A stretch of DNA of 64,000 bases from an uncultured delta proteobacterium. Its GTDB lineage: Bacteria > Myxococcota_A > Polyangia > Fen-1088. The translations under genes and the position numbers were made by a program. The stretch covers positions 384,001 through 448,000 of the forward strand of contig CAWCMR010000015.1 of assembly GCA_963796685.1 (NCBI GenBank). Direction: 5' to 3'. The notes beneath the pieces were generated by a model. The model was not told the DNA's origin and ran no database searches. It saw only the letters and a list, made by a program, of their open reading frames with translations. Shown here in pieces: positions 1 to 64,000 of this stretch (positions within the stretch are counted from its first letter, which is position 1; every line of letters begins with the position of its first letter).

Positions 1-284
1 ATGATTTCCGGGACCTCGTACGGATGCAAAGCCGCCACACGTTCGCGAACGGCGGCGAAGAGCGCGCGCCTGGTCTTCATCGCGCAAAGGACTTCTCGCG
101 CGTCGCACACCTTGCCTTCCCAGGCGTAGATCGAGCGCAAACCGGGCAAGATGTTCACGCACGCCACGAGCTTCTCGGCCACCAATGCCTTGGCGAGCTC
201 CGCCGCTACGTCGGCGTCCGGAGTGGTGACGAGCACGACGACGAATTCGCCGGGCTGGGCGGCGTCAATCGGAACGGAAGGCAT
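1..284 (-). CDS. cutA: Divalent-cation tolerance protein CutA (3' end outside window)
   Basis: Not in the ORF track. Manual translation from ATG at 284: MPSVPIDAAQPGEFVVVLVTTPDADVAAELAKALVAEKLVACVNILPGLRSIYAWEGKV...LHPYEVPEI, with the CutA motifs ACVNI, SIYxWEG and HPYEVPEI. Confidence 0.93.
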   Translation of the reverse strand, partial: MPSVPIDAAQPGEFVVVLVTTPDADVAAELAKALVAEKLVACVNILPGLRSIYAWEGKVCDAREVLCAMKTRRALFAAVRERVAALHPYEVPEI

Positions 285-388
285 GGCAGGATGCTACCTC
301 GAAGCCGGGAAACATGCCCGCCACGCAACCCTCGCCCGGCTTCAACCCTGCACGCCTGTGTTGTGAAGATGGTACTCGCCTGACAGTG

Positions 389-967
389 CTACTTCAGGTT
401 CGCCGCCGCGAAGTCCCAGTTCACCAGCTTCCAGAAGGCTTCCAGGTAGGCCGGACGGGCGTTGCGGTAGTCGATGTAGTAGGCGTGCTCCCAGACGTCG
501 ACGGTGAGCAGCGGCTTCTTCCCATCCTTGAGCGGCGTAGCCGCGTTGCTGGTCTGCTCGACGGCAAGCGATCCGTCGGGATTCTTGACCAGCCAGGCCC
601 ACCCCGAGCCGAACTGGGTGATGGCGGCCGCGGTCAGCTTTTCCTTGAGCGCGGCGAACGAGGTGAAGTTCTTCGCCACGGCATCGGCCAAGGCGCCGCT
701 GGGCTCGCCGCCACCCTTGGGCGACAGGCAGTTCCAGTAAAACGAGTGGTTCCACACCTGGGCGGCGTTGTTGAAGATACCGCCGGACGCCTTCTTGACG
801 ATGTCCTCCAGGGACAGCTCGACGAACTCGGTGCCGGCGATGAGCTTGTTGAGGTTGGCGACGTAGGCGGCGTGATGCTTGCCGTAGTGGTACTCGAGGG
901 TTTCGGCCGAGATGTGCGGGGCCAAGGCGCTTTTTGCATAAGGCAGTTCGGGTAGCTTGTGTTCCAC
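389..967 (-). CDS. sodB: Fe superoxide dismutase
   Basis: C-terminal part of the 389..1987 ORF. GTG start at 967 with AAGGAG RBS. Motifs [16 protein letters not shown] (Fe-type AAQ), FGSGWAW and DVWEHAYY. Confidence 0.96.
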
Positions 968-1071
968 AACGGTCTCCTTGTTTTCGTTCAATCCACATTC
1001 GCGTGGCCAGCCCGCCGACCTTTGCCGGGAAAGCGTGGCGCACCACCGCGGGGGATCTCCCCCTACCAATG

Positions 1072-1926
1072 TCAGTCTGATGCTGGAGATGGGAGGCGCG
1101 TTACCACGGCTTCGAGCAATTCGCCCATGCGAGCCGCCCCAGCCGTCGCAGCGGCGGTGACATCTTCGTGCACGAGCGGTGCGCCTTGGATACCCGCCGC
1201 CGGATTGGCCACCATGGACAGACCCAACACCGCGAGCCCCGCGTGGCGCGCGGCGATGACCTCGTGGACGGTGGACATGCCGACCAGATCGGCGCCAAGA
1301 ATGCGCAGCATGCGCACCTCGGCCGGCGTTTCGTAGGACGGGCCGGACATGGCCACGTACACGCCCTCGCGCAGAGGAGCACCGAAGCGCTCCTTGGCGA
1401 CCGTCGCGGCCAAACCGCGCAGGGCAGGGGCGTAGGGCTCGCTCATGTCGATGAAGCGCGGGCCCAACCTTTCGTCGTTCGGCCCGACCAGCGGTGAGGC
1501 ACCGGTCAGGTTGATGTGATCGCGAATGGCGACGATCTCGCCCATGGAAAAGGACGGCTCGATGCCGCCCGACACGTTGGTGACGATCATGGTTTGTACG
1601 CCCAGGGTGGCGGCAACGCGCACCGGGAAGGCGATCTCGGACGCGGGATAACCTTCGTAGGCATGGACACGGCCGCAAAAGATCAGCACCTTCTTGTCGC
1701 CCCAATGGCCGCACAGCATGCGCCCAGGGTGGCCCGCTACCGTGGGCTCGGGAAAGCAGGGCAGGGCCGCGTAGGCGACCGAGCGGGCGTCGAGCAGGCG
1801 ATCGGCAGCACTGGCCAGGCCCGAGCCGAGAATCACCGCGACATCCGCCCCCTCGGTGTCGAGTTGGTGCGCCACGGCACCGGCGGCGGCGAGCACCCGG
1901 TCGTGCAGGCTGGACTCCACCTTCAT
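1072..1926 (-). CDS. punA: Purine-nucleoside phosphorylase (PNP I, trimeric type)
   Basis: Motifs [32 protein letters not shown] and VGMSTVHE. Confidence 0.93.
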
Positions 1927-2330
1927 CGCTTTCCCGGCCTCCGGCCAGGACGCGCACGACCGGGTTTGCGCGCGCGGCCTGCTTCAACGGTGTCGCGGGT
2001 CGTCGCCACCTTTTCGTACTTCGGCTTCTTGGGGTGGCGCTTGTACAGCAGGAGGGTACGGCCGAGGATCTGCACGACGTTCACGCCCGTTTCCGCGCCG
2101 AAACGCTCGGCGAGCTCGAAGCGGGTCTCGGGGCACTCGCTGCCGAGCTTGATCTTGATCAGCTCGTGGTCGAGCAGCGCTTGGCCGACCTGCTTGAGCA
2201 CAGCCTCGCTGGCGCCCTGCTTGCCGATCTGGACCACGGGGGCCAGGGGATGGCCTAGACCGCGCAAACTGCGGCGCAGCGGCGTCGAGGGCATGAGGGA
2301 CTTCTTGCGCGGACTGGTCGGTGCGGGCAT
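1923..2330 (-). CDS. yhbY: YhbY/CRM-domain RNA-binding (ribosome assembly) protein
   Basis: End of the 1923..4025 ORF: [18 protein letters not shown]...HELIKIK...[12 protein letters not shown]. Stop overlaps the PNP start (ATGA). Confidence 0.9.
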
Positions 2331-2420
2331 GCGCTGAAAATGCCACAGGTCCGCTCGTTCTCCCAGCGTGATAACATCCGAATCCGCCCAGGCCCCGGTC
2401 GCCAGGGGCCAGTCAATGGA

Positions 2421-4727
2421 ATGTGTGACTTGGAAAGACCATCGGAAAAGAGAAATCGGGCCACCACGGAGAGCACCAAGCTCGCGCTGCCGCCCGGTGA
2501 AATCATCCCGGGGACGCGCTACCGCATCGTCACGCGCGTGGGCGCCGGGGCCATGGGGGCCGTCTACCAGGCCGAGCACGTGGATCTGGAAAAACGCGTC
2601 GCGCTCAAGACTCTGCTGGCCAACTCGGCCCGCGATTCCGAGGTGGTCGAGCGCTTTCGCCAGGAGGCGCGCGCCGCCTCGAAGATCGGCAACCCCTTCA
2701 TCTGCGACGTCACCGATTTCGGCGAGCTCCCCGACGGACAGGTCTTCTACGTCATGGAGTACATCGACGGCCCGTCCTTGCGTCGCGTGCTCGAAGTGGA
2801 CAAGCACCTCACACCCGAACGCGCCATCCCCATTCTGCGCCAGGTGTGCAAGGCTCTCGGCGCTGCTCACGACAAGGGCATCATCCATCTCGACGTCAAG
2901 CCCGACAACATCATGCTGACCACCAGCGGTCGGCGCGGGGGGATGGTCAAGGTGGTGGACTTCGGCATCGCGGGGCTCATCAGCGCCGAGCCGCAGCCCG
3001 AGAGTAGCTCGGGCGAGGATCGCGTCGTGGGCACGCCCGACTACCTGTCGCCCGAGCGCATCCGGCGCAAGGGTTACGACAACCGCAGCGACATCTATTC
3101 GCTGGGCGCCATGGCCTACGAGATGCTGACCGGATCCTGCCCGTTCTGGCACGAGGATCTGATGACCACCATCACCAAGCACATCACGGACAAGCCGCAG
3201 CCGCCGCGCCAGCGTGCGCCCGAGCTGGATATTCCGGAGAAGCTCGAGACCGTGGTCCTGCAGATGCTGGAGAAGAATCCGGCCGAAAGGCCGCAGAACA
3301 TGGCGGTGGTGGAGGCGATGCTGTGCGAGGCGCAGATCGCGGCCGGCATTCAGACCGAATGGGACGATCTGGAATTGCCCGCGGTCGATGACGATTGGCA
3401 GAAGAAGCTGGCCGAACGCATGCCCTCGCCCCGCTCGCGGCGTATGCGGCGAATGGCGCTGGGATTGGGAATGGTGGCGGTGCTCGGTCTCGGCCTGGCG
3501 CTGTACTTCGCCGTGCGCCGACCCAAGGAGATCGTCACCTACACGCCGGTCTACGTCGAGGTCACCAAGACCGACGAGCCGGGAAGCGTCGCCCCCTGGC
3601 TGCGCAAGGCCGGCGTCGCCGCGGGCGCCGAGAAGTTCTTGGACCCGGCCAACGATTCGGCGCTGTTCTACATCCAGCGGGCCGAGACCGAGGCCAAGAA
3701 GCTGGGGGTGTCGTCGGGCGGCGCCGCGCTTCTGCGCAGGCTCTACGGAAATCAGTTCCGCAGCCTGGGCAATTCCCTGCTCGAGGCGAAGCTGAGCGAT
3801 CTGGCGGCGGTGCGTTTTGCCGAGGCGTTGCGTTTTCTGCCCGGCGATGCCGACCTGCGCGTCAAGCTGGGTCTGGCCGCCGAGGCACGCGCCGAACCCG
3901 GGTCCGCGTCCGGCGTCGCCCCCGTGGCACGGCGCCCGGTCGACGAGTCTGCGCGGGCGGCCGCGGATTTGTTCTCGACCGCGGCGGCGGGACGATTCTC
4001 GCAGGCTCGCGTGGCCTTGACCCACTTGCTCGCCGCAGACAAGGATGGGTCCCAGAGCGCACGGCTGGCCGACGAGTTCAGGCGGCGTGCCCAGACGTTT
4101 TGGGGCGCCGGCAAACGCGACGAGGCCAGGCCCTACTATCAGCTCGTCGCCGATCTCGATCCCAAGGACTCCGTGTCGCGCGAGCGGGCGGACAGCAAGG
4201 ACGAGCCGACGCCAGTCCCGATCGTGGCCGCGGTCCCCGAGCCGGCGCCTTCCCCGGAGCCCGCCAAGTCAGGAAGAAGGAAGGGCGTGACCGGGATCGC
4301 GTCGGGGGCCTCCACTTCGCCGGCACCCGCGTCGCCCCAGGACGATAATGCGCCGAGAGATCGCGCCGCGTCGGCCAAGGCTGCCGCGGAGGGGGCCGGT
4401 GCCCTGGCCCGCGGCGACCTGGTGAAGGCCCAGCTTGCATTCGACCGCGCCGTACGCGCGGATGCCAGCAATCCCGATGCGGTTGCCGGGTTGGCCGAGG
4501 TCGCCTTCGAGAACGCTCGCTACACCGAGGCGCTCGACTACGGTCGCCGCGCGGTCCGCTTGCAGCCCAAGGCAACCAAGAACCACATGATCGTCGGCGA
4601 CGCCTTCTTCAAGCTCTTGCGCTACGACGAGGCACAGGCCGCTTACAAGCGCGCGCAAGCCCTTTCGCCGAACGATGAAGGCATCAAGGCCCGCATCGGC
4701 CGCGTGAAGGCCCGCCTAGGCGAGTAG
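2421..4727 (+). CDS. Membrane Ser/Thr protein kinase with C-terminal TPRs
   Basis: GAGAMGAVY, VALK, HLDVKPDN, DFG, GTPDYLSPE and SDIYSLG, one TM segment, then TPR-like repeats. Start uncertain (2340 or 2421). Confidence 0.9.
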   Translation: MCDLERPSEKRNRATTESTKLALPPGEIIPGTRYRIVTRVGAGAMGAVYQAEHVDLEKRVALKTLLANSARDSEVVERFRQEARAASKIGNPFICDVTDFGELPDGQVFYVMEYIDGPSLRRVLEVDKHLTPERAIPILRQVCKALGAAHDKGIIHLDVKPDNIMLTTSGRRGGMVKVVDFGIAGLISAEPQPESSSGEDRVVGTPDYLSPERIRRKGYDNRSDIYSLGAMAYEMLTGSCPFWHEDLMTTITKHITDKPQPPRQRAPELDIPEKLETVVLQMLEKNPAERPQNMAVVEAMLCEAQIAAGIQTEWDDLELPAVDDDWQKKLAERMPSPRSRRMRRMALGLGMVAVLGLGLALYFAVRRPKEIVTYTPVYVEVTKTDEPGSVAPWLRKAGVAAGAEKFLDPANDSALFYIQRAETEAKKLGVSSGGAALLRRLYGNQFRSLGNSLLEAKLSDLAAVRFAEALRFLPGDADLRVKLGLAAEARAEPGSASGVAPVARRPVDESARAAADLFSTAAAGRFSQARVALTHLLAADKDGSQSARLADEFRRRAQTFWGAGKRDEARPYYQLVADLDPKDSVSRERADSKDEPTPVPIVAAVPEPAPSPEPAKSGRRKGVTGIASGASTSPAPASPQDDNAPRDRAASAKAAAEGAGALARGDLVKAQLAFDRAVRADASNPDAVAGLAEVAFENARYTEALDYGRRAVRLQPKATKNHMIVGDAFFKLLRYDEAQAAYKRAQALSPNDEGIKARIGRVKARLGE

Positions 4728-4752
4728 CTCGGCGAGCAAGGCTGCGAAGCCC

Positions 4753-4836
4753 TGATCCCGCGATAGCCGCGGAAGGTCGTGGCCGTGGCCTGTTGTGACT
4801 GCTGTCGGCCAAGGCCACGGCCTCGTTGCGGGAGCA
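4753..4836 (+). repeat. MITE-like dispersed repeat, copy 1
   Basis: Begins TGATCCCGCGATAGCCGCGGAAGGTCGTGGCCGTGGCC and ends TTGCGGGAGCA (degenerate inverted terminus). The same left end occurs at 41522, 42965(-), 46265 and 48895. Confidence 0.75.
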
Positions 4837-4956
4837 CGAGGGCAATATCGCGCTTGACGTTTTGGCTCCGGCTGGTGCAAGGATCTCGGGGGTGTGGGGA
4901 TTGCGGAATCACGGTGTCGGTTAACCCCTTTTACGGAACGAATGGCGGAGGTCGTG

Positions 4957-6727
4957 ATGAGATTCCCGAAAAACAGGGTCGTTCTCGCAGTCATGTCTTT
5001 CGTCACACTGGCTTCGGCCGACGCCCGGGCCCATTGGTGCGATGACCTCTGGAAGCTCGGGTTACGACATCGTGGTCAAACCGGACAGCGACACTTCGCC
5101 CAAGCAGCTCTATGTGGAAAACCGCTGGGGATACCAGCTGACAAACTTCAAGCTGACGGCCACGTCTTCAGGCGGCGGCACCATCACTTTGACCCCTCCG
5201 ACGAACCTCAAGGTGGCGAACACCCTGCTTCCTGGTGAGAAGGGTGTCTGGAAGATTGCGAGCGGCAACCCGGCGAAGATCGAGGACATCACCTTCGACG
5301 TGTCGTTCGGCGATACCTCGGGCACGAACTCCAAGCAGTGGGCGTGCTACCCGGTTCAGGGGGCAAGCCCCGTCATGGTCGTGAAGAACGACGGGAGTCT
5401 CTTCCCAACCGCCATCACGGGCATCGACAGTCCCAAGTCCAACACGGCCCGCGGTTGCTCACTGGGCGACGTCGGGCTGGGGACCTCGCTGCAAGACCAG
5501 ACCATCGCGGACTGGGAGGACGCAGACGCCGGATTCGACGCCCTGATGCATATCTACTGCTCGGGCCGTGGCTCGTGGGGCACCGCCGGTCCCGTCGGAA
5601 ACTACGCTGGCGAAGGCGTAAGCCCGAGTTACTGCAAGGATAGCTCCAGCACGACTTGCCCGGCCAGCAAGCCGACGGCCTCCCCGGGCTCGCGCTCCGA
5701 CTACATGCACCTCTGGGCGGCCGGCGCCCTCGCCATCCGCAAGTCGGCGCTGGGCGCCCGTCTTCCGGTAGTTCGCCAGCGTCTGAAGTGCGGGGCGAAC
5801 GACGGGGATCCAGGCATCGCCGGGTACACCCTCTTCGTCCTCGGATATCTGGGTGACGACCCGGACGCCAAGTCCTTCCTACAGAGCCAAGCCGGCGCGA
5901 GCGGTGACATCGGCACGATTGCCAAGGCCGCGCTGTATCTGATGGGCGACACGACCCAAAAGTCCGCCGTGCAAGCAGGCGTGCAGTCGAGCTCGGTTTG
6001 GGTCAAGGTCGCCTGCGCCGGGGCACTCGGCATCGTGGACAAGGACGATGCCTCGGTCAATTCGGCCATTATCCCCGAGGTCAAGTGGATCGAGCCAGAC
6101 ACGCTGGGCGGCACCACCGACAACGGCAAGGGTATGTACGCAGCGCACATCCTCGAAATTGTGGCCTTCGATCGACGTGGTTGGGTCTTCAAGGGCAATG
6201 CCGATGGACCGGTGACATTTTATGGGGAGACCGGCGGCGGTACTGGCGGAACACCGGGAACGGGTGGCTCGCCCGGCAGTGGCGGCACCGGTGGCTCTGG
6301 CGGGACTTCGGGCGCCGGTGGGGCCGTGGGCAGTGGCGGTCGATCGGGTGGCGGCGGTACCACGGCAGGGTCCGGCGGCTCGGGTGGCTCGGGTGCCTCG
6401 GGTGGCTCGCCAGGGGTTGGCGGAAGCACCAACAACGGCGGTCAGGGCGCGGGTGGCGCGCAGGTTGGCGGCTCGGTCGGCTCGGGTGGCTCGGTCGGCT
6501 CGGGCGGCCGTGGAGGAGACAGCTCCAGCAGCTCATTCGGCTCAGGCGGCGCGACCGTTTCCAGCGGCGGCAACACGACTTCGTCTGGTGGCACGACCGG
6601 GACAGGCGACAAGGCCCAGGGAGACGGCTGCAAGTGCAACTTAAGTGGGAGGCCCAATACGCCGGTCCTTCCGTTCTTGGTCACGGCCGGGCTGGCGCTT
6701 CTGCTCGTGCGCCGACGCCGTCACTAG
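4957..6727 (+). CDS. Secreted surface protein with Gly/Ser-rich linker and MYXO-CTERM-like sorting signal (frameshift near 5053)
   Basis: GGAGG RBS, ATG at 4957 and signal peptide MRFPKNRVVLAVMSFVTLASADARA-HWCDDLW. Removing one A at 5053-5054 joins this to the 5042..6727 frame (SSGYDIVVK). Ends GCKCNL...LPFLVTAGLALLLVRRRRH. Confidence 0.8.
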
Positions 6728-6809
6728 CCTGCCGATGTTGAAGTGATACGAAATGGACAATCGCCACAGGTTTCGGGGCCGATTCCACGGACCCGTGAAG
6801 GAGAAATCG

Positions 6810-7421
6810 ATGACTCGTTTTGACTCGCTCGTTCTCTGCGCCACCATGAGCGCTGGACTTCTGGCCTGCGGTAGCAACGGTACATCCAGCAAGGATCCCG
6901 TCAGCCTCATGCCCCTCGACAATGCCGTGTCAGGCTGGAACATCGACACCAGCCTCAACGGGAGCGTGCAGCCGATGACCGCAACCACGAAGGCTGAGGC
7001 CATCGGCCTGATCGATGGCGCAGCTGCTCCGTTTTACAAGGGCTCCTTAGCGCCCAAGGAGTTTGTCTGGCAGAACTATGTCAACACCAGTTTGCCCGCC
7101 GCTCCACCGCCCAAGGGAGCCGGCCTGGTCGCCTACATTTGGGAGATGCCGTCCGCAGATCAGGCGAGCGGGCTCTATACGGCCTTACTGCAGGAATCGG
7201 AGTACTCGGGCAATTGGCAGCCGACATCGCCACCCCTGGGCGTCGAGTCGCGTATCGAGGACACGAACACTGCCTGGTGGGTCAACTTCCACAAGGATGT
7301 ATTCTACGTCGAAGTCTTCCTCTCTCCTTCGTATGGACCGTCGCCTGACTACACACCTGGGAACACCGACCTCCAGGCAGAAGCCTTGCGTTTCGCCCAA
7401 GCCATCGCCTCGAAGATCTAG
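6810..7421 (+). CDS. Hypothetical lipoprotein
   Basis: AAGGAG RBS before ATG at 6810; lipobox GLLA-C. Confidence 0.75.
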   Translation: MTRFDSLVLCATMSAGLLACGSNGTSSKDPVSLMPLDNAVSGWNIDTSLNGSVQPMTATTKAEAIGLIDGAAAPFYKGSLAPKEFVWQNYVNTSLPAAPPPKGAGLVAYIWEMPSADQASGLYTALLQESEYSGNWQPTSPPLGVESRIEDTNTAWWVNFHKDVFYVEVFLSPSYGPSPDYTPGNTDLQAEALRFAQAIASKI

Positions 7422-7481
7422 CAACCGCCGGTGCCAGCGCGCACGGAACAAGCCTCCCGACGGTCTTTGGGAGCGTTCGCC

Positions 7482-8822
7482 ATGAGCACCTTGCCCCTCC
7501 GCTGGCGCGCGCTGGCGCTTGCCGTGATGTTGGGCGCCTGCCGCAGGCGTGCCCCGGCAGAGCCAACCATCGACTGGAAGCCCGGGGCAGGCACCCGTGC
7601 CGAAGCCGCGGCGCTGCTGTTGCTCGACAAAGACGGATTGGCCAAGGTCGTGTGTCTGCCCGGGCGCACGCAAGAGCGCCGGCTCTTTCCCGGTGTCGCC
7701 TTGGGGCGAGTCCTGGATGTCCGCTGGAAGGGAGGGCCTGTGGTCGCCGGAATCGCGGCCGCTCCTGGCGACCCGAACCAAAGTCCGGAAGACGAGCTCC
7801 TGCTGCTGGTACCGAACGGCGGCCCGCGCAGGCTCGCCAAGGGCGTGCGGACCGCTCGCTTCTCGCCCGATGGTGCGGCCCTTGCCTATGAGGTCGCTCA
7901 ACCTGGCAACAGTGGCGCAGCGGGGAAACTGCCAACGATCTACGTGCGCGACCTGAGTGCCGGTACCGTGACCGAGCTCGGCGCGTTTGCGGATCCCTTG
8001 TGGGGAGCCGATGGTAAGTATCTTTTCGCCACGAAGCTGCGCGCCATGGTCCAAGAGCGCCAGGCGTCGCCCGCGCCATGGACCTCGCTGCGGGTTCGCT
8101 GGGAACGCGAATCCGGTACCGTCACCATCGACGGCCCCGGCTCCGCTCAGATTCCTGCTCCGATCGGCGAGGCCGTCGCCTGGTCCGAAGAACAGCGACG
8201 CACGGTCGCTCCCAATCCGTGCGCCGTGCTTCTCAGCCGCAAGGGCGGGGTCAGACACTCTACCGTGGGGAGACTGTGCATGGGCATCGCCGACGACCGC
8301 GCCGCGCGCTGGTCGCCCGATGGGCGGTGGCTCGCCTTCCCTCACCCGGGGCCCGCACAGGGCCATGGAAAGACGGGTGGGGCCTTCGTCGATGTGGTGG
8401 GTGTCGAAGGCGGTCGCTATCCGGCTCTGTCTGCGCTGCGTGCTCGGGCCAACCCGGAGCAGCTTGCGATTGCCACCGCTCCGCTGACGGTGTGGTTCGA
8501 CTGGTCGCCATCGGGTCGCTTCTTGGCGCTGCACGACGGGAATAGCGATGTGCGCGTGTACGATTTCGAGGCGCATGGCACGGCCTCTTTGGGCAAAGGT
8601 CAAAGGCCCAGGTGGAGCCCGGGCGGTGCGTACCTGTTGCTCCTGGCACCTGGGCAGGTGGCTGCAATTTCCCCGGACCGGCGGGGCCAGACGGCCGATG
8701 CCTCCGCCTTGGACGCATTCGTGCTGTCCGGGGTTGCGCCAACGGCGAGGGTCGATCTCGGTCCGGTGCGAGACGCTCGCTGGTTGCCGGCCCAGGCATG
8801 CGAGAATGGCCAGGCCTTCTGA
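7482..8822 (+). CDS. TolB-like/PD40 beta-propeller lipoprotein
   Basis: Lipobox MLGA-C; repeated FSPDG, WSPDG, WSPSG and WSPGG motifs. Confidence 0.8.
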   Translation: MSTLPLRWRALALAVMLGACRRRAPAEPTIDWKPGAGTRAEAAALLLLDKDGLAKVVCLPGRTQERRLFPGVALGRVLDVRWKGGPVVAGIAAAPGDPNQSPEDELLLLVPNGGPRRLAKGVRTARFSPDGAALAYEVAQPGNSGAAGKLPTIYVRDLSAGTVTELGAFADPLWGADGKYLFATKLRAMVQERQASPAPWTSLRVRWERESGTVTIDGPGSAQIPAPIGEAVAWSEEQRRTVAPNPCAVLLSRKGGVRHSTVGRLCMGIADDRAARWSPDGRWLAFPHPGPAQGHGKTGGAFVDVVGVEGGRYPALSALRARANPEQLAIATAPLTVWFDWSPSGRFLALHDGNSDVRVYDFEAHGTASLGKGQRPRWSPGGAYLLLLAPGQVAAISPDRRGQTADASALDAFVLSGVAPTARVDLGPVRDARWLPAQACENGQAF

Positions 8823-8855
8823 GCTCATGGCGCGGCGGGCGGACCCGCGTTGCCG

Positions 8856-9860
8856 CTAGAACGACCCCGCGAAGCCCGCGCTGGCGCTCATGGTGGTGGT
8901 CCCTGGACGTGGCGCCAGATAGAGAAAAACGCCGCCGATCGTCCCTGCCGCCGCGCCCAAGCCGACCATGGTCGCCGCCCACCATTTGGTGGAACGAACC
9001 CACGGGCAATTGCCGTTGACGTCCTGCTGGTCGGCCGAGCAGGAGATCGGGTGGTTGTCCAAGGCCATGGTCACGATGCCCGCGACGAGCAGCGCGGCTC
9101 CGCCTGCCACGCCTCCCCATCCTGCCGCACGGTAGGGAAACTTCGACGGGATGGCCACCAGATCCAGATCCATGGCCTCGTCCACGCCGCTGACCACGGT
9201 GAAGGTGCGAGACAGGGAATCATGGCCGGGTAGCACCAGCTGTACGTGGTGCGGACCGCCAGCCAATTGTGCCTCGAGCGGCGTGACGCCGGTTTGTCGG
9301 CCATCCATGACCACGACCGCCCCGGCCGGACGCGAACGGATCGTGAATCGGGCCGGCGCGCGCGACACGGCTTCCAGGCGCTCGCGCAAGGCGGATGCGG
9401 CCAGACCCATCTTTTCTCCAGCCTCCTCGACGCCGCAGGTCTCGCAGCGCTCGCGGTTGCTGGCCAGCACGCCGCCCGTGCGCCCGTTGATGATCTCCAG
9501 GACCATGGTGTAGGTCTTGTTGCTCTCGGCGACGTGGGCCGTGATGAGGTAGCTCGCGGCCAGGGCGCTGGCCATGGCTGGATAGCAGGCGGCGTTTTGA
9601 CAGGTAGCCAGGGCCTGATTCGGTCCGGTCAGGGCCTGTTGCACGTCGCTGCTGCGCAAGACCTCGAAGCGCGCGGCGGACAGTCCCTGTACCAGGCGTT
9701 GGGCAAAAAGGTCCTGCAGGCCGTCGGGGATCTTGCCCTCGAAGTCCAGGCGCGCGATGGCCACGCGTTGCGAACCGGCGACTTCGGTCTGGGCCATGGC
9801 CGGGAGTGCGGCAAGGATCACAGCGCCCAGACACACGAGCGAGCGGGATAGGGTTGGCAT
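8856..9860 (-). CDS. Secreted PEGA-domain protein
   Basis: Signal peptide, PEGA motif SRPAGAVVVMDGRQTGVTPL...GPHHVQL, and a C-terminal hydrophobic hairpin typical of myxobacterial PEGA proteins. Confidence 0.85.
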   Translation of the reverse strand: MPTLSRSLVCLGAVILAALPAMAQTEVAGSQRVAIARLDFEGKIPDGLQDLFAQRLVQGLSAARFEVLRSSDVQQALTGPNQALATCQNAACYPAMASALAASYLITAHVAESNKTYTMVLEIINGRTGGVLASNRERCETCGVEEAGEKMGLAASALRERLEAVSRAPARFTIRSRPAGAVVVMDGRQTGVTPLEAQLAGGPHHVQLVLPGHDSLSRTFTVVSGVDEAMDLDLVAIPSKFPYRAAGWGGVAGGAALLVAGIVTMALDNHPISCSADQQDVNGNCPWVRSTKWWAATMVGLGAAAGTIGGVFLYLAPRPGTTTMSASAGFAGSF

Positions 9861-9940
9861 GGCCGTTCATTTTACAAAGGAATCGGCATGAATTGCGCTC
9901 TAACTGCTAGAATCGAAGAACCTGGCGTAGGAGAAATAGC

Positions 9941-12224
9941 TTGAAAACGGAACGCATCTGCCTGGTCACGACAGGGCTCCTTCTTGGTCTGGTTGCGTCC
10001 GGTTGCCAAGAGCGCAACCCGGCCTACATTCAGAAGCCGGTGCCGTCCGACGCGGCCGTGGGCAGCGAGACGCCGCCGGATGCTTTCGAAGTTGGAGTCG
10101 TTCCGCCTGATACCGCGCCGTCACGCGCCGACGCGCGCGATGCGACCACGCAGAGGCTCGATGGCTTGGTCGACGGCCCTGTCGGCGAGGTCGGGGACTT
10201 TTGGGATGCGACATCGGGCGATGCGCGCGACGCCTTCCGGGATACGCGCGACGCGCGCCGAGCCGACGAGGTCGGTATGGATTCCTCGGGTTTGGACTCG
10301 GACGGGGACGGGATCGTCTTGGCAGATGGGCCACTCGACACTCCCTCGCCTTCGGAGGTTGGCCCGGATGTCGCGACTGAGTCGGACGTCACCGACGCGA
10401 GCGTCGATTTGCCGCCCCTTTGCACCGAGTCGGACACGCGTGCTTGCTCGTCGCCCGGCAACCCGTTGCTTGGCGCTTGCCACGCGGGTACGCAAACCTG
10501 CACCGATGGCGCTTGGGGGCCTTGCGTGGGCGAGACCCTGCCCGCGGCAACCGAGCTGTGCGACGGCCTGGACGACAACTGCAACGGCATCACCGACGAG
10601 GGGTGTGTCGAGGGCTGCGTGGTCGTGGCACCCGGTGGGGACGACACGACGGCTGACGGCACTCCGGGCAAGCCCTTCGCCACCATCGGGGCAGCCATGG
10701 TCCTGGCCGGTGCGCAGGATGGCGGCGCGCCAAGGCGGGTGTGCGTGGCGGGCGGCGCCACCTGCAGCGACCACAACACCTATGCCATGGCCGCGCCGTT
10801 GGTCATGGTGAGCGGCGGGCTCATCCAAGGCAACTACGCGCTGGCCGGTTCCGCGCTTTCGTACTGCCCGGACACCCGGCCGCCCACCACGGCCATGCAG
10901 TTCACCGCGTCCGAGCAGGGCGTGGTCTTCGACCCGAGCGTGGTTCTGCACACCGAGCTGAGCGGGTTCGCCATCGAGCGCTTCAGTCCGGCAAGCGGAT
11001 CGACCGCGGCCGGGCCTATCTCCGCGGTCCAGGTCAAGGGTGGTGTGAACATCACCTTGAGCGGGATCTTCGTCACCGATGCGCCCAGCAGCGACACCAC
11101 CTACGGCGTCGACGTCGAGAGCGGCGGCCAGGTCACCATCGTGGGATCGGCCATCGGGGGTGGGGCGGGGCGCTTGGCCGCCATCGGGGTGTACGTGAAC
11201 GGTGGGGTGGCGAATCTGCGCGGCAACTGCGATGGAGAATCGAACGGTCTGTGCAATTCGTCCTGCGCCGAGGGAAGCTCGGTACTGGGGATCCGCGGGC
11301 GTTCGGGCGCTGCCATCGCGAATGCGGCGGCCGACTCGTCGGCCGTGTACGTCACCGGAACGTATCCGGCCAAGACCTCGATCGTGGCAAACAATCTGTG
11401 CGGCGGCGCGGGCACCGCCGCCGATGCTGTCAGGGGGGCGAATCTCAGCCACCCTGCGCTGCGAAGCCGGAGCCTGCGCGACCATCGCCGGCAACAGCAT
11501 CGACAGCGGCAGCGGCCGCCAAACCATCGCGGTCAATCTCCTCGGGGGTGGGGCGTTCGTGGATGGCAATCTGATCGTTGCAGCTTGCGGAACCGATTCG
11601 TCGACCGGTGTGGTGCTCGACGATGCGCCCGCCAGGCTGCAGAACAACCGCATCGTCGCCAGCCCGTGCTCCGCCGGCACCACCGGGCTCTCCTACGGCG
11701 TACATATCTTGTTGGGCCCATCCACGGGAGAACCCGATTTGCATTCGAACGACATCGAGCCCATGGGCGCGTCCGGTGATTGTCAGAGCATCGGCGTGGC
11801 CATTGATAGGGCCTCGGGCGACGCCTCCTCGGTGGGCATTCTTCGCAACAACATCATCTCTGCCGGAAACTGCCGCAAACGCGTGGCCGTCGCGGAGCTC
11901 TCTGCATCGTCGGCTCGAATCGTCGAGAACAACGATCTCTATCCCGGCCCGATCTCCTCGGCCACCGACCCGGCTGTTCTGTACCGACGGGCAGGCACGG
12001 ACGCGCAGAGCGCGGCAGACGTCAACGCGCTCGCAGGCGCGGCGAAGAACATCTCGGCCGACCCGAGATTCGTCAACTACCCGACCGACCTCCACCTGTC
12101 GAGCACTTCACCCTGCGTCGATCGCGGGACCTCCGTCGGCGCCCCCGTGACCGACGGCGACGGCAACCCCAGACCGGAAGGAGCTGGATTCGATATCGGC
12201 GCCTACGAGCTCGTCGTGCCGTAG
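9941..12224 (+). CDS. Lipoprotein with Cys/Asp-rich MopE-related repeat and parallel beta-helix (frameshift ~11433-11448)
   Basis: TTG start with AGGAG RBS, lipobox VASG-C and motif ELCDGLDDNCNGITDEGC. The beta-helix continues in the 11202..12224 frame (ATLRCEAGAC...NNII...DLHLSSTSPCVDRG...DIGAYE, choice-of-anchor-Q-like end). Confidence 0.78.
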
Positions 12225-12267
12225 GCCTGCATGGCCACGGACACCGGTGCGCCGTTTGGTTCGTCGT

Positions 12268-14049
12268 CTACGTCGGCGATCCTAGCCACCTCGCCCTCAG
12301 TCGCCGCACCCGAGCCGACGCGTCCGCATCCACCGCGAAGGTCCACTTCCGTTCCGGATTGCGCACCAGCTTCAGCTTGGCCATGCGCAGGCGATCCCGG
12401 CGGAAGTACGCCACGGCGATTTCCTGTCCGACCTTGCCGTCGGCCAGGCGTTTGCCGACGGTGGCGCCGTTTACGCGGGCACCGTCGACGGCGATGACCT
12501 CGTCGCCGAAGGTGACGCCCGCGCGCCAGGCGGGCGAGTCGGGGACGACGTTCTTGACCACCGCGCTGTCGTGCTCTCCGCTATTTGCGAAGGAAATGCC
12601 GCTCCAGCCAAGCAGTCGGCGGGCCTTGACCCTGTCGTTGCGTTCGTGCTCGGCGGGCGCTGCGGCCTGCACCTTCACGCCAGCGCCGCGCAGTAGCTCG
12701 GGTACCGGCAACTCCACGGTGCCGTCGATGAAGCGATGGAAGTAGCTGGCGAGCGAGCGGCCGGCGAGGGCCTCGGCTTCGTCGCGGATGACGGCGTCGT
12801 CGATGGCGCGCTCGCGGGCGGCATGGCGCGACCACAGGCGCCTGAACAGATCGGGGAGGCCGCGCCGACCGGCGGTGGCCGAGCGCAGGATCAGGTCCAG
12901 CGCGAGGCCAGCCCAGCGGCCCTTGTCGTAGTAGCTGACCATGCGGTTGGCATGGTTGTCGGCGGGCTTGTATTGCTTGATCCACGCCTCGTACGACAGC
13001 TCGGATAGAGGCGTGACGTTGCGCCCGGGGCGGGCGGCGTAGCGGGTCCAGTCTTCGGCCAGATCCTTGAGATAGCGTTCGGGGGAGAGCAGGCCCGCGC
13101 GCAGCAGGATGAGGGCCTGCATGTGCTCGGTGAAGCCCTCGTGAAACCACAGCAGGCGCGTGTAGTTCTCCTGGGTGTAGTCGAACGGGCCGAGGGGGCG
13201 GTCGTGGATGCGCTTGACGTTCCAGGCGTGGAAGAGCTCGTGCGCGGCCAGCTCGGCGAAACTCTGGTAGCCCTTGTCGTCCTCGAAGGAGGTGCCCACG
13301 ATGTCGAGGGTGCACGAATCGGCGTGCTCGAGGCCGCCGCGCGTGGACAGGGCGTGGATGATGAAGAGGTAGCGCGCGAAGGGGAAGCCGCCGAAGATGG
13401 CGCCGGTGGCGCGCACGATGGCGCGCAGATCGGCGAGGATGCGCGCGAGGTCGGCGTTGGTGCGGCCGTGCAGCGCGATCTCGAAGCGTGTCCCGTCCAC
13501 GCGGAAGGCGAGCACATGGTGCGTGCCGACCTCGACGGGCGAGTCGACCAGCTCGTCGTAGTCGCGGGCGCTGAAGGTGTTGCGTCGGCCGCGCAGGGCG
13601 GGTAGGGCGGTGCTGATGCGCCAGCCGGTGGGGGCCTCGACGGCCAGCACGCACGGCCGGGTCAGCTCGCCGTCGACGAAGAAGAACAGGCTGGTGCCGC
13701 TCAGGAAGGCGTGGCTGTCGTCGAGAAACGAGGTGCGTACGCTGACCTCGTGCGCGAACACGCGGTAGCGCAGGAGCACCGGCCGGCCGCCTGTGTTCAA
13801 GCGCCAGCGCAGCTTGTCGATGCGTACGTGGGGCACGGGCTTCCCGCCGTGGTCGCGGATGTCGAGGTCGTAGACATGGCGGGAAAAGTCACGCACGAGG
13901 TAACTGCCCGGCGCCCAAGCGGGAAAGACCACGTCCAGGCTGTCGCGTTCGGGCAGCGCGGGGATCTGCATGGTGATGTGGAACTCGTGGCTTTGCGGCT
14001 CGGGCATGGCGGCGCGGTAGCGGACGGGCAAGCTGGGGATGTCAGGCAT
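12268..14049 (-). CDS. M61 family glycyl aminopeptidase with PDZ domain
   Basis: PAWAPGSY, GGLEH, HELFHAWNVKR, LWFHEGFT and YYDKG, plus a C-terminal PDZ (SPAWRAGV..GDEVIAVDG). Start uncertain. Confidence 0.92.
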   Translation of the reverse strand: MPDIPSLPVRYRAAMPEPQSHEFHITMQIPALPERDSLDVVFPAWAPGSYLVRDFSRHVYDLDIRDHGGKPVPHVRIDKLRWRLNTGGRPVLLRYRVFAHEVSVRTSFLDDSHAFLSGTSLFFFVDGELTRPCVLAVEAPTGWRISTALPALRGRRNTFSARDYDELVDSPVEVGTHHVLAFRVDGTRFEIALHGRTNADLARILADLRAIVRATGAIFGGFPFARYLFIIHALSTRGGLEHADSCTLDIVGTSFEDDKGYQSFAELAAHELFHAWNVKRIHDRPLGPFDYTQENYTRLLWFHEGFTEHMQALILLRAGLLSPERYLKDLAEDWTRYAARPGRNVTPLSELSYEAWIKQYKPADNHANRMVSYYDKGRWAGLALDLILRSATAGRRGLPDLFRRLWSRHAARERAIDDAVIRDEAEALAGRSLASYFHRFIDGTVELPVPELLRGAGVKVQAAAPAEHERNDRVKARRLLGWSGISFANSGEHDSAVVKNVVPDSPAWRAGVTFGDEVIAVDGARVNGATVGKRLADGKVGQEIAVAYFRRDRLRMAKLKLVRNPERKWTFAVDADASARVRRLRARWLGSPT

Positions 14050-14097
14050 GGGCGCTAGCATATCTGTTCCCGGCGAATCGCGTGCTCTCCGCCTGGA

Positions 14098-15627
14098 CTA
14101 CGAAACCGTTTCCGGCGGCGGCGTGGCGCCGGACTTGGGGTTGTCGTGGCCGGTGGGGTCGGCGGGGATGGGCAGGAACACGCGGAAGACCGCGCCTCCT
14201 CCGGGGCGATCGCCGACCTCCATCCAGCCGTCATGATCCTTGATGATGCCGTGGCTGACGGGCAGACCCAGTCCGCTGCCCTCGCCGGCGTCCTTGGTGG
14301 TGAAGAAGGCGTCGAAGATGCGGGCCCGGTCGGCCTGCGGGACGCCGGGGCCGGTGTCGCAAAACTCGATCACCAGGTAGGGTGAGGGCGGCGCCAAGTC
14401 GAGGCCCTCCTTGCGGCGGGTCACGGGGTGGATGTTGATGGTCAGCTTTCCGCCTTCGGGCATGGCCTGGATGGCGTTCATGATCAGGTTCAGGCACACC
14501 TGCTGGATTTCGTCGGGATCGCCGGGAACGGCGTGCACCTCGGGCTGGCTGTGCACCTCGACCTCGATGCGGTGCTGTTTCAGGTTCTCCTCGACGAACT
14601 CCAGGGTTTCGCGCACGGCCTTGACCACGTCCGCCTCGCTGGCTGCGGGGCGGTTCTTGCGGGACGAGTCGAGCACCTGGCGGATGATCTTGGTGATGCG
14701 GTCGACCTGGGTCGAGATGATCTCGGCGTTCTTCTGCACGTTGGCGGGGTCGTCTGCGCGCCTGGCCAGGGTGCGGGCGCGACCCCCGATCACGTTCAGG
14801 GGCGTGCCCACCTCGTGGGCGATTTCGGCCGCCATTTGGCCGATCGTCGCCAACTTCTCGGCCCGGCGCAGGTGCTCCTCGGTGGCCACGCGGGCAGCGG
14901 TGGCGCGCGCCTCCTTTTCGCGTGCCTCGCGTAGGTAGTTCATCATGTCGTTGAACCGGCCCGCCAGGGTGCCGATCTCGTCGTCGCGTTCGGGCAGCAC
15001 CGCGCGCGACATGTCGCCCTTGGAGACCCCGTCGATGGCCTCGACCAGACGGCGCAGTGGCGTGGCGACCCGGCGCATGAGCATCACGTACATCGCAATG
15101 GCGAAAGCCAAGACGAACACCAGCAGCATGGGGGCCAAGCGCTCGGCCGAGAGCAGGACCTCTTGACTGATGAATTCACCGTTGCGCACCAGGCCCAGAA
15201 ATGCCACCACCTGGCGCCTGGGCTCGCCCGGGGCCGCATTGTGCAGGGGAATCGCCATGGCATAGAAGGGCGAGATACCCTTGATGTCGAAAAGGCGGCC
15301 CACCGGCGCGTCGAGCTTGGTGGCTTCGTCGACCAGCCCGGCCCACGAGTTGTTCGGGCGTTGGGAGCCCCAGGCGATCGCCTCCAGGCGGAAGGAACCC
15401 GTCTTGGTTGCCTGGGCGGCCACGCGTTCTCTGAGCACCTCGCCCGCCCGGTCCCGTGGCAGGGGCTCGATGCCGGTGGTGAGCGCGTCGGCCAGCGCGT
15501 GTGCCTCGCGATCCATGTCGCGCAGCTGATCCGTCCGTAGGACGAGCAGCACGGCACCCACGGCCACCACGAGCACGGCGGCCATGAGAAGCGTGGTGAT
15601 GACGGCGACGCGTGGACCGAGCTTCAT
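14098..15627 (-). CDS. HAMP-domain sensor histidine kinase
   Basis: Two TM segments, HAMP (DEIGTLAGRFNDM), H-box IAHEVGTPLN, N-box NLIMNA, DTGPG, FFTTK and GSGLGL. Confidence 0.93.
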   Translation of the reverse strand: MKLGPRVAVITTLLMAAVLVVAVGAVLLVLRTDQLRDMDREAHALADALTTGIEPLPRDRAGEVLRERVAAQATKTGSFRLEAIAWGSQRPNNSWAGLVDEATKLDAPVGRLFDIKGISPFYAMAIPLHNAAPGEPRRQVVAFLGLVRNGEFISQEVLLSAERLAPMLLVFVLAFAIAMYVMLMRRVATPLRRLVEAIDGVSKGDMSRAVLPERDDEIGTLAGRFNDMMNYLREAREKEARATAARVATEEHLRRAEKLATIGQMAAEIAHEVGTPLNVIGGRARTLARRADDPANVQKNAEIISTQVDRITKIIRQVLDSSRKNRPAASEADVVKAVRETLEFVEENLKQHRIEVEVHSQPEVHAVPGDPDEIQQVCLNLIMNAIQAMPEGGKLTINIHPVTRRKEGLDLAPPSPYLVIEFCDTGPGVPQADRARIFDAFFTTKDAGEGSGLGLPVSHGIIKDHDGWMEVGDRPGGGAVFRVFLPIPADPTGHDNPKSGATPPPETVS

Positions 15628-15677
15628 GACGGACCTGGACTATAGTACCGTCGTCTCGTCACCATGGAGGTGTCCAA

Positions 15678-16283
15678 ATGCGTCGAATGATCCTCGTAAC
15701 CAGCACATTCCTAGTCGCAGCATTCCTGACCACGCCTTCCGCCCAGGCCCAGAGCTCCACTGGGAGCGCCACCATCACCCCCGCCAGCTCCGGCCACGGG
15801 CGCGGCTTCGGCGTAGGCGCGGTGACCATGCTCAACGGCACGAGCGGTGCCATGGTCACCTGGGGCAGCGCCGGCGGCGGGTTGCATGCCGATGGGATCT
15901 TCGGCCTGCACCACTACCGAGACGGCAACGGCAACTACACCACCAGCTTCGCGATCGCGGGGCGGTTCTGGTACCACGTGCACGCTGCGGCCTTCGCCGA
16001 TTTCTCCCTGGGGGGCGGGATCGGTCTCACCTCCTGGACGAACGACCCAGGCAACCCAGGCTCGGATAGTCGGCTCGACCTTTCTCTCGAGGTCGGCGGG
16101 CAAATGCGCGCCTTCATCGTACCCAACGTGGCGCTGATCGCCGATCTCGGTCTGGGGGCGAACTTCGGTAACAATGACAACATCATCATCGGCGGCCATA
16201 GCGTCACGGGTGGGGGCGAGCCGGAGGGCCCCGGCAACCAATTCGTCCTTGGTACCCTGGGCATCGCCTATTTCTTCGAGTAG
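15678..16283 (+). CDS. Probable outer-membrane beta-barrel protein
   Basis: GGAG RBS, signal peptide, alternating Gly/hydrophobic strands and aromatic C-terminus (GIAYFFE). Confidence 0.7.
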   Translation: MRRMILVTSTFLVAAFLTTPSAQAQSSTGSATITPASSGHGRGFGVGAVTMLNGTSGAMVTWGSAGGGLHADGIFGLHHYRDGNGNYTTSFAIAGRFWYHVHAAAFADFSLGGGIGLTSWTNDPGNPGSDSRLDLSLEVGGQMRAFIVPNVALIADLGLGANFGNNDNIIIGGHSVTGGGEPEGPGNQFVLGTLGIAYFFE

Positions 16284-16298
16284 ACCTTCCGCTCGGAA

Positions 16299-19175
16299 AT
16301 GAAGCACGAGCGGAGCGCCGAAGAACCCAATTTCGTCATCGTTCGCGGCGCGCGCGAGCACAACCTGCACATCGACGAGCTGTCGATCCCCAAGCGCCAG
16401 CTCGTCGTATTCACCGGGGTTTCGGGGTCGGGAAAGTCTTCGCTGGCCTTCGATACGCTGTATGCCGAAGGGCAGCGGCGCTACGTCGAGTCGCTGTCGT
16501 CCTACGCGCGGCAGTTCCTGGGCCAGCTCGAAAAGCCCAAGTACGACCAGATCCGCGGGCTTTCGCCCACCATCGCCATCGAGCAGAAGTCGGCGTCGTC
16601 GAACCCGCGCTCGACGGTTGGCACCGTGACCGAGATCTATGACTACCTGCGCGTGCTCTATGCGCGGGCGGGCGAGCAGCGTTGCCACTTGTGCGGCGGC
16701 GAGGTCGCGGCACGCTCGGCGGGCGAGATCGTCGGCGAGCTTTTGACCCTGCCGGCTAAGACCAAGGTGACCTTGCTGGCGCCCAAGGCGGACAACCGCA
16801 AGGGCGAGTTCTGCGAGATCTTCGACGAGGCTCGCAAGGCCGGCTTTGCGCGGGTGCGCATCGACGGGGTCGTGCGACGTCTCGACGAGGTCAGCGCGCT
16901 CGACAAGAAGAAGAAGCACTCGGTGCAGATCGTCGTGGATCGGGTGGCGCTCGACCACGCCGATCGCGCGCGCCTGTCCGATTCCATCGAGACCGCCCTG
17001 CGCGCCGGGGGCGGCACCTTGATAGCGGCGGTCGAAGGCGAGGAGCGCGAGCGCGCCTACAGCGAGGAGCGCGCCTGCCCGAGCTGCGGCGTGGGCCTGC
17101 CCGAGCTGTCGCCGCAGTCTTTTTCCTTCAACAGCCCGCTTGGCATGTGCGTGGACTGCAACGGCCTCGGTTCCAAGCTGGAGGTCGATCCGGATCTGGT
17201 GGTGCCCAACGGCGACCTGTCCATCTCCGAGGGCGCCATCGAGCCGTGGGGCGAACGCTTCGCGCGCGAAGAGGGCTGGACCACGCGCATCGCCGCGGCT
17301 CTCGAAAAGGAGATGGGCATTCCACTCAAGAAGCCGTGGAAACAGCTCACGCCACGCCAGCGCGAGATCGTTCTTTTCGGCACGGGTGAGCGCCGCGTGC
17401 AGGTGAGCTGGACGGGGAAGCACGGTGGCGGCTCGTGGGCTCTGCGCTTCGAGGGCGTGGCCAACAACATCAAGCGCCGCTGGCGCGACACGCACTCCGA
17501 GATGATGCGGCAGTGGCTGGGAAAGTACTTTCGCGAGCAGCTCTGCCGGGCGTGCAAGGGCAAGCGGCTGCGACCCGAATCGCGGGCGGTCTTTCTCGGC
17601 GGCAAGAGCATCGTCGACGTCACCGCCCAGACCGTGGGCGAGGCCGAGAAATACTTCAGCGAGCTTCCCCTGACCGGCTCGCGCGCGCAGATCGCGGCCG
17701 AGATTCTCAAGGAGGTGCGCACGCGCCTCGGCTTCCTGCTCAACGTCGGCCTCGACTACCTGACTCTCGATCGCGTGGCGTCGTCGCTTTCCGGCGGGGA
17801 GGCGCAGCGCATTCGTCTGGCCTCGCAGCTCGGCTCGGAGCTGTCAGGGGTGATGTACGTGCTCGACGAGCCGTCCATCGGTCTGCACCAGCGCGACAAC
17901 CTGCGCCTCATCGCGACCCTGCGCAGGCTGCGCGACCTCGGCAACAGCGTGATCGTCGTCGAGCACGATGCCGAAACCATCGAGTCGGCCGACCACGTGG
18001 TGGATTTCGGCCCAGGGGCCGGGCGGCAGGGTGGGCACGTGGTCGCGGCCGGCACGCCCAAGGAGATCGCGGCGAACAAAAGCTCCCTGACCGGGCGGTA
18101 CATGGCGGGCACCATGCGCATCGAGGTGCCTGCTTCGCGGCGCAAGCCCAAGGGGTTCATCACCCTGCGCGGGGCGCGCGAGCACAACCTGCGCAACCTC
18201 GACGTGGAGTTCCCGCTCGGCGTCCTGCTCGCCATCACCGGTGTTTCCGGGGCAGGCAAGTCGTCGCTCATCAACGGCATCCTGCACCCGGCCCTGCGGC
18301 GCAAGCTCTACGGCGGGATGGAGCAGGTCGGCGCGTACGGCAAGCTCGAAGGCATCGACCAGATCGACAAGGTCGTGGACATCGACCAGAAACCCATCGG
18401 CCGCACCCCGCGCTCGAACCCCGCGACCTACACCAAGTCCTTCGACCACATTCGCGAGCTCTACGCGGGCACCGCGGAGGCCAAGACCTTCGGCTTCGGT
18501 CCGGGACGATTTTCCTTCAATGTGAAGGGCGGGCGTTGCGAGGCCTGCGAGGGCGACGGGGTGAAGACCGTCGAGATGCACTTCCTGGCCGACGTGCACG
18601 TGACCTGCGAGGTGTGCCGCGGTCGGCGCTACAACGACGCCACCCTGCGTGTGAAGTGGAAGGGCCTGGACATCGCCGAGATGCTGGAAACCAGCGTGTC
18701 CGAGGCCCTCGCCCTGTTCGAGAACCATCGCCAGCTCTCGCACATCCTGCGCACCCTCGACGACGTGGGGTTGGGCTACATCGCCCTCGGCCAGTCGGCG
18801 ACCACGCTGTCCGGCGGCGAAGCCCAGCGCGTGAAGCTGTCGCGCGAGCTGGCCAAGCGCGACACCGGCCGCACGCTCTATCTTCTCGACGAGCCGACGA
18901 CGGGCCTGCACTTCGACGACGTTCGCCGCCTGCTCGCCGTCCTCGATCGTCTGGTCGCCGCCGGCAACAGCGTCCTCGTCATTGAGCACAACCTCGACGT
19001 GATCAAGACCGCCGACTACGTCATCGACCTCGGCCCCGAGGGCGGCGCCGCGGGTGGCGACATCATAGCCGCCGGCACCCCCGAGGAAGTCGCCGCCAAC
19101 CCGGGTTCCTACACCGGCCAGTTCCTGGCCGAGCTCCTGGGAAAGCGCTCCGCAGCCTCCCGTCGCGCCGGGTAG
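16299..19175 (+). CDS. uvrA: Excinuclease ABC subunit A
   Basis: GAREHNL, TGVSGSGKSSLAFDTLYAEGQRRY, two LSGGEAQR signatures and Zn-finger CxxC pairs. Confidence 0.98.
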   Translation: MKHERSAEEPNFVIVRGAREHNLHIDELSIPKRQLVVFTGVSGSGKSSLAFDTLYAEGQRRYVESLSSYARQFLGQLEKPKYDQIRGLSPTIAIEQKSASSNPRSTVGTVTEIYDYLRVLYARAGEQRCHLCGGEVAARSAGEIVGELLTLPAKTKVTLLAPKADNRKGEFCEIFDEARKAGFARVRIDGVVRRLDEVSALDKKKKHSVQIVVDRVALDHADRARLSDSIETALRAGGGTLIAAVEGEERERAYSEERACPSCGVGLPELSPQSFSFNSPLGMCVDCNGLGSKLEVDPDLVVPNGDLSISEGAIEPWGERFAREEGWTTRIAAALEKEMGIPLKKPWKQLTPRQREIVLFGTGERRVQVSWTGKHGGGSWALRFEGVANNIKRRWRDTHSEMMRQWLGKYFREQLCRACKGKRLRPESRAVFLGGKSIVDVTAQTVGEAEKYFSELPLTGSRAQIAAEILKEVRTRLGFLLNVGLDYLTLDRVASSLSGGEAQRIRLASQLGSELSGVMYVLDEPSIGLHQRDNLRLIATLRRLRDLGNSVIVVEHDAETIESADHVVDFGPGAGRQGGHVVAAGTPKEIAANKSSLTGRYMAGTMRIEVPASRRKPKGFITLRGAREHNLRNLDVEFPLGVLLAITGVSGAGKSSLINGILHPALRRKLYGGMEQVGAYGKLEGIDQIDKVVDIDQKPIGRTPRSNPATYTKSFDHIRELYAGTAEAKTFGFGPGRFSFNVKGGRCEACEGDGVKTVEMHFLADVHVTCEVCRGRRYNDATLRVKWKGLDIAEMLETSVSEALALFENHRQLSHILRTLDDVGLGYIALGQSATTLSGGEAQRVKLSRELAKRDTGRTLYLLDEPTTGLHFDDVRRLLAVLDRLVAAGNSVLVIEHNLDVIKTADYVIDLGPEGGAAGGDIIAAGTPEEVAANPGSYTGQFLAELLGKRSAASRRAG

Positions 19176-19287
19176 GAAGACACAGAGGACACAGAGAACT
19201 TAGAGACGGACTGAAGAAGGCAGGGTTCGGATTTGGGATCCGGATAACCCCTTCCTCTGTGTCCTCCGTGTCCTCTGTGTTTTCTTC
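19176..19287. repeat. Palindromic intergenic repeat built from 9-bp ACACAGAGG/CCTCTGTGT units
   Basis: ACACAGAGGACACAGAG (19180-19196) is inverted against CTCTGTGTCCTCCGTGTCCTCTGTGT (19255-19280), between convergent uvrA and rnpB. A half-copy lies at 57001-57025. Confidence 0.75.
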
Positions 19288-19325
19288 TCCGTCGCGCCAG
19301 GAGATTGCGACGAAAGTGCTTCCCG

Positions 19326-19724
<399 letters not shown>

Positions 19725-19789
19725 CGGGAAGCAGGCAGAGTATAGCGCGAAGCGGAGTCGCGTGGGGCGTTCTCGGCAACGCCCCCCCG

Positions 19790-20530
19790 CTAGGTGCTGG
19801 GCTTGTCGCCGACCGGCTCGTCCTTCATCAGGTTTTCCCAATAGACGATGCGGTGGCAGTAGGGGCAGGTCTCGATCGAGGTGCCGCGCTGGAGGACGTT
19901 GTAGAGCTGCGGTGGCACGTTCATGTTGCAGCCCTGGCAAGTGCCGTTGCGAACCGTGGTGACGGCCAGCCCGCGGCGCATGCGAATGGCGCCGTAGCGC
20001 TTGAGCACGTCCGGGCGAATGCCGGCGGCGACCTTGTCGCGGTCGACCTTGATCTCGGCGATCTTGCCTTCCAGCTCGGCCATCTTCTTGCGCGCCACTT
20101 CCGCGTCCTTGTCGATGGACTTGCGCAGGACATCGAGCTCGGCGGCGCGTTCGGCGAGCAGCTTCTCCTTGGCCTGGACGGCCTCGATCAGCTTGGCGAT
20201 CTCTTGCTCGCGCGTTTGCACGCTTTCGCGGGTCGCCTCCATCTCGCGCTGCGCGGCGGCGTACTCCTTCGAATTCTTGGCCAGCGAGAGCTTGTGCTTG
20301 GCGCCGCTGGCCGTGCTCTCGTCGGACTGAAGCTGATTTTTCTGCTCGGAGTAGTAGCGCTGGGATTCGGCGAGCTGCGCGCGCTCGTTTTCGAGCAGGG
20401 TTTCGACCCGGGCAAAGTCGCTCTGGGAGGCTTCGAGCTTGGCGGGTATCGCCTTGTGTGCGTTGGTCAGTTCTTGAATCTGAGCGTCGTATCTTTGGAG
20501 CTCCTCGAGACGCTTAAGCTGATCGCGCAA
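19790..20530 (-). CDS. C4-type zinc-ribbon / coiled-coil protein (CT398-like)
   Basis: TTG start after AGGAGG, long coiled coil, CQGCNM...CPYCHRI. Lies between tRNA-Ile2 and rnpB. Confidence 0.9.
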   Translation of the reverse strand: MRDQLKRLEELQRYDAQIQELTNAHKAIPAKLEASQSDFARVETLLENERAQLAESQRYYSEQKNQLQSDESTASGAKHKLSLAKNSKEYAAAQREMEATRESVQTREQEIAKLIEAVQAKEKLLAERAAELDVLRKSIDKDAEVARKKMAELEGKIAEIKVDRDKVAAGIRPDVLKRYGAIRMRRGLAVTTVRNGTCQGCNMNVPPQLYNVLQRGTSIETCPYCHRIVYWENLMKDEPVGDKPST

Positions 20531-20605
20531 CTTTTCCTCCTGGGCTTTCGTGATGGCCCGATTCCTGACGACAAACGAAGGACAATCCGGCAGGCGCTTG
20601 TAGAG

Positions 20606-20678
20606 TGGGCCCACCTGGATTCGAACCAGGGGCCGAGCGGTTATGAGCCGCCAGCTCTGACCGCTGAGCTATGGGCCC
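20606..20678 (-). tRNA. tRNA-Ile2 (CAT anticodon, lysidine type)
   Basis: GGGCCCATAGCTCAGCGGTCAGAGCTGGCGGCTCATAACCGCTCGGCCCCTGGTTCGAATCCAGGTGGGCCCA. G1:C72 is paired, so it is not an initiator; the body is Ile2-like. CCA is not encoded. Confidence 0.88.
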
Positions 20679-20830
20679 AGCCATGCTTAGGATTACCGTT
20701 AGCAAGCCGGCGAAGCATACTCAGCATGCCCGGCGGTGTCCAGGATTGTGAGGCACAAAACGAATCCTTTTCGAGGGATTGCGCTACTTGCCCGAAAGCA
20801 AACTCGTTTTGGGATGATGAGAAGAAATTG

Positions 20831-21095
20831 CTAGGCGCTCATTCCGCCGAGCACGGCGGCAATCAGAGCAAGACCCAGGATCACGCGGTAGACGACGAAA
20901 CCGTAGGTTGTGCGTGTGCGCAGGAAACGCAGGAGCGATGAGGGCATCGCGTAGGGTGAACGAGTCCAGGGTGCGCTCGTGGCGCGCGGTCTTCTCGACC
21001 ACCGCCATGAGGACGCCGACCGCGATCATCGAGATCGCGATCACGAGAATGGAGCGAAACGATCCCTCTACGAACGGACGCAGGGCGAAAGCCAG
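20831..21095 (-). pseudogene. uppP: Undecaprenyl-diphosphatase UppP/BacA remnant (N-terminus and central part missing)
   Basis: The fragment LAFALRPFVEGSFRSILVIAISMIAVGVLMAVVEKTARHERTLDSFTLRDALI is joined out of frame at ~20936 to the C-terminal LLRFLRTRTTYGFVVYRVILGLALIAAVLGGMSA*. Both resemble UppP segments. Confidence 0.78.
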
Positions 21096-21901
21096 TTGAC
21101 TTCGCCGGCGTGGACCGGGACGACGGTGCCGTTGCCGGACCGGATCAGCAACGCGCCCGATGGGTCCACGCCCTCCGCGATGCCCTCGATGTGACGGCCA
21201 CCCCGTTCGATGGAGCACGGGCCGAGCACGGCGTGCTGGTTCCAGTTGGTCAGTGCGGCGACCGGGCCGTGGGCGATGAAATGGTCGTAGACGGGCTCGA
21301 AGGAGCGGACGAAAGCCACCAGCACTTCGCTGCGTTCGAGGAGCCGGCCGCGAGCGAGGCAAAGCGAGGTGGCGCGCGTGGCGAGCTCGGCGGGGAACCG
21401 CTCGGAGTTCACGTTGATGCCCACGCCGAGGACGATGTGGCGTACCCTGCTGCCCTCGCTGGCCATTTCGGTGAGGATGCCGGCGACCTTGCGCGGCCCG
21501 TCCGTGGTATCGAGCAGAAGGTCGTTTGGCCACTTGAGTCGCGGTGAAAAGCCGAGGCTCGCGAGCGCCGTGACCAGCGCGGCGCCGGCCAGCAGGGTTA
21601 GCGGCGCCGCTTGCTGCGCAGTCAGGGCGGGTCGAAGAAGGAGCGAGAAGGTCAGGTTCTCACCCGCGGGCGAAAGCCACACCCGCCCGCGCCGTCCGCG
21701 CCCGGCCGTTTGCTCGCCAGCCACCACCAACAGTCCTTCCTCGGCGCCGGCCAGCGCGCGTGTGGCGGTCTCGTCATTGGTCGAGGCGCAGGAAGGCAGG
21801 TACACGACCGGCCTCCCCAGGCGGCATGCCCCCATGGCGGCGAGCAGCGCCGAAGGCTCGAGATCGCGGAAGGTCACGCTTTGTTCCCGGCTAGCCCGCA
21901 T
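21068..21901 (-). CDS. birA: Biotin--[acetyl-CoA carboxylase] ligase
   Basis: STND, QTAGRGRRGRVW, LKWPNDL, KVAGIL, GVGINVN and AGEV. No N-terminal HTH is evident. Confidence 0.94.
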   Translation of the reverse strand: MRASREQSVTFRDLEPSALLAAMGACRLGRPVVYLPSCASTNDETATRALAGAEEGLLVVAGEQTAGRGRRGRVWLSPAGENLTFSLLLRPALTAQQAAPLTLLAGAALVTALASLGFSPRLKWPNDLLLDTTDGPRKVAGILTEMASEGSRVRHIVLGVGINVNSERFPAELATRATSLCLARGRLLERSEVLVAFVRSFEPVYDHFIAHGPVAALTNWNQHAVLGPCSIERGGRHIEGIAEGVDPSGALLIRSGNGTVVPVHAGEVNWLSPCVRS

Positions 21902-21980
21902 TATTCACCACGGTTGGATTGTCGGCGGCCATGATCAAACAGGCTGTCTCGTACTCACGGAAGGGGTGGCGGGCTAGCTC

Positions 21981-22120
21981 GTTTGTCATGCCCGCGAGGC
22001 TTCGCTGCCGGCGAAGCCGGCAGGCTCCGCACGCGTTTGTCATGGGAACCCTGGGAGGGTTCCCAAACCCTCCCGCGAGGCTTCGCTGCCGGCGAAGCCG
22101 GCAGGCTCCGCACGCGTTTG
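21981..22120. repeat. Two identical 49-bp direct repeats flanking a hairpin (REP-like)
   Basis: CCCGCGAGGCTTCGCTGCCGGCGAAGCCGGCAGGCTCCGCACGCGTTTG at 21991-22039 and 22072-22120. The spacer carries the GGAGGGTT-CCCA-AACCCTCC hairpin. Confidence 0.9.
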
Positions 22121-22978
22121 GTCGATGGCGATGTCCAGGGCCAGATCCACCGCCGGAGCGGAATGGGTGAGGGCGCCCGCGGAGACGATGTCCACCCCCG
22201 TGCGTGCCAGAATCGCTATCTGTTCCAGGGTTACCCCGCCAGATACTTCAAGTAATGGATGATGTTTTCGCGCGTGCGCCTTGGCCGTCGCTTTTTCGAT
22301 GTCGGGGAGGCTGAAATTGTCGAGGAGAACGATGTCCGCGCCGGCGTCCAGGGCCTCGTCGAGCTGTTCCAGCGAGTCGACCTCGACCTCGATCTTTAGG
22401 CCGTGCGGGATCTTGCCCCGCGTTCGGCGCACGGCTTCGCCGACCCCGCCCGCCACGGCCACGTGGTTGTCTTTGATGAGGACGCCCGAGCCCAGGTCGA
22501 AGCGATGGTTGCTCGCCCCGCCCATGCGAACCGCGTACTTTTCCAGCAAGCGAAAGCCGGGCGTGGTCTTGCGCGTGTCGGCGATGCGAAGAGCCGTACC
22601 AGACGCGGCGTCGACGAAGGCCCTGGACAGGGTGGCCACGCCTGACAGGCGCTGCACGAAATTGAGCGCCGTGCGCTCGGAGGCCAGCAGCGATGCCGCT
22701 CTGCCGGTATAGGTCGCCACCCGCGCGCCCGCCGCCAGTCGATCTCCATCCTTGGCCAGCTCGGTCGCCGCGATGGACGCGTCCACGTGCTCGAAGACCG
22801 CCGTGCAGATTCCCAGCCCGGCCAGCACCAGTGGTTGGCGCGTGACCAGATGGGCCGTGGCCGTGGCGCCCGCATCGATGACGGCCTGGGTGGTGACGTC
22901 GCCGCGGCCCAGATCCTCTTCGAGCGCCAGGTCGATGAGGCGGCGGACGGCGTGGGTGTTGAGCAACGCGTCGAGCAT
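22040..22978 (-). CDS. nadC: Nicotinate-nucleotide diphosphorylase (carboxylating)
   Basis: [44 protein letters not shown] and EVSGG. Confidence 0.96.
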
Positions 22979-23090
22979 GAGGCGAGCATAGCGTGCCTGA
23001 GCGGGTTGCGGAACTGGTCGTGGAGGCGTTCAAGCCCCGCACAGCCCAGCACGTTGACTACCGGGTACGTCCGCGGTAGGTACGACGCAA

Positions 23091-23654
23091 ATGCGGGTCA
23101 CAGCCGGTGCCGAACGCGGGCGCAAGCTTAGGGCGCCTCGGGGTGCCACAACCCGGCCCACCGGGGCAAAAGTGCGCGAGGCCATCTTCAACATTCTGGG
23201 GCCGCTGTCGCCGAATCCCGTGCTCGACCTGTTCGCCGGTACAGGGGCCCTGGGGATCGAGGCCTTGTCGCGTGGCGCCAGCCGGGCCACGTTCATCGAG
23301 CGCGATCAACGGGCCCTTGCCGCGCTTCATCGCAACCTACGCGAGTTCAACCTGGCCGAGCGGGCCCGCGTGCTGGACAGCAGGGTGGCTGCCGCCCTGC
23401 AACGTCTGTCGGATGAAAAGGGCGACAAGTTCAGTTGGGTCTTCGTGGATCCGCCCTATGCCGCGGGTGAGGTCGAGCCCGTGCTTGCCTTGCTCGCTGG
23501 CGGCAAGGTCTTGGACAACGGCGCCGTGGTTATCGTGGAGCACGACCGGCACCATCTGCCACCGGAGAGGGTCGGCGCCCTCGAAATGGTCGATCGTCGA
23601 TTCTACGGCGACACCGGCGTCTCGTTCTATCGCTGTCAGTGGGAGCTCGCCTAG
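23091..23654 (+). CDS. rsmD: 16S rRNA m2G966 methyltransferase
   Basis: TRPT..KVREAIFN, LDLFAGTGALGIEALSRGA, DPPY and YGDT. Confidence 0.95.
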   Translation: MRVTAGAERGRKLRAPRGATTRPTGAKVREAIFNILGPLSPNPVLDLFAGTGALGIEALSRGASRATFIERDQRALAALHRNLREFNLAERARVLDSRVAAALQRLSDEKGDKFSWVFVDPPYAAGEVEPVLALLAGGKVLDNGAVVIVEHDRHHLPPERVGALEMVDRRFYGDTGVSFYRCQWELA

Positions 23655-24154
23655 TGCCGGCCCGCAGACGCCTGGTCGCCATCTACCCAGGGACCTTCGA
23701 CCCCATCACCAATGGACACTGGGACATCATGCGCCGGGCGCTCGGCCTGTTCGATCAGGTCGTCGTGGCCCTGGCCGTGAACGTCAACAAGCGGCCGCTC
23801 TTTCCCTTGGCCACTCGCACGCGCATGATTCGCGACGTCGTGGGCGGCAACGATCGCGTGAAGGTGGAGGCGTTCCATGGTCTGTTGGTGGACTTCGCCC
23901 GCGCGCGTGGCGCCCGGTTCTTGATTCGAGGTCTACGCGCGGTGGCCGATTTCGAATACGAGTTTCAGTTCGCGCACATGAACCGCCAGCTGGCCCCGGA
24001 CATCGAGACCATCTTCCTGCCCACCAACGAGGAGAATTTCTACGTCTCCTCTTCGCTGGTCAGAGAGGTCGGGACGATGGGAGGCGACGTCTCGCGATTG
24101 GTGCCCAAGGCCATCATGCCGACGTTAAAGAAGAAGTTTAGAAAGATTCCATAA
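23654..24154 (+). CDS. coaD: Pantetheine-phosphate adenylyltransferase
   Basis: YPGTFDPITNGH, RGLRAVADFEYE and VSSSLVRE. GTG start overlaps the rsmD stop. Confidence 0.96.
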   Translation: MPARRRLVAIYPGTFDPITNGHWDIMRRALGLFDQVVVALAVNVNKRPLFPLATRTRMIRDVVGGNDRVKVEAFHGLLVDFARARGARFLIRGLRAVADFEYEFQFAHMNRQLAPDIETIFLPTNEENFYVSSSLVREVGTMGGDVSRLVPKAIMPTLKKKFRKIP

Positions 24155-24155
24155 T

Positions 24156-25358
24156 ATGCCGCCTAGACTAGCGAATCGTCTGTCATCCGTGTCGCCGTCG
24201 ATGACCATGAAGGTGACCGCGAGGGCGGCCGAGCTGCGCGCCCAAGGCATCGACGTCATCAGCTTTGGCGCGGGCGAGCTGGACTTCGACACGCCAAGCT
24301 ACATCAAAGAGGCGGCCAAGAAAGCCCTGGATAGGGGGGCCACCAAGTACACCGCGGTAGAGGGTACGCCCGAGCTGCGCAAGGCGGTGGCCGGCTGGTT
24401 CGCCAAGGCGCACGGTTTCGAGGTGTCCGCTGGCGAGGTCATGGTCAGCGCTGGCGCCAAGCAGGTCATCCACAACGCCTTTCACACGCTCCTCGATGCG
24501 GGCGACGAGGTCATCCTGCCCGCCCCGTGCTGGGTCAGCTACGCCGAGATCGCCAAGCTGGCTGGCGCCACGCCGGTGCCGGTTCTGTCCCGCGCCGAAG
24601 ACGATTTCGCGGTGGATCCCGACGCCATCGCGCGGGCCATCACGCCTGCCACGCGCGTAATCGTGCTTTGCTCGCCTTCCAACCCGACCGGCGCCGTCTA
24701 CGACGAGGGCAGCCTGCGCGCCATCGCCAACCTGGCAATCGAGCACGACCTTTGGCTTTTGACCGACGACATCTACCGCAGCCTCTGCTACGGCGGCGCC
24801 CGCTGCGTGCAACCGGCCACCTTCAGCCCGGCGATTCGCAAGCGCACCGTCATCGTGGATGGCGTATCCAAGACTTTCGCCATGACCGGGTGGCGTATCG
24901 GGTTTTGCCTTGCCCCACCTGCGGTCATCGAGGGCATGGCCACGCTGCAAGGGCAATCGACGACCAACGCGGCCGCGGTCAGCCAGGCGGCGGCGCTGGC
25001 CGCCATCGTGGGCCCCGGCACCGAGATCGAGGCCATGCGCCAGGAGCTCGACAAGCGGCGCAAGTGCATGTTGTCGGCTCTGCGGGCCATGCCCGGCATC
25101 GCCTGCACCGAGCCCAAGGGCGCCTTCTATGCGTTCCCCGACGTCTCGGCGTTTCTGGGCAGGCGCACCAAGCAGGGCCGCCCCGTCGAGGACGATCTGG
25201 CTTTGTGCCAGTACCTCATCGAGGAAGCCAGGATCGCGGTCGTTCCCGGCTCGGCCTTCTTCGCGCCAGGGTTCATTCGCCTTTCCTTTGCCACGGCCCA
25301 GGTCAACATCGAGACGGGCCTGGCGCGCATGGCGCAAGCGCTGTCCGCGCTGGAATAG
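24156..25358 (+). CDS. PLP-dependent class I/II (aspartate-type) aminotransferase
   Basis: GELDFDTP, GAKQ, SPSNPTG, DDIY, SKTFAMTGWRIG and GAFY. Confidence 0.93.
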   Translation: MPPRLANRLSSVSPSMTMKVTARAAELRAQGIDVISFGAGELDFDTPSYIKEAAKKALDRGATKYTAVEGTPELRKAVAGWFAKAHGFEVSAGEVMVSAGAKQVIHNAFHTLLDAGDEVILPAPCWVSYAEIAKLAGATPVPVLSRAEDDFAVDPDAIARAITPATRVIVLCSPSNPTGAVYDEGSLRAIANLAIEHDLWLLTDDIYRSLCYGGARCVQPATFSPAIRKRTVIVDGVSKTFAMTGWRIGFCLAPPAVIEGMATLQGQSTTNAAAVSQAAALAAIVGPGTEIEAMRQELDKRRKCMLSALRAMPGIACTEPKGAFYAFPDVSAFLGRRTKQGRPVEDDLALCQYLIEEARIAVVPGSAFFAPGFIRLSFATAQVNIETGLARMAQALSALE

Positions 25359-25386
25359 GGAGACGTTCGCGAACCGCCGACCGCAC

Positions 25387-26775
25387 CTACTGGCTCGACG
25401 TCATCGCGGTGCGCTTGCGCCGCAGCTTCTCGACCAGCGTGGTGCGGTTGAGGCCCAGAAGCTCGGCCGCGCGGTTCTTGTTCCCCCCCGTGCGCTCCAG
25501 AGCCTCCGCGATCATGCGATCCTCGACCGATTCCAGAATCGATCGAAGGTCGGTTCCGTCGCTGGGCAGGTCGGGCATGGGCGTGAGCGGGGTGACGCGA
25601 CCGTGCGAAGCCTGGCGCAGGTTGGGCGGCAAATCCGTCAGTCCGATGGCTCCTGATCCCTTCAGAATGACCAGGCGTTCGATCAGGTTCTCGAGCTCGC
25701 GAATATTGCCCGGCCAGGGATAGCGCTTGAGCGCGGCCAAGGCTTCCGGTTGCAAGCCGAGAACGCTGCGTCGATTCTTCTCGTTGAAGCGGCGAATGAA
25801 GTATTCGCACAAGAGGGGAATGTCGCTGGCGCGATGGCGCAGCGGCGGAACCTCGATGGGGATGACGTTCAGGCGCCAGAAGAGATCGGCGCGAAACCGG
25901 CCCGAGGCCACGTCGGAATCGAGCTTGCGATTGGTCGCCGCCAGGATGCGGACGTCTATCCTCTGATCGATTTCGTCGCCCACGGGGCGCAAGACGCCGT
26001 CCTGGATCAGTCGCAGCAGCTTGGCCTGCACCGCCAGCTCCATCTCGCCGATTTCGTCGAGCAGGATGGTGCCGCCGTCGGCTTCGGCGAATCGCCCCAC
26101 GCGCGAAGAGGTGGCGCCCGTGAATGCGCCACGCGAGTGGCCGAACAGCTCGGATTCGACGAGGTTGACCGGGATGGCGGCGCAGTTGACGGCCACGAAC
26201 GGTTTCTTGGCACGGGAAGACCCCGCGACCAGGGAGCGCGCGACCAGCTCTTTTCCGGTCCCCGAATCGCCGGTGATGAGCACGGTGCAGTTGGTGTCCG
26301 CCACCTGCGCGAGCAACGAGAGCACGCTGACCATGGCCGGGTCGCTGCCCAGCAGCCAGGGCGCGTGTCGGTCACGCCACGCGATGGGGTCGGGACCGGA
26401 TGACGGGATCAGGGTGTTCGAGAACCCGAGAGCGCTGGCCAGGACCTCTTCCAGGCTGCGCAGCTCGACCGGTTTGACCAGAAAATCGCGTGCGCCGGCG
26501 CGCATCGCGCGAACTGCGTCGGTGACTTCTGCGCTGCCACTCATCACGATGACGGGGGTCATCGGAGATCTCAGCCGAACCGCGTCCAGAATACCGAAAC
26601 CATCCACGCCGGGCATGCGCAGATCGGTCACGACGGCGTCGAAGTTCTCACGCTCGAGTCGTTCGAGCCCGCCGGGACCATCCGCGGTAACCACCTCGTA
26701 CGAGACGGTACGGAGAAGTCGCGCCATTCCTCGGCACAGAGCTTCTTCGTCGTCACAGAGCAAAACCTTCGCCAT
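25387..26775 (-). CDS. Sigma-54-dependent response regulator (NtrC family)
   Basis: Receiver (DD, DLRMP, K), GDSGTGKE, ESELFGH, GAFTGA, WPGNIREL and Fis-type HTH. Confidence 0.95.
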   Translation of the reverse strand: MAKVLLCDDEEALCRGMARLLRTVSYEVVTADGPGGLERLERENFDAVVTDLRMPGVDGFGILDAVRLRSPMTPVIVMSGSAEVTDAVRAMRAGARDFLVKPVELRSLEEVLASALGFSNTLIPSSGPDPIAWRDRHAPWLLGSDPAMVSVLSLLAQVADTNCTVLITGDSGTGKELVARSLVAGSSRAKKPFVAVNCAAIPVNLVESELFGHSRGAFTGATSSRVGRFAEADGGTILLDEIGEMELAVQAKLLRLIQDGVLRPVGDEIDQRIDVRILAATNRKLDSDVASGRFRADLFWRLNVIPIEVPPLRHRASDIPLLCEYFIRRFNEKNRRSVLGLQPEALAALKRYPWPGNIRELENLIERLVILKGSGAIGLTDLPPNLRQASHGRVTPLTPMPDLPSDGTDLRSILESVEDRMIAEALERTGGNKNRAAELLGLNRTTLVEKLRRKRTAMTSSQ

Positions 26776-27092
26776 ACAGATAGCCTCGAAGCGGCATTAC
26801 ATTCTACACGCTGACTCAACCAGAGGTACAGACAGCTTGTAGAGCTCACGCCGGAAACCGACGTAGTGTGACGTATCGGGGAGTGCAGGTCAACAAACTC
26901 GGACGCCCTTTTGTCGATAGTCGCGCGTGCCTTCTGGCTCTCGCGCCCGGCGTCTTGTTCGATTCCTTGCCGGATGTCTTGCGTCTCACCTGTCTCGACA
27001 TCCCGTATCACGCTCTTGTATCGCGCATGGGGATCCACGGTCGCCCTCTCGTATCACTTGCCTGCGACTTCCTGCGTGCGTATACCCCGTGC

Positions 27093-28919
27093 ATGGCGGA
27101 TCCCGTACGCACGCTCTTGCTCGAGATCGAGGAACAGTGTGAGCAAACACCCGGCTGCGAGCTGGCCAAGGCGCAGGGGGGCGAGTCTCGACTTGGCAAG
27201 TTGAGGACGCTCTTTTCTGGCGCAGTCTCCCCCGGATACGCAGCCTTCGCCGATCGCTACGACGGGGGAAAGCTGGCGCGCCCGAGCCCGGCGCTCGGCG
27301 AGCCTTCGCAGGAAGGCTCCTCGAAGGAGGCTTCCTGCGAATCCTCGGAACCATCGCCGGACGAAGGCGTGTACCTGCACCTCCTCGGATTCGAGGAGTC
27401 TCAGCGTATCTTGCGCGAGGCCGCACACCCTCAAGACTGGAAGGGGCTGTGGCCGGTGGCACGGCGTGGATTGCGTATCTTTGCGCTCGACTTCGAGGCC
27501 AGTCCCGACGGAGAGCAGCCGGTGGTGGAAGTGGGCGACCGCAGCGTGGACCGAGTGGGCAGCAGCTTTCTGCGCTTCCTATCGGCGTGCCTGGGAGAGA
27601 TCGCGCTCGGTGAAAACGCCGAAGCGCAAGTCCTGGCGCGCGAGCTGTGCCGCAGGGATCCCGGGCTGGCGGAACACTGGGTGCACCTCATCGACTTTCT
27701 CGAGGACGCCGGGCACAAGAGCGAGATCGACACGGTCCTCGACGAAGCCCTCCGCTGCGCCAGCCCGCCGGGGCCAGCCCTGGTCATCCAAGTAGCCTTG
27801 CGCGCCCTCGACAAGGGCGAGACCGGCCGAGCGCTGGCCGCCATCGAGGACGCGCTTGGGCTGGAGCCGCTCACGGCACGTGACGACGATGCTCGCTTGG
27901 ACGCAGCCGCGATCCTGCTGGTGCTGGCGAACCAACGTGGCGACAGCAAGGGCAAGCAGCGTGCCTTGGAGGCGCTGGGAGGCGCCGCCGCATCGACAGG
28001 GGCCTATTGGCGCGGCGAGGCCTTGCGCGCCCACGTCCTTGGCGATCTACCTCGGGCGAAGCTCGCGGGACAGGTTGTCGGGGTCCTGATCGAGGGTGAC
28101 GAGGATTTGCCACGTCTGGCGCAGCCCAATCCCAACCTTACGTCCGCCTTGCGTGCGCTGCTCAAGGCCCGCGATGCGCTGGAACAAGGCGAGCTCGACG
28201 AAGCCGTCCGCCAGGCCCGCATCGCGGTGGGCGAGCGGCCGGATCTCGGCGTATGCCAGGCGGTGCTCGCCGAAACCCTCAATGCTACGAGAGACCGCGG
28301 CGCGCTCGACGCCGCCCGGCGCGCAACCGAGCTGAACCCCGCGCTGGTCGACGGCTGGCGCGAGCTGGGCGATGCATACATGGAAGCACGCCAGGCCGGC
28401 AAGGCCGAGGCCGCTTATCGCGAGGCGCTGGCGCGCGACGAGAGCTATGCCCTGGCGCGGGCCAAGTTGGCGCAAGCGCTCCTCGAACAGGGGCGATCGC
28501 GCGAGGCCCTGGAGATGGCGCTGGCGGCGGAAGATCGGGGAGGGGATGCGTTCATGGTCGCCGCCATTCGCGGCGACATCCTGGCCGAAATGAGCCGCCA
28601 TGACGAAGCCGCGGAATCCTACGATCGGGCGTTGCACATGGAGCCGGAGGACCACTGGATTCTTCATCAGGCCGCCATCGCCCACAGCCGCGCCGGCAAC
28701 GACGACCGCGCCGCCGACCTATTCGAACAGGCGCTGCGCTACGACCACGATGGCTGCCACCAGACTCTCGTCGACTACGGCGATCTCTTGCGCCGGGTGG
28801 GCCGCATCGGCGACGCGGTCCGCATGTACCGCAAGGCCGTGGCCGCCGTGCCGAACGATCCTGACTGGCGGCGCGTGCTGCGCGAAGCCGAGCGCGAGCT
28901 CATGGCCGCGCCGAACTGA
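27093..28919 (+). CDS. SMI1/KNR4-like N-terminal domain plus TPR-repeat protein
   Basis: ATG at 27093. PGYAAFADRYDGG...FALDF...GEQPVVE...VGSSFLRFL resembles the SUKH fold; many TPRs follow. Confidence 0.7.
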   Translation: MADPVRTLLLEIEEQCEQTPGCELAKAQGGESRLGKLRTLFSGAVSPGYAAFADRYDGGKLARPSPALGEPSQEGSSKEASCESSEPSPDEGVYLHLLGFEESQRILREAAHPQDWKGLWPVARRGLRIFALDFEASPDGEQPVVEVGDRSVDRVGSSFLRFLSACLGEIALGENAEAQVLARELCRRDPGLAEHWVHLIDFLEDAGHKSEIDTVLDEALRCASPPGPALVIQVALRALDKGETGRALAAIEDALGLEPLTARDDDARLDAAAILLVLANQRGDSKGKQRALEALGGAAASTGAYWRGEALRAHVLGDLPRAKLAGQVVGVLIEGDEDLPRLAQPNPNLTSALRALLKARDALEQGELDEAVRQARIAVGERPDLGVCQAVLAETLNATRDRGALDAARRATELNPALVDGWRELGDAYMEARQAGKAEAAYREALARDESYALARAKLAQALLEQGRSREALEMALAAEDRGGDAFMVAAIRGDILAEMSRHDEAAESYDRALHMEPEDHWILHQAAIAHSRAGNDDRAADLFEQALRYDHDGCHQTLVDYGDLLRRVGRIGDAVRMYRKAVAAVPNDPDWRRVLREAERELMAAPN

Positions 28920-29063
28920 CACGGGTGTCTCTGGATCTTTCCAAACCCGCCGGGAACGTGCTATCCCTGTCTCCTTCCTGCCCGAATGCGTACACTACGA
29001 GAACCAGGCAGGAAGACACTGCAGTAGAACGACTAGCCTAAATCAGCGTCCGGTATACGTTTC

Positions 29064-29104
29064 GCGCGAGTAGCTCAGCTGGTAGAGCATCGGCTTCCCA
29101 AGCC
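29064..29104 (+). repeat. attL: 41-bp 5' half of tRNA-Gly(CCC)
   Basis: GCGCGAGTAGCTCAGCTGGTAGAGCATCGGCTTCCCAAGCC is identical to 41383-41423; the sequences diverge within the 3' strand of the anticodon stem. Confidence 0.95.
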
Positions 29105-29179
29105 TCGCAACGCTGCGCAGCGCTGACCAACGGTGAGCAGAGAACCGCAGGCACCAAGCGGACTTACAAGAGAATCACG

Positions 29180-29215
29180 ACCGGGTGCGTGCTCACGGGT
29201 GCGCACCCGGTTTTT
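29180..29215 (+). terminator. Intrinsic terminator downstream of attL
   Basis: ACCGGGTGCG-N12-CGCACCCGGT followed by a T-tract. Confidence 0.7.
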
Positions 29216-29272
29216 CATGAATGAGCACCCAAACGGCAACGAATGACGTCAAGGTGGTGACACGAGGGCCGC

Positions 29273-29758
29273 CTACTTGGAGGCGTCCCTAATTGGCTCG
29301 TCGACGACGATGAGCGAGCACTCTGCTTTTCCGCAGACGTTCGCCAGGTCGCCGCCGGCGAACTGAAACGCGATCTGGACATTGGAGGCATAGGGCGCCA
29401 ACTCCTGGCAAGCCGCGAGCGACGCGGCCGACTTCTGTGTTTCGCGATTCAAGGCGTTCGCGTGGATACAGATCACCCCACCGCGGTGGGAGGCGTTGGT
29501 AAGCCAGACGTGGCCTGTGGCCGTGGTGCGGTTGAGGGAGCTCATGAAGGGCCCGACTGACTCAATGGAAATCACGGCCGGGTTCTTGGGTCTCAGGGCC
29601 TCTTCCAACTTCGCTTGAGTCTGGCGCAACGACTCATGCAGGCCGGCGTCCTCGCGGCGCTGATTTGCGTACGACAGGGGTACGCCAACGAGGAGCAACG
29701 AAATCGAAAACCACAGAACAAGCCTTCCCAGTTTCTCGAGACGATCGATCCACGGCAT
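29273..29758 (-). CDS. Hypothetical membrane-anchored protein (element cargo)
   Basis: GGAGG RBS, N-terminal TM, short coiled coil and four Cys in the C-terminal domain. Confidence 0.7.
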   Translation of the reverse strand: MPWIDRLEKLGRLVLWFSISLLLVGVPLSYANQRREDAGLHESLRQTQAKLEEALRPKNPAVISIESVGPFMSSLNRTTATGHVWLTNASHRGGVICIHANALNRETQKSAASLAACQELAPYASNVQIAFQFAGGDLANVCGKAECSLIVVDEPIRDASK

Positions 29759-29884
29759 CTTGAGGGGCCTCCCTTCGGAGAGGGTAAGCGCGGCCTACAG
29801 ATGAAACCCGCGTTTGGTCGCTCACGATTGTCGACCCAGTTCTTCACCGTGTCAAACGGGTCCCTTCTGCCTCAAGCGCAGCGA

Positions 29885-30448
29885 CTACTGCGTCCCGGAT
29901 TTTAGGCTCCGCCGTTCGACGTCGCGGCTCAGCGGTGGTAGCTGGACTGCTTTCCTGATCACGTCGCCAGCCTGGTAGATCTTGTCCCAATAGCCCGAAA
30001 GGTCCCTGCCCGTACTGCGAAGCTCTCTGACGGAGGCCGCCGCGTGTAGAGCCTCGCGGAAGGCGCTCCCGGCCTCTTCCGAGAGATAGAGACAGTGCTT
30101 GTCCCACCAGGTATCGCACCGCTGGATGAAAACGAACCCGTCATCTTTTGTGGCCTCGCTCGAGAGCTGCCGCCAAAGGAAATACGCCGTCTGGTGCGCC
30201 TGAAGGCGCCTGTCCAGCGCGGCCATGCTGAGCTGGTGACGTCTCTGCACAGCCTCTCGGATCAAGGTCTTCTCGTGTATCAGCGTGTGGAGATTTTCAG
30301 CGTACTCTGCGCGAACCTCCTCGACCTTGCGGGTGATCTCGGCGGTGTCCTCCTTGGTCGCGAGATTCTCGCCCTTCTTCCTGAGATACGACCTGAAGTA
30401 GAGAGCGGCGAGAACAACAACGATCGTCAAGATGTAGTTGGCTACCAT
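29885..30448 (-). CDS. Hypothetical single-TM protein with YLRKKGENLATKED motif (element cargo)
   Basis: N-terminal TM followed by SYLRKKGENLATKEDTAEITRKVEEV, a motif I recall from uncharacterised mobile-element proteins. Confidence 0.75.
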   Translation of the reverse strand: MVANYILTIVVVLAALYFRSYLRKKGENLATKEDTAEITRKVEEVRAEYAENLHTLIHEKTLIREAVQRRHQLSMAALDRRLQAHQTAYFLWRQLSSEATKDDGFVFIQRCDTWWDKHCLYLSEEAGSAFREALHAAASVRELRSTGRDLSGYWDKIYQAGDVIRKAVQLPPLSRDVERRSLKSGTQ

Positions 30449-30602
30449 TGCGAAAGATTCTCTCCCCGGCCGACAAGACCGTCAAACGCGGCGCGAACCG
30501 CAATAGGCTCGCGCCCGAGGCCGGGGCGCGAGAGCTTGGCTGTTCTGGCTCTGGCACTCCGCGGGGTGCGCGAACGGGGGCCCGCAGGCCCGAAAGCGGC
30601 AT

Positions 30603-31184
30603 CTAGGCGCAGTCGCGCATCTCGCCTCTCTGAAGCATGGTTTTCTTCATCGCGGCCAGGTTGGGGAGCGCGAGCCCCTGCGGCCGTTTCGTGGGAGGCT
30701 GGTGTCTCACTGCTTTGAAGACGGTTCCGAGTATCTCGCGCATCTGGTCTGGTTTGATGAGATCCGCCTCTACCAGCGAGCCCAGCGCGAACCCTCGGAG
30801 CATGTAATCGTACTCGGGTGAAATGTCTCGATCCCCTCGCTCCCAATCGGCCAGCGTCACGCGGTTTATTCCCATGTTGTGCGCTAGCTCTTCTTGGGTG
30901 GCATGCAGGCTGCGCCGGAGGTAACGCACTTCCGCACCGCCCAGGCGCCTCGGCTGCTTGGCGACCTGCGTGATCGTGTAGTTCATGACCATGTTCAGCA
31001 CAGCGCCGTCGATCGTTTCGCCTCCACACTTGGTGCACTTGAAGCCGTCGATGTCGCTGACCGTGACCTTCAGGCCGACGTAGTCCGAGAAATCGTAGAC
31101 ATCGAAATGCGCAGGGCGAAGCTCGCCCCCACAGTCGCAGATGATGACTCGGCTCGTTGCAGGCTTCTGTGGCTCGTTTTTCAT
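30603..31184 (-). CDS. MqsA/YgiT-like antitoxin (Zn finger + XRE HTH)
   Basis: CDCGG...CTKCGGE Zn finger and TQEELAHNMGINRVTLADWERG HTH. ATGA coupling to the upstream toxin. Confidence 0.85.
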   Translation of the reverse strand: MKNEPQKPATSRVIICDCGGELRPAHFDVYDFSDYVGLKVTVSDIDGFKCTKCGGETIDGAVLNMVMNYTITQVAKQPRRLGGAEVRYLRRSLHATQEELAHNMGINRVTLADWERGDRDISPEYDYMLRGFALGSLVEADLIKPDQMREILGTVFKAVRHQPPTKRPQGLALPNLAAMKKTMLQRGEMRDCA

Positions 31185-31507
31185 GGCATGTCCTTCGGTG
31201 GTAGCACCGTGCAAAGCATGAGTCTCTCTTCGCCTTCGGCGCCCTCAAAAGCTTCGATGCCGACGGCGATCTCTTTGTCTCCGTCGACGTTCCGCCCAAA
31301 GAAACGCCAACAGGTGCCACCGTTCTGCGGCATCGCGGCGTATGGCTCGACCCTCCGTGACCTGCCGATGACCGCGTCGACGTCGTTCGCTGTCACGCCA
31401 CGCTCGCGCAACCGCTGTCTGAAGTGGCCAGACATGTGGTACCGCCCATTTTCGATCGCTTCACGAACCCATCTCTTTGCATCAGCCACCTTCTCTGGGC
31501 CTGGCAT
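31181..31507 (-). CDS. DUF4258 (RelE/MqsR-like fold) putative toxin
   Basis: GRYHMSGHFRQRLRERGVTANDVDAVI matches the DUF4258 pattern (H..xRM.ER.I); it lies upstream of the Zn-finger/HTH antitoxin. Confidence 0.8.
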   Translation of the reverse strand: MPGPEKVADAKRWVREAIENGRYHMSGHFRQRLRERGVTANDVDAVIGRSRRVEPYAAMPQNGGTCWRFFGRNVDGDKEIAVGIEAFEGAEGEERLMLCTVLPPKDMP

Positions 31508-31549
31508 TGTTTGTAGTTTAAGACTACAACAATCCCCTCGCACCGTCAA
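31507..31549 (-). promoter_or_regulatory. Sigma-70 promoter and palindromic operator of the TA operon
   Basis: Minus strand TTGACG-N17-TAGTCT-N13-ATG; inverted repeat TTGTAGT-N5-ACTACAA (31511-31529) overlaps the -10. Confidence 0.8.
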
Positions 31550-31833
31550 ACCTCGGTCTCGTAGGCCGGATCTCTACCCGCCCATTCTCCGACGGAGAAC
31601 ACCACGCGCCCCGCAAGCAGAGCCGCCAAGGCGCCGCCAAGGTACCGTCGACAACGCGCTTGACTCCGCCCCCTCTGGCCGCATCATGAAATCAGGGCAA
31701 GCGAGTCGGTTGATCCCCGGCGCGCGGGCCGTCCGGTGTCCGGCGGCCCTGCCCCAGCTTCTCCCAGGACACGGCCAAGGACACCATGCGAGCGGAAAAG
31801 ACGCAGGCAAAGCCAGCGGGCGCAGGCGAGACG

Positions 31834-32493
31834 ATGGGACGACCTCGCACGAGGCGAGATGCCACCCAAGGCCGGAAGCCATGGCCACGCGGCGGGAAGT
31901 GGACCAGCGCGGACCTCACAGCGGCGTGCTGTCAGTTGCTGGAAGATTCCCTGCGCGTTTGCTTCGCCGACATTGAAGCCACGGCCTTGGAGCGGTTGCA
32001 GACGTGGGATCAAGAGGGGCGGCAGTCTACGGCCGTGCGCGATTGCGCGCGCGAGATTGAAGCCGCCCTGTCGAGGGCCGAGGGGCTGGTCGAAAAGCAT
32101 CCACATTGCCCCCTGGCCCCCATCGTGCAAGCGTTCGCGGGCACACGCAAGGCCACGAAAACCGAGCTTGACCGACTTGCTTGGAGGCCCCAACGTGAAC
32201 GCGCAAAGCCTCTTACTCGGGCCGTGGAAGCCCTCGACCGAACGCACTTCTTGGGAGTCGTGGATCGCCCGGCAACCGACCAAGAGTTTGCAGCGCTCCT
32301 CTTTTGCCTTGGCATGCTGAGTGCCGAGCAGGCGCAACTGAAAAGCCCAATGCGAGCCGTGCTCAAGCAAGCCACCGACGCCATTGCCAAGAGCCGCCGA
32401 GAGAACGGCCGCCCGGCGATCATCGATCGGTGGCGAGCGAACCGCCCTGCTTTGCCGGCCCACGCTCGTGTTCTGAAGCGCCGGTATCTGTAG
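31834..32493 (+). CDS. Hypothetical protein (element)
   Basis: Long ORF, start at 31786 or 31834, N-terminal GRPR motif, no recognisable family. Confidence 0.6.
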   Translation: MGRPRTRRDATQGRKPWPRGGKWTSADLTAACCQLLEDSLRVCFADIEATALERLQTWDQEGRQSTAVRDCAREIEAALSRAEGLVEKHPHCPLAPIVQAFAGTRKATKTELDRLAWRPQRERAKPLTRAVEALDRTHFLGVVDRPATDQEFAALLFCLGMLSAEQAQLKSPMRAVLKQATDAIAKSRRENGRPAIIDRWRANRPALPAHARVLKRRYL

Positions 32494-32575
32494 CAGGGGC
32501 GAGACCGCGCGATTAGGGTACCTGCCTAACCGCGCCTTTCTCGTGGTGCCGCGCCGTCGCAATGTAGACGGCGAC

Positions 32576-32788
32576 ATGCAGACATCATCCGTCACCCTCG
32601 ACACCAGCGAGATCCAGGCGATACAGCGCCTGCGCGCCACGGTCGGCATGCGCGAGACCGCCCGCCGGCTAGGTATCGGCCATGACACGGCCTATCGGGC
32701 CGTCGCTGGCCGGAATCTATACAGGGGTACAGTCACGCAGATCCGGCTGGGCCTCGCGCTCGTCAGCGACCAGGAGCCACGATCGTGA
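32576..32788 (+). CDS. Small HTH DNA-binding protein
   Basis: GMRETARRLGIGHDTAYRAVAG HTH; translationally coupled to the next gene. Confidence 0.7.
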   Translation: MQTSSVTLDTSEIQAIQRLRATVGMRETARRLGIGHDTAYRAVAGRNLYRGTVTQIRLGLALVSDQEPRS

Positions 32789-33075
32789 CCGCCGCCGACC
32801 TTGCCACCGCGCGTGACGTCGCCGCCGTGCTGGCCGAAATTCGCGAGTTGCGCGCCGAACTGGCCGAGCTGCGCCGGTCGCAGCCGCCGAGGCTGGTCTC
32901 GGTGGCCGTCGCTTCGGCCCAGCTGGGCATTAGCCCGTGCAGCGTGCGTCGCCACGTCGCCGACGGCACACTGCCCTCGCGCCGCATCGGCGGGCGCGTG
33001 TTGGTGGATTTGTCCGCGGCCCAACCAGCGGCCGACGCCGAGATCGCGCAACGAGCGAGGGAGGCGAGAGCATGA
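32785..33075 (+). CDS. Excisionase-like HTH protein
   Basis: LVSVAVASAQLGISPCSVRRHVADGTLPSRRIGGRVLV, an HTH_17/Xis pattern, after a short coiled coil. Confidence 0.8.
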   Translation: MTAADLATARDVAAVLAEIRELRAELAELRRSQPPRLVSVAVASAQLGISPCSVRRHVADGTLPSRRIGGRVLVDLSAAQPAADAEIAQRAREARA

Positions 33076-33178
33076 CCCGCCCGACTAGACAGACCGACGC
33101 GCTACGCACCAACTCCCGTCGAGGAACTGGCGACGCCGCGACTACCCGGACGTCGCAGCGCCGCCAAGGTGCGCAGCC

Positions 33179-35617
33179 ATGACGACGGTAGCCCGCACCC
33201 GCGATCCCGAAGCCGACGCGCGAGAGGCCGCCACCAAGGCGCGAGCGCTGCTCGGCGCGAGCCGATCGGCGAGCCCCGATGATCCCTACATCACGCGCAA
33301 GCAGATCGCTCCTGATGGACTGCTCGAGATCGATCTCGCAGTTGCTGTGCGGATCATCGGCTACGCGCCCAAGGGCGGCAAGCATCACAAAACACTAGCC
33401 GGCCCCTCAATCATCGTCGCGCCCATCCTGGTCGACGCGAACATATCGACCGTCGAGTTCATCGACGCCGCAGGCACGAAGTCGTTCCTCGCTGGCGGCA
33501 CCATGGCGGCGGGTTTCTGGGCGCCTCGCCCCCTGCCCGACTGCGACTGGGCCGGAGACATGACAATCCTAGTCGGTGAAGGCTGCGCGACGGTCGCATC
33601 GGCCGCGATGGCCTGCCCGAACAGCTACGCCGTTGCGGCCATGAGCGCCGGTAACTTGCTCGCTGTCGGCAAGATGTTGCGCGAGCGATATCCTGACGCC
33701 CGAATCGTGTACCTCGGAGATGTCGGCATCGGCGCGCACAAGTGCATGGAGGCCGCGCGCGCGACCGGCGGGTTTGTTGCAGTACCACCGATCGACGAGG
33801 ACGGCGCGGATTGGAATGATGTGCACGTCCGCGCTGGTCTGCTTGCCGTGGCCGCGGGTATGGATACCGCCCAGCAGCCGGCGGCGGAACCAGTCGAGGC
33901 GGAGGTGGTCGCCCCCGGCGCGGCTCGCACCGCTCGCTGCTACGCCCTGACCGAGACGGGCGGCGCAGAACTTCTGGCCGACAGGCTGGCCGGCGATTGG
34001 CGATACTGCCAGGACCGTGGCCAGTGGGTGCGGTGGACGGGGCAGGTTTGGACCTTCGACCCTGGCGACGTGGCGATCACTGAGCGGAGTAAGCTGGTGG
34101 CACAGGAGTTTCTTGCCGAGGCCCAATGGGCACTGAAAGCTGACGATGCGCGCGCGAAGGTCTTCGCCCAATTCGCAGCGACGGCACAGCGGCGGCAGTT
34201 CCGGCGGGCCGTGATCGACTTGGCCAAGTCCGAACCAGGGATCTTGATTCCGTTCTCGGAATTCGACTGCGACGCCTACTTGCTCAACGCTGCGAATGGA
34301 ACTGTCGATCTTCACACCGGGAAACTGCGGCCCCACTCGCGAGAGGACAAGATCACGCGCATCCTGCCTTGGTCCTACGACCCGGACGCGACTTGCCCGC
34401 GCTGGGAAAGGTTCCTGGGCGAGATCCTGCCAGATGCAGAAACCGTCGAGTTTGTCCGGCGGGCGATTGGGTACACCCTGACGGCCGACGTGAGCGAGCA
34501 CGTTCTCTTCTCGTGTTTCGGCGCGGGAGCAAACGGCAAAAGCGTCCTGCTCAACACGCTGTTGCACGTTTTCGGCCCATACGGCACGACCGCCCCCACG
34601 TCGATGCTGGTAGCGAAGCAACACGAGTCTCACCCCACCGAAAAGATGGTGCTCGTCGGCAAGCGGTTGGTTGTCTTCCAGGAAATCCCATCCGGCCAGC
34701 GCTTGAACGAAGGCTTGACGAAGGCCCTAGTGAGCGGAGATCCGGACCAGGCCCGCGCCATGCGCGAAAACTTCACAACGATCCGTCCCGTCGGAAAGCT
34801 GTGGCTCGCTGGCAACCATCGCCTGGACATCCGCGAACAGACGGAAGCGATCTGGCGGCGCTATCGGGAAATCCCATTCGAGCAAGTGTTCTCGCAGGAG
34901 CAACGCGATCCCAAGCTCGAAACGAAGCTGCGCGAAGAAGCCACCGGCGCGCTCGCGTGGTGTGTCCGGGGGTGCCTCGAATGGCAGCGCGCCGGCTTGG
35001 GTAAGTCGGGCAAGGTGCAGGCGGCGACCGCTGACTTGCGCGCAGAAATGGATCGCCTCGGCCCGTTCCTTGAGGAGTGCTGCATCGTCTCGCCGTCCGC
35101 CACGGTCCCGCGGGCGGCACTCTTTCAAGCGTATCGATTGTGGGCCGAACGGCAAGGTTCGCACGGAATCTCTGACAAGGCGTTCACCGAGCTGGTGCGC
35201 GGAAGAGGATTCACGCCAGCCTACGGCCGTGTCAACGGAAAGACGGCCCGCGTTTGGCATGGCCTCGGACTGATCGATGGCGTTCCACCCTCGCCACACC
35301 TGCCACAGATTCCGAAAGAATCTCCCTATTGCGGCCAGAATCAATCTCTACGTGAGGGATATAGGGAAGAAGTATCGGAAAGCGTGGCAAGCGTGGCGCC
35401 CGACCCACTGGCCCAACTTGCCCACTGCCTCCGGGTGAGACCCGACACCACGGCCACGGATCCCGACCGTGAGGCCCTGGCCGAGCACTTCCGCGGCCTG
35501 AACGGTACGGCAGAGGCTGCGGGACAACGTCTTTGGGCGTACTGGAAGGCGGCGCCCTCCCCGACCGTGAGCGAATTCCTGGCCAAGGAACCGAAAGCAA
35601 AATGCGGTGCAGCGTGA
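33179..35617 (+). CDS. Toprim primase fused to D5/P4-family SF3 helicase
   Basis: VGEGCAT and DWND (Toprim); LLNAANGTVDL, CPRWERFL, Walker A GAGANGKS, LVSGD, GNH and AIWRR (D5/P4 primase). Confidence 0.92.
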   Translation: MTTVARTRDPEADAREAATKARALLGASRSASPDDPYITRKQIAPDGLLEIDLAVAVRIIGYAPKGGKHHKTLAGPSIIVAPILVDANISTVEFIDAAGTKSFLAGGTMAAGFWAPRPLPDCDWAGDMTILVGEGCATVASAAMACPNSYAVAAMSAGNLLAVGKMLRERYPDARIVYLGDVGIGAHKCMEAARATGGFVAVPPIDEDGADWNDVHVRAGLLAVAAGMDTAQQPAAEPVEAEVVAPGAARTARCYALTETGGAELLADRLAGDWRYCQDRGQWVRWTGQVWTFDPGDVAITERSKLVAQEFLAEAQWALKADDARAKVFAQFAATAQRRQFRRAVIDLAKSEPGILIPFSEFDCDAYLLNAANGTVDLHTGKLRPHSREDKITRILPWSYDPDATCPRWERFLGEILPDAETVEFVRRAIGYTLTADVSEHVLFSCFGAGANGKSVLLNTLLHVFGPYGTTAPTSMLVAKQHESHPTEKMVLVGKRLVVFQEIPSGQRLNEGLTKALVSGDPDQARAMRENFTTIRPVGKLWLAGNHRLDIREQTEAIWRRYREIPFEQVFSQEQRDPKLETKLREEATGALAWCVRGCLEWQRAGLGKSGKVQAATADLRAEMDRLGPFLEECCIVSPSATVPRAALFQAYRLWAERQGSHGISDKAFTELVRGRGFTPAYGRVNGKTARVWHGLGLIDGVPPSPHLPQIPKESPYCGQNQSLREGYREEVSESVASVAPDPLAQLAHCLRVRPDTTATDPDREALAEHFRGLNGTAEAAGQRLWAYWKAAPSPTVSEFLAKEPKAKCGAA
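35292..35398. other. Candidate replication origin: long imperfect palindrome in the primase 3' end
   Basis: GCCAC x2 (35293, 35302) against GTGGC x2 (35384, 35393); TTCCGA/TCGGAA; TCCCTAT/ATAGGGA; AT-richer core. Confidence 0.6.
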
Positions 35618-35909
35618 CCGGGTTGTCAATCTGTCACACGCCGGAGTCTGGCGGCGCTTCGGTGTCAGGCCGGCGGTGCCAACCCTCGCTCACCGACGGT
35701 GCGAGCCCCGAAAGAGCATTGAACAGTGGATCCGACCACCACACAGATTTTCGATTTCGCAACGCGGACGAGGGCTTGGCGGTAGCACCAACCCGTCGCG
35801 CGTTTTTGCATGGCGCCCCATCGACGAGAAGGGCTTCGTCTCCCTCGTGCTCGCGGTGGTCGCTCGGAGCCGCGTTGCGAACTTTTTCTCCCGAACGAAA
35901 GGACCTGTG

Positions 35910-36185
35910 ATGCCTGAATCATGTTGCGGCCGGGACCATTGCGACGCGTGCGGCAGCACTTCGTTCACCTCGGCGACGTTCAAGGGCGGCCGGGTCATCT
36001 GTGCGGCCTGCTGGCGCGAAATTTCGCGGAGCAAGGGTGAGGTACCACGAAAGCCGCCGCCAGCGCTTCCCCCGGCCCAAGCCGCGCAGCCACGGGCTAC
36101 GCACTCGAGCATCCCGGAACCAGAGCGGTGGGGCGACCACGTGCAAGCCGACCTCGGAGTGCTGGACAGGGGAACCAATGATTGA
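35910..36185 (+). CDS. Small Zn-finger hypothetical protein
   Basis: GAAAGGA RBS, CDACG...CAACW, overlap with the next start. Confidence 0.55.
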   Translation: MPESCCGRDHCDACGSTSFTSATFKGGRVICAACWREISRSKGEVPRKPPPALPPAQAAQPRATHSSIPEPERWGDHVQADLGVLDRGTND

Positions 36186-36636
36186 CGAGAAACCGCCCCT
36201 GACCGTGGTGCCCGACGTGGCCGAAAATGGCCCCGCCCCGGACTCCGAGGAAGAACAAGGGGACGCGCTGGACTCGCGCGAACTTAGGTTCGCCGACCTT
36301 GTGGCGTCAGGTTCCACGCTGGGCGACGCGGCCACCGAGATCGGGATCGGTTACCGGACGGCTCGGCGATGGAAAAAGCGGCCCGCGATTGCCTCGGCGA
36401 TCAAAGATCGAGCGAGCGAGCAAGTAGCCCTTGGCCGAGCGGTTCTCGCGGCGGGCATGGGCAGGGCATCGCACGCGCTGGTGCAGATGGCCGACGGCAC
36501 GGCGCCTGCGTCGGCACCACGGGTTAGCGCCGCCCGCGCGGTGGTCGAGGTAACGGCGAAGCTGGTCGAGCTCGAAGGCGTGAACGAAAGACTCGCCGAG
36601 CTTGAATCCCGCCTTTTGCCGACGAGGAGAAACTGA
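36178..36636 (+). CDS. HTH protein, terminase-small-subunit-like
   Basis: TLGDAATEIGIGYRTARRWKK HTH, RVSAARAVVE helix and C-terminal ERLAELE coiled coil. Confidence 0.65.
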   Translation: MIDEKPPLTVVPDVAENGPAPDSEEEQGDALDSRELRFADLVASGSTLGDAATEIGIGYRTARRWKKRPAIASAIKDRASEQVALGRAVLAAGMGRASHALVQMADGTAPASAPRVSAARAVVEVTAKLVELEGVNERLAELESRLLPTRRN

Positions 36637-36637
36637 C

Positions 36638-36955
36638 ATGCCGAAATCAATTGGCGACCTGCTTTCCCGGCTGGCCCGACTCGAAGGCCGCTCCGCTGCG
36701 CAGTCCTCGACGGGCGGGATTCCACGAGGGAGCACCACGGACGAATTGAAGCGCATGCTCGCCGCCGAGTTGACCGCGGAGCCGGATTTGATCGGCGAGC
36801 TGGCCGAGTCGCTGGACGTTCGCGCGATTTGCACGCTGAGAATCTTCGCCCGCTCAATCGGCCTTGCGGAATTCCTGCCCGCGCCGTCGCCCGAGGTGGT
36901 CGCAGAATTGCGCAACACCTACGGCATTGTCGAACCGAGCGAGGCCGCGCAATGA
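36638..36955 (+). CDS. Hypothetical protein (element)
   Basis: GAGGAG RBS, LLSRLARLE N-terminus, ATGA coupling to the next ORF. Confidence 0.65.
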   Translation: MPKSIGDLLSRLARLEGRSAAQSSTGGIPRGSTTDELKRMLAAELTAEPDLIGELAESLDVRAICTLRIFARSIGLAEFLPAPSPEVVAELRNTYGIVEPSEAAQ

Positions 36956-37380
36956 ACCCGCAAACCACAGCGCTCGAAAGCGATCTTCGCGGTGACACCG
37001 CCTTAGCGATCATGGCCATGCTCTCGTGGGCAGAGGCGCATGGTGGAACGAAGATGCTACTCGACGGCTCCGTGTCGAGGTGGCTCACCAGCGGCAAACC
37101 CGACGATCCGTAGATTGCACGCTGCCTGGTGAAGCTGCACAGCCAGCTTGCCCGCTTTCTCGCCCGCGGTGGCCACGTGCCCCAGTGGTTCCCGGCGTCG
37201 CTACTCAAAGCCCTTGGCGAGCCGTGCTGCGCGCGCGACTTGGCGCCCTCTTCGGCTACCTTGTCCGATGCTCTTCCTGACCGATCACCGTCGGAGAACA
37301 CGCCAAGCACGACCGGCCAGCGGCACCACAGCGCCCCCAAGATTGCCGAAACACGAACCGAAACCGACAACCAGCAGTGA
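36952..37380 (+). pseudogene. Hypothetical gene interrupted by in-frame TAG at 37111-37113
   Basis: ORFs 36952..37113 and 37129..37380 share one frame, separated only by a TAG and five sense codons. Confidence 0.5.
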
Positions 37381-37400
37381 CCCGAAAGGAAATCCCGCAC

Positions 37401-37817
37401 ATGAACCCATCGCACATGATCCAGACGCACGAGTCCCAAGCCGCCCTCAACAAGTCGTTCGACAAGCTCCGAGAATTGGCCTTCATCGATTACACGAAGC
37501 TGGCCACCATCAACGACGCAATCGACGCCGAGATGCACAAGCTGAAACAGCAGTATGCGAACACGGACACGCCCGAAGGCGCCGCACAAGTGAACCTTCG
37601 CCGCACAATCGCCAAAAACAGCGCGGGCGCTTTCTCGCAACTGCCCGATTCTGGTCTTGACGTCGTCGCGTTGAAAAGGGAGCGCGACCACCAGACGTGC
37701 GTCACCATCCCGAAGGATCAACTGATGATCTTGAGGATCCTGCATGGGCAGGATGAAGGGAAGATTGCGCACGCGTACCGCGAGACGCAGCGACTCGTCA
37801 AAGAAGGCAAGCTGTGA
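37401..37817 (+). CDS. Hypothetical helical protein (element)
   Basis: GAAAGGA RBS before ATG at 37401; GTGA coupling to the next gene. Confidence 0.7.
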   Translation: MNPSHMIQTHESQAALNKSFDKLRELAFIDYTKLATINDAIDAEMHKLKQQYANTDTPEGAAQVNLRRTIAKNSAGAFSQLPDSGLDVVALKRERDHQTCVTIPKDQLMILRILHGQDEGKIAHAYRETQRLVKEGKL

Positions 37818-38437
37818 GCAAGACATTCGCGTTCCACCGCGCGCCCTTCAATGATTCAGAATTCAACGAGGGCATTGCAGAGCTGGCCAAGCTCATTGGC
37901 GCGACTGAGGCGGCCACGCCGAGCTGGACAAGACGCCTTGTGCTCGCTGCCGACAAGGCCAGCGATCCCGAGGAGTGGGCGCTCATGATCGACAACTGCG
38001 CGAAGCCCGATTCGATTCTGCCGGGCCTGGCGGTTTGGGTAAACACAGGTTTGCTGGTGGCGCTGCCGACGGCGTTTTCCCTCGCCGATGCCGTGGCCAT
38101 CCTGACCGGCCACGACTCGGCCAACCCTGAGGCGATACTTCGCGAGCGTCGCGCGCAGATGAAGGAGCACGAGAATGAGGTAGCCGCCGAGCTGGCAGCG
38201 AAGACGGCGGAACAGGAGAAAGAGCGGGAGGCGGCCGAACAGGAGGCGCGGGACCGACTCACCTTCAACGCCAGCGGCTGGGAGGAATTGGAACCATGGC
38301 AACAGATGCTCTACGCGCTGTCGATGCGGGTGCAGGCGCGAGACGGCGAGTTTGCCAGCGACTTGCGCGACATCGCCGAAGAAAGCCAGCGGTGTCGCCC
38401 GGCGGCGCTGCCCTTCCCGCGGCAAAGGTGGCGGTGA
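37814..38437 (+). CDS. Hypothetical coiled-coil protein (element)
   Basis: 207-aa ORF with GC-biased third positions and a central E/K/A-rich coiled coil. Confidence 0.7.
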   Translation: MSKTFAFHRAPFNDSEFNEGIAELAKLIGATEAATPSWTRRLVLAADKASDPEEWALMIDNCAKPDSILPGLAVWVNTGLLVALPTAFSLADAVAILTGHDSANPEAILRERRAQMKEHENEVAAELAAKTAEQEKEREAAEQEARDRLTFNASGWEELEPWQQMLYALSMRVQARDGEFASDLRDIAEESQRCRPAALPFPRQRWR

Positions 38438-38494
38438 CCAATGATGCGCAAGAGCAGCGCGTCCCTACCCGAACCGCAGCGAGCACACGCGCAC

Positions 38495-38908
38495 CTACCG
38501 TCCATCGTTGTTGTTCATCTTGGAAGCCATCGCGCGAACGTCACACGCGATGTCCACAAAAAGATTGATCGCTTCCGCAACAGCCTTCAGTACCAGCCAC
38601 TGGACCGCTGCGCCCACAAAGCAAGCGAGAGCCTTGTACAGCGCGATGGACATCGTTTGATCGGTGGAGTTAGCCAGAATGTTAACTCCAACCAGAACCA
38701 ACACCACAAGGATGACCCAAGCTGCGATTCTATAGAATGTTGAGATGCTTTCCAACGCCGCATATCGCGGCCTTGCTTGCCCACCCATCGAATGCTCGCC
38801 GGGTCGGTCCACCGACTTCGGAACATACGCCCCTGTGGCGAAGGAGTACCCGCAGTCGCACGTCGTGGTTGAAGGCGGATTTTCGAGGTGGCATCTGGGG
38901 CATTGCAT
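38495..38908 (-). CDS. Zinc-ribbon membrane protein (element cargo)
   Basis: AGGAGG RBS, CPRC...CDCGY, two TM helices. Confidence 0.75.
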   Translation of the reverse strand: MQCPRCHLENPPSTTTCDCGYSFATGAYVPKSVDRPGEHSMGGQARPRYAALESISTFYRIAAWVILVVLVLVGVNILANSTDQTMSIALYKALACFVGAAVQWLVLKAVAEAINLFVDIACDVRAMASKMNNNDGR

Positions 38909-39070
38909 GGCTTCCTCCTCCTGAAAGCTTCCATCTTATCAAGTGGCGGTGCTCTATCCAACGCTCTACGACCGCCGTCACCGACGGAGAACGACCAGAA
39001 GGGCGCGATGCTTCGTTTTATTGTTCGCACGGAGGGGCTGAAAAGGACGGTCTGGGTGGGGCAAGCCGAT

Positions 39071-39107
39071 TGTATTTGACTTAATATCTACGATGTGGAT
39101 AAATACA
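39071..39107 (+). promoter_or_regulatory. Promoter and palindromic operator upstream of the RHH gene
   Basis: TTGACT (39076-39081) with TAAATA about 18 bp downstream; nested inverted repeats TGTATTT/AAATACA and TATCTAC-GAT-GTGGATA. Confidence 0.65.
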
Positions 39108-39110
39108 GGC

Positions 39111-39368
39111 ATGCAAGTCATGGAAAACTCGCAACGAAACAGGAAACCTGCAAAAGTGGTCGCTGATTTGGGCCGGCCAAGAACACGACCACCTGGCGAA
39201 AACACCGTCTTGTCTTTCAAGGCGACGGACGAATTCATCGCCACGCTGGACAAGGCGGCCGAGGAACTGACACGCGAACGTCCGCCTGGTAGCTCGAAAG
39301 TGTCCAGGACCGAGACGATCAAGATCCTGCTGACTGAAGCCCTGGCCGCTCGCTCGAAGCGTCAGTAG
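39111..39368 (+). CDS. Ribbon-helix-helix (CopG/Arc-like) regulator
   Basis: TVLSFKATDEFIATLDKAA...SRTETIKILLTEAL strand-helix-helix pattern, preceded by GRPR. Confidence 0.75.
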   Translation: MQVMENSQRNRKPAKVVADLGRPRTRPPGENTVLSFKATDEFIATLDKAAEELTRERPPGSSKVSRTETIKILLTEALAARSKRQ

Positions 39369-39475
39369 CCCGCGCCGTAGCTGCGCGCCACCTCTACCCC
39401 CCGCAACGAAAGTGGGGCGCCACCACGCGAATGGTGCGCCCCGTGGTCGAGAACCCCGACGAAGGAGATACCGAC

Positions 39476-39859
39476 ATGCGAACCGTACCACGCCCGAAGA
39501 GAACCGCGCCACGTGAACGAGTAGCGACCCAAGCCGAGATCGCCGACGCCACCCGCCGATGCCGGGAGGCCCGAGAGCAACACCGCGTGCTCGCGCCCGC
39601 GCCTGAACCGCAACAGGCCAACTTGTGCGGCGCCCTGGTGCTCCTTGCCCGCTGGCGCCGTTGTTCCATCTGCGGCAGCGAAAGCCTGTTCACCGATGAG
39701 CGTGGCCGTGCTGACAGTGACGTTGAATGCGGGCTGTGTGTCCAGGTTCGCGAAGACCTGGCCAAGCGCCTTCGCTTCGTGAAGCTGTCCGAGAGGGTGC
39801 GCTTCCACCTGGGAGCACTCTGCAGCACCGGCAACGACAACGGCGGGGCGGTGGCATGA
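39476..39859 (+). CDS. Hypothetical Zn-binding protein (element)
   Basis: AAGGAG RBS, CSIC...CGLC, ATGA coupling. Confidence 0.65.
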   Translation: MRTVPRPKRTAPRERVATQAEIADATRRCREAREQHRVLAPAPEPQQANLCGALVLLARWRRCSICGSESLFTDERGRADSDVECGLCVQVREDLAKRLRFVKLSERVRFHLGALCSTGNDNGGAVA

Positions 39860-40068
39860 GGTTCCGCCGGCAGAACCGCGAAGCCGTCCGCACGGTGAGC
39901 CTTCGCCTGCGCAAGAAGCTGACAGCGATCGACGATGCGACAAGCGACGCCGACGATCTGCTGTCCGAGCTTGAAGAAGCGGCCGGGCTTGTTCGTGACG
40001 ACGGTTCACGCATCGATGAAGCGAAGGGCGGCCAAGCTCGTCTGAGGAAGGGAGGGCGGCAACCATGA
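39856..40068 (+). CDS. Small hypothetical protein coupled to the integrase
   Basis: ATGA overlaps at both ends. Confidence 0.6.
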   Translation: MRFRRQNREAVRTVSLRLRKKLTAIDDATSDADDLLSELEEAAGLVRDDGSRIDEAKGGQARLRKGGRQP

Positions 40069-41369
40069 TCGAGCTGATAGAAATCGCCGAGGTGCCAGCC
40101 CAAGAATCGACCGCGACGAAGACGCCCACCAAGGGCAAGGCCAAGCGGCGAAGGAAAAAGCGCGGCTTTGGCCAAGGCAGCATTCGCAAGCGCGGGCTGT
40201 CGTGGTCGATCGCGTGGAGGGAAGGCGGCCGGCGACGGTTCGCCACAGCCCCCGACGAGGACACGGCAAGGCGCATGCTCGCCAAGATTCTCAGTGACGC
40301 CGCGCTGGGCACCGTGGGGCTCAAGCCGGACACCAAGAACGCGCCCACCTTGGGCGAGCTATCCGCGCCCTGGCTCAAGCGGCGCGAGAAGACCCACCGA
40401 GCTTGGCGGGATGATGCCTGCCGCTGGCGCGTGCACCTTGGACCGGCATTCGACGCGCTGAAACCCCACGAGGTAGACGCGGCTACCATTCGGCGATTTG
40501 TCGAGGGCAAGCTTGCCGAGGGCCTGGCCGCTTCGACGGTCGGGCATTGCATCCGGCTGTTGTCGACGTTCTTCTGTGACGTGGTCGAGCAGGGCCACGC
40601 TGCCAGCAACCCAATCGCGGCCCTGCCCCGTTCGACCCGGCGGCTATACCGAAGCACCCACGACCCACGCACGACTGGCTTTCTTGAGAAGCTGGAAGAC
40701 ATCCGCCGCGTGTTCCTGGCCCTTCCCGAACCGATCAACGTGGCCTTCGCCGTGGGGGCCTTCGCGGGGCTGCGCACCGGGGAAGTGCTGGGCCTGACCT
40801 GGCCTGACATCGACCTCGAGGGCCGGCGCATTCACGTGCGCCAGCAAATCCAAGATGGCAAGGTTGGGCCGCTCAAGGACAGCGAAAGCCGCGTGGTGCC
40901 CCTGCAAGCATCCCTGGCCCCCATCTTGGCGGCTTACAAGCTTGCCACCGGCGCCGACGGCTTCCTCTTCAAGCCCGCAGTGCCCGACCGGGGCGGCCGG
41001 CCGGAGCTGGGCAGCGAACCGCAATTCATGCGACCCCAGACCCTCCACGCACACTTGAGCAAGGCCCTGACCGAATGCGGCCTGCCCAAGCTCACCTGGT
41101 ACATGTGCAGCCGGCACACCTTCGCCAGCCAATTCGTGCTCGGCGGGGGAAGCCTCGAGGTCCTGCGCCAGGTGATGGGGCATTCCTCGGTCACCACCAC
41201 GGAGCGCTACAGCCACCTCAAGCCCGACCTGTTCCGCGAGTCGGCCTTCGACGTGATGAAGGTAGACCTTGGCGCGCCGAAGGGGGCCGTGGTATCAATG
41301 CCGCCAGCTCGGCAACGTTTGACGTCAACGCCTTCTGACGAAGCCGAGCAAACTAGCCTAACAGCCTGA
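40065..41369 (+). CDS. Tyrosine recombinase/integrase
   Basis: Arm-binding-like GQGSIRKRG..WSIAW, GLRTGE (R), PLKDSESRVVP (K), SRHTFAS (R), MGHSS (H) and TERYSH (Y). Confidence 0.95.
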   Translation: MIELIEIAEVPAQESTATKTPTKGKAKRRRKKRGFGQGSIRKRGLSWSIAWREGGRRRFATAPDEDTARRMLAKILSDAALGTVGLKPDTKNAPTLGELSAPWLKRREKTHRAWRDDACRWRVHLGPAFDALKPHEVDAATIRRFVEGKLAEGLAASTVGHCIRLLSTFFCDVVEQGHAASNPIAALPRSTRRLYRSTHDPRTTGFLEKLEDIRRVFLALPEPINVAFAVGAFAGLRTGEVLGLTWPDIDLEGRRIHVRQQIQDGKVGPLKDSESRVVPLQASLAPILAAYKLATGADGFLFKPAVPDRGGRPELGSEPQFMRPQTLHAHLSKALTECGLPKLTWYMCSRHTFASQFVLGGGSLEVLRQVMGHSSVTTTERYSHLKPDLFRESAFDVMKVDLGAPKGAVVSMPPARQRLTSTPSDEAEQTSLTA

Positions 41370-41382
41370 AATTCTTCCGTTT

Positions 41383-41455
41383 GCGCGAGTAGCTCAGCTG
41401 GTAGAGCATCGGCTTCCCAAGCCGAGGGTCGCGGGTCCGAGCCCCGTCTCGCGCT
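41383..41455 (+). tRNA. tRNA-Gly(CCC), reconstituted at attR
   Basis: GCGCGAG/CTCGCGC acceptor, discriminator T and anticodon arm TCGGC-TTCCCAA-GCCGA. The T-loop reads TCCGAGC (C at 41437). Confidence 0.9.
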
Positions 41456-41521
41456 CTCGCGATCTGCGTTGGGCATGTGGCCATCCGCCTCCGGTGCCAC
41501 CCAGGTGGTGCGTCGTCATCA

Positions 41522-41575
41522 TCATCCCGCGATAGCCGCAGGGTCTTGGCCTTGGTCGTGGCGGCGACGGGATTA
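41522..41575 (+). repeat. MITE-like dispersed repeat, copy 2 (short)
   Basis: TCATCCCGCGATAGCCGCAGGGTCTTGGCCTTGGTCGTGGC...CGGGATTA. Confidence 0.7.
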
Positions 41576-41638
41576 GGACGTCATGACCCTGGAAATTTTT
41601 CGCGACGGTGGGGCTTCGGCCGACCAGACTCTGCCCCG

Positions 41639-42803
41639 GTGACACCGACGAGCCAGGCAACCCCCAACAAATGGTTGGTGACCATCTCGATCACCTTCGG
41701 GACCTTGATGGGCGCCATCGACATGTCCATCGTCAATGTCGCCATCCCACACGTGCGCGGCGCCTTCGGCGCCTCGGTCGACGAGATCACCTGGGTCTCG
41801 ACCGGCTACATCATCGCCAACGTCATCGTCATGCCCTTGGTCGCCTGGCTTGGACGTCGCTTCGGGCGCAAGAAAGTCTACCAGTCGTGCATGCTTCTGT
41901 TCCTTGTCGGCTCGTTCTTCTGCGGCACCGCGCGGTCGCTCGGAACCCTGGTCTTCTTTCGCATCTTGCAAGGTCTTGGGGCAGGGGGGCTGCAGCCCAC
42001 CGAGCAGGCCATCTTGCGCGAGACGTTTCCGCTCGAGGAGCAGGCGACGGCCATGTCCCTCTTCGGCCTGGCGGTGATGATCGGCCCCGCCATCGGGCCG
42101 ACGCTGGGCGGTTGGCTCGTGGACCATCAGTCTTGGCCCTGGATCTTCTACGTCAACCTTCCCGTCGGCGCGCTCGGTCTCATCATGGTCCAGCGCTTCG
42201 TGCACGATCCCGAGTTCCTGGTGGCCGGCAAAGAGCTGGCACGTCGCGAGAAGGTCGACTATCTCGGGCTGGCCCTGCTGGCCGTAGGTCTCGGCTCGTT
42301 TCAGCTTCTGCTCGAGCGCGGCGACCAGCTCGATTGGTTCTCGAGCCGCGAGATCGATACCTTGGCAGTTGTCGCCGCGATCGCCCTGACCGCATTCGTG
42401 ATCCGCGAGCTCACCGCGGAGCATCCCCAAGACCAAGATGAGCGCCGCCACCGGGCTTTACAATCTGGTTCGCAATCTCGGCGGCTCGGTTGGCACCGCC
42501 ATTATCGCCGTCCTGTTCGAGCGCGCGCAGGGGTTCGCCTACAACGACCTCGCGGGCCACATCACGCCCGCCCAGCCCCAGGTCGCCGCGCGGCTGAGGG
42601 TCGCGCATTCGCTGCTCGCCAGCCGCTTCGGCTTCGCCTCTTCGATGGACACCCTGCGCCTGCTCGATCTGGAGGTCACGCGCCAGGTGGTGCTACTGGC
42701 CTTCGAGCGCGTCTTCGCCATCATCGGGCTTGTCTTCTTCGCCTCGATCCCCTTCGTCCTGTTGCTCGAAAACGTGCGTCCGCACCGGCAAAAGAGCGCG
42801 TGA
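41639..42803 (+). pseudogene. DHA2/EmrB-family MFS efflux permease with internal deletion and frameshift
   Basis: N-half DMSIVNVAIP, WVSTGY, FRILQGLG, GPAIGPTLGG and WIFYVNLPVG ends at RELTAEHP. It then jumps out of frame to PKTKMSAATGLYNLVRNLGGSVG (42438..42803); the central TM block is absent. Confidence 0.82.
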
Positions 42804-42851
42804 GACACGCGTGTTGCCGAGGCTGAATGGATACGATTTGCGGCTACGCCC

Positions 42852-42965
42852 TAATCCCGCGACAAGAAGCGCGACAGCGCGGACGCACCCAATCGTAGGG
42901 ATGACGGGTGGCCATCGACGCAGACACGGCCACGACCACGACTTTCTGCGGCCATCGCGGGATTG
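42852..42965 (-). repeat. MITE-like dispersed repeat, copy 3
   Basis: Minus strand CAATCCCGCGATGGCCGCAGAAAGTCGTGGTCGTGGCC...TTGTCGCGGGATTA. Confidence 0.75.
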
Positions 42966-42969
42966 GGGG

Positions 42970-43485
42970 CTATGCCAGGCCGCCTGCGCGGGAGAGAATG
43001 TGCTCGTCGAAATCGGCGGAGATGCTTCCCGAGGCCTTGAGCGGTCGGAGGCCTGGTAACCTCGCGGCTCCGTTCGTGGGGGCCTGCTCGCGCAGGAAGG
43101 CGGCCAGTTGGCGGTCGGTGTTGCGCACGTGGTACTCGACCCAGTCTTCCAGCATGAAGTAGATGGAGGATCTGGTTTCCTCGGCGGACTGCTTGCATGC
43201 GACGCTTGCGGCGATGGTTCTGGCTTCGCGGCGGACATGATCGTGGAAGGCCGTGTGGAAGCGGCGGCTTTGGTAGCCTTGTTCGAGCATGGCCAGCTCC
43301 TCGGCGGCGAAATGGTACTCGAGGTAGGAAACCATGAAAGTCACGGCTCGACGGAACTGCTCTGGGCTTCGCGCAAGCTCGTCCGAGTAGAGGATCTCGT
43401 TGGCCATGGCGAACAGGGTGCGAAGCTGACCATCGATGTCGGCGTTTCCTGTCTCCAGCTCCGGTGTGGTCTCGAATCGATGCAT
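42970..43485 (-). CDS. Bacteriohemerythrin-like protein
   Basis: GGAGG RBS; ETGNADID.Q, HFAAEE, HTAFH and W..YHVRNTD. Confidence 0.85.
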   Translation of the reverse strand: MHRFETTPELETGNADIDGQLRTLFAMANEILYSDELARSPEQFRRAVTFMVSYLEYHFAAEELAMLEQGYQSRRFHTAFHDHVRREARTIAASVACKQSAEETRSSIYFMLEDWVEYHVRNTDRQLAAFLREQAPTNGAARLPGLRPLKASGSISADFDEHILSRAGGLA

Positions 43486-43883
43486 GGCTTCCTCCGATGA
43501 CAAAGCGGCCCGAGAATCATGGAAGGTCCACGGCCGCACAATTCCAAGCCTGTTCTCCTTTTCGGTGGTTGGATGGCTTGGCTTGAGCCCATGGGGTAGG
43601 ATTTCTTGATAAATCTCATGGCGCGGTTGGTCCCAGGTGCCGCGCAATGACATTCACCTGCCCCACGGGCTAAGCACGCTTTTTCCTTCTCGGCTGCGGC
43701 CTTTGCCGCATTTCGTGCTAGCTTGGCTCCCTCGGTTTTCCCTGGCGGGCGGGCTATGGCTGCTTCTCTGAAGCAACGCAGCCCACCTTGCCATTGACGA
43801 GAGCGCCCAAAACAACTACGAAAGGCGCTGCATTCACGATAGATGAACCTGCCCTGATTCACACGCAAGGAAGGGCGTACGCC

Positions 43884-45275
43884 ATGAAGACCATCACCGA
43901 GTTTTCCGGAATCCTGCTGCAGCGGGCAGCAGAGGCCCAACGGGCCTACCGGGCAGAGCACCCGCAGCAGGCTACTCCACCGGCAGAGGTCGGTCCAACG
44001 GCGGTGCTGGCTGTCGCGGAGGGCGCAAGCGCGGACGAGGTGGCCCCTGCCGCCGAGGCGGTCGCCGAGGGCGAAGCTGTTCCACCGGAAACCGCCTCGG
44101 ACGGTGCTGCGGCAAATTCCGAAGTCGCGTCCGGCGAGAGCGATGCAGGTGAAACGAGCTCCGCGGGCGAAACCGGTTCCGAGGTACAGGCCGAGGCCGC
44201 CCCCGCACCCGCACCCGAATTGGGCAGCGGGCCCGAAGCGGAAGCGGTCGGCGCTGCGCTCCAGGTCGAGGGCGATCGATTGAGCCGGTTGATGGAGGCG
44301 CTCGACGTCGTGGGCAGGCGCGTGGCCCAGGTTCGCCTGGTACGGGTGATCCAGGCCGAGACCGCGCCGGTGGGAGCGCAGAAGCGCGGCGAGCTCTTCT
44401 ACCTCATCGACTTGACGCCGCGGCCGCAGAGCATGCAGCGCGACTCCTTCGACTCGCGCGACGGGGATCGACGCCGCGGTCAGGGTGGACGCGATCGGGG
44501 CGGCCACGCCGGTAATCGAGGACCGGGTGGTCCGCGCGGCGGCGGTCCCGGCGGCGCGGGCGGTCCACGCGGCGCGGGCGGCCCGGGAGGCCCCGGCCGA
44601 GGTGGCAAATTCAGCAACGATCGTCCAGGTCGCGACGGCGACGGCCGCGAGGCTCGCGGAGAAACGCCGCGCGCGGGTGCAGGCTGGATGCTGTCTCGTC
44701 CCTCGGACAATGGCCGGGTCTACGCCGAAGACGCCAACGCGGCCCGCAACGAGCGTCGCCCAGCAGGGGATCGCCGTCCTCCTGGAGATCGCCGCCCACC
44801 GCGGGATCCACGCTTCGACAACCGCGGCCCGCGCCCGCCCATGGGTGCGCCGGGAGAGGGTCCACCGCGCGGGCCTCGCCCACAAAATGCGGAGGGTGGT
44901 CCAGGCGCGCCGCGAGGCGAGGGCAGGGGTGATCGGCCTTCTTTCGGACCTCGTTCGGGAGACGGCAGCGCGCGGCCAGGGCCTCGCAGTCCCGGCAACG
45001 GCGGACGCGGTTTCGGTCCAAGGCGGCCCGACGGGGGCAATGGCCGTCCCGACGGCGGGGGCGCTGGACGCATGCGAGACGACCGCAATTGGTCCGGACG
45101 TCGGCGCGGCGGCTGGGACGAGCCGGCCGTACCGGAAGTCACGGATGTCGCGGCTGCTGCGACGACGCCGGTAGCACCGCCAGCGGTCGCCCCACCGTCC
45201 TCACAAGCGCCTGCGCCGATGGAGAACGCGCCGGTCGAGGGCAACGGCGACTCGACGCCGAACAGCGAGTCCTAG
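43884..45275 (+). CDS. Hypothetical protein with acidic and Arg/Gly/Pro-rich low-complexity regions
   Basis: AAGGAAGG RBS, short globular-looking segments, an Ala/Glu-rich insert and a long RGG/GP-rich tail. Confidence 0.75.
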   Translation: MKTITEFSGILLQRAAEAQRAYRAEHPQQATPPAEVGPTAVLAVAEGASADEVAPAAEAVAEGEAVPPETASDGAAANSEVASGESDAGETSSAGETGSEVQAEAAPAPAPELGSGPEAEAVGAALQVEGDRLSRLMEALDVVGRRVAQVRLVRVIQAETAPVGAQKRGELFYLIDLTPRPQSMQRDSFDSRDGDRRRGQGGRDRGGHAGNRGPGGPRGGGPGGAGGPRGAGGPGGPGRGGKFSNDRPGRDGDGREARGETPRAGAGWMLSRPSDNGRVYAEDANAARNERRPAGDRRPPGDRRPPRDPRFDNRGPRPPMGAPGEGPPRGPRPQNAEGGPGAPRGEGRGDRPSFGPRSGDGSARPGPRSPGNGGRGFGPRRPDGGNGRPDGGGAGRMRDDRNWSGRRRGGWDEPAVPEVTDVAAAATTPVAPPAVAPPSSQAPAPMENAPVEGNGDSTPNSES

Positions 45276-45284
45276 TCTAGATAG

Positions 45285-46193
45285 TCAGCGCGCCTGGCTG
45301 CGAGCTCGATGGCTCACCAGGCGCTTGACGTCGTGGAATCGCACTTCGCCCAGCGGGGGCAGCAAGGTGGGCTCGCAGGTATAGAGCAGGACCTGCCGAC
45401 CGCCACGCGTGGCCAGATTGAGCACCGACACCAAGTCGGCTGGGGCTGAGTTGTTTGCGCCTTGGGATGCGCCCGCGGGTGCCCCGGGTCCGGCGCCAGC
45501 CATCGGGAACGGAACGCTTGCACTGCTCGGGCGAGGCTCGACCCCACGCGACTCGGCGGGTGCAGCCAGAGGGGCTCGCTGCGAATCGATCGCGGCTCGG
45601 CCGAAGTAGATGATGGCCAGGGTCGTCTTGTCGTCGGTTTGCGGCTGGCGAGCCTCGGCGCCGCGACCGTTCGGGTGCATAATGGCGGCCGGATTGTCGC
45701 TGTGGCCGAGCCCGAGCACGTGGCCGAGCTCGTGGGTCACGACCGCTTGCAAATCGAAGCGGCCTGTCGCACCTTCGCGGGGAGCGGTGAAGGCGTGGTC
45801 GCACTCGTTCAGCTCGACGGTCGCCGCCGTGACCACGCCATCGTTCAGGCTGGCCGTGAATTCCGACTTGCCGAGGTCGATGGTCTCGCCGCGCCACTTG
45901 TCGCGACAGAACTTGATGGTGACGTCGGGGCTCGTGCCCGTGGTCACGACCAGGTGCGGTTGGCCAGCGCGAACGGAGTTCCAGGTCTCGGCCGCTCGCT
46001 GCACCGCCAGCGCGACGCCCTCCCGCGCGATGCTTCGGCTGGGGGCGGAAGGCTCAACCCCGACCGAGATCTCCGCTCTCGTCCAGTGCACCAGCGAGCC
46101 CGATCGCGTCTTGAGCAGCTCGGTCCTTGCCGATGCCTCACCGGCGCACAGGAGTACGCCGGCCAGACACGTGCAACGCAACGGTAGACGCAT
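45285..46193 (-). CDS. Matrixin (M10)-family zinc metalloprotease
   Basis: Signal peptide, FDLQAVVTHELGHVLGLGHS and Met-turn AIMHP. Confidence 0.9.
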   Translation of the reverse strand: MRLPLRCTCLAGVLLCAGEASARTELLKTRSGSLVHWTRAEISVGVEPSAPSRSIAREGVALAVQRAAETWNSVRAGQPHLVVTTGTSPDVTIKFCRDKWRGETIDLGKSEFTASLNDGVVTAATVELNECDHAFTAPREGATGRFDLQAVVTHELGHVLGLGHSDNPAAIMHPNGRGAEARQPQTDDKTTLAIIYFGRAAIDSQRAPLAAPAESRGVEPRPSSASVPFPMAGAGPGAPAGASQGANNSAPADLVSVLNLATRGGRQVLLYTCEPTLLPPLGEVRFHDVKRLVSHRARSQAR

Positions 46194-46264
46194 GCCCACC
46201 CGTGTTCCATCGGCACATTTCTCACCCATCTGAAGCTCGGATCGCGAGGCCTTCATGGCCCGCA

Positions 46265-46355
46265 CAATGCCGCGATAGCCGCAGAGGGTCGTGGCCTTGG
46301 CGGTGGCCGGTTGTAACTGTCGTTGGCCATGGTCGCGCGTCTTATCGCGGGCTCA
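46265..46355 (+). repeat. MITE-like dispersed repeat, copy 4
   Basis: CAATGCCGCGATAGCCGCAGAGGGTCGTGGCCTTGGCGGTGGCCGGTTGTAACTG...TATCGCGGGCTCA. Confidence 0.75.
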
Positions 46356-46402
46356 GGGGAAAACTACGAGACTTTCTTGCGCGGGCGATCTACGAAAGAA
46401 CC

Positions 46403-47688
46403 GTGAGAAGAACAACGACTAGGTTGAAGACGTTCCAGGTTCTGGCCGTGGCCGCCCTTTGCTTTGCCATGGGGACGGCAACGGTTTACGCCCAACCCAA
46501 AGGCAAGCCTGGCGAGGGGCAGCAGGCGGCCCGAGCGATCGAAAGCGCCTTGCAGAAACATGGCGGCGATGTGCGACCGCTGTTTCGAGAAGGTTCTGGC
46601 CGACCGTCTGGACGCCGCCGGGACGGTCGAGATCACGGTGGCCGTGGGCAAGGCGGGCAAGGTCACGTCGGCCAAGGTGAAGAAGGCCGACAAGATCGCC
46701 AATCCCACGCTCGCGGCTTGCGTCGAGAAAGCCGCGCTCGACTGGACGATCGATGGCATCGAGCCCGGCGCCAGCGTGGTATTGCCGTTTTCCTTCAAGG
46801 CGCAAACCAGCCAATTCCTGATCAACGCAGCCGACGTTCCCGAGCGCGCGCTGGGCGCTCCCGCGACCAGCAAGGGCAGGGGCGGCCCCAAGCGCAGCGT
46901 CCCGTTCACGGTCAAGGTTCTGGCCGACCAGACCAACGTGAAGGCGAAGGACCTTTCGGTGACTCTGCTCGCCGTCGGTCCCGCGAGCCGCGTGGCCATG
47001 CATCGCCATCCCCACAGCGCCAAGATCCTCTACCTCGTCAAGGGCCACGGCCGGCTCCTGGGTCCCGAGGGGATCGCCCCCATCAAGCTGGAAGAAGGCA
47101 CGGGCGTATACCTCCCGCCCGGCTATCCGCACGTCATCGAAAACATGGGCCGGCAATCGACGGGCGAGTTTTTGCAGGTGTTCTCGCCGCCCGGACCCGA
47201 GCGCGTGTACCGCGATCCGAAGGATGCCCAAGGCCGCGCCGATTTCGAGGTCATGCACGATCCGGCGTCGGCGAAAGTCACCCCCGAGCTGGCGGCCAAG
47301 GTGGTGGTGGCCGCTGCCGCGGACGTCAAGGCGATTGCGCTGCCAGGTGGATTGGGCGAGGTCAAGAATCTCATCACGAGTGGTCCCGGCCAGGCCATGT
47401 CGCTGTCGCAGGCTGGAGCTCACGGACGGCGCCGAATTGCAGAGCAGAGGTGACCCTGCCGCCACGCAGGCGATGTATTTCGTCTCCGGCGCGGGCACTC
47501 TCGAGGTTGCGGGCGAGACCCTGCCATTGGCCGCCGGGTCGCTGGTCTACCTGCCGCGCGGAACTCCCTACACCATCAAGGTTGCTGCCGCGGAGAAGGG
47601 CGAAAAGATCGTCGCGGTCCAGTTCAAGGTGAACAATCTGTCCAAGGTCCGTGGCTCGTTCCCCGCGGCTGGCGCGGTTCGAAAGTAA
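46403..47688 (+). CDS. Secreted AgmX/TonB-C-like domain plus double cupin protein (frameshifts ~46575 and ~47410)
   Basis: Three consecutive frames join: signal peptide...QKHGGDV / RCFEKVL...GTVEITVAV...ACV...HRHP..cupin / LELTDGA...YFVSGAG..VYLPRGTPY (second cupin). Confidence 0.72.
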
Positions 47689-47719
47689 CGATTCACGGCA
47701 ACCCGATGGCAAACGAACG

Positions 47720-48883
47720 ATGAATTTCGAGCTGAGCCAGGAACAGAAGATTCTCCAAAAAACCGTGCGCGACTTCTGCGCCCGCGAGATCCTCCCGCGG
47801 GCCGCGGCCTGGAATGAGGCGGGACGGTTTCCGCACGAGATCGTCGCCCCTCTCGCCGGTCTCGGCGTGCTCGGTATCCAGATCCCCGAGCGCTATGGCG
47901 GCACGGGCATGGGCATGCTCGATCTGTCGGTGGCCGTCGAGGAGATCGCGCGCGCCGACGCATCCGTGGGCCTCACCGTGGCGTCGCACAACCTGCTGTG
48001 CATGGACCACATCTACCTGGCCGGCAACGAAGAGCAGCGACACAAGTACCTGCCTCGCCTGGCGAGCGGCAAGTCGCTGGGGGCGTGGTGCCTGACCGAG
48101 CCTGATTCGGGCTCGGATGCCGGGGCGGCGCGCACGCGCGCCATCCGGCGCGAAGGTCAGGGCGGCGCCGAGTGGGTCTTGAACGGCGGCAAGAGCTTCA
48201 TCACCCAGGGCTCGGTGGCCGAGATCTACGTCGTGCTCGCCTCGACCACTCCGGCGCGCAAGCAGAAGGGCTTGACCGCGTTCATCCTGGAGAAGGGGAT
48301 GCCCGGGTTGCGTCCAGGCCGATTGGTTCAGAAGATGGGGCTATGGGCCTCGGACACCGCCGACGTGGTGATCGAAGAAGTGGTGGTGCCCGATGACCAG
48401 CGCTTGGGCCAGCTCGACTGCGGCTTCTTCGATACGGCCAGGGTGCTCGACCGCGGTCGTATCGGCATCGGCGCCTGGGCCGTGGGCATCGGCCGCGCCG
48501 CCTTCGAGGCCGCGCGCACCTATGCCATGCAGCGGGTGCAATTCGGCAAGCCCATCGCCGAATTCCAGGCCATTCGGCTCATGTTGGCCGACATGGCGAC
48601 CGAATTGGACGCGGCGCGACTCTTGGTCTGGCGTGCGGCCATCATGCAGGACAACGGCGAGCGCACCACGCGCGAATCGTCGGTGGCCAAATACTACGCC
48701 TCCCAGGCGGCGGCGCGCGCCTGCGACTCGGCGGTGCAGATTCACGGCGGCTACGGCTATCTGCGCGAGTTTCCCGTCGAGCGTTATCTGCGCGACGTGA
48801 AGCTGGCCGAGATCGGCGAGGGCACGACGGAGATCCAGAAGCTGGTGATCGCCCGCGAAGTGCTCAAGGCCGCCGGGGCGTAG
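47720..48883 (+). CDS. Acyl-CoA dehydrogenase
   Basis: IPERYGG, LTEPDSGSDA, LNGGKSFIT, RVQFGKPI, QIHGGYGY and IGEGTTEIQ. Confidence 0.95.
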   Translation: MNFELSQEQKILQKTVRDFCAREILPRAAAWNEAGRFPHEIVAPLAGLGVLGIQIPERYGGTGMGMLDLSVAVEEIARADASVGLTVASHNLLCMDHIYLAGNEEQRHKYLPRLASGKSLGAWCLTEPDSGSDAGAARTRAIRREGQGGAEWVLNGGKSFITQGSVAEIYVVLASTTPARKQKGLTAFILEKGMPGLRPGRLVQKMGLWASDTADVVIEEVVVPDDQRLGQLDCGFFDTARVLDRGRIGIGAWAVGIGRAAFEAARTYAMQRVQFGKPIAEFQAIRLMLADMATELDAARLLVWRAAIMQDNGERTTRESSVAKYYASQAAARACDSAVQIHGGYGYLREFPVERYLRDVKLAEIGEGTTEIQKLVIAREVLKAAGA

Positions 48884-48894
48884 GGGGAGACCCA

Positions 48895-49097
48895 CAATCC
48901 CACGATAGCCGCAGAAGGTCGTGGCCGTGGTCGTGGCCCTGGCCGGTTGTAATTGCCGTCGGCCACGGCCACGGCCACGGTAAGCCGTCTACGTCCGCGA
49001 CCACCAGTCCTCGTTCCGATTGGGCGTGAGCATCCGGAGTGGAAAGGTGTCTCTTCCTGGTACCTTCCGCGCTGTCGCTCTGCTTGTCGCGGGATTA
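48895..49097 (+). repeat. MITE-like dispersed repeat, copy 5 (longest)
   Basis: CAATCCCACGATAGCCGCAGAAGGTCGTGGCCGTGGTCGTGGCC...CCGCGCTGTCGC...TTGTCGCGGGATTA. Confidence 0.8.
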
Positions 49098-49150
49098 CGG
49101 CGAAACCCGGTCTTCTAGCGTCGCCGCGGATCGGGTGCATAATGGATTGA

Positions 49151-52100
49151 ATGGGCGCCCGTCGGCGGGACGGCCGAGGACAGAATCGATCCGGGCTGAT
49201 TGCCGGCCGTTTTCGGCTGCAAGACGTGGTTGCGTCCGGCGGCATGGGCGAGGTCTACCGCGCACGCGACGTGGTCTCGCACCTGCAAGTGTGCGTGAAG
49301 CTCCTGCGCACGGATGAAGACCGCGAAGGCGAGCGCTTCGCCCAGGAGGCGAAGATCCTGTCCGAGCTTCAGCACCCCGCCATCGTGCGCTACCTGGCCC
49401 ACGGAACGGTGGGCGGGGATCGCTACCTCGTCATGGAGTGGCTGGAGGGCGAGGATCTTGCCAGCCGCCTGGAGCGGGAGCCCACCCATCTCGTCGACAC
49501 CGTGATGCTGCTCAAACAAGCTGCCGAGGCGCTGGCCTACGCCCACGCCCACGAGGTCATCCATCGCGACATCAAGCCGCACAACCTGTTTCTCCTCGAA
49601 CGCAAGATCTCCCAGCTCAAGGTGCTCGACTTCGGCATCGCCCGGCTCGCGAATGCCGGGCGACGGCTCACGCGCACCGGAAATCTGGTGGGAACGCCGG
49701 GCTATCTGGCGCCGGAAACCATCGACGGGGCGGGCACGGTGGACGGCCGCGCCGACGTCTTCTCGCTGGGCTGCGTGGCGCACGAATGCCTGACCGGCAA
49801 GCCCACCTTTCGCGGTCACGAGCCGGGCGTGCTTCTGGCCAAGCTCATGCTCGAGGATCCGCCGCACCTTTCCGAGGTGGTTCCGGAGGTGCCGCGCGTG
49901 GTGGGGGACCTCATCGCCCGCATGCTGGCCAAGAATCCCGAGCGTAGGCCCACCGCCGCCCAGGTTCTGCGCACGCTGGCCGCCCTGGGCGATCTTTCCG
50001 AGGGCGCGGCCGCTGGCCAATTGCGCCTGCACGAGACCCAGCTCACCGTGGTCGAGCAGCGGGTAAGCTGCATCGTGATGGCGACCGCCGGGCCCGCCCA
50101 TTCCGGCGAAGCGCCGTCGCCGGGCGCGGATCGGACCACGCCGGTCTTGCACTCGCCCGGGCAGCCGCCGACCTTGGCCGAGCTCGAGGCGCGGCTCGCT
50201 CTGCGCTTCACGGCCAAGACCTACCTCCTGCCCGGCGGAAAGATGGTCGTCACGCTGCCCGAGGGTACCGTGGCCTCGGATCAAGCCGTGCTCGCGGCCC
50301 GCTGCGCGCTCCTCGTGCACCAACACCTGCCCGACGCCGCGGTCGTGGTGGCGCTGGGCATCGCCCGCCTGTCGCGTCGATCCGCGGTGGGCAGCGTGAT
50401 CGAGGAGGCTGCCGAGCTCTTGCGAACCACCGGGGCCGGGCGCGTTCGCGTCGAGGAGGGGCTCACCGCGCTTCTGGGCGCGCGCTTCGAGCTCAGCCAC
50501 GACGATACCGGCGTCTACCTGCTTGCCCCGCGCGAGACCCTGGAGGTCAAACGCAGCCTGCTCGGCCGGCCGGCGACGTTCCTCGGCCGCGGACAAGAGC
50601 TGTCGTTCCTGGCCGGCCTGCTCACGGACTCTGCTCTCGAACGCCAGGCCACGGCCGTGCTCGTTTCCGGCCCGGCCGGCATCGGCAAATCGCGCCTGCT
50701 GCAGGAATTCATGGCTTGGCTGCGCGCCCGCGCGGAATCGGTCCTGGTCCTGTTCGGGGCCGGCGACTCGCTGGCCGCGGGCTCTCCCTATGCTCTGCTG
50801 GGACGGGCGGTGCGCGGTCTGGCCGGGATCGCCGAGAACGACAGCGCCGACGAGCGGCGGCGCAAGCTGTCGGCCTGCGTGGGCAAGCATTTGGCCGCGG
50901 GGGCCGGCCCGGGTGTGACCGCGTTCATCGGCGAGGTGGCGGGCGTCAGCTTCCCGGAAACCGATCATGAATCCCTGCGTGGCGCGCGCCAGAATCCCGT
51001 GCTGATGGCCGATGCCACCCGGCGCGCGTTCGAGGATTGGATGCGCGCCGAGTGCGAGGTCAACCCCGTGCTCGTCGTGCTCGAGGACATGCAGTGGGGC
51101 GACGCGGGGACGGTGGGGCTGCTCGACGGCGCGATCCGGAGCCTGCGCGACCAGCCCTTCATGGTCTTGGCCCTGGCGCGGCCGGATTTGCAAACCGTGT
51201 TCCCCAACTTGTGGGCCGAACGGCAGGTGCACGTGATCCAGTTGCCACCGCTGTCCCGGCGTGCGAGCGAGAGGCTGGTGCGCGAAGCCCTGGGCGCCCC
51301 GGCCAGCGACGAGGTGGTGGCGCAGATCGTCCGGCGCGGCGACGGCAATCCGTTCTTTCTGGAGGAATTGATTCGCGCCGCGCACGCGGGACGCTCGGGC
51401 GAGATCCCCGAGCCCATCCTGGGCATCGTGCAGGCGCGGCTGGAAGCCGAGGGACCGGAGGGCAGGCGCGTGCTGCGCGCGGCCTCGGTCTTCGGCGAAA
51501 CCTTCTCGCGCGACGGCGTGGCCGCGCTTCTCGGCGGCGAGCGTGCCGAAGTCGGGGAGGCCCTCGAACGGTTGAGCGATCGCGAGCTGGTCAATCTGGC
51601 GTCGTCGTCCATCGCCTCGGACGGCAGCCCGGCCTTCACCTTCGCGCACGCCCTGATTCGCGAGGCGGCCTATGCCATGCTGACCGACGAGGATCGTTCG
51701 CTCGGGCATCGCTTGGCGGCCAAGTGGTTGCTCGAGCACAGCGCCCCCGAGCCCTTCGTGCTGGCCGAGCATTTTCGCCGTGGCGGCGATGCGCGCAGCG
51801 CTGCCTTCTGGTACCGGCGCGCCGCCGAGCAGGCGTTCAAGGCCAATGACCTCGACGGTGCCATTTCGCGCGCCGGGCTCGGCCTGGCCGCGCTGGGGAG
51901 CGACGGGGCGGGGGCGCCGGCCGGGCAGGGCGTGCATGGAGCGCACGGTGGCTCCGACGCGCAGGCCGGCGAGATTCGCGGCGCGCTTGCGCTGGTCCAG
52001 GCCGAGGCGTTGCGCTGGCGCGGCGAGCTGTCGAGCGCCGAATCGGCGGGCGTGGCGGCGCTGGCGTTGCTGGCGCCGGGCTCGCCCATGTGGTTTCGCG

Positions 52101-53188
52101 CCGCCGGCCAGACCATCGTGGCCCTGGGCAGCCAGGGCAAGGTCAAGGAGCTCGGCGCGCTCATCGCCAACGTGCGCGCCGTGGAGCCGCAACTGGAGGC
52201 ACGCGACGCCTTCCTGGTTTGTCTCAGCGAGGGCGCGACCCACCTCATCACGGCCGGCCACCTCGCCGCGGCCGACGCCTTGCTGGAGGAGGCCGCTCGT
52301 CTGGCCGGGTATTTTTCGGACATCGAGCCGCAAGCCTGGGGCCTGGTGCACAAGGCGCGCGCCGCCCGCGCCGCTGCCCGCGGGGAAACCACGCGCGGCC
52401 TCGAAGAGCTGGAGACGGCGTGGGCCTTGTTCGAGCAGGCCGGCGACCAACGCAACGCCTGCGCGGTTCGCTCCGGCATCGCCTCGGTGTACGCGGATCT
52501 CGGCGACACCGGGCGCGCGGTCGAGCTGCTGCGCGAGGTCGTGGCCCACGCCGATCGCCTGGGGTTGCCCGAGATCGCGGCCATCGGGCGGCGGGATCTG
52601 TCGCGCGTGCTCGGCTGGCGGGGCGAGAGCGTGGAGGCCGAGCGGCTGGCCCGCCTGGCGATCGCCACCCTGGGGGCGCGCGGCGACTCGCGCGAGCAGG
52701 GGCTGGCCAGGTGCTACCTGGCCGAGACCATGCTGTCCGTGGGGCGCTTCGAGGAAGCCGCCGCGCAAGCCGAGCTGGCTGCGGCGGGGCTCTCGGCGGC
52801 TCCGGCCGAACGGGGCCTGGCGCTGGCCATGCTGGCGCGTGCACGGCTGGGACGGGGCACGGTTCACGAAGCCTCGGTGGCCGCGCACGAGGCCTATTAC
52901 GGCGCGCTGGAATCGCTCGGCAGCATGGGCGAGTGCGAGACGGTGGTGCGCTTGGCCTACGCCGAGTGCTTGCTCGCCGCGGGCGATCTCGAGGCCGCGC
53001 ACCTGGTGCTCTTGCGCGCGCGCGAACGCCTGCACGTGCGCGCCGCGAGCCTGGGACCGCGCTGCGATCGCACAGCCTTCACGACCAACGTGCCGTACAA
53101 CTGCGAAACCCTACGTCTGGCCGAGGCCAATCTCGGACCCGTACGAGGCGCCGTCGGCGAAGACCAGGGCCAGCGGGGCACGAAATAG
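49151..53188 (+). CDS. Ser/Thr kinase + AAA/STAND ATPase + TPR protein
   Basis: GGMGEVY, HRDIKPHN, DFG and GTPGYLAPE; degenerate cyclase-like segment; GPAGIGKS, LEDMQWGD, GNPFFLEE and FAHALIRE; TPR-like C-terminus. Confidence 0.93.
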   Translation: MGARRRDGRGQNRSGLIAGRFRLQDVVASGGMGEVYRARDVVSHLQVCVKLLRTDEDREGERFAQEAKILSELQHPAIVRYLAHGTVGGDRYLVMEWLEGEDLASRLEREPTHLVDTVMLLKQAAEALAYAHAHEVIHRDIKPHNLFLLERKISQLKVLDFGIARLANAGRRLTRTGNLVGTPGYLAPETIDGAGTVDGRADVFSLGCVAHECLTGKPTFRGHEPGVLLAKLMLEDPPHLSEVVPEVPRVVGDLIARMLAKNPERRPTAAQVLRTLAALGDLSEGAAAGQLRLHETQLTVVEQRVSCIVMATAGPAHSGEAPSPGADRTTPVLHSPGQPPTLAELEARLALRFTAKTYLLPGGKMVVTLPEGTVASDQAVLAARCALLVHQHLPDAAVVVALGIARLSRRSAVGSVIEEAAELLRTTGAGRVRVEEGLTALLGARFELSHDDTGVYLLAPRETLEVKRSLLGRPATFLGRGQELSFLAGLLTDSALERQATAVLVSGPAGIGKSRLLQEFMAWLRARAESVLVLFGAGDSLAAGSPYALLGRAVRGLAGIAENDSADERRRKLSACVGKHLAAGAGPGVTAFIGEVAGVSFPETDHESLRGARQNPVLMADATRRAFEDWMRAECEVNPVLVVLEDMQWGDAGTVGLLDGAIRSLRDQPFMVLALARPDLQTVFPNLWAERQVHVIQLPPLSRRASERLVREALGAPASDEVVAQIVRRGDGNPFFLEELIRAAHAGRSGEIPEPILGIVQARLEAEGPEGRRVLRAASVFGETFSRDGVAALLGGERAEVGEALERLSDRELVNLASSSIASDGSPAFTFAHALIREAAYAMLTDEDRSLGHRLAAKWLLEHSAPEPFVLAEHFRRGGDARSAAFWYRRAAEQAFKANDLDGAISRAGLGLAALGSDGAGAPAGQGVHGAHGGSDAQAGEIRGALALVQAEALRWRGELSSAESAGVAALALLAPGSPMWFRAAGQTIVALGSQGKVKELGALIANVRAVEPQLEARDAFLVCLSEGATHLITAGHLAAADALLEEAARLAGYFSDIEPQAWGLVHKARAARAAARGETTRGLEELETAWALFEQAGDQRNACAVRSGIASVYADLGDTGRAVELLREVVAHADRLGLPEIAAIGRRDLSRVLGWRGESVEAERLARLAIATLGARGDSREQGLARCYLAETMLSVGRFEEAAAQAELAAAGLSAAPAERGLALAMLARARLGRGTVHEASVAAHEAYYGALESLGSMGECETVVRLAYAECLLAAGDLEAAHLVLLRARERLHVRAASLGPRCDRTAFTTNVPYNCETLRLAEANLGPVRGAVGEDQGQRGTK

Positions 53189-53189
53189 C

Positions 53190-53221
53190 AAAAGGCCCAC
53201 TTCCCGAAGGAGGTGGGCCTT
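53190..53221. terminator. Terminator hairpin between convergent genes
   Basis: AAAAGGCCCAC-TTCCCGAAGGAG-GTGGGCCTT; the A-tract gives a U-tail for the minus-strand gene. Confidence 0.75.
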
Positions 53222-53246
53222 GGCTCGATTTTCGATGCCGATTTGT

Positions 53247-54995
53247 CTAGCAGCCCGGGAGCGGGTTGCCGTTCTGGTCGAGGAAGTCGGTGCAGGTGCG
53301 GCACTGCATGCCAACCTTGGTGCCGGCTGGCAGGGGACCGGCGGTGATTTCAGCCCGGGTGCGCAGGACGTTGATAATCTGTCCGTTGTAGGCGTCCGGG
53401 CACTTGGTCTTGTCTTGGCTGAGCTGCCAGCAGTCCGCGCTGATGGTGTCGCTCGTGGCTCCTGGATCGCACTCCGGCAAGCCCGTGGGGTCTTCCACGT
53501 AGACCACTTTGGTTGGGTCATTGGTATCGGTCTGGGGCGTTCGGTAGGCCACTCGGCAATCGGGTTTTTGATAACCGGGGCTGGTCGGATCGGGATTCAA
53601 CCACAGCTTGTAGTCGACACACAGATTCTGCAGGTGCTTGGCGATGGCGGTGCCGATGCCATTCATCGCATCCACGAAGTCCGGCTGGCAGATGCTGTAC
53701 TTGAGGCCATTGGCGCCGAACTCGTCGATGAACGCGGACATGCGCAGACCGGGCGTGGCACCATACCCGGCTGCTACCGGGTCGAATCCAGTGGTCTTGT
53801 CCGTGTTTGCTGCCGTAACCGGATGGTTTGGATCGTAGCAAACCGGCCACGTATCCCAGATCTGGGGATGGGCTGTGTCGGCGCTGTTCGGATTGGGTGT
53901 CTCGTCGACCTTGTACGTAGCTTTCGACGTGTCCCCATCAAGAGGCCAGCCAAAGATGCCCGCGACCAGGATCTGGTTCTCCGGATCGCTCTTGAGACCC
54001 TTGATTTCACCGGCCATGGTCTTGTAATCCCTGAGCGGGTTGCAGGAGGTCGGCTGCGAGACGTCTTCGCCGTTGCAGGTGTCGCCAGAGCGCGCCGAAC
54101 AATTGGACATGGCGGTCGAGAAGGCGGCGCTGGTGGGATAGCCGGGAGGGGGATCGGAGGTGTTCTTGCCGTTGCACGTGTACGCTCGCGTGTAGCAGCG
54201 GATGCTCGCGGATTCCTTGCTTAGATCGGTGCCGCCGGGGGAAGTCCCAAACATCGCGTCGTTGGGCGCGGCCGAGCAGTCGTCTTCATCGGTCAGGAAG
54301 ACCATGCCGAGATAGGCATTGCCGCGCAACATCTGGTGTTGCTTGTTGTTGGTGTCGCCCAGGTTCGTGACGACGAAGGCGAACTCGACGGTTTGTAGCT
54401 GGTGCTCCTCGCCGCAGCCCAGGGTGCCGAGATTGCCAGCCAGGCAGGCGAAGACGGTGTTGATGTCGCCGTTGAAGTTGAGGCCCGTGTTTCCCTTGGT
54501 TTCGAGATAGGTGACATCGGCGCTATTCACGCCACATCCATTCGGAGGCGCGCCAACGGCGTTGATCATCTGGAACCTGCCCATGTCGCCGAAGCTGGAT
54601 CCGGTTCCGTCAGGCAGGGTCTTGGGGCCGCAGGAGCCGGACGGATACTCGCCGCCTGTGCCGAGATCGCTGTCCAGGATGGCGACGCGCAGGTCGGGCA
54701 GCGTTCCGTCGTTGGGATCCTTGAGCGCCGCAATCAGCTTGGGAAAGTTATCCTTGAGCTTCTGCTGCTTCGGCGCCATGGACGGCGAGTTGTCGATCAT
54801 GAACACCAGGTCGAGCAACCGTTGCGGCGACACCGAGATGTAGATGTCGGTTTGCTGCTCGGGCTCGGGCACGGGCTGTGTCAGCGGGTGCGAGGCGCAG
54901 GCCCACCACACGAGCGGCAAAGTCGGTAGTGCGATCGCCCAGCGGAGGGTTCTCCAGCTCAGAAGGCGAATGCCGCGCTTTGAATTACGAATCAT
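53247..54995 (-). CDS. Cys-rich VWA-like myxobacterial lipoprotein
   Basis: AGGAGG RBS, WWA-C lipobox-like site, LDLVFMIDNSPSM (MIDAS DxSxS), GCGEEHQL, FLTDEDDCS and many Cys. Confidence 0.82.
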   Translation of the reverse strand: MIRNSKRGIRLLSWRTLRWAIALPTLPLVWWACASHPLTQPVPEPEQQTDIYISVSPQRLLDLVFMIDNSPSMAPKQQKLKDNFPKLIAALKDPNDGTLPDLRVAILDSDLGTGGEYPSGSCGPKTLPDGTGSSFGDMGRFQMINAVGAPPNGCGVNSADVTYLETKGNTGLNFNGDINTVFACLAGNLGTLGCGEEHQLQTVEFAFVVTNLGDTNNKQHQMLRGNAYLGMVFLTDEDDCSAAPNDAMFGTSPGGTDLSKESASIRCYTRAYTCNGKNTSDPPPGYPTSAAFSTAMSNCSARSGDTCNGEDVSQPTSCNPLRDYKTMAGEIKGLKSDPENQILVAGIFGWPLDGDTSKATYKVDETPNPNSADTAHPQIWDTWPVCYDPNHPVTAANTDKTTGFDPVAAGYGATPGLRMSAFIDEFGANGLKYSICQPDFVDAMNGIGTAIAKHLQNLCVDYKLWLNPDPTSPGYQKPDCRVAYRTPQTDTNDPTKVVYVEDPTGLPECDPGATSDTISADCWQLSQDKTKCPDAYNGQIINVLRTRAEITAGPLPAGTKVGMQCRTCTDFLDQNGNPLPGC

Positions 54996-55280
54996 GAAAA
55001 TCCTCCTCGTAGAGCAGCCAAGGTGCTGTTTGTCTCGGAGCTACCTTACAGCAAGATACAGGCCGAAGGAAACACTAGAAAAGAGTTGATATCACTTGGG
55101 GTTGTTCGTGCAGGGTGCAATGGGGTTGGCATAAGCGACAACTAAGTTGGCCGCCCTATCTCTTGGCCCAATTCGATCTATCTTGTCGCATCATCACGGA
55201 CTCAGGGACGTGCATGGTTAGTTCCCCTTGACCCAAAGCTTTGCTCACTCGCTCTGCGCTCGCCGTGTATTCTGGCCGCC

Positions 55281-56993
55281 ATGAGGCGAGATCGCCTGCG
55301 CAAGGTCGAATCGAGACAGCGTGCCCAGGCCGCCGAGGTGGCCGAGCTCGCGGCAAAGGCGAATGCAAAGAAGTGGGATCGCCACGCCGTGGTGGCCATC
55401 GTCGTCGCCGTGCTGGTGGCCTATTTCCCGACCCTTGGCGCCGGGTTCACCAACTGGGACGACGATCGCTTCATCACGGACAATCCCCTGTTTCACGGGC
55501 CCGTGTCCGCCTACGTGGCGGCGGCGCTGACGCGCGTCCAGTTCCAGGCCTACCATCCCTTGCACCTGCTCTCGTATGTGCCGGACCGGCTGCTGTGGCC
55601 CGGCAACCCGGCTGGGTTTCACGCCCTCAATCTGGGGCTGTTCGCGCTCGCCTTGACGCTCGGCTACTTTTTGTTGCGGAGTAAGGTGGGGGTCTTGCCC
55701 GCGCTGATGGGGATCTTGTTCGTCGGGCTGCACCCGCTGGCCGTCGAGTCCGTGGCCTGGATCGTGGGACGCAAGGATGTGCTGGCGTTGTTGCTGGTCT
55801 TTGCGACCTTGCTGGTCGCCGATGGCGAGGCGATCACGACGCGTAGGACGGTGGCCGCCTGCGTGCTGGCCGCGCTGGCCTGTTTGGCCAAGACCTCGGC
55901 CGTGGTGCTGCCCATCCTCTTGTTCGCCTGGCTGCGCTTCGCGCGCGACCTCCCGCTACGCGCGACGCTGCGGCGCTGCCTGCCGTTCGCGATCATCGCG
56001 TTCGTGTTTGCCGTGCCCGTGCCCTTCATCTGGAAGCACAACCAGATGATCCCCTCGACGCGACCTTTGCCCTTCGTGCTGGACGTGCTCGGTACGCTGG
56101 GCGTCTATGCCGGTCGCGTGATCGCGCCCGTGGACTTGTCTCCGGTCTATCCGGCCGTGATTCAGGGGCAGGTCTTCGCGGGGCTTGCCATGGCCGCGGC
56201 GCTGCTGGCCCTGATCGGTTCGTGGCGCCGCCTGCCCGCCGGCGCGAAATTCGCCGTGGTCGGGTTCATCGGTTGCCTGTTGCCGGTGGCCAACCTCACG
56301 CCGATTTACTTTCGCTTCGCCGACCGTTATGCGCTGCTGGCTCTCGCGGCGCTGGCCTGGCCCGTGGCCAAGCTGCTGGCCTGGCAGCGCGTGCGCAAGG
56401 TCGTCGCGGTGGGCGCGACGCTCGTGATCGGCGTCGAGCTGGCGGCCACCATGCAACTCGTGCCGTCGTGGCACGATTCGCTGGCGCTGTGGCAGCGCGC
56501 GACCGAGGTGCAGCCGCGGGCGGTCTACGGGTACCTCAAGCTCGGCGAGACCTATCGCGAACAGAAGCGCTTTCACGAGGCCGCGGCCAGCTACGTGCGC
56601 GCGGGCGACGTCGATCCACGCAGCATCAAGGGGCCGGCCGGGCTGCTGCGCACCGTGGGCGAACGGGAAGAGGCCGCGGGGCACATCCCGCCGGGCACCT
56701 GCGACACGTGGGAATCGGTCATCGCCAAGCCGGGGTTCAATGCCGAAAAGATGCAGGCGCTGATTGCGGTGCTGGACAAATCCAAGTGTCCCTCGTGCAT
56801 GGAGGCCATGTTGTGGCTCGCCCTGCGCATGTTCCCCCAGCCCGACGCCAGCCTGGTGAGCTTCGCGCGCAAGGAGGTCGACCGCGGCCGGGCCGACATC
56901 GCCATGGTGTACTTGAGCGAAGTCCACGACCCCAACACCCCGGGGCTGAGCGAGGTCGCCAAGCGCCTGCGCGAGCCGAGCGGGACGCAGTAG
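55281..56993 (+). CDS. TMTC-like GT-C glycosyltransferase with TPR
   Basis: FTNWDDDRFITDNP, YHPL, FHALN, LHPLAVESVAWI..RKD, DLSPVYP, FADRY and W.DS..LW. Confidence 0.85.
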   Translation: MRRDRLRKVESRQRAQAAEVAELAAKANAKKWDRHAVVAIVVAVLVAYFPTLGAGFTNWDDDRFITDNPLFHGPVSAYVAAALTRVQFQAYHPLHLLSYVPDRLLWPGNPAGFHALNLGLFALALTLGYFLLRSKVGVLPALMGILFVGLHPLAVESVAWIVGRKDVLALLLVFATLLVADGEAITTRRTVAACVLAALACLAKTSAVVLPILLFAWLRFARDLPLRATLRRCLPFAIIAFVFAVPVPFIWKHNQMIPSTRPLPFVLDVLGTLGVYAGRVIAPVDLSPVYPAVIQGQVFAGLAMAAALLALIGSWRRLPAGAKFAVVGFIGCLLPVANLTPIYFRFADRYALLALAALAWPVAKLLAWQRVRKVVAVGATLVIGVELAATMQLVPSWHDSLALWQRATEVQPRAVYGYLKLGETYREQKRFHEAAASYVRAGDVDPRSIKGPAGLLRTVGEREEAAGHIPPGTCDTWESVIAKPGFNAEKMQALIAVLDKSKCPSCMEAMLWLALRMFPQPDASLVSFARKEVDRGRADIAMVYLSEVHDPNTPGLSEVAKRLREPSGTQ

Positions 56994-57030
56994 TTTTCCA
57001 ACACAGAGGTTTGGAGGACACAGAGACGGG

Positions 57031-58200
57031 TCAGAGGCCGCTGCCGTCGTGCGTGCCCGCGTCGGATGCCGGACCTAGGATGGTCTCGGGGGACGGTGGG
57101 CCTTGCGGCGCGGTCGACGGGCCGTGCTTGGGCTTGTGGGTGACGATCCAGTCCGCCACGCGTGCCACGTCTCCGAAGCGGGTCAGGTCGCCCTCGGTGC
57201 CAAGGAAAGCCATGCCGTAGCTGTGGCCGTCGATCCTGGCGGCGATGACCAGACAATACCGCGCGCTATCGTTGTAGCCGGTCTTGCCGCCCAGGATCTG
57301 AAGGTTGCCGCGCGCCGCGGGCCTATCCGTGCTGTTGTAATGGATGGCCGGTTTGGACACCGGGTGGGCGTCGTACTCGGGCCGCCGCACGATCGGGCCG
57401 AGCACGGGATGGGCCATGGCCGCCCTGAGCAGCCCGATGACTTCGCGCGGGGTCGACTGATTGTCGGCGGAGAGTCCGGTGGGCTCGCGGAAGCGGGTGA
57501 AACGAAGGCCGAGAGACGCCACCTTGTGGTTCATGGCCGCCGTGAACTGCGCGGTGCCGAGACCCACGGCGCGGCCGAGAGCGGACACCGCGCGGTTGTC
57601 CGAGCCGAGCAGGGCGGCGTGCAAGAGGTCGCGGTTGGACAGGGTCATGCCCTCGAGCAGTCGCAATCTGGCCCCGCCGCGGGCCACTTCCACATCGACC
57701 CTCTTGATGGTCGTCAGCCCGTCGAGATCGAGGTGGTGGTCCATCACGGTCAGGGTGGCGGCAAGCTTCGAAATCGAGGCGATGGCGCGTGGGTTGTCGG
57801 GCCGGCGCGCGAACAGCTCGTGTCCGGTGTCGAGGTCGATGACCAGGGCGCCGAGGGCTTGGACGTTGGGCAGGTTGCCCTTCATCGCGGCCACGTGCCT
57901 TTCCGAGTGGTGGTGCCTCGGCGGGGCGCTCGCGGCCCTCTTGCTCAGCTTGCCGTTCTTCTTGCCGTTCTTCCTGCCGGGCTTCTTGCAGTCCTTCTTG
58001 CTGCAGAGCTTCTTGCTGTCCTTTTTGCCCGCCGAATTGGGCGATTTCTTCTCGGCTTTCTTGACCAATCTCGCCTGCGACTTGCGGGTCGTCGCGGCGT
58101 CGATTTGTGCCGACGACAACACGAGCAGGGCCGCGAGGGTGGCGGGGACCGCGAAGAAGTGCGAGTTGCTGCGTCGGATGGCGAAAAGAGACTGCGTCAT
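57031..58200 (-). CDS. pbpG: D-alanyl-D-alanine endopeptidase/carboxypeptidase (S11, PBP7-like)
   Basis: ASISK (SxxK), SDN and GKTG; signal peptide and Lys-rich N-terminal linker. Confidence 0.85.
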   Translation of the reverse strand: MTQSLFAIRRSNSHFFAVPATLAALLVLSSAQIDAATTRKSQARLVKKAEKKSPNSAGKKDSKKLCSKKDCKKPGRKNGKKNGKLSKRAASAPPRHHHSERHVAAMKGNLPNVQALGALVIDLDTGHELFARRPDNPRAIASISKLAATLTVMDHHLDLDGLTTIKRVDVEVARGGARLRLLEGMTLSNRDLLHAALLGSDNRAVSALGRAVGLGTAQFTAAMNHKVASLGLRFTRFREPTGLSADNQSTPREVIGLLRAAMAHPVLGPIVRRPEYDAHPVSKPAIHYNSTDRPAARGNLQILGGKTGYNDSARYCLVIAARIDGHSYGMAFLGTEGDLTRFGDVARVADWIVTHKPKHGPSTAPQGPPSPETILGPASDAGTHDGSGL

Positions 58201-58234
58201 CAGGTGCGTCGATCGGGGTTGAGCTCCTTTCGTA

Positions 58235-59392
58235 TCATGCCAGGCGCGTCGAACGAAAGCGGGTGCGCAACCAATCGACCAAGGGTCGGCCGTAGTGCGT
58301 CTTGACCAGCGACAGGCCGAGCATGACCAGGGTGAGAAGACCGACGAGGAGCGTGGCGCCGGGAAGGCCGAGCCGGGAGCGCAGGGAGTAGACCAGGCTG
58401 CCGTAGCAAAGCTCGATGTGGACCCAGTAAATCAGCAGCGAGGTGCGACCAAGCTGGCGCAGCACCGAAAAGCGCCCGCGCAAGAGCTGGCACCACGCAA
58501 AGCCGCCGCCAGCGAGGAGGGCGATGAGCCCCAATCGGTGGAAGAAGATACCCGGCCCCATTTGCATGAGGAGCTCCGAGGGATAGCGAATGATGGTCGG
58601 GTCGATTGCGCGAACCACGACGACCGCGGCGGTCAGCGCGGCGCCGGCCGCGAAGGTGAGGGCAAAGGCGTGGTTTCGCTGGCGAGGCTCGCGGCTGGCG
58701 GTCGCCCACAGGTGGCCCGCGGGGACGCCGACCAAGGCCCAGGCGCCCCAGGGAAACAGGGAAAACCAGGCCATGGGACGCTGTCCCCCGAGGTACGACG
58801 TCAGCGGCCGGGGCATCCAGGTGGGAAAATGCGCAGGCCCGACCAGGGTTCCGAAGCCGAGAAAGACGACGGCCAATCCCAGCGCGGGCAGGATCTGCCG
58901 GCGGCCATTTCGCGGCGTGGCCACCCACGCGACCACCAGCATCGAAAGGCCGATGGCGTTCAGGATGTCGACGCGAAACAGCGCCTCCCAGCCACCGTAG
59001 CAACGCGAGAGCAGCCATTCTTGCAGGCGAAAGAGATAGGCCAGGGCCAGAATCTGCAGGCCGCGCTTGGCCAGACGGCCGCGCATGGTGCCACTCGGCA
59101 AGCCCTTGGCCAGCCCGGATTCGAACTGAATCGCCGCCGACACGCCGACGAGGAACAAGAACAGCCGCGCCGGAATGCCCATGCCGACCCGGATGACCGC
59201 GTAGATCGTGCCGGCCTTTGCCGCGGGCAGGAGCCAGGCGTCCATCCCGTGCGCCATGATCATCAGCACCACCGCCACGCCCCGTAGCCAGTCGACCACG
59301 TCGATTCGCGCCCGCGTCTGCGCCCCCGCCCGACTTCCCGGGCTTCTCGCGCCGTCTTGCGCATTGGCCTGCGCGCTGTTTGCCGCACTCAT
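58235..59392 (-). CDS. HGSNAT/DUF1624-like membrane acyltransferase
   Basis: RIDVVDWLRGVAVVLMIMAH, FLFLVG, DILNAIG, FSLFPW and LGRTSLLIYWVH. Confidence 0.82.
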   Translation of the reverse strand: MSAANSAQANAQDGARSPGSRAGAQTRARIDVVDWLRGVAVVLMIMAHGMDAWLLPAAKAGTIYAVIRVGMGIPARLFLFLVGVSAAIQFESGLAKGLPSGTMRGRLAKRGLQILALAYLFRLQEWLLSRCYGGWEALFRVDILNAIGLSMLVVAWVATPRNGRRQILPALGLAVVFLGFGTLVGPAHFPTWMPRPLTSYLGGQRPMAWFSLFPWGAWALVGVPAGHLWATASREPRQRNHAFALTFAAGAALTAAVVVVRAIDPTIIRYPSELLMQMGPGIFFHRLGLIALLAGGGFAWCQLLRGRFSVLRQLGRTSLLIYWVHIELCYGSLVYSLRSRLGLPGATLLVGLLTLVMLGLSLVKTHYGRPLVDWLRTRFRSTRLA

Positions 59393-59441
59393 TCCTCCAG
59401 CACACTACCAGCGAGCTGCTGGAAAAAGGTAGAGTGACACC

Positions 59442-60290
59442 GTGGAAATTTCGCTGGCCTACTCGGTTGACGCCGACGACGCGTTCATGTTTCACGCCCT
59501 GGCGACGGGTGCCGTCGATGCGCGCGGGCTGACGTTCTCGCATCGGCGCGGGGACACGGCGTGGCTGAACGGATTGGCCGAATCGGGCGGCGGCGACGTG
59601 GTGGCCATTTCGGCGGGCGCCTATCCGAAGGTCGCGGACAACTACCTGCTCTTGCCCCATGGTGCTTCGGTGGGACGCGGGTTCGGCCCGGTGGTGGTGG
59701 CCAAGCAAGCGATGACGCTGGCGGATCTGGCGGGCCGCCGCGTGGCCATCCCGGGACTTTCGACCACGGCATTCTTGGTGCTGCGTCTGATGCAGCCGGC
59801 GCTGGTTCCCGTGGTGGTTCCCATCGCGCCCTTCGCGCGGGTGTTCGAGGCCCTGGATCGGGGCGAGGTGGACGCAGCCCTGCTGATTCACGAGGGTCGC
59901 TTGCTCTTCGAGCGTCGTGGTTGCGTGGCCGTGGCCGAGCTGGGCGAGTGGTGGCTGCGCGAAACCGGGCTGCCACTGCCGCTCGGGGTGAACGTCATCC
60001 GGCGCGCCCTCGGCGAGCAAACCATTGCCCTGGTCTCGGAGGTCCTGCGCGCGGCCATCGTCTACGCGCTCGACCATCGCGACGAGGTGATTTTGGCCAT
60101 TGCCGGTGAAAAGCGCGGCGACGCGGCCCTGTCCGAAAGCGCACTGCTCGACCGCTACCTCGGCATGTACGCCAACGACGATACGCGCACCATGGCCCCT
60201 GATGTCCGACAGGCCATCGATGTGCTGTTCAGTCGTGCGACGGCGGCGGGCCTGCTCCCGACGGGCTGCCGAGTCGCCTGGGCACTTTAG
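59442..60290 (+). CDS. mqnD: 1,4-dihydroxy-6-naphthoate synthase (futalosine pathway)
   Basis: S.DADDAFMF, GASVGRGFGP, IPGLSTTA, LIHEG, ETGLPLPLG and MYAN. Confidence 0.88.
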   Translation: MEISLAYSVDADDAFMFHALATGAVDARGLTFSHRRGDTAWLNGLAESGGGDVVAISAGAYPKVADNYLLLPHGASVGRGFGPVVVAKQAMTLADLAGRRVAIPGLSTTAFLVLRLMQPALVPVVVPIAPFARVFEALDRGEVDAALLIHEGRLLFERRGCVAVAELGEWWLRETGLPLPLGVNVIRRALGEQTIALVSEVLRAAIVYALDHRDEVILAIAGEKRGDAALSESALLDRYLGMYANDDTRTMAPDVRQAIDVLFSRATAAGLLPTGCRVAWAL

Positions 60291-60322
60291 TCGGAATTCT
60301 TCGACTTATTTCCGGGCCAGCC

Positions 60323-62098
60323 CTAAGGCCGTAGATGCGCGCGGGCCATCTCGAGTCGTCGCAGGATCTCCGGATTGCCTGGGCTGAGCGCCAGCGCTCT
60401 TGCGTACTCGGTCGCGGCGTCGGAGTAGCCCCCTCGATCCTGAGCGGCGAGACCAAGGTTCAAATGACCGTTGATGGAATCCGGATCGATTTCGACGGCC
60501 TTCGTGAAATGTTCCGCGCCTTCCTCCCTTCGGCCAAGCTGCATGAGCGCCATCCCCAAATTGTTGTGGATCGAGGCGATGAAGGGCGCGCGAGTACCGG
60601 CAGCGTTTGTCTTCCTGGCCAGAACGGTAAGGTAGTAATCCGCCGCCTTCTGGAGCTCACCCTTCCGCATCCATGCAACTCCGAGCGCAACCTCGGCGTC
60701 CAGGTAGTCCGGATTGATTCGAAGACATGCGAGGGTCCGCGACAGGCCCTCATCGGTTCTGCCGGCCGCGAAGAGCTTCGCCGCCAAGTTGTATTCGGCC
60801 AGATAGCTTCGGGGATTGATCTCCAGGGTGTGTCGAAAGAGGCTCTCCGTAGAGCGCCAAAGCCGGGCCTGGGTAAAGCTTAGACCAGCCATGCCAAGGA
60901 GGACCACGAAGGATACCCGCAGGGCGCTGCGGGCTGCTCGCAGCCGGATGAGAATACCCGCGACCACCAGGCTGACGCCGAACATCGGAACGTACAGGTA
61001 TCGGTCGGCCACGGTGCTGAAGTCCTGGAACTTGAACGGCACCACGCCCAACACCGGTGCGACGGAAAGGAGGAAGATGGCACACCCGCCGTAAGCGAGG
61101 GCGCGCCAGGAGGCACGGGAAGTCCGGGCGGAAGGCTCGGGGCGTAGGCCTGCACGGACGACCACTGCCACGCCGCAAATGAGCACCAGGATGGAAAGGG
61201 CCAAGTGCCAGCCCGGCACTTGATTGAGCACGAAGTGAGGAGAACGTCCGTAGTCGAGCCCGAGGCGAAAGGGGAAGATCAGCTTGTAGAGGTAGAAGGA
61301 ATAGGCATCGGCTGCCACGAGACCCCTTGCGGGAAGCCCCGGTATCAGCTCCATGTTCACATCGGGCTGAAGGTGCTTCGTTGCGAGCACGAAGGGAAGA
61401 AGCAGCACGCCGAAGACGATGGGATTCCTCAGACTTTCCTTCATGCTCTTCCCGAGAAGGATTCGGTCGGTGACCAGAAGGAACCCCGGAAAGACGACGG
61501 CCGAGGGTTTGGCGAGCGTTGCTGCGACGAAGAGGACGGCTGTCAGTCCCTTTCTTGACGAGCCGTAGTAACACCAGACCCCCAGCAGTCCCAACGTAGC
61601 CGCAAGCCCGCCTCTGAGCTCGGAGATCCATGCCACCGTCTCGACCTGTGCCGGATGAAGCGCAAAGAACAGTGCCGAGACGAGCGCAACGCTGCGCACG
61701 TGGGAATCGCTCAGCAATGCCGGCCTGATCCGATCGTGGCGGAGCAGCGTTTGAAGGATCAGGAACACCACCGAAGCATTGACCGCGTGAACCTCGAGGT
61801 TGAGCGCGTGAAAGAGTGGCGCGCTCTGTTTGAGCGGACCCATGACCTGCACCAGCCCGGCATAGAGCCACCAAACGGAATAGGTAAGCGGGATATATAG
61901 GCCGAGATAGGGCTTCGCCCAGATGGCCCCGAGATGGGCGAGTGACAGTCCGCGAAGATGAGGATTGTCGAGGATGTGGCCGTGATCGTCCAGGCGCAGA
62001 TAACCCGCGACGAGAACCGGGAGGAACGCGAGGACACTCGCCGAGACGACGATGGCAAGTGTGCGGGCCGGAGAAGACTCCTGCTTCGACCATCCCAT
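60323..62098 (-). CDS. TMTC-like GT-C glycosyltransferase with C-terminal TPRs
   Basis: LDDHGHILDNP, YIPLT, FHALN, LHPAQVETVAWIS, VADRYLY and W..TESLF, followed by TPRs. Confidence 0.87.
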   Translation of the reverse strand: MGWSKQESSPARTLAIVVSASVLAFLPVLVAGYLRLDDHGHILDNPHLRGLSLAHLGAIWAKPYLGLYIPLTYSVWWLYAGLVQVMGPLKQSAPLFHALNLEVHAVNASVVFLILQTLLRHDRIRPALLSDSHVRSVALVSALFFALHPAQVETVAWISELRGGLAATLGLLGVWCYYGSSRKGLTAVLFVAATLAKPSAVVFPGFLLVTDRILLGKSMKESLRNPIVFGVLLLPFVLATKHLQPDVNMELIPGLPARGLVAADAYSFYLYKLIFPFRLGLDYGRSPHFVLNQVPGWHLALSILVLICGVAVVVRAGLRPEPSARTSRASWRALAYGGCAIFLLSVAPVLGVVPFKFQDFSTVADRYLYVPMFGVSLVVAGILIRLRAARSALRVSFVVLLGMAGLSFTQARLWRSTESLFRHTLEINPRSYLAEYNLAAKLFAAGRTDEGLSRTLACLRINPDYLDAEVALGVAWMRKGELQKAADYYLTVLARKTNAAGTRAPFIASIHNNLGMALMQLGRREEGAEHFTKAVEIDPDSINGHLNLGLAAQDRGGYSDAATEYARALALSPGNPEILRRLEMARAHLRP

Positions 62099-62304
62099 GG
62101 AGCCCTTCAGTCCAACCCTTGAACAGCGTTGGTACTGGTCCACGGTTCTCGACGCACATGGCAGGCCCCTCGGCTTCGAGGAAATCGCAGGCAAAGGGCA
62201 GGGAAGCAATGCGCACCGACAACCGACATTGCCCGAAGTCTCTATGCCCGTGGGCTCCGCGGTCAAGCGGAGATTGGCAGTCAGGTATCCGGGTCGTGCT
62301 GGCC

Positions 62305-63804
62305 TCAGTTTGCCCTGATCTCCTTCGGACGCGTATACCTAGGGCGATATCGCTCGGGCAGAGGGATGCATCCGCCAGAGCGATCGAGAAGTGTCACGCC
62401 GCCGCGCTCGGCAACAGGGTGCCAGCCGGGGAGACTGGCACCGCTGGGTGCAATCGCATAGTTCGCGGCCTGCGACATCAGCAGCCACATCGGGCGGCTC
62501 GTGGGGCTGGTCAAGATACTATCGCGATGAAGATACGTCTTGCCGCCCGAGAAGAGCTCATTGGGCAGGAGACCGAGGATAAGCATCCCGCAGAGATCCG
62601 ATTGCTGGCCAGCCTGGACGATCAGACGATTGATGCTATTGCGTTTCCCGAACAGGATGTGATCGCGTGCCTCGCCCCTGGCATCTCCCAGGTCCTGGTA
62701 GGTCAAGGTGGTGGCGCGCAGCGTTCCGTACAGGATCATGCCGATAGCTCCGACGGCAAGAAGCGCGACGCGCGCTTCCGGAACCGCCACTCGCCGGGCA
62801 CACCACGGACCGAAGAGCACCACCAGGCCACTTGCTGTCACGGCGCCGAGCAGCGGCAGGATAGGGAGCAGAAAGCGCGGCTCTTTGTGTCCGAACGCGG
62901 AATGTGCAGCAAGGTACAGCAAGGCGACGGCAAGCGGCATGCGTGCCCCGGGAATTTTTCGAAGCAACGCGATTGCGGCAGGAGGGAAACACAGGGCGAG
63001 CGGAAGCGCGGCGACAAGGAGCACCAGCGCATGGCTCCACGCAGGTTGTACGCCGAACGAGCTCGCGCCGGACTGGCTCCAATTGAACCTCACGTACTCG
63101 ACAAGATGATGGAAAGGACTGCCCCACGTGGCCCAGTCGAGCATCCCGCCAGCGATGGCCACCGGTAGCCCGCCGGAAGCAAACCGAGCCAGGTCGCGAA
63201 AACGACCCTCGAACGCGAGCAGCACAGCAGCAGAGAGGCCCACGATGCCATTGGATGGGCGCAGAAAGACCAGCAGAGCTGCCCAGGCCCCGGCTCGCAC
63301 GACCTTCTCGTCGGCAATCGCCATCACGGTCAGGAGCACGATCGGGGCACTCGCGGCCTCGGTGGTGGTCCGAAAATCGAGGAGGAGCGCCAAGGGCGTG
63401 AAGGCCGCCAAGGTACACGCAAGGAATCTCGCGCTGTCGCTTGACAGCTTACCGGCCAGGCGCGAGGCGAGATACACCCCATAGACACCAAGAGCAACGA
63501 AGGGCATGCGCAGCAAGGGCACGACCGTCAATGGATCCGAAAAACCGAGCAGGGCGAGCCCTTTCCATAACAGCGCGAGCAGGCCCGGCAGCAGCCAAGA
63601 ACGTGCGCCATCATGGAATTCCCAAGATTGAATCCCATATCCGTAGACCCATCGGTGGGCCGGCTCGAGCATCTGGAAGATTTCGTCGGGTTGGTTGACG
63701 CCATGCTCGAAGCATGCAAGCCCAAGGCGCGGTAGGGCAGCGAGCACGAGCATGATGGCTAGCCACCGGCGCGCGAAGAAATCGAGCATCGCCTTCATCG
63801 ACAT
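62305..63804 (-). CDS. PIG-B/Alg9-like (GT22) mannosyltransferase
   Basis: QPDEIFQMLEPAH..VYGYG..SWEF..GARSW and HKEPRFLLP motifs, multi-TM. Start at 63804, 63798 or 63789. Confidence 0.85.
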   Translation of the reverse strand: MSMKAMLDFFARRWLAIMLVLAALPRLGLACFEHGVNQPDEIFQMLEPAHRWVYGYGIQSWEFHDGARSWLLPGLLALLWKGLALLGFSDPLTVVPLLRMPFVALGVYGVYLASRLAGKLSSDSARFLACTLAAFTPLALLLDFRTTTEAASAPIVLLTVMAIADEKVVRAGAWAALLVFLRPSNGIVGLSAAVLLAFEGRFRDLARFASGGLPVAIAGGMLDWATWGSPFHHLVEYVRFNWSQSGASSFGVQPAWSHALVLLVAALPLALCFPPAAIALLRKIPGARMPLAVALLYLAAHSAFGHKEPRFLLPILPLLGAVTASGLVVLFGPWCARRVAVPEARVALLAVGAIGMILYGTLRATTLTYQDLGDARGEARDHILFGKRNSINRLIVQAGQQSDLCGMLILGLLPNELFSGGKTYLHRDSILTSPTSRPMWLLMSQAANYAIAPSGASLPGWHPVAERGGVTLLDRSGGCIPLPERYRPRYTRPKEIRAN

Positions 63805-63851
63805 TTGGGAGCCATGGCAGGGGCTTGGGTCGGAAGCTCGGCGGGCTGCCG

Positions 63852-64000
63852 TCAGCTTCGCGTCTCCGTGGTGAAGTTCTTCGTCAGCCCGTCGAGCACA
63901 GCCTGACACGCGCGCTCTGCGGCGGACTTGGCGTGCCTCTGCCATTCGCGCTGTCCGCTGGGACCGACGTGGTTCGCGATGCCCAGGATCGCGGCGAAGG
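63852..64000 (-). CDS. C-terminus of a nucleoside phosphorylase-family protein (possibly MqnB-like), partial
   Basis: Manual translation: FAAILGIANHVGPSGQREWQRHAKSAAERACQAVLDGLTKNFTTETRS*. The GIAN.VG..W motif fits, and mqnD is nearby. Confidence 0.55.
   Translation of the reverse strand, partial: FAAILGIANHVGPSGQREWQRHAKSAAERACQAVLDGLTKNFTTETRS

Follow-up and report, generated by a model that had tools for sequence, protein, structure and literature searches.

We identified an integrative element of about 12.3 kb inserted in reversed orientation at a tRNA-Gly(CCC) gene, in the 64-kb stretch of genomic DNA from a soil myxobacterium that was analysed here (the window). The 5' half of the tRNA gene is duplicated, and the complete tRNA lies directly past the stop codon of the integrase gene. 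We consider it likely that this reflects reversed-orientation integration at a target used repeatedly, and that the tRNA is now transcribed from a promoter-like box within the coding tail of the integrase gene.

Direct repeat and tRNA genes

A single tRNA-Gly(CCC) gene was identified by ARAGORN at 41383-41456 on the forward strand, where it scores 65.3 bits against the Rfam tRNA model; between 28500 and 42000, Rfam searches returned no further RNA family match. A repeat finder placed the two copies of a direct repeat at 29061-29104 and 41380-41423 (43 of 44 positions identical). Within the repeat, 29064-29104 (forward strand) is an exact copy of 41383-41423 and corresponds to nt 1-41 of the tRNA. 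These nucleotides take in the acceptor arm, the D arm and, from the anticodon arm, the 5' strand, the loop and three bases of the 3' strand. The copies diverge from nt 42. The left repeat thus comprises tRNA nt 1-41 only, as an earlier note on this DNA had described it, and because its match to the tRNA breaks off from nt 42 onward, attP has no 3' half of the gene and carries the 5' half, also as proposed there. Neither ARAGORN nor Rfam calls a tRNA at 29064-29104, which we regard as the displaced 5' half of tRNA-Gly(CCC) and the attL core. The corresponding nucleotides of the complete gene (41383-41423) form the attR core and were probably supplied by the element. The window contains no 3' tRNA fragment to the right of tRNA-Gly(CCC), the mark of a standard island on that side.

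The stop codon of the integrase gene ends at 41369, 13 bp ahead of the tRNA, in agreement with the earlier note. Its observation of a short sequence shared by the regions before both tRNA copies also holds: ACTAGCCTAA has only two exact occurrences in the window (at 29032 and 41352; 0.00 expected from 100 shuffles), and these are placed 32 and 31 bp, respectively, before the tRNA start.

Rfam identifies 46 tRNAs in the assembly (7.3 Mb in 26 contigs, 88.6% complete, 6.5% estimated contamination). A count of tRNA-Gly genes, suggested in the note, gave one each for CCC, UCC and GCC, with 41383-41456 as the sole tRNA-Gly(CCC). A 90-nt 'Gly(ccc)' call made by ARAGORN on contig C5 was considered as a second tRNA-Gly(CCC) and rejected, as it is absent from the Rfam tRNA set.

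Gene content and ends of the element

The element body (29105-41382) is bounded by the direct repeat and flanked by a gene for a TPR protein on the left (stop at 28919) and a gene for an MFS transporter on the right. Its G+C content falls to 0.57-0.63 in parts. The integrase is a tyrosine recombinase of 434 amino acids (40065-41369, forward strand; PF00589, E 3.9e-15, 56.5 bits against a cut-off of 27.1; phrog_1 integrase, E 1.6e-47) with the sequence ..H-S-S...Y-S-H-L.. near its C-terminus. We also identified a primase-helicase (33179-35617, forward strand) with Toprim, D5_N, DUF5906 and Pox_D5 regions (PF08706, E 3.5e-34; phrog_6088 DNA primase, E 2e-109). Upstream of it is a gene resembling an excisionase or recombination directionality factor (32785-33075, forward strand; PF12728 HTH_17 at E 3.3e-5, under its cut-off; phrog_66 and phrog_7506 at E 8e-5 to 2e-4). 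A repressor-like helix-turn-helix gene on the reverse strand (30603-31214) has coding-like GC3 and weak PHROG matches to transcriptional repressors or regulators (best annotated E 1.9e-4). Several further ORFs have no matches, and 10 of 15 ORFs lack a PHROG match. Pfam-type and PHROG profile searches of 29105-41382 found no virion or structural genes. The likely genes from 32543 to 41369 all point towards tRNA-Gly(CCC). The element thus has a tyrosine recombinase domain, direct repeats formed by a tRNA fragment and a full tRNA gene with the integrase adjacent, and a site that is unoccupied in relatives.

Just inside the left end, a strong hairpin with a T run (29180-29215, forward strand) was identified in a terminator scan. 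It resembles an intrinsic terminator, forms a 15-bp stem in RNA folding, faces the displaced half-tRNA and would halt transcripts from the old left promoter. From the integrase stop codon to the tRNA, scanning gave no terminator-like site. An 18-bp repeat, CGGCAACGWWTGACGTCA, has only two matches in the window, both on the forward strand (0.01 expected). One, at 29234-29251, is a candidate arm-type integrase site on the P' side of attP, and the other, at 41310-41327 inside the integrase tail, is a candidate for the P side. Arm-type sites flank the core in the circular form, and the two copies of the 18-bp repeat would likewise lie on both arms. The last ~35 codons of the integrase gene may double as the P arm of attP. 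The hairpin and both 18-bp copies are kept in a related element in another genome of the genus (G009, see below).

The ACTAGCCTAA motif before the tRNA (41352-41361, forward strand) is conserved at the DNA level in members of the integrase family despite different reading frames. More generally, A/T-rich sequence makes up the last ~35 nt ahead of the tRNA in the window (41330-41382) and at family loci, with ..TAGCCTAA.. or ..GTAAGTA.. followed by ..TGAAAT..; these motifs, too, are conserved as DNA across targets and reading frames.

In three soil DNA sequencing runs with patchy cover, no contig provided a joint across the element. Loose contig ends at 41382 match the upstream region of the type found in the closest relative (G002), and such contigs, which join this upstream region to the tRNA, probably derive from another strain. 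A phage database yielded no close relative of the integrase (32 records at E<=1e-10, all with less than 60% identity), and a search for related loci gave only four.

Other repeats were noted in the window. The MFS gene (41587-42791) has a second copy on contig C22 (185609-187206; 94%/90% identical), and its orthologs in G001, G002 and G012 are unlinked to tRNA-Gly(CCC). A large duplication including this gene was considered and rejected, since only the MFS gene itself has a 94% paralog on C22. The region 48886-49119 holds a dispersed repeat of ~200 bp that is found at least 18 times, at 81-89% identity, across eight of the genome's contigs.

Relatives and a second tRNA target

The G009 genome, from the same genus, encodes an integrase 87% identical to that of the window, with its stop codon 13 bp before tRNA-Gly(CCC) and a 41-nt 5' half of the tRNA 13.7 kb upstream. 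The two elements have a common left end, primase gene and integrase gene and are homologous at both ends, and the block of identity in G009 likewise ends at nt 41. At nt 16, G009 has T in the stranded fragment, as in eight relatives, and C in the rebuilt gene; thus, the 5' part of the working tRNA came from the element. The window copies are identical, and it is the G009 locus and tRNA-Arg(CCT) that show this origin.

The tRNA-Arg(CCT) case is on contig C13 of the window's own genome. There, an integrase 57% identical to that of the window ends 14 nt before the tRNA, and a 39-nt repeat of the tRNA 5' half lies 10.5 kb upstream. The two copies differ at nt 27 (G27 vs. A27), which confines the exchange to nt 28-38, nucleotides that in the anticodon arm make up its 5' strand and its loop. 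The earlier note called for comparison with an element-free relative, and G011 provides one: its TPR gene is followed by 99 bp and a complete forward-strand tRNA in the same orientation, with no element. From the G009, tRNA-Arg(CCT) and G011 comparisons, it follows that tRNA-Gly(CCC) is a host gene and that attP contains only its 5' part.

In the closest relative, G002 (TPR gene 94% identical), the interval from the TPR gene to the tRNA is likewise free of an element, and the tRNA is inverted, which implies rearrangements in the history of the locus. The tRNA-Gly(CCC) and TPR genes are convergent in G002 (locus L045, G002:C21, 9948-10734) and in G001, G004 and G007 (L046, L047 and L048), and co-oriented in the window and G011; inversion mediated by an integrase is one conceivable cause of the difference. 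G002 joins the tRNA-Gly(CCC) locus to a region found on C13 of the window's genome, beside tRNA-Leu(TAA); the breakpoints of these rearrangements therefore sit at tRNA genes.

The 3' side of tRNA-Gly(CCC) is used as well in some relatives, where 3' fragments were found 2.6-4 kb from the gene or elsewhere. These are 21 nt long in G001 and G007 (L046 6066-6086, with the gene at 8732-8805; L048 8276-8296, with the gene at 12298-12371) and 43 nt in G012 (L054 9515-9557). The gene is thus a two-sided hot spot.

Additional repeats occur in these genomes. Head-to-tail arrays of a ~80-bp unit, 79-93% alike between arrays, were found in L045 (G002:C21) at 18836-19008 and in the window's genome (G000) at C25:2111409-2112050, C25:1799235-1799632, C5:113875-114290 and C15:358143-358635. 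Both in this genome and in relatives, a palindromic GGGAACCCTCCCAGGGTTCCC-type element lies beside several tRNA genes (e.g., L045 at about 10022-10114 on the reverse strand, and upstream of tRNA-Trp at G000 C8:20045-20115).

Survey of the integrase family

We surveyed 51 loci encoding relatives of the window integrase, from 81 genomes of the bacterial family. A tRNA gene lies within 400 nt past the integrase stop at 37 of these loci; 14 lack one, and a contig end is at or near 6 of the 14. At 33 of the 51 loci the tRNA is on the same strand as the integrase gene, with the stop located from 10 nt inside the tRNA to 34 nt before nt 1. The remaining four have a convergent tRNA, the usual 3' arrangement. 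Targets at the 33 same-strand loci are tRNAs for Gly, Arg (five anticodons), Val, Thr, Lys, Asn, Ser and Leu. In four members targeting tRNA-Val and tRNA-Lys, the integrase ORF overlaps the first 10 nt of the tRNA. Extending the search to 201 genomes of the class yielded four more loci, from three other bacterial families; at each of them the tRNA is on the same strand, 98-107 nt past the point where the protein match ends (measured from the match, not the stop codon).

In total, 37 of 41 tRNA-adjacent integrases of the family (33 plus the 4 added) are of the 5' type, and the reversed, 5'-side arrangement is the rule for the family. On the question in the earlier note of whether this clade always duplicates 5' halves, the surveyed orientations indicate that the 5' type is dominant but not universal, given the four convergent loci. 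A quick maximum-likelihood tree of 39 near-full-length proteins, which includes one very long branch, requires at least two changes of orientation to account for its three 3'-type rows. In this tree, one 3'-type pair is sister to a 5'-type integrase that uses the same tRNA-Leu(TAA).

Remnant of an older integrase

The 111 bp at 28931-29041 (forward strand), to the left of the half-copy, are what is left of an older integrase gene, its last 36 codons and TAA. Their translation aligns from end to end with the extreme C-terminus of the family integrase L068 (residues 363-399 of 399; 46% identity, E 7e-8) and, more weakly, with residues 400-415 of the window integrase (E 0.002). No integrase body lies upstream of the remnant, and the TPR stop at 28919 is 11 bp earlier. 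Homologous in-frame tails without an integrase precede tRNA-Gly(CCC) in G001 and G005, and at tRNA-Arg(TCT) of the window's genome an integrase-less remnant reaches back almost to the catalytic Tyr, into the region that directly follows it. Integrase-tail-like sequence with a GTGGTATC box, and no integrase gene, was observed before this tRNA-Arg(TCT) (G000 C22:174684-174757) and before tRNA-Arg(TCG) (C25:1655621-1655694).

The remnant holds a -35-like CTTTCC (28937-28942), GTGC and TATCCC (28958-28967), and ACTAGCCTAA (29032-29041). The last of these contains the stop codon of the old tail (..L-A-stop) and lies in another frame in the present integrase gene; its presence before both copies therefore reflects earlier integration by a related element. 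The note had offered mimicry of the upstream region or an older integration as reasons for the shared sequence, and it is the older integration that the tail remnant supports. The note's assumption that the left copy retains a native promoter was not borne out: the alignments indicate that the putative left promoter is itself element-derived, and 9 of 11 outgroup genes have a promoter of another, TTGAC type (judged by eye).

Promoter-like sequence in the integrase tail

The coding tail of the window integrase contains a promoter-like box (41269-41298, forward strand), with the -35-like TTGGCG at 41269-41274, a spacing of 18 nt, and TG-n-TATCAA at 41290-41298. The protein motif encoded here, V-D-L-x-x-P-x-G-x-V-V-S-L, is general in the integrase family. 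In the subclade that includes the window integrase, it is written with the codons GAC CTT .. and GTG GTA TCN, which give a -35-like CTTKCC or TTGGCG and, 17-19 nt later, TG-n-TATCNN. Two of these codons are rare in the examined genes (CTT, 216 of 1871 Leu codons; GTA, 79 of 1105 Val codons). By hand count, and among members that are kin, the GTG-GTA/CTA pair occupies this site in 21 of 33 5'-type integrases (12 lack it) and in one of four of the 3' type.

We identified the box in 13 of 14 regions upstream of tRNA-Gly(CCC) copies in 12 related genomes of the genus, with or without an integrase gene. The distance from the -10 to the tRNA is 84-99 nt at seven sites and 9-22 nt at six integrase-less sites that lack the leader. 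In the outgroup, a TTGAC-type -35 and a TAnnnT-type -10 stand beside 9 of 11 tRNA-Gly(CCC) genes (by eye), and the other two have sequence that looks tail-like. The -10 hexamers of the box lack T at position 6, and a strict sigma-70 consensus scan found no promoter-like sites in 40900-41600 or 28700-29400. A search for RNA sequencing runs that contain 39000-42000 gave none.

Because the box is kept after loss of the integrase and is placed at promoter distance, we infer that it drives tRNA-Gly(CCC). Alternatively, it could be a protein-binding site of attP, or be conserved by shared descent.

Proposed mechanism and alternative explanations

We propose that the ~12.3-kb integrase/primase element entered the only tRNA-Gly(CCC) gene of the host via a tyrosine-recombinase crossover within its anticodon stem-loop. 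The target orientation would have been reversed, with an attP made up of tRNA nt 1-41 and their upstream region directly past the integrase stop codon. The old 5' half of the host would thus be stranded at the far end of the element, with the terminator behind it, and tRNA-Gly(CCC) would be rebuilt from the 5' part of the element and the 3' part of the host. Cut off from its former upstream region, the rebuilt gene must be transcribed from element DNA, a deduction of the earlier note that the repeat geometry supports. Transcription would most likely begin at the -35/extended -10-like box about 80 nt upstream, in the integrase tail, and RNase P would trim the leader. Additional read-through from the co-oriented excisionase, primase and integrase genes is possible. 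The target would have been used before, leaving the tail of a previous integrase of the same family to the left of the stranded half, and this tail may have been kept because it supplies a tRNA promoter once the element is gone. Coupling of host tRNA supply to the element, as the note suggested, is plausible, and once the element is excised, the tRNA would again be expressed from the left promoter.

The note had placed the source of the tRNA transcript either in a promoter at the 3' end of int or in read-through from int. The comparative data point to the former, and read-through belongs to an alternative that we consider possible though rather unlikely. This alternative accepts the geometry and has the tRNA transcribed only by read-through of the forward-strand operon (32543-41369) or from the last ~40 bp (ACTAGCCTAA / TGAAAT), with the tail box as a binding site of attP for the integrase or a host factor. 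It draws on the co-orientation of the likely genes with the tRNA and the lack of a terminator-like site between the integrase gene and the tRNA. The A/T-rich pair (..TAGCCTAA.. then ..TGAAAT..), which many family members carry 12-35 nt ahead of the tRNA regardless of reading frame, would suit a proximal promoter, and the candidate arm site in the tail would suit a binding role for the box. Yet sites without an integrase retain the box, and where six of them have lost the ACTAGCCTAA leader the box stands close to the tRNA, where a promoter belongs. Position 2 of TGAAAT, moreover, is not the A that is conserved in -10 hexamers, and integrase operons are usually repressed in the integrated state.

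It is improbable, in our view, that the likeness of the two upstream regions arose by mimicry, i.e., that the element captured the promoter region of the host tRNA-Gly and that the left copy is the true native promoter. Sites with and without an integrase share the box, and similarity alone gives no direction. The amino acid motif that underlies the box, however, also occurs (in other codons) in the tails of 3'-type members and in members with other tRNA targets. Moreover, the integrase-less regions are still in-frame tails that end at a stop codon, the tRNA-Arg(TCT) remnant reaches back to the stretch right after the catalytic Tyr, and 9 of 11 outgroup tRNA-Gly(CCC) genes have a different, canonical promoter. 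Far less credible still is that the complete tRNA is cargo of the element or that the repeat is an artefact of assembly or duplication; of these, the earlier note had named cargo and an assembly join as fatal to its proposal. The tRNA does directly adjoin the integrase gene, and the assembly is in 26 contigs with some estimated contamination. Relatives have tRNA-Gly(CCC) without the element, though, the gene is the only one of its kind in the assembly, and the divergence of the left copy at nt 42 leaves attP without a 3' half, all of which argue against cargo. The repeat is not an assembly join, as it lies on a 468-kb contig and the same geometry occurs in another genome (G009) and at a second tRNA, tRNA-Arg(CCT). 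Reversed integration followed by transcription from the tail box is the explanation that we consider likely.

Comparison with known systems

Zhao and Williams reportedly described, in 2002 (J Bacteriol 184:859), a single integrative element with reversed target-gene orientation, and Julien is said to have placed the attB of phage Mx9 in the 5' region of a tRNA-Gly in 2003. In the former, as in the window element, the 5' rather than the 3' part of the tRNA is replaced, and the element must supply the upstream region. That was one element, whereas the 5' type dominates the integrase family considered here. Mx9 (OQ709411) also has a myxobacterial host, and it carries the 5' half of tRNA-Gly(CCC), with an 88% match to tRNA nt 7-40. 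The similarity stops within the 3' strand of the anticodon stem, just as it does in the window element. The tRNA piece of Mx9 is antisense within the integrase ORF, whereas that of the window element is co-oriented and 13 bp past the stop. The Mx9 integrase is 34% identical to the window integrase over 74 of 434 residues (E 2e-6), and no Myxococcus phage is among the 32 phage records matched at E<=1e-10. Mx9 is a 53.5-kb phage (PMC10281127), in contrast to the window element, which lacks structural genes.

For the myxobacterial integrase IntP of Mx8, PMC6070905 describes an attP inside int and integration that alters the C-terminus of Int, so that there, as here, the 3' coding region of the integrase overlaps attP functions. 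In both Mx8 and Mx9 the core is inside the integrase ORF, whereas the core of the window element starts 13 bp past the stop, and integration therefore leaves the integrase protein unchanged. In PMC6563490, published in 2019, 5'-distal tRNA recombination is called 'considerably less frequent' than 3'-distal recombination, with Zhao & Williams 2002 and archaeal cases cited. The archaeal 5'-distal elements, as presented there, have the same reversed orientation and differ in domain of life and in integrase families.

Like P4-like and PICI-like satellites, the window element is small and has an integrase, a candidate excisionase-like gene and a primase-helicase in the absence of capsid genes. Within this set the integrase and primase-helicase are clearly identified, and the excisionase-like and repressor-like matches are weak. 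The described satellites of these types use the 3' side of tRNAs, according to PMC10111431.

The 5'-side principle and even the tRNA-Gly(CCC) target are thus precedented in myxobacteria. The earlier note overstated the novelty of integration at a 5' half, given that reversed orientation is in print and that the Mx9 attP has the same 5' half of tRNA-Gly(CCC). A limited search of the reachable literature found no description of the co-oriented layout abutting the stop codon, the dominance of this layout in a family, or the tail promoter and its retention, and we do not claim that the tail promoter is absent from print. The window element belongs to a known, rare kind, with a plausible and testable extension that concerns promoter replacement.

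Implications

Integration at the 3' side of a tRNA gene leaves host transcription untouched, and in the mirror-image mode a host tRNA comes under the control of the element. A broader reading, which we advance tentatively and give slightly less than an even chance, is that a mirror-image myxobacterial integrase family targets at least ten tRNA species at their 5' halves and writes a replacement tRNA promoter into rare codons of its tail. Hosts would keep the tail after the element decays, and tRNA-Gly(CCC) in genomes of the genus (12 of 13 looked at), probably together with tRNA-Arg(TCT) and tRNA-Arg(TCG) of the window's genome, would depend on an integrase-derived promoter. The dyad symmetry of the anticodon stem would have been exploited in at least two flips of orientation within the family.

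At tRNA-Leu(TAA), the family contains related integrases that act on one tRNA from opposite sides; such natural pairs lend themselves to studies of how orientation is determined in tyrosine recombination. If the tail promoter is real, it would be relevant to island-mapping software and integrase bioprospecting, which usually expect 3' fragments. It would also represent a compact overlap of protein-coding, attP-arm and promoter information, and a route by which mobile elements may permanently replace the promoters of their hosts.
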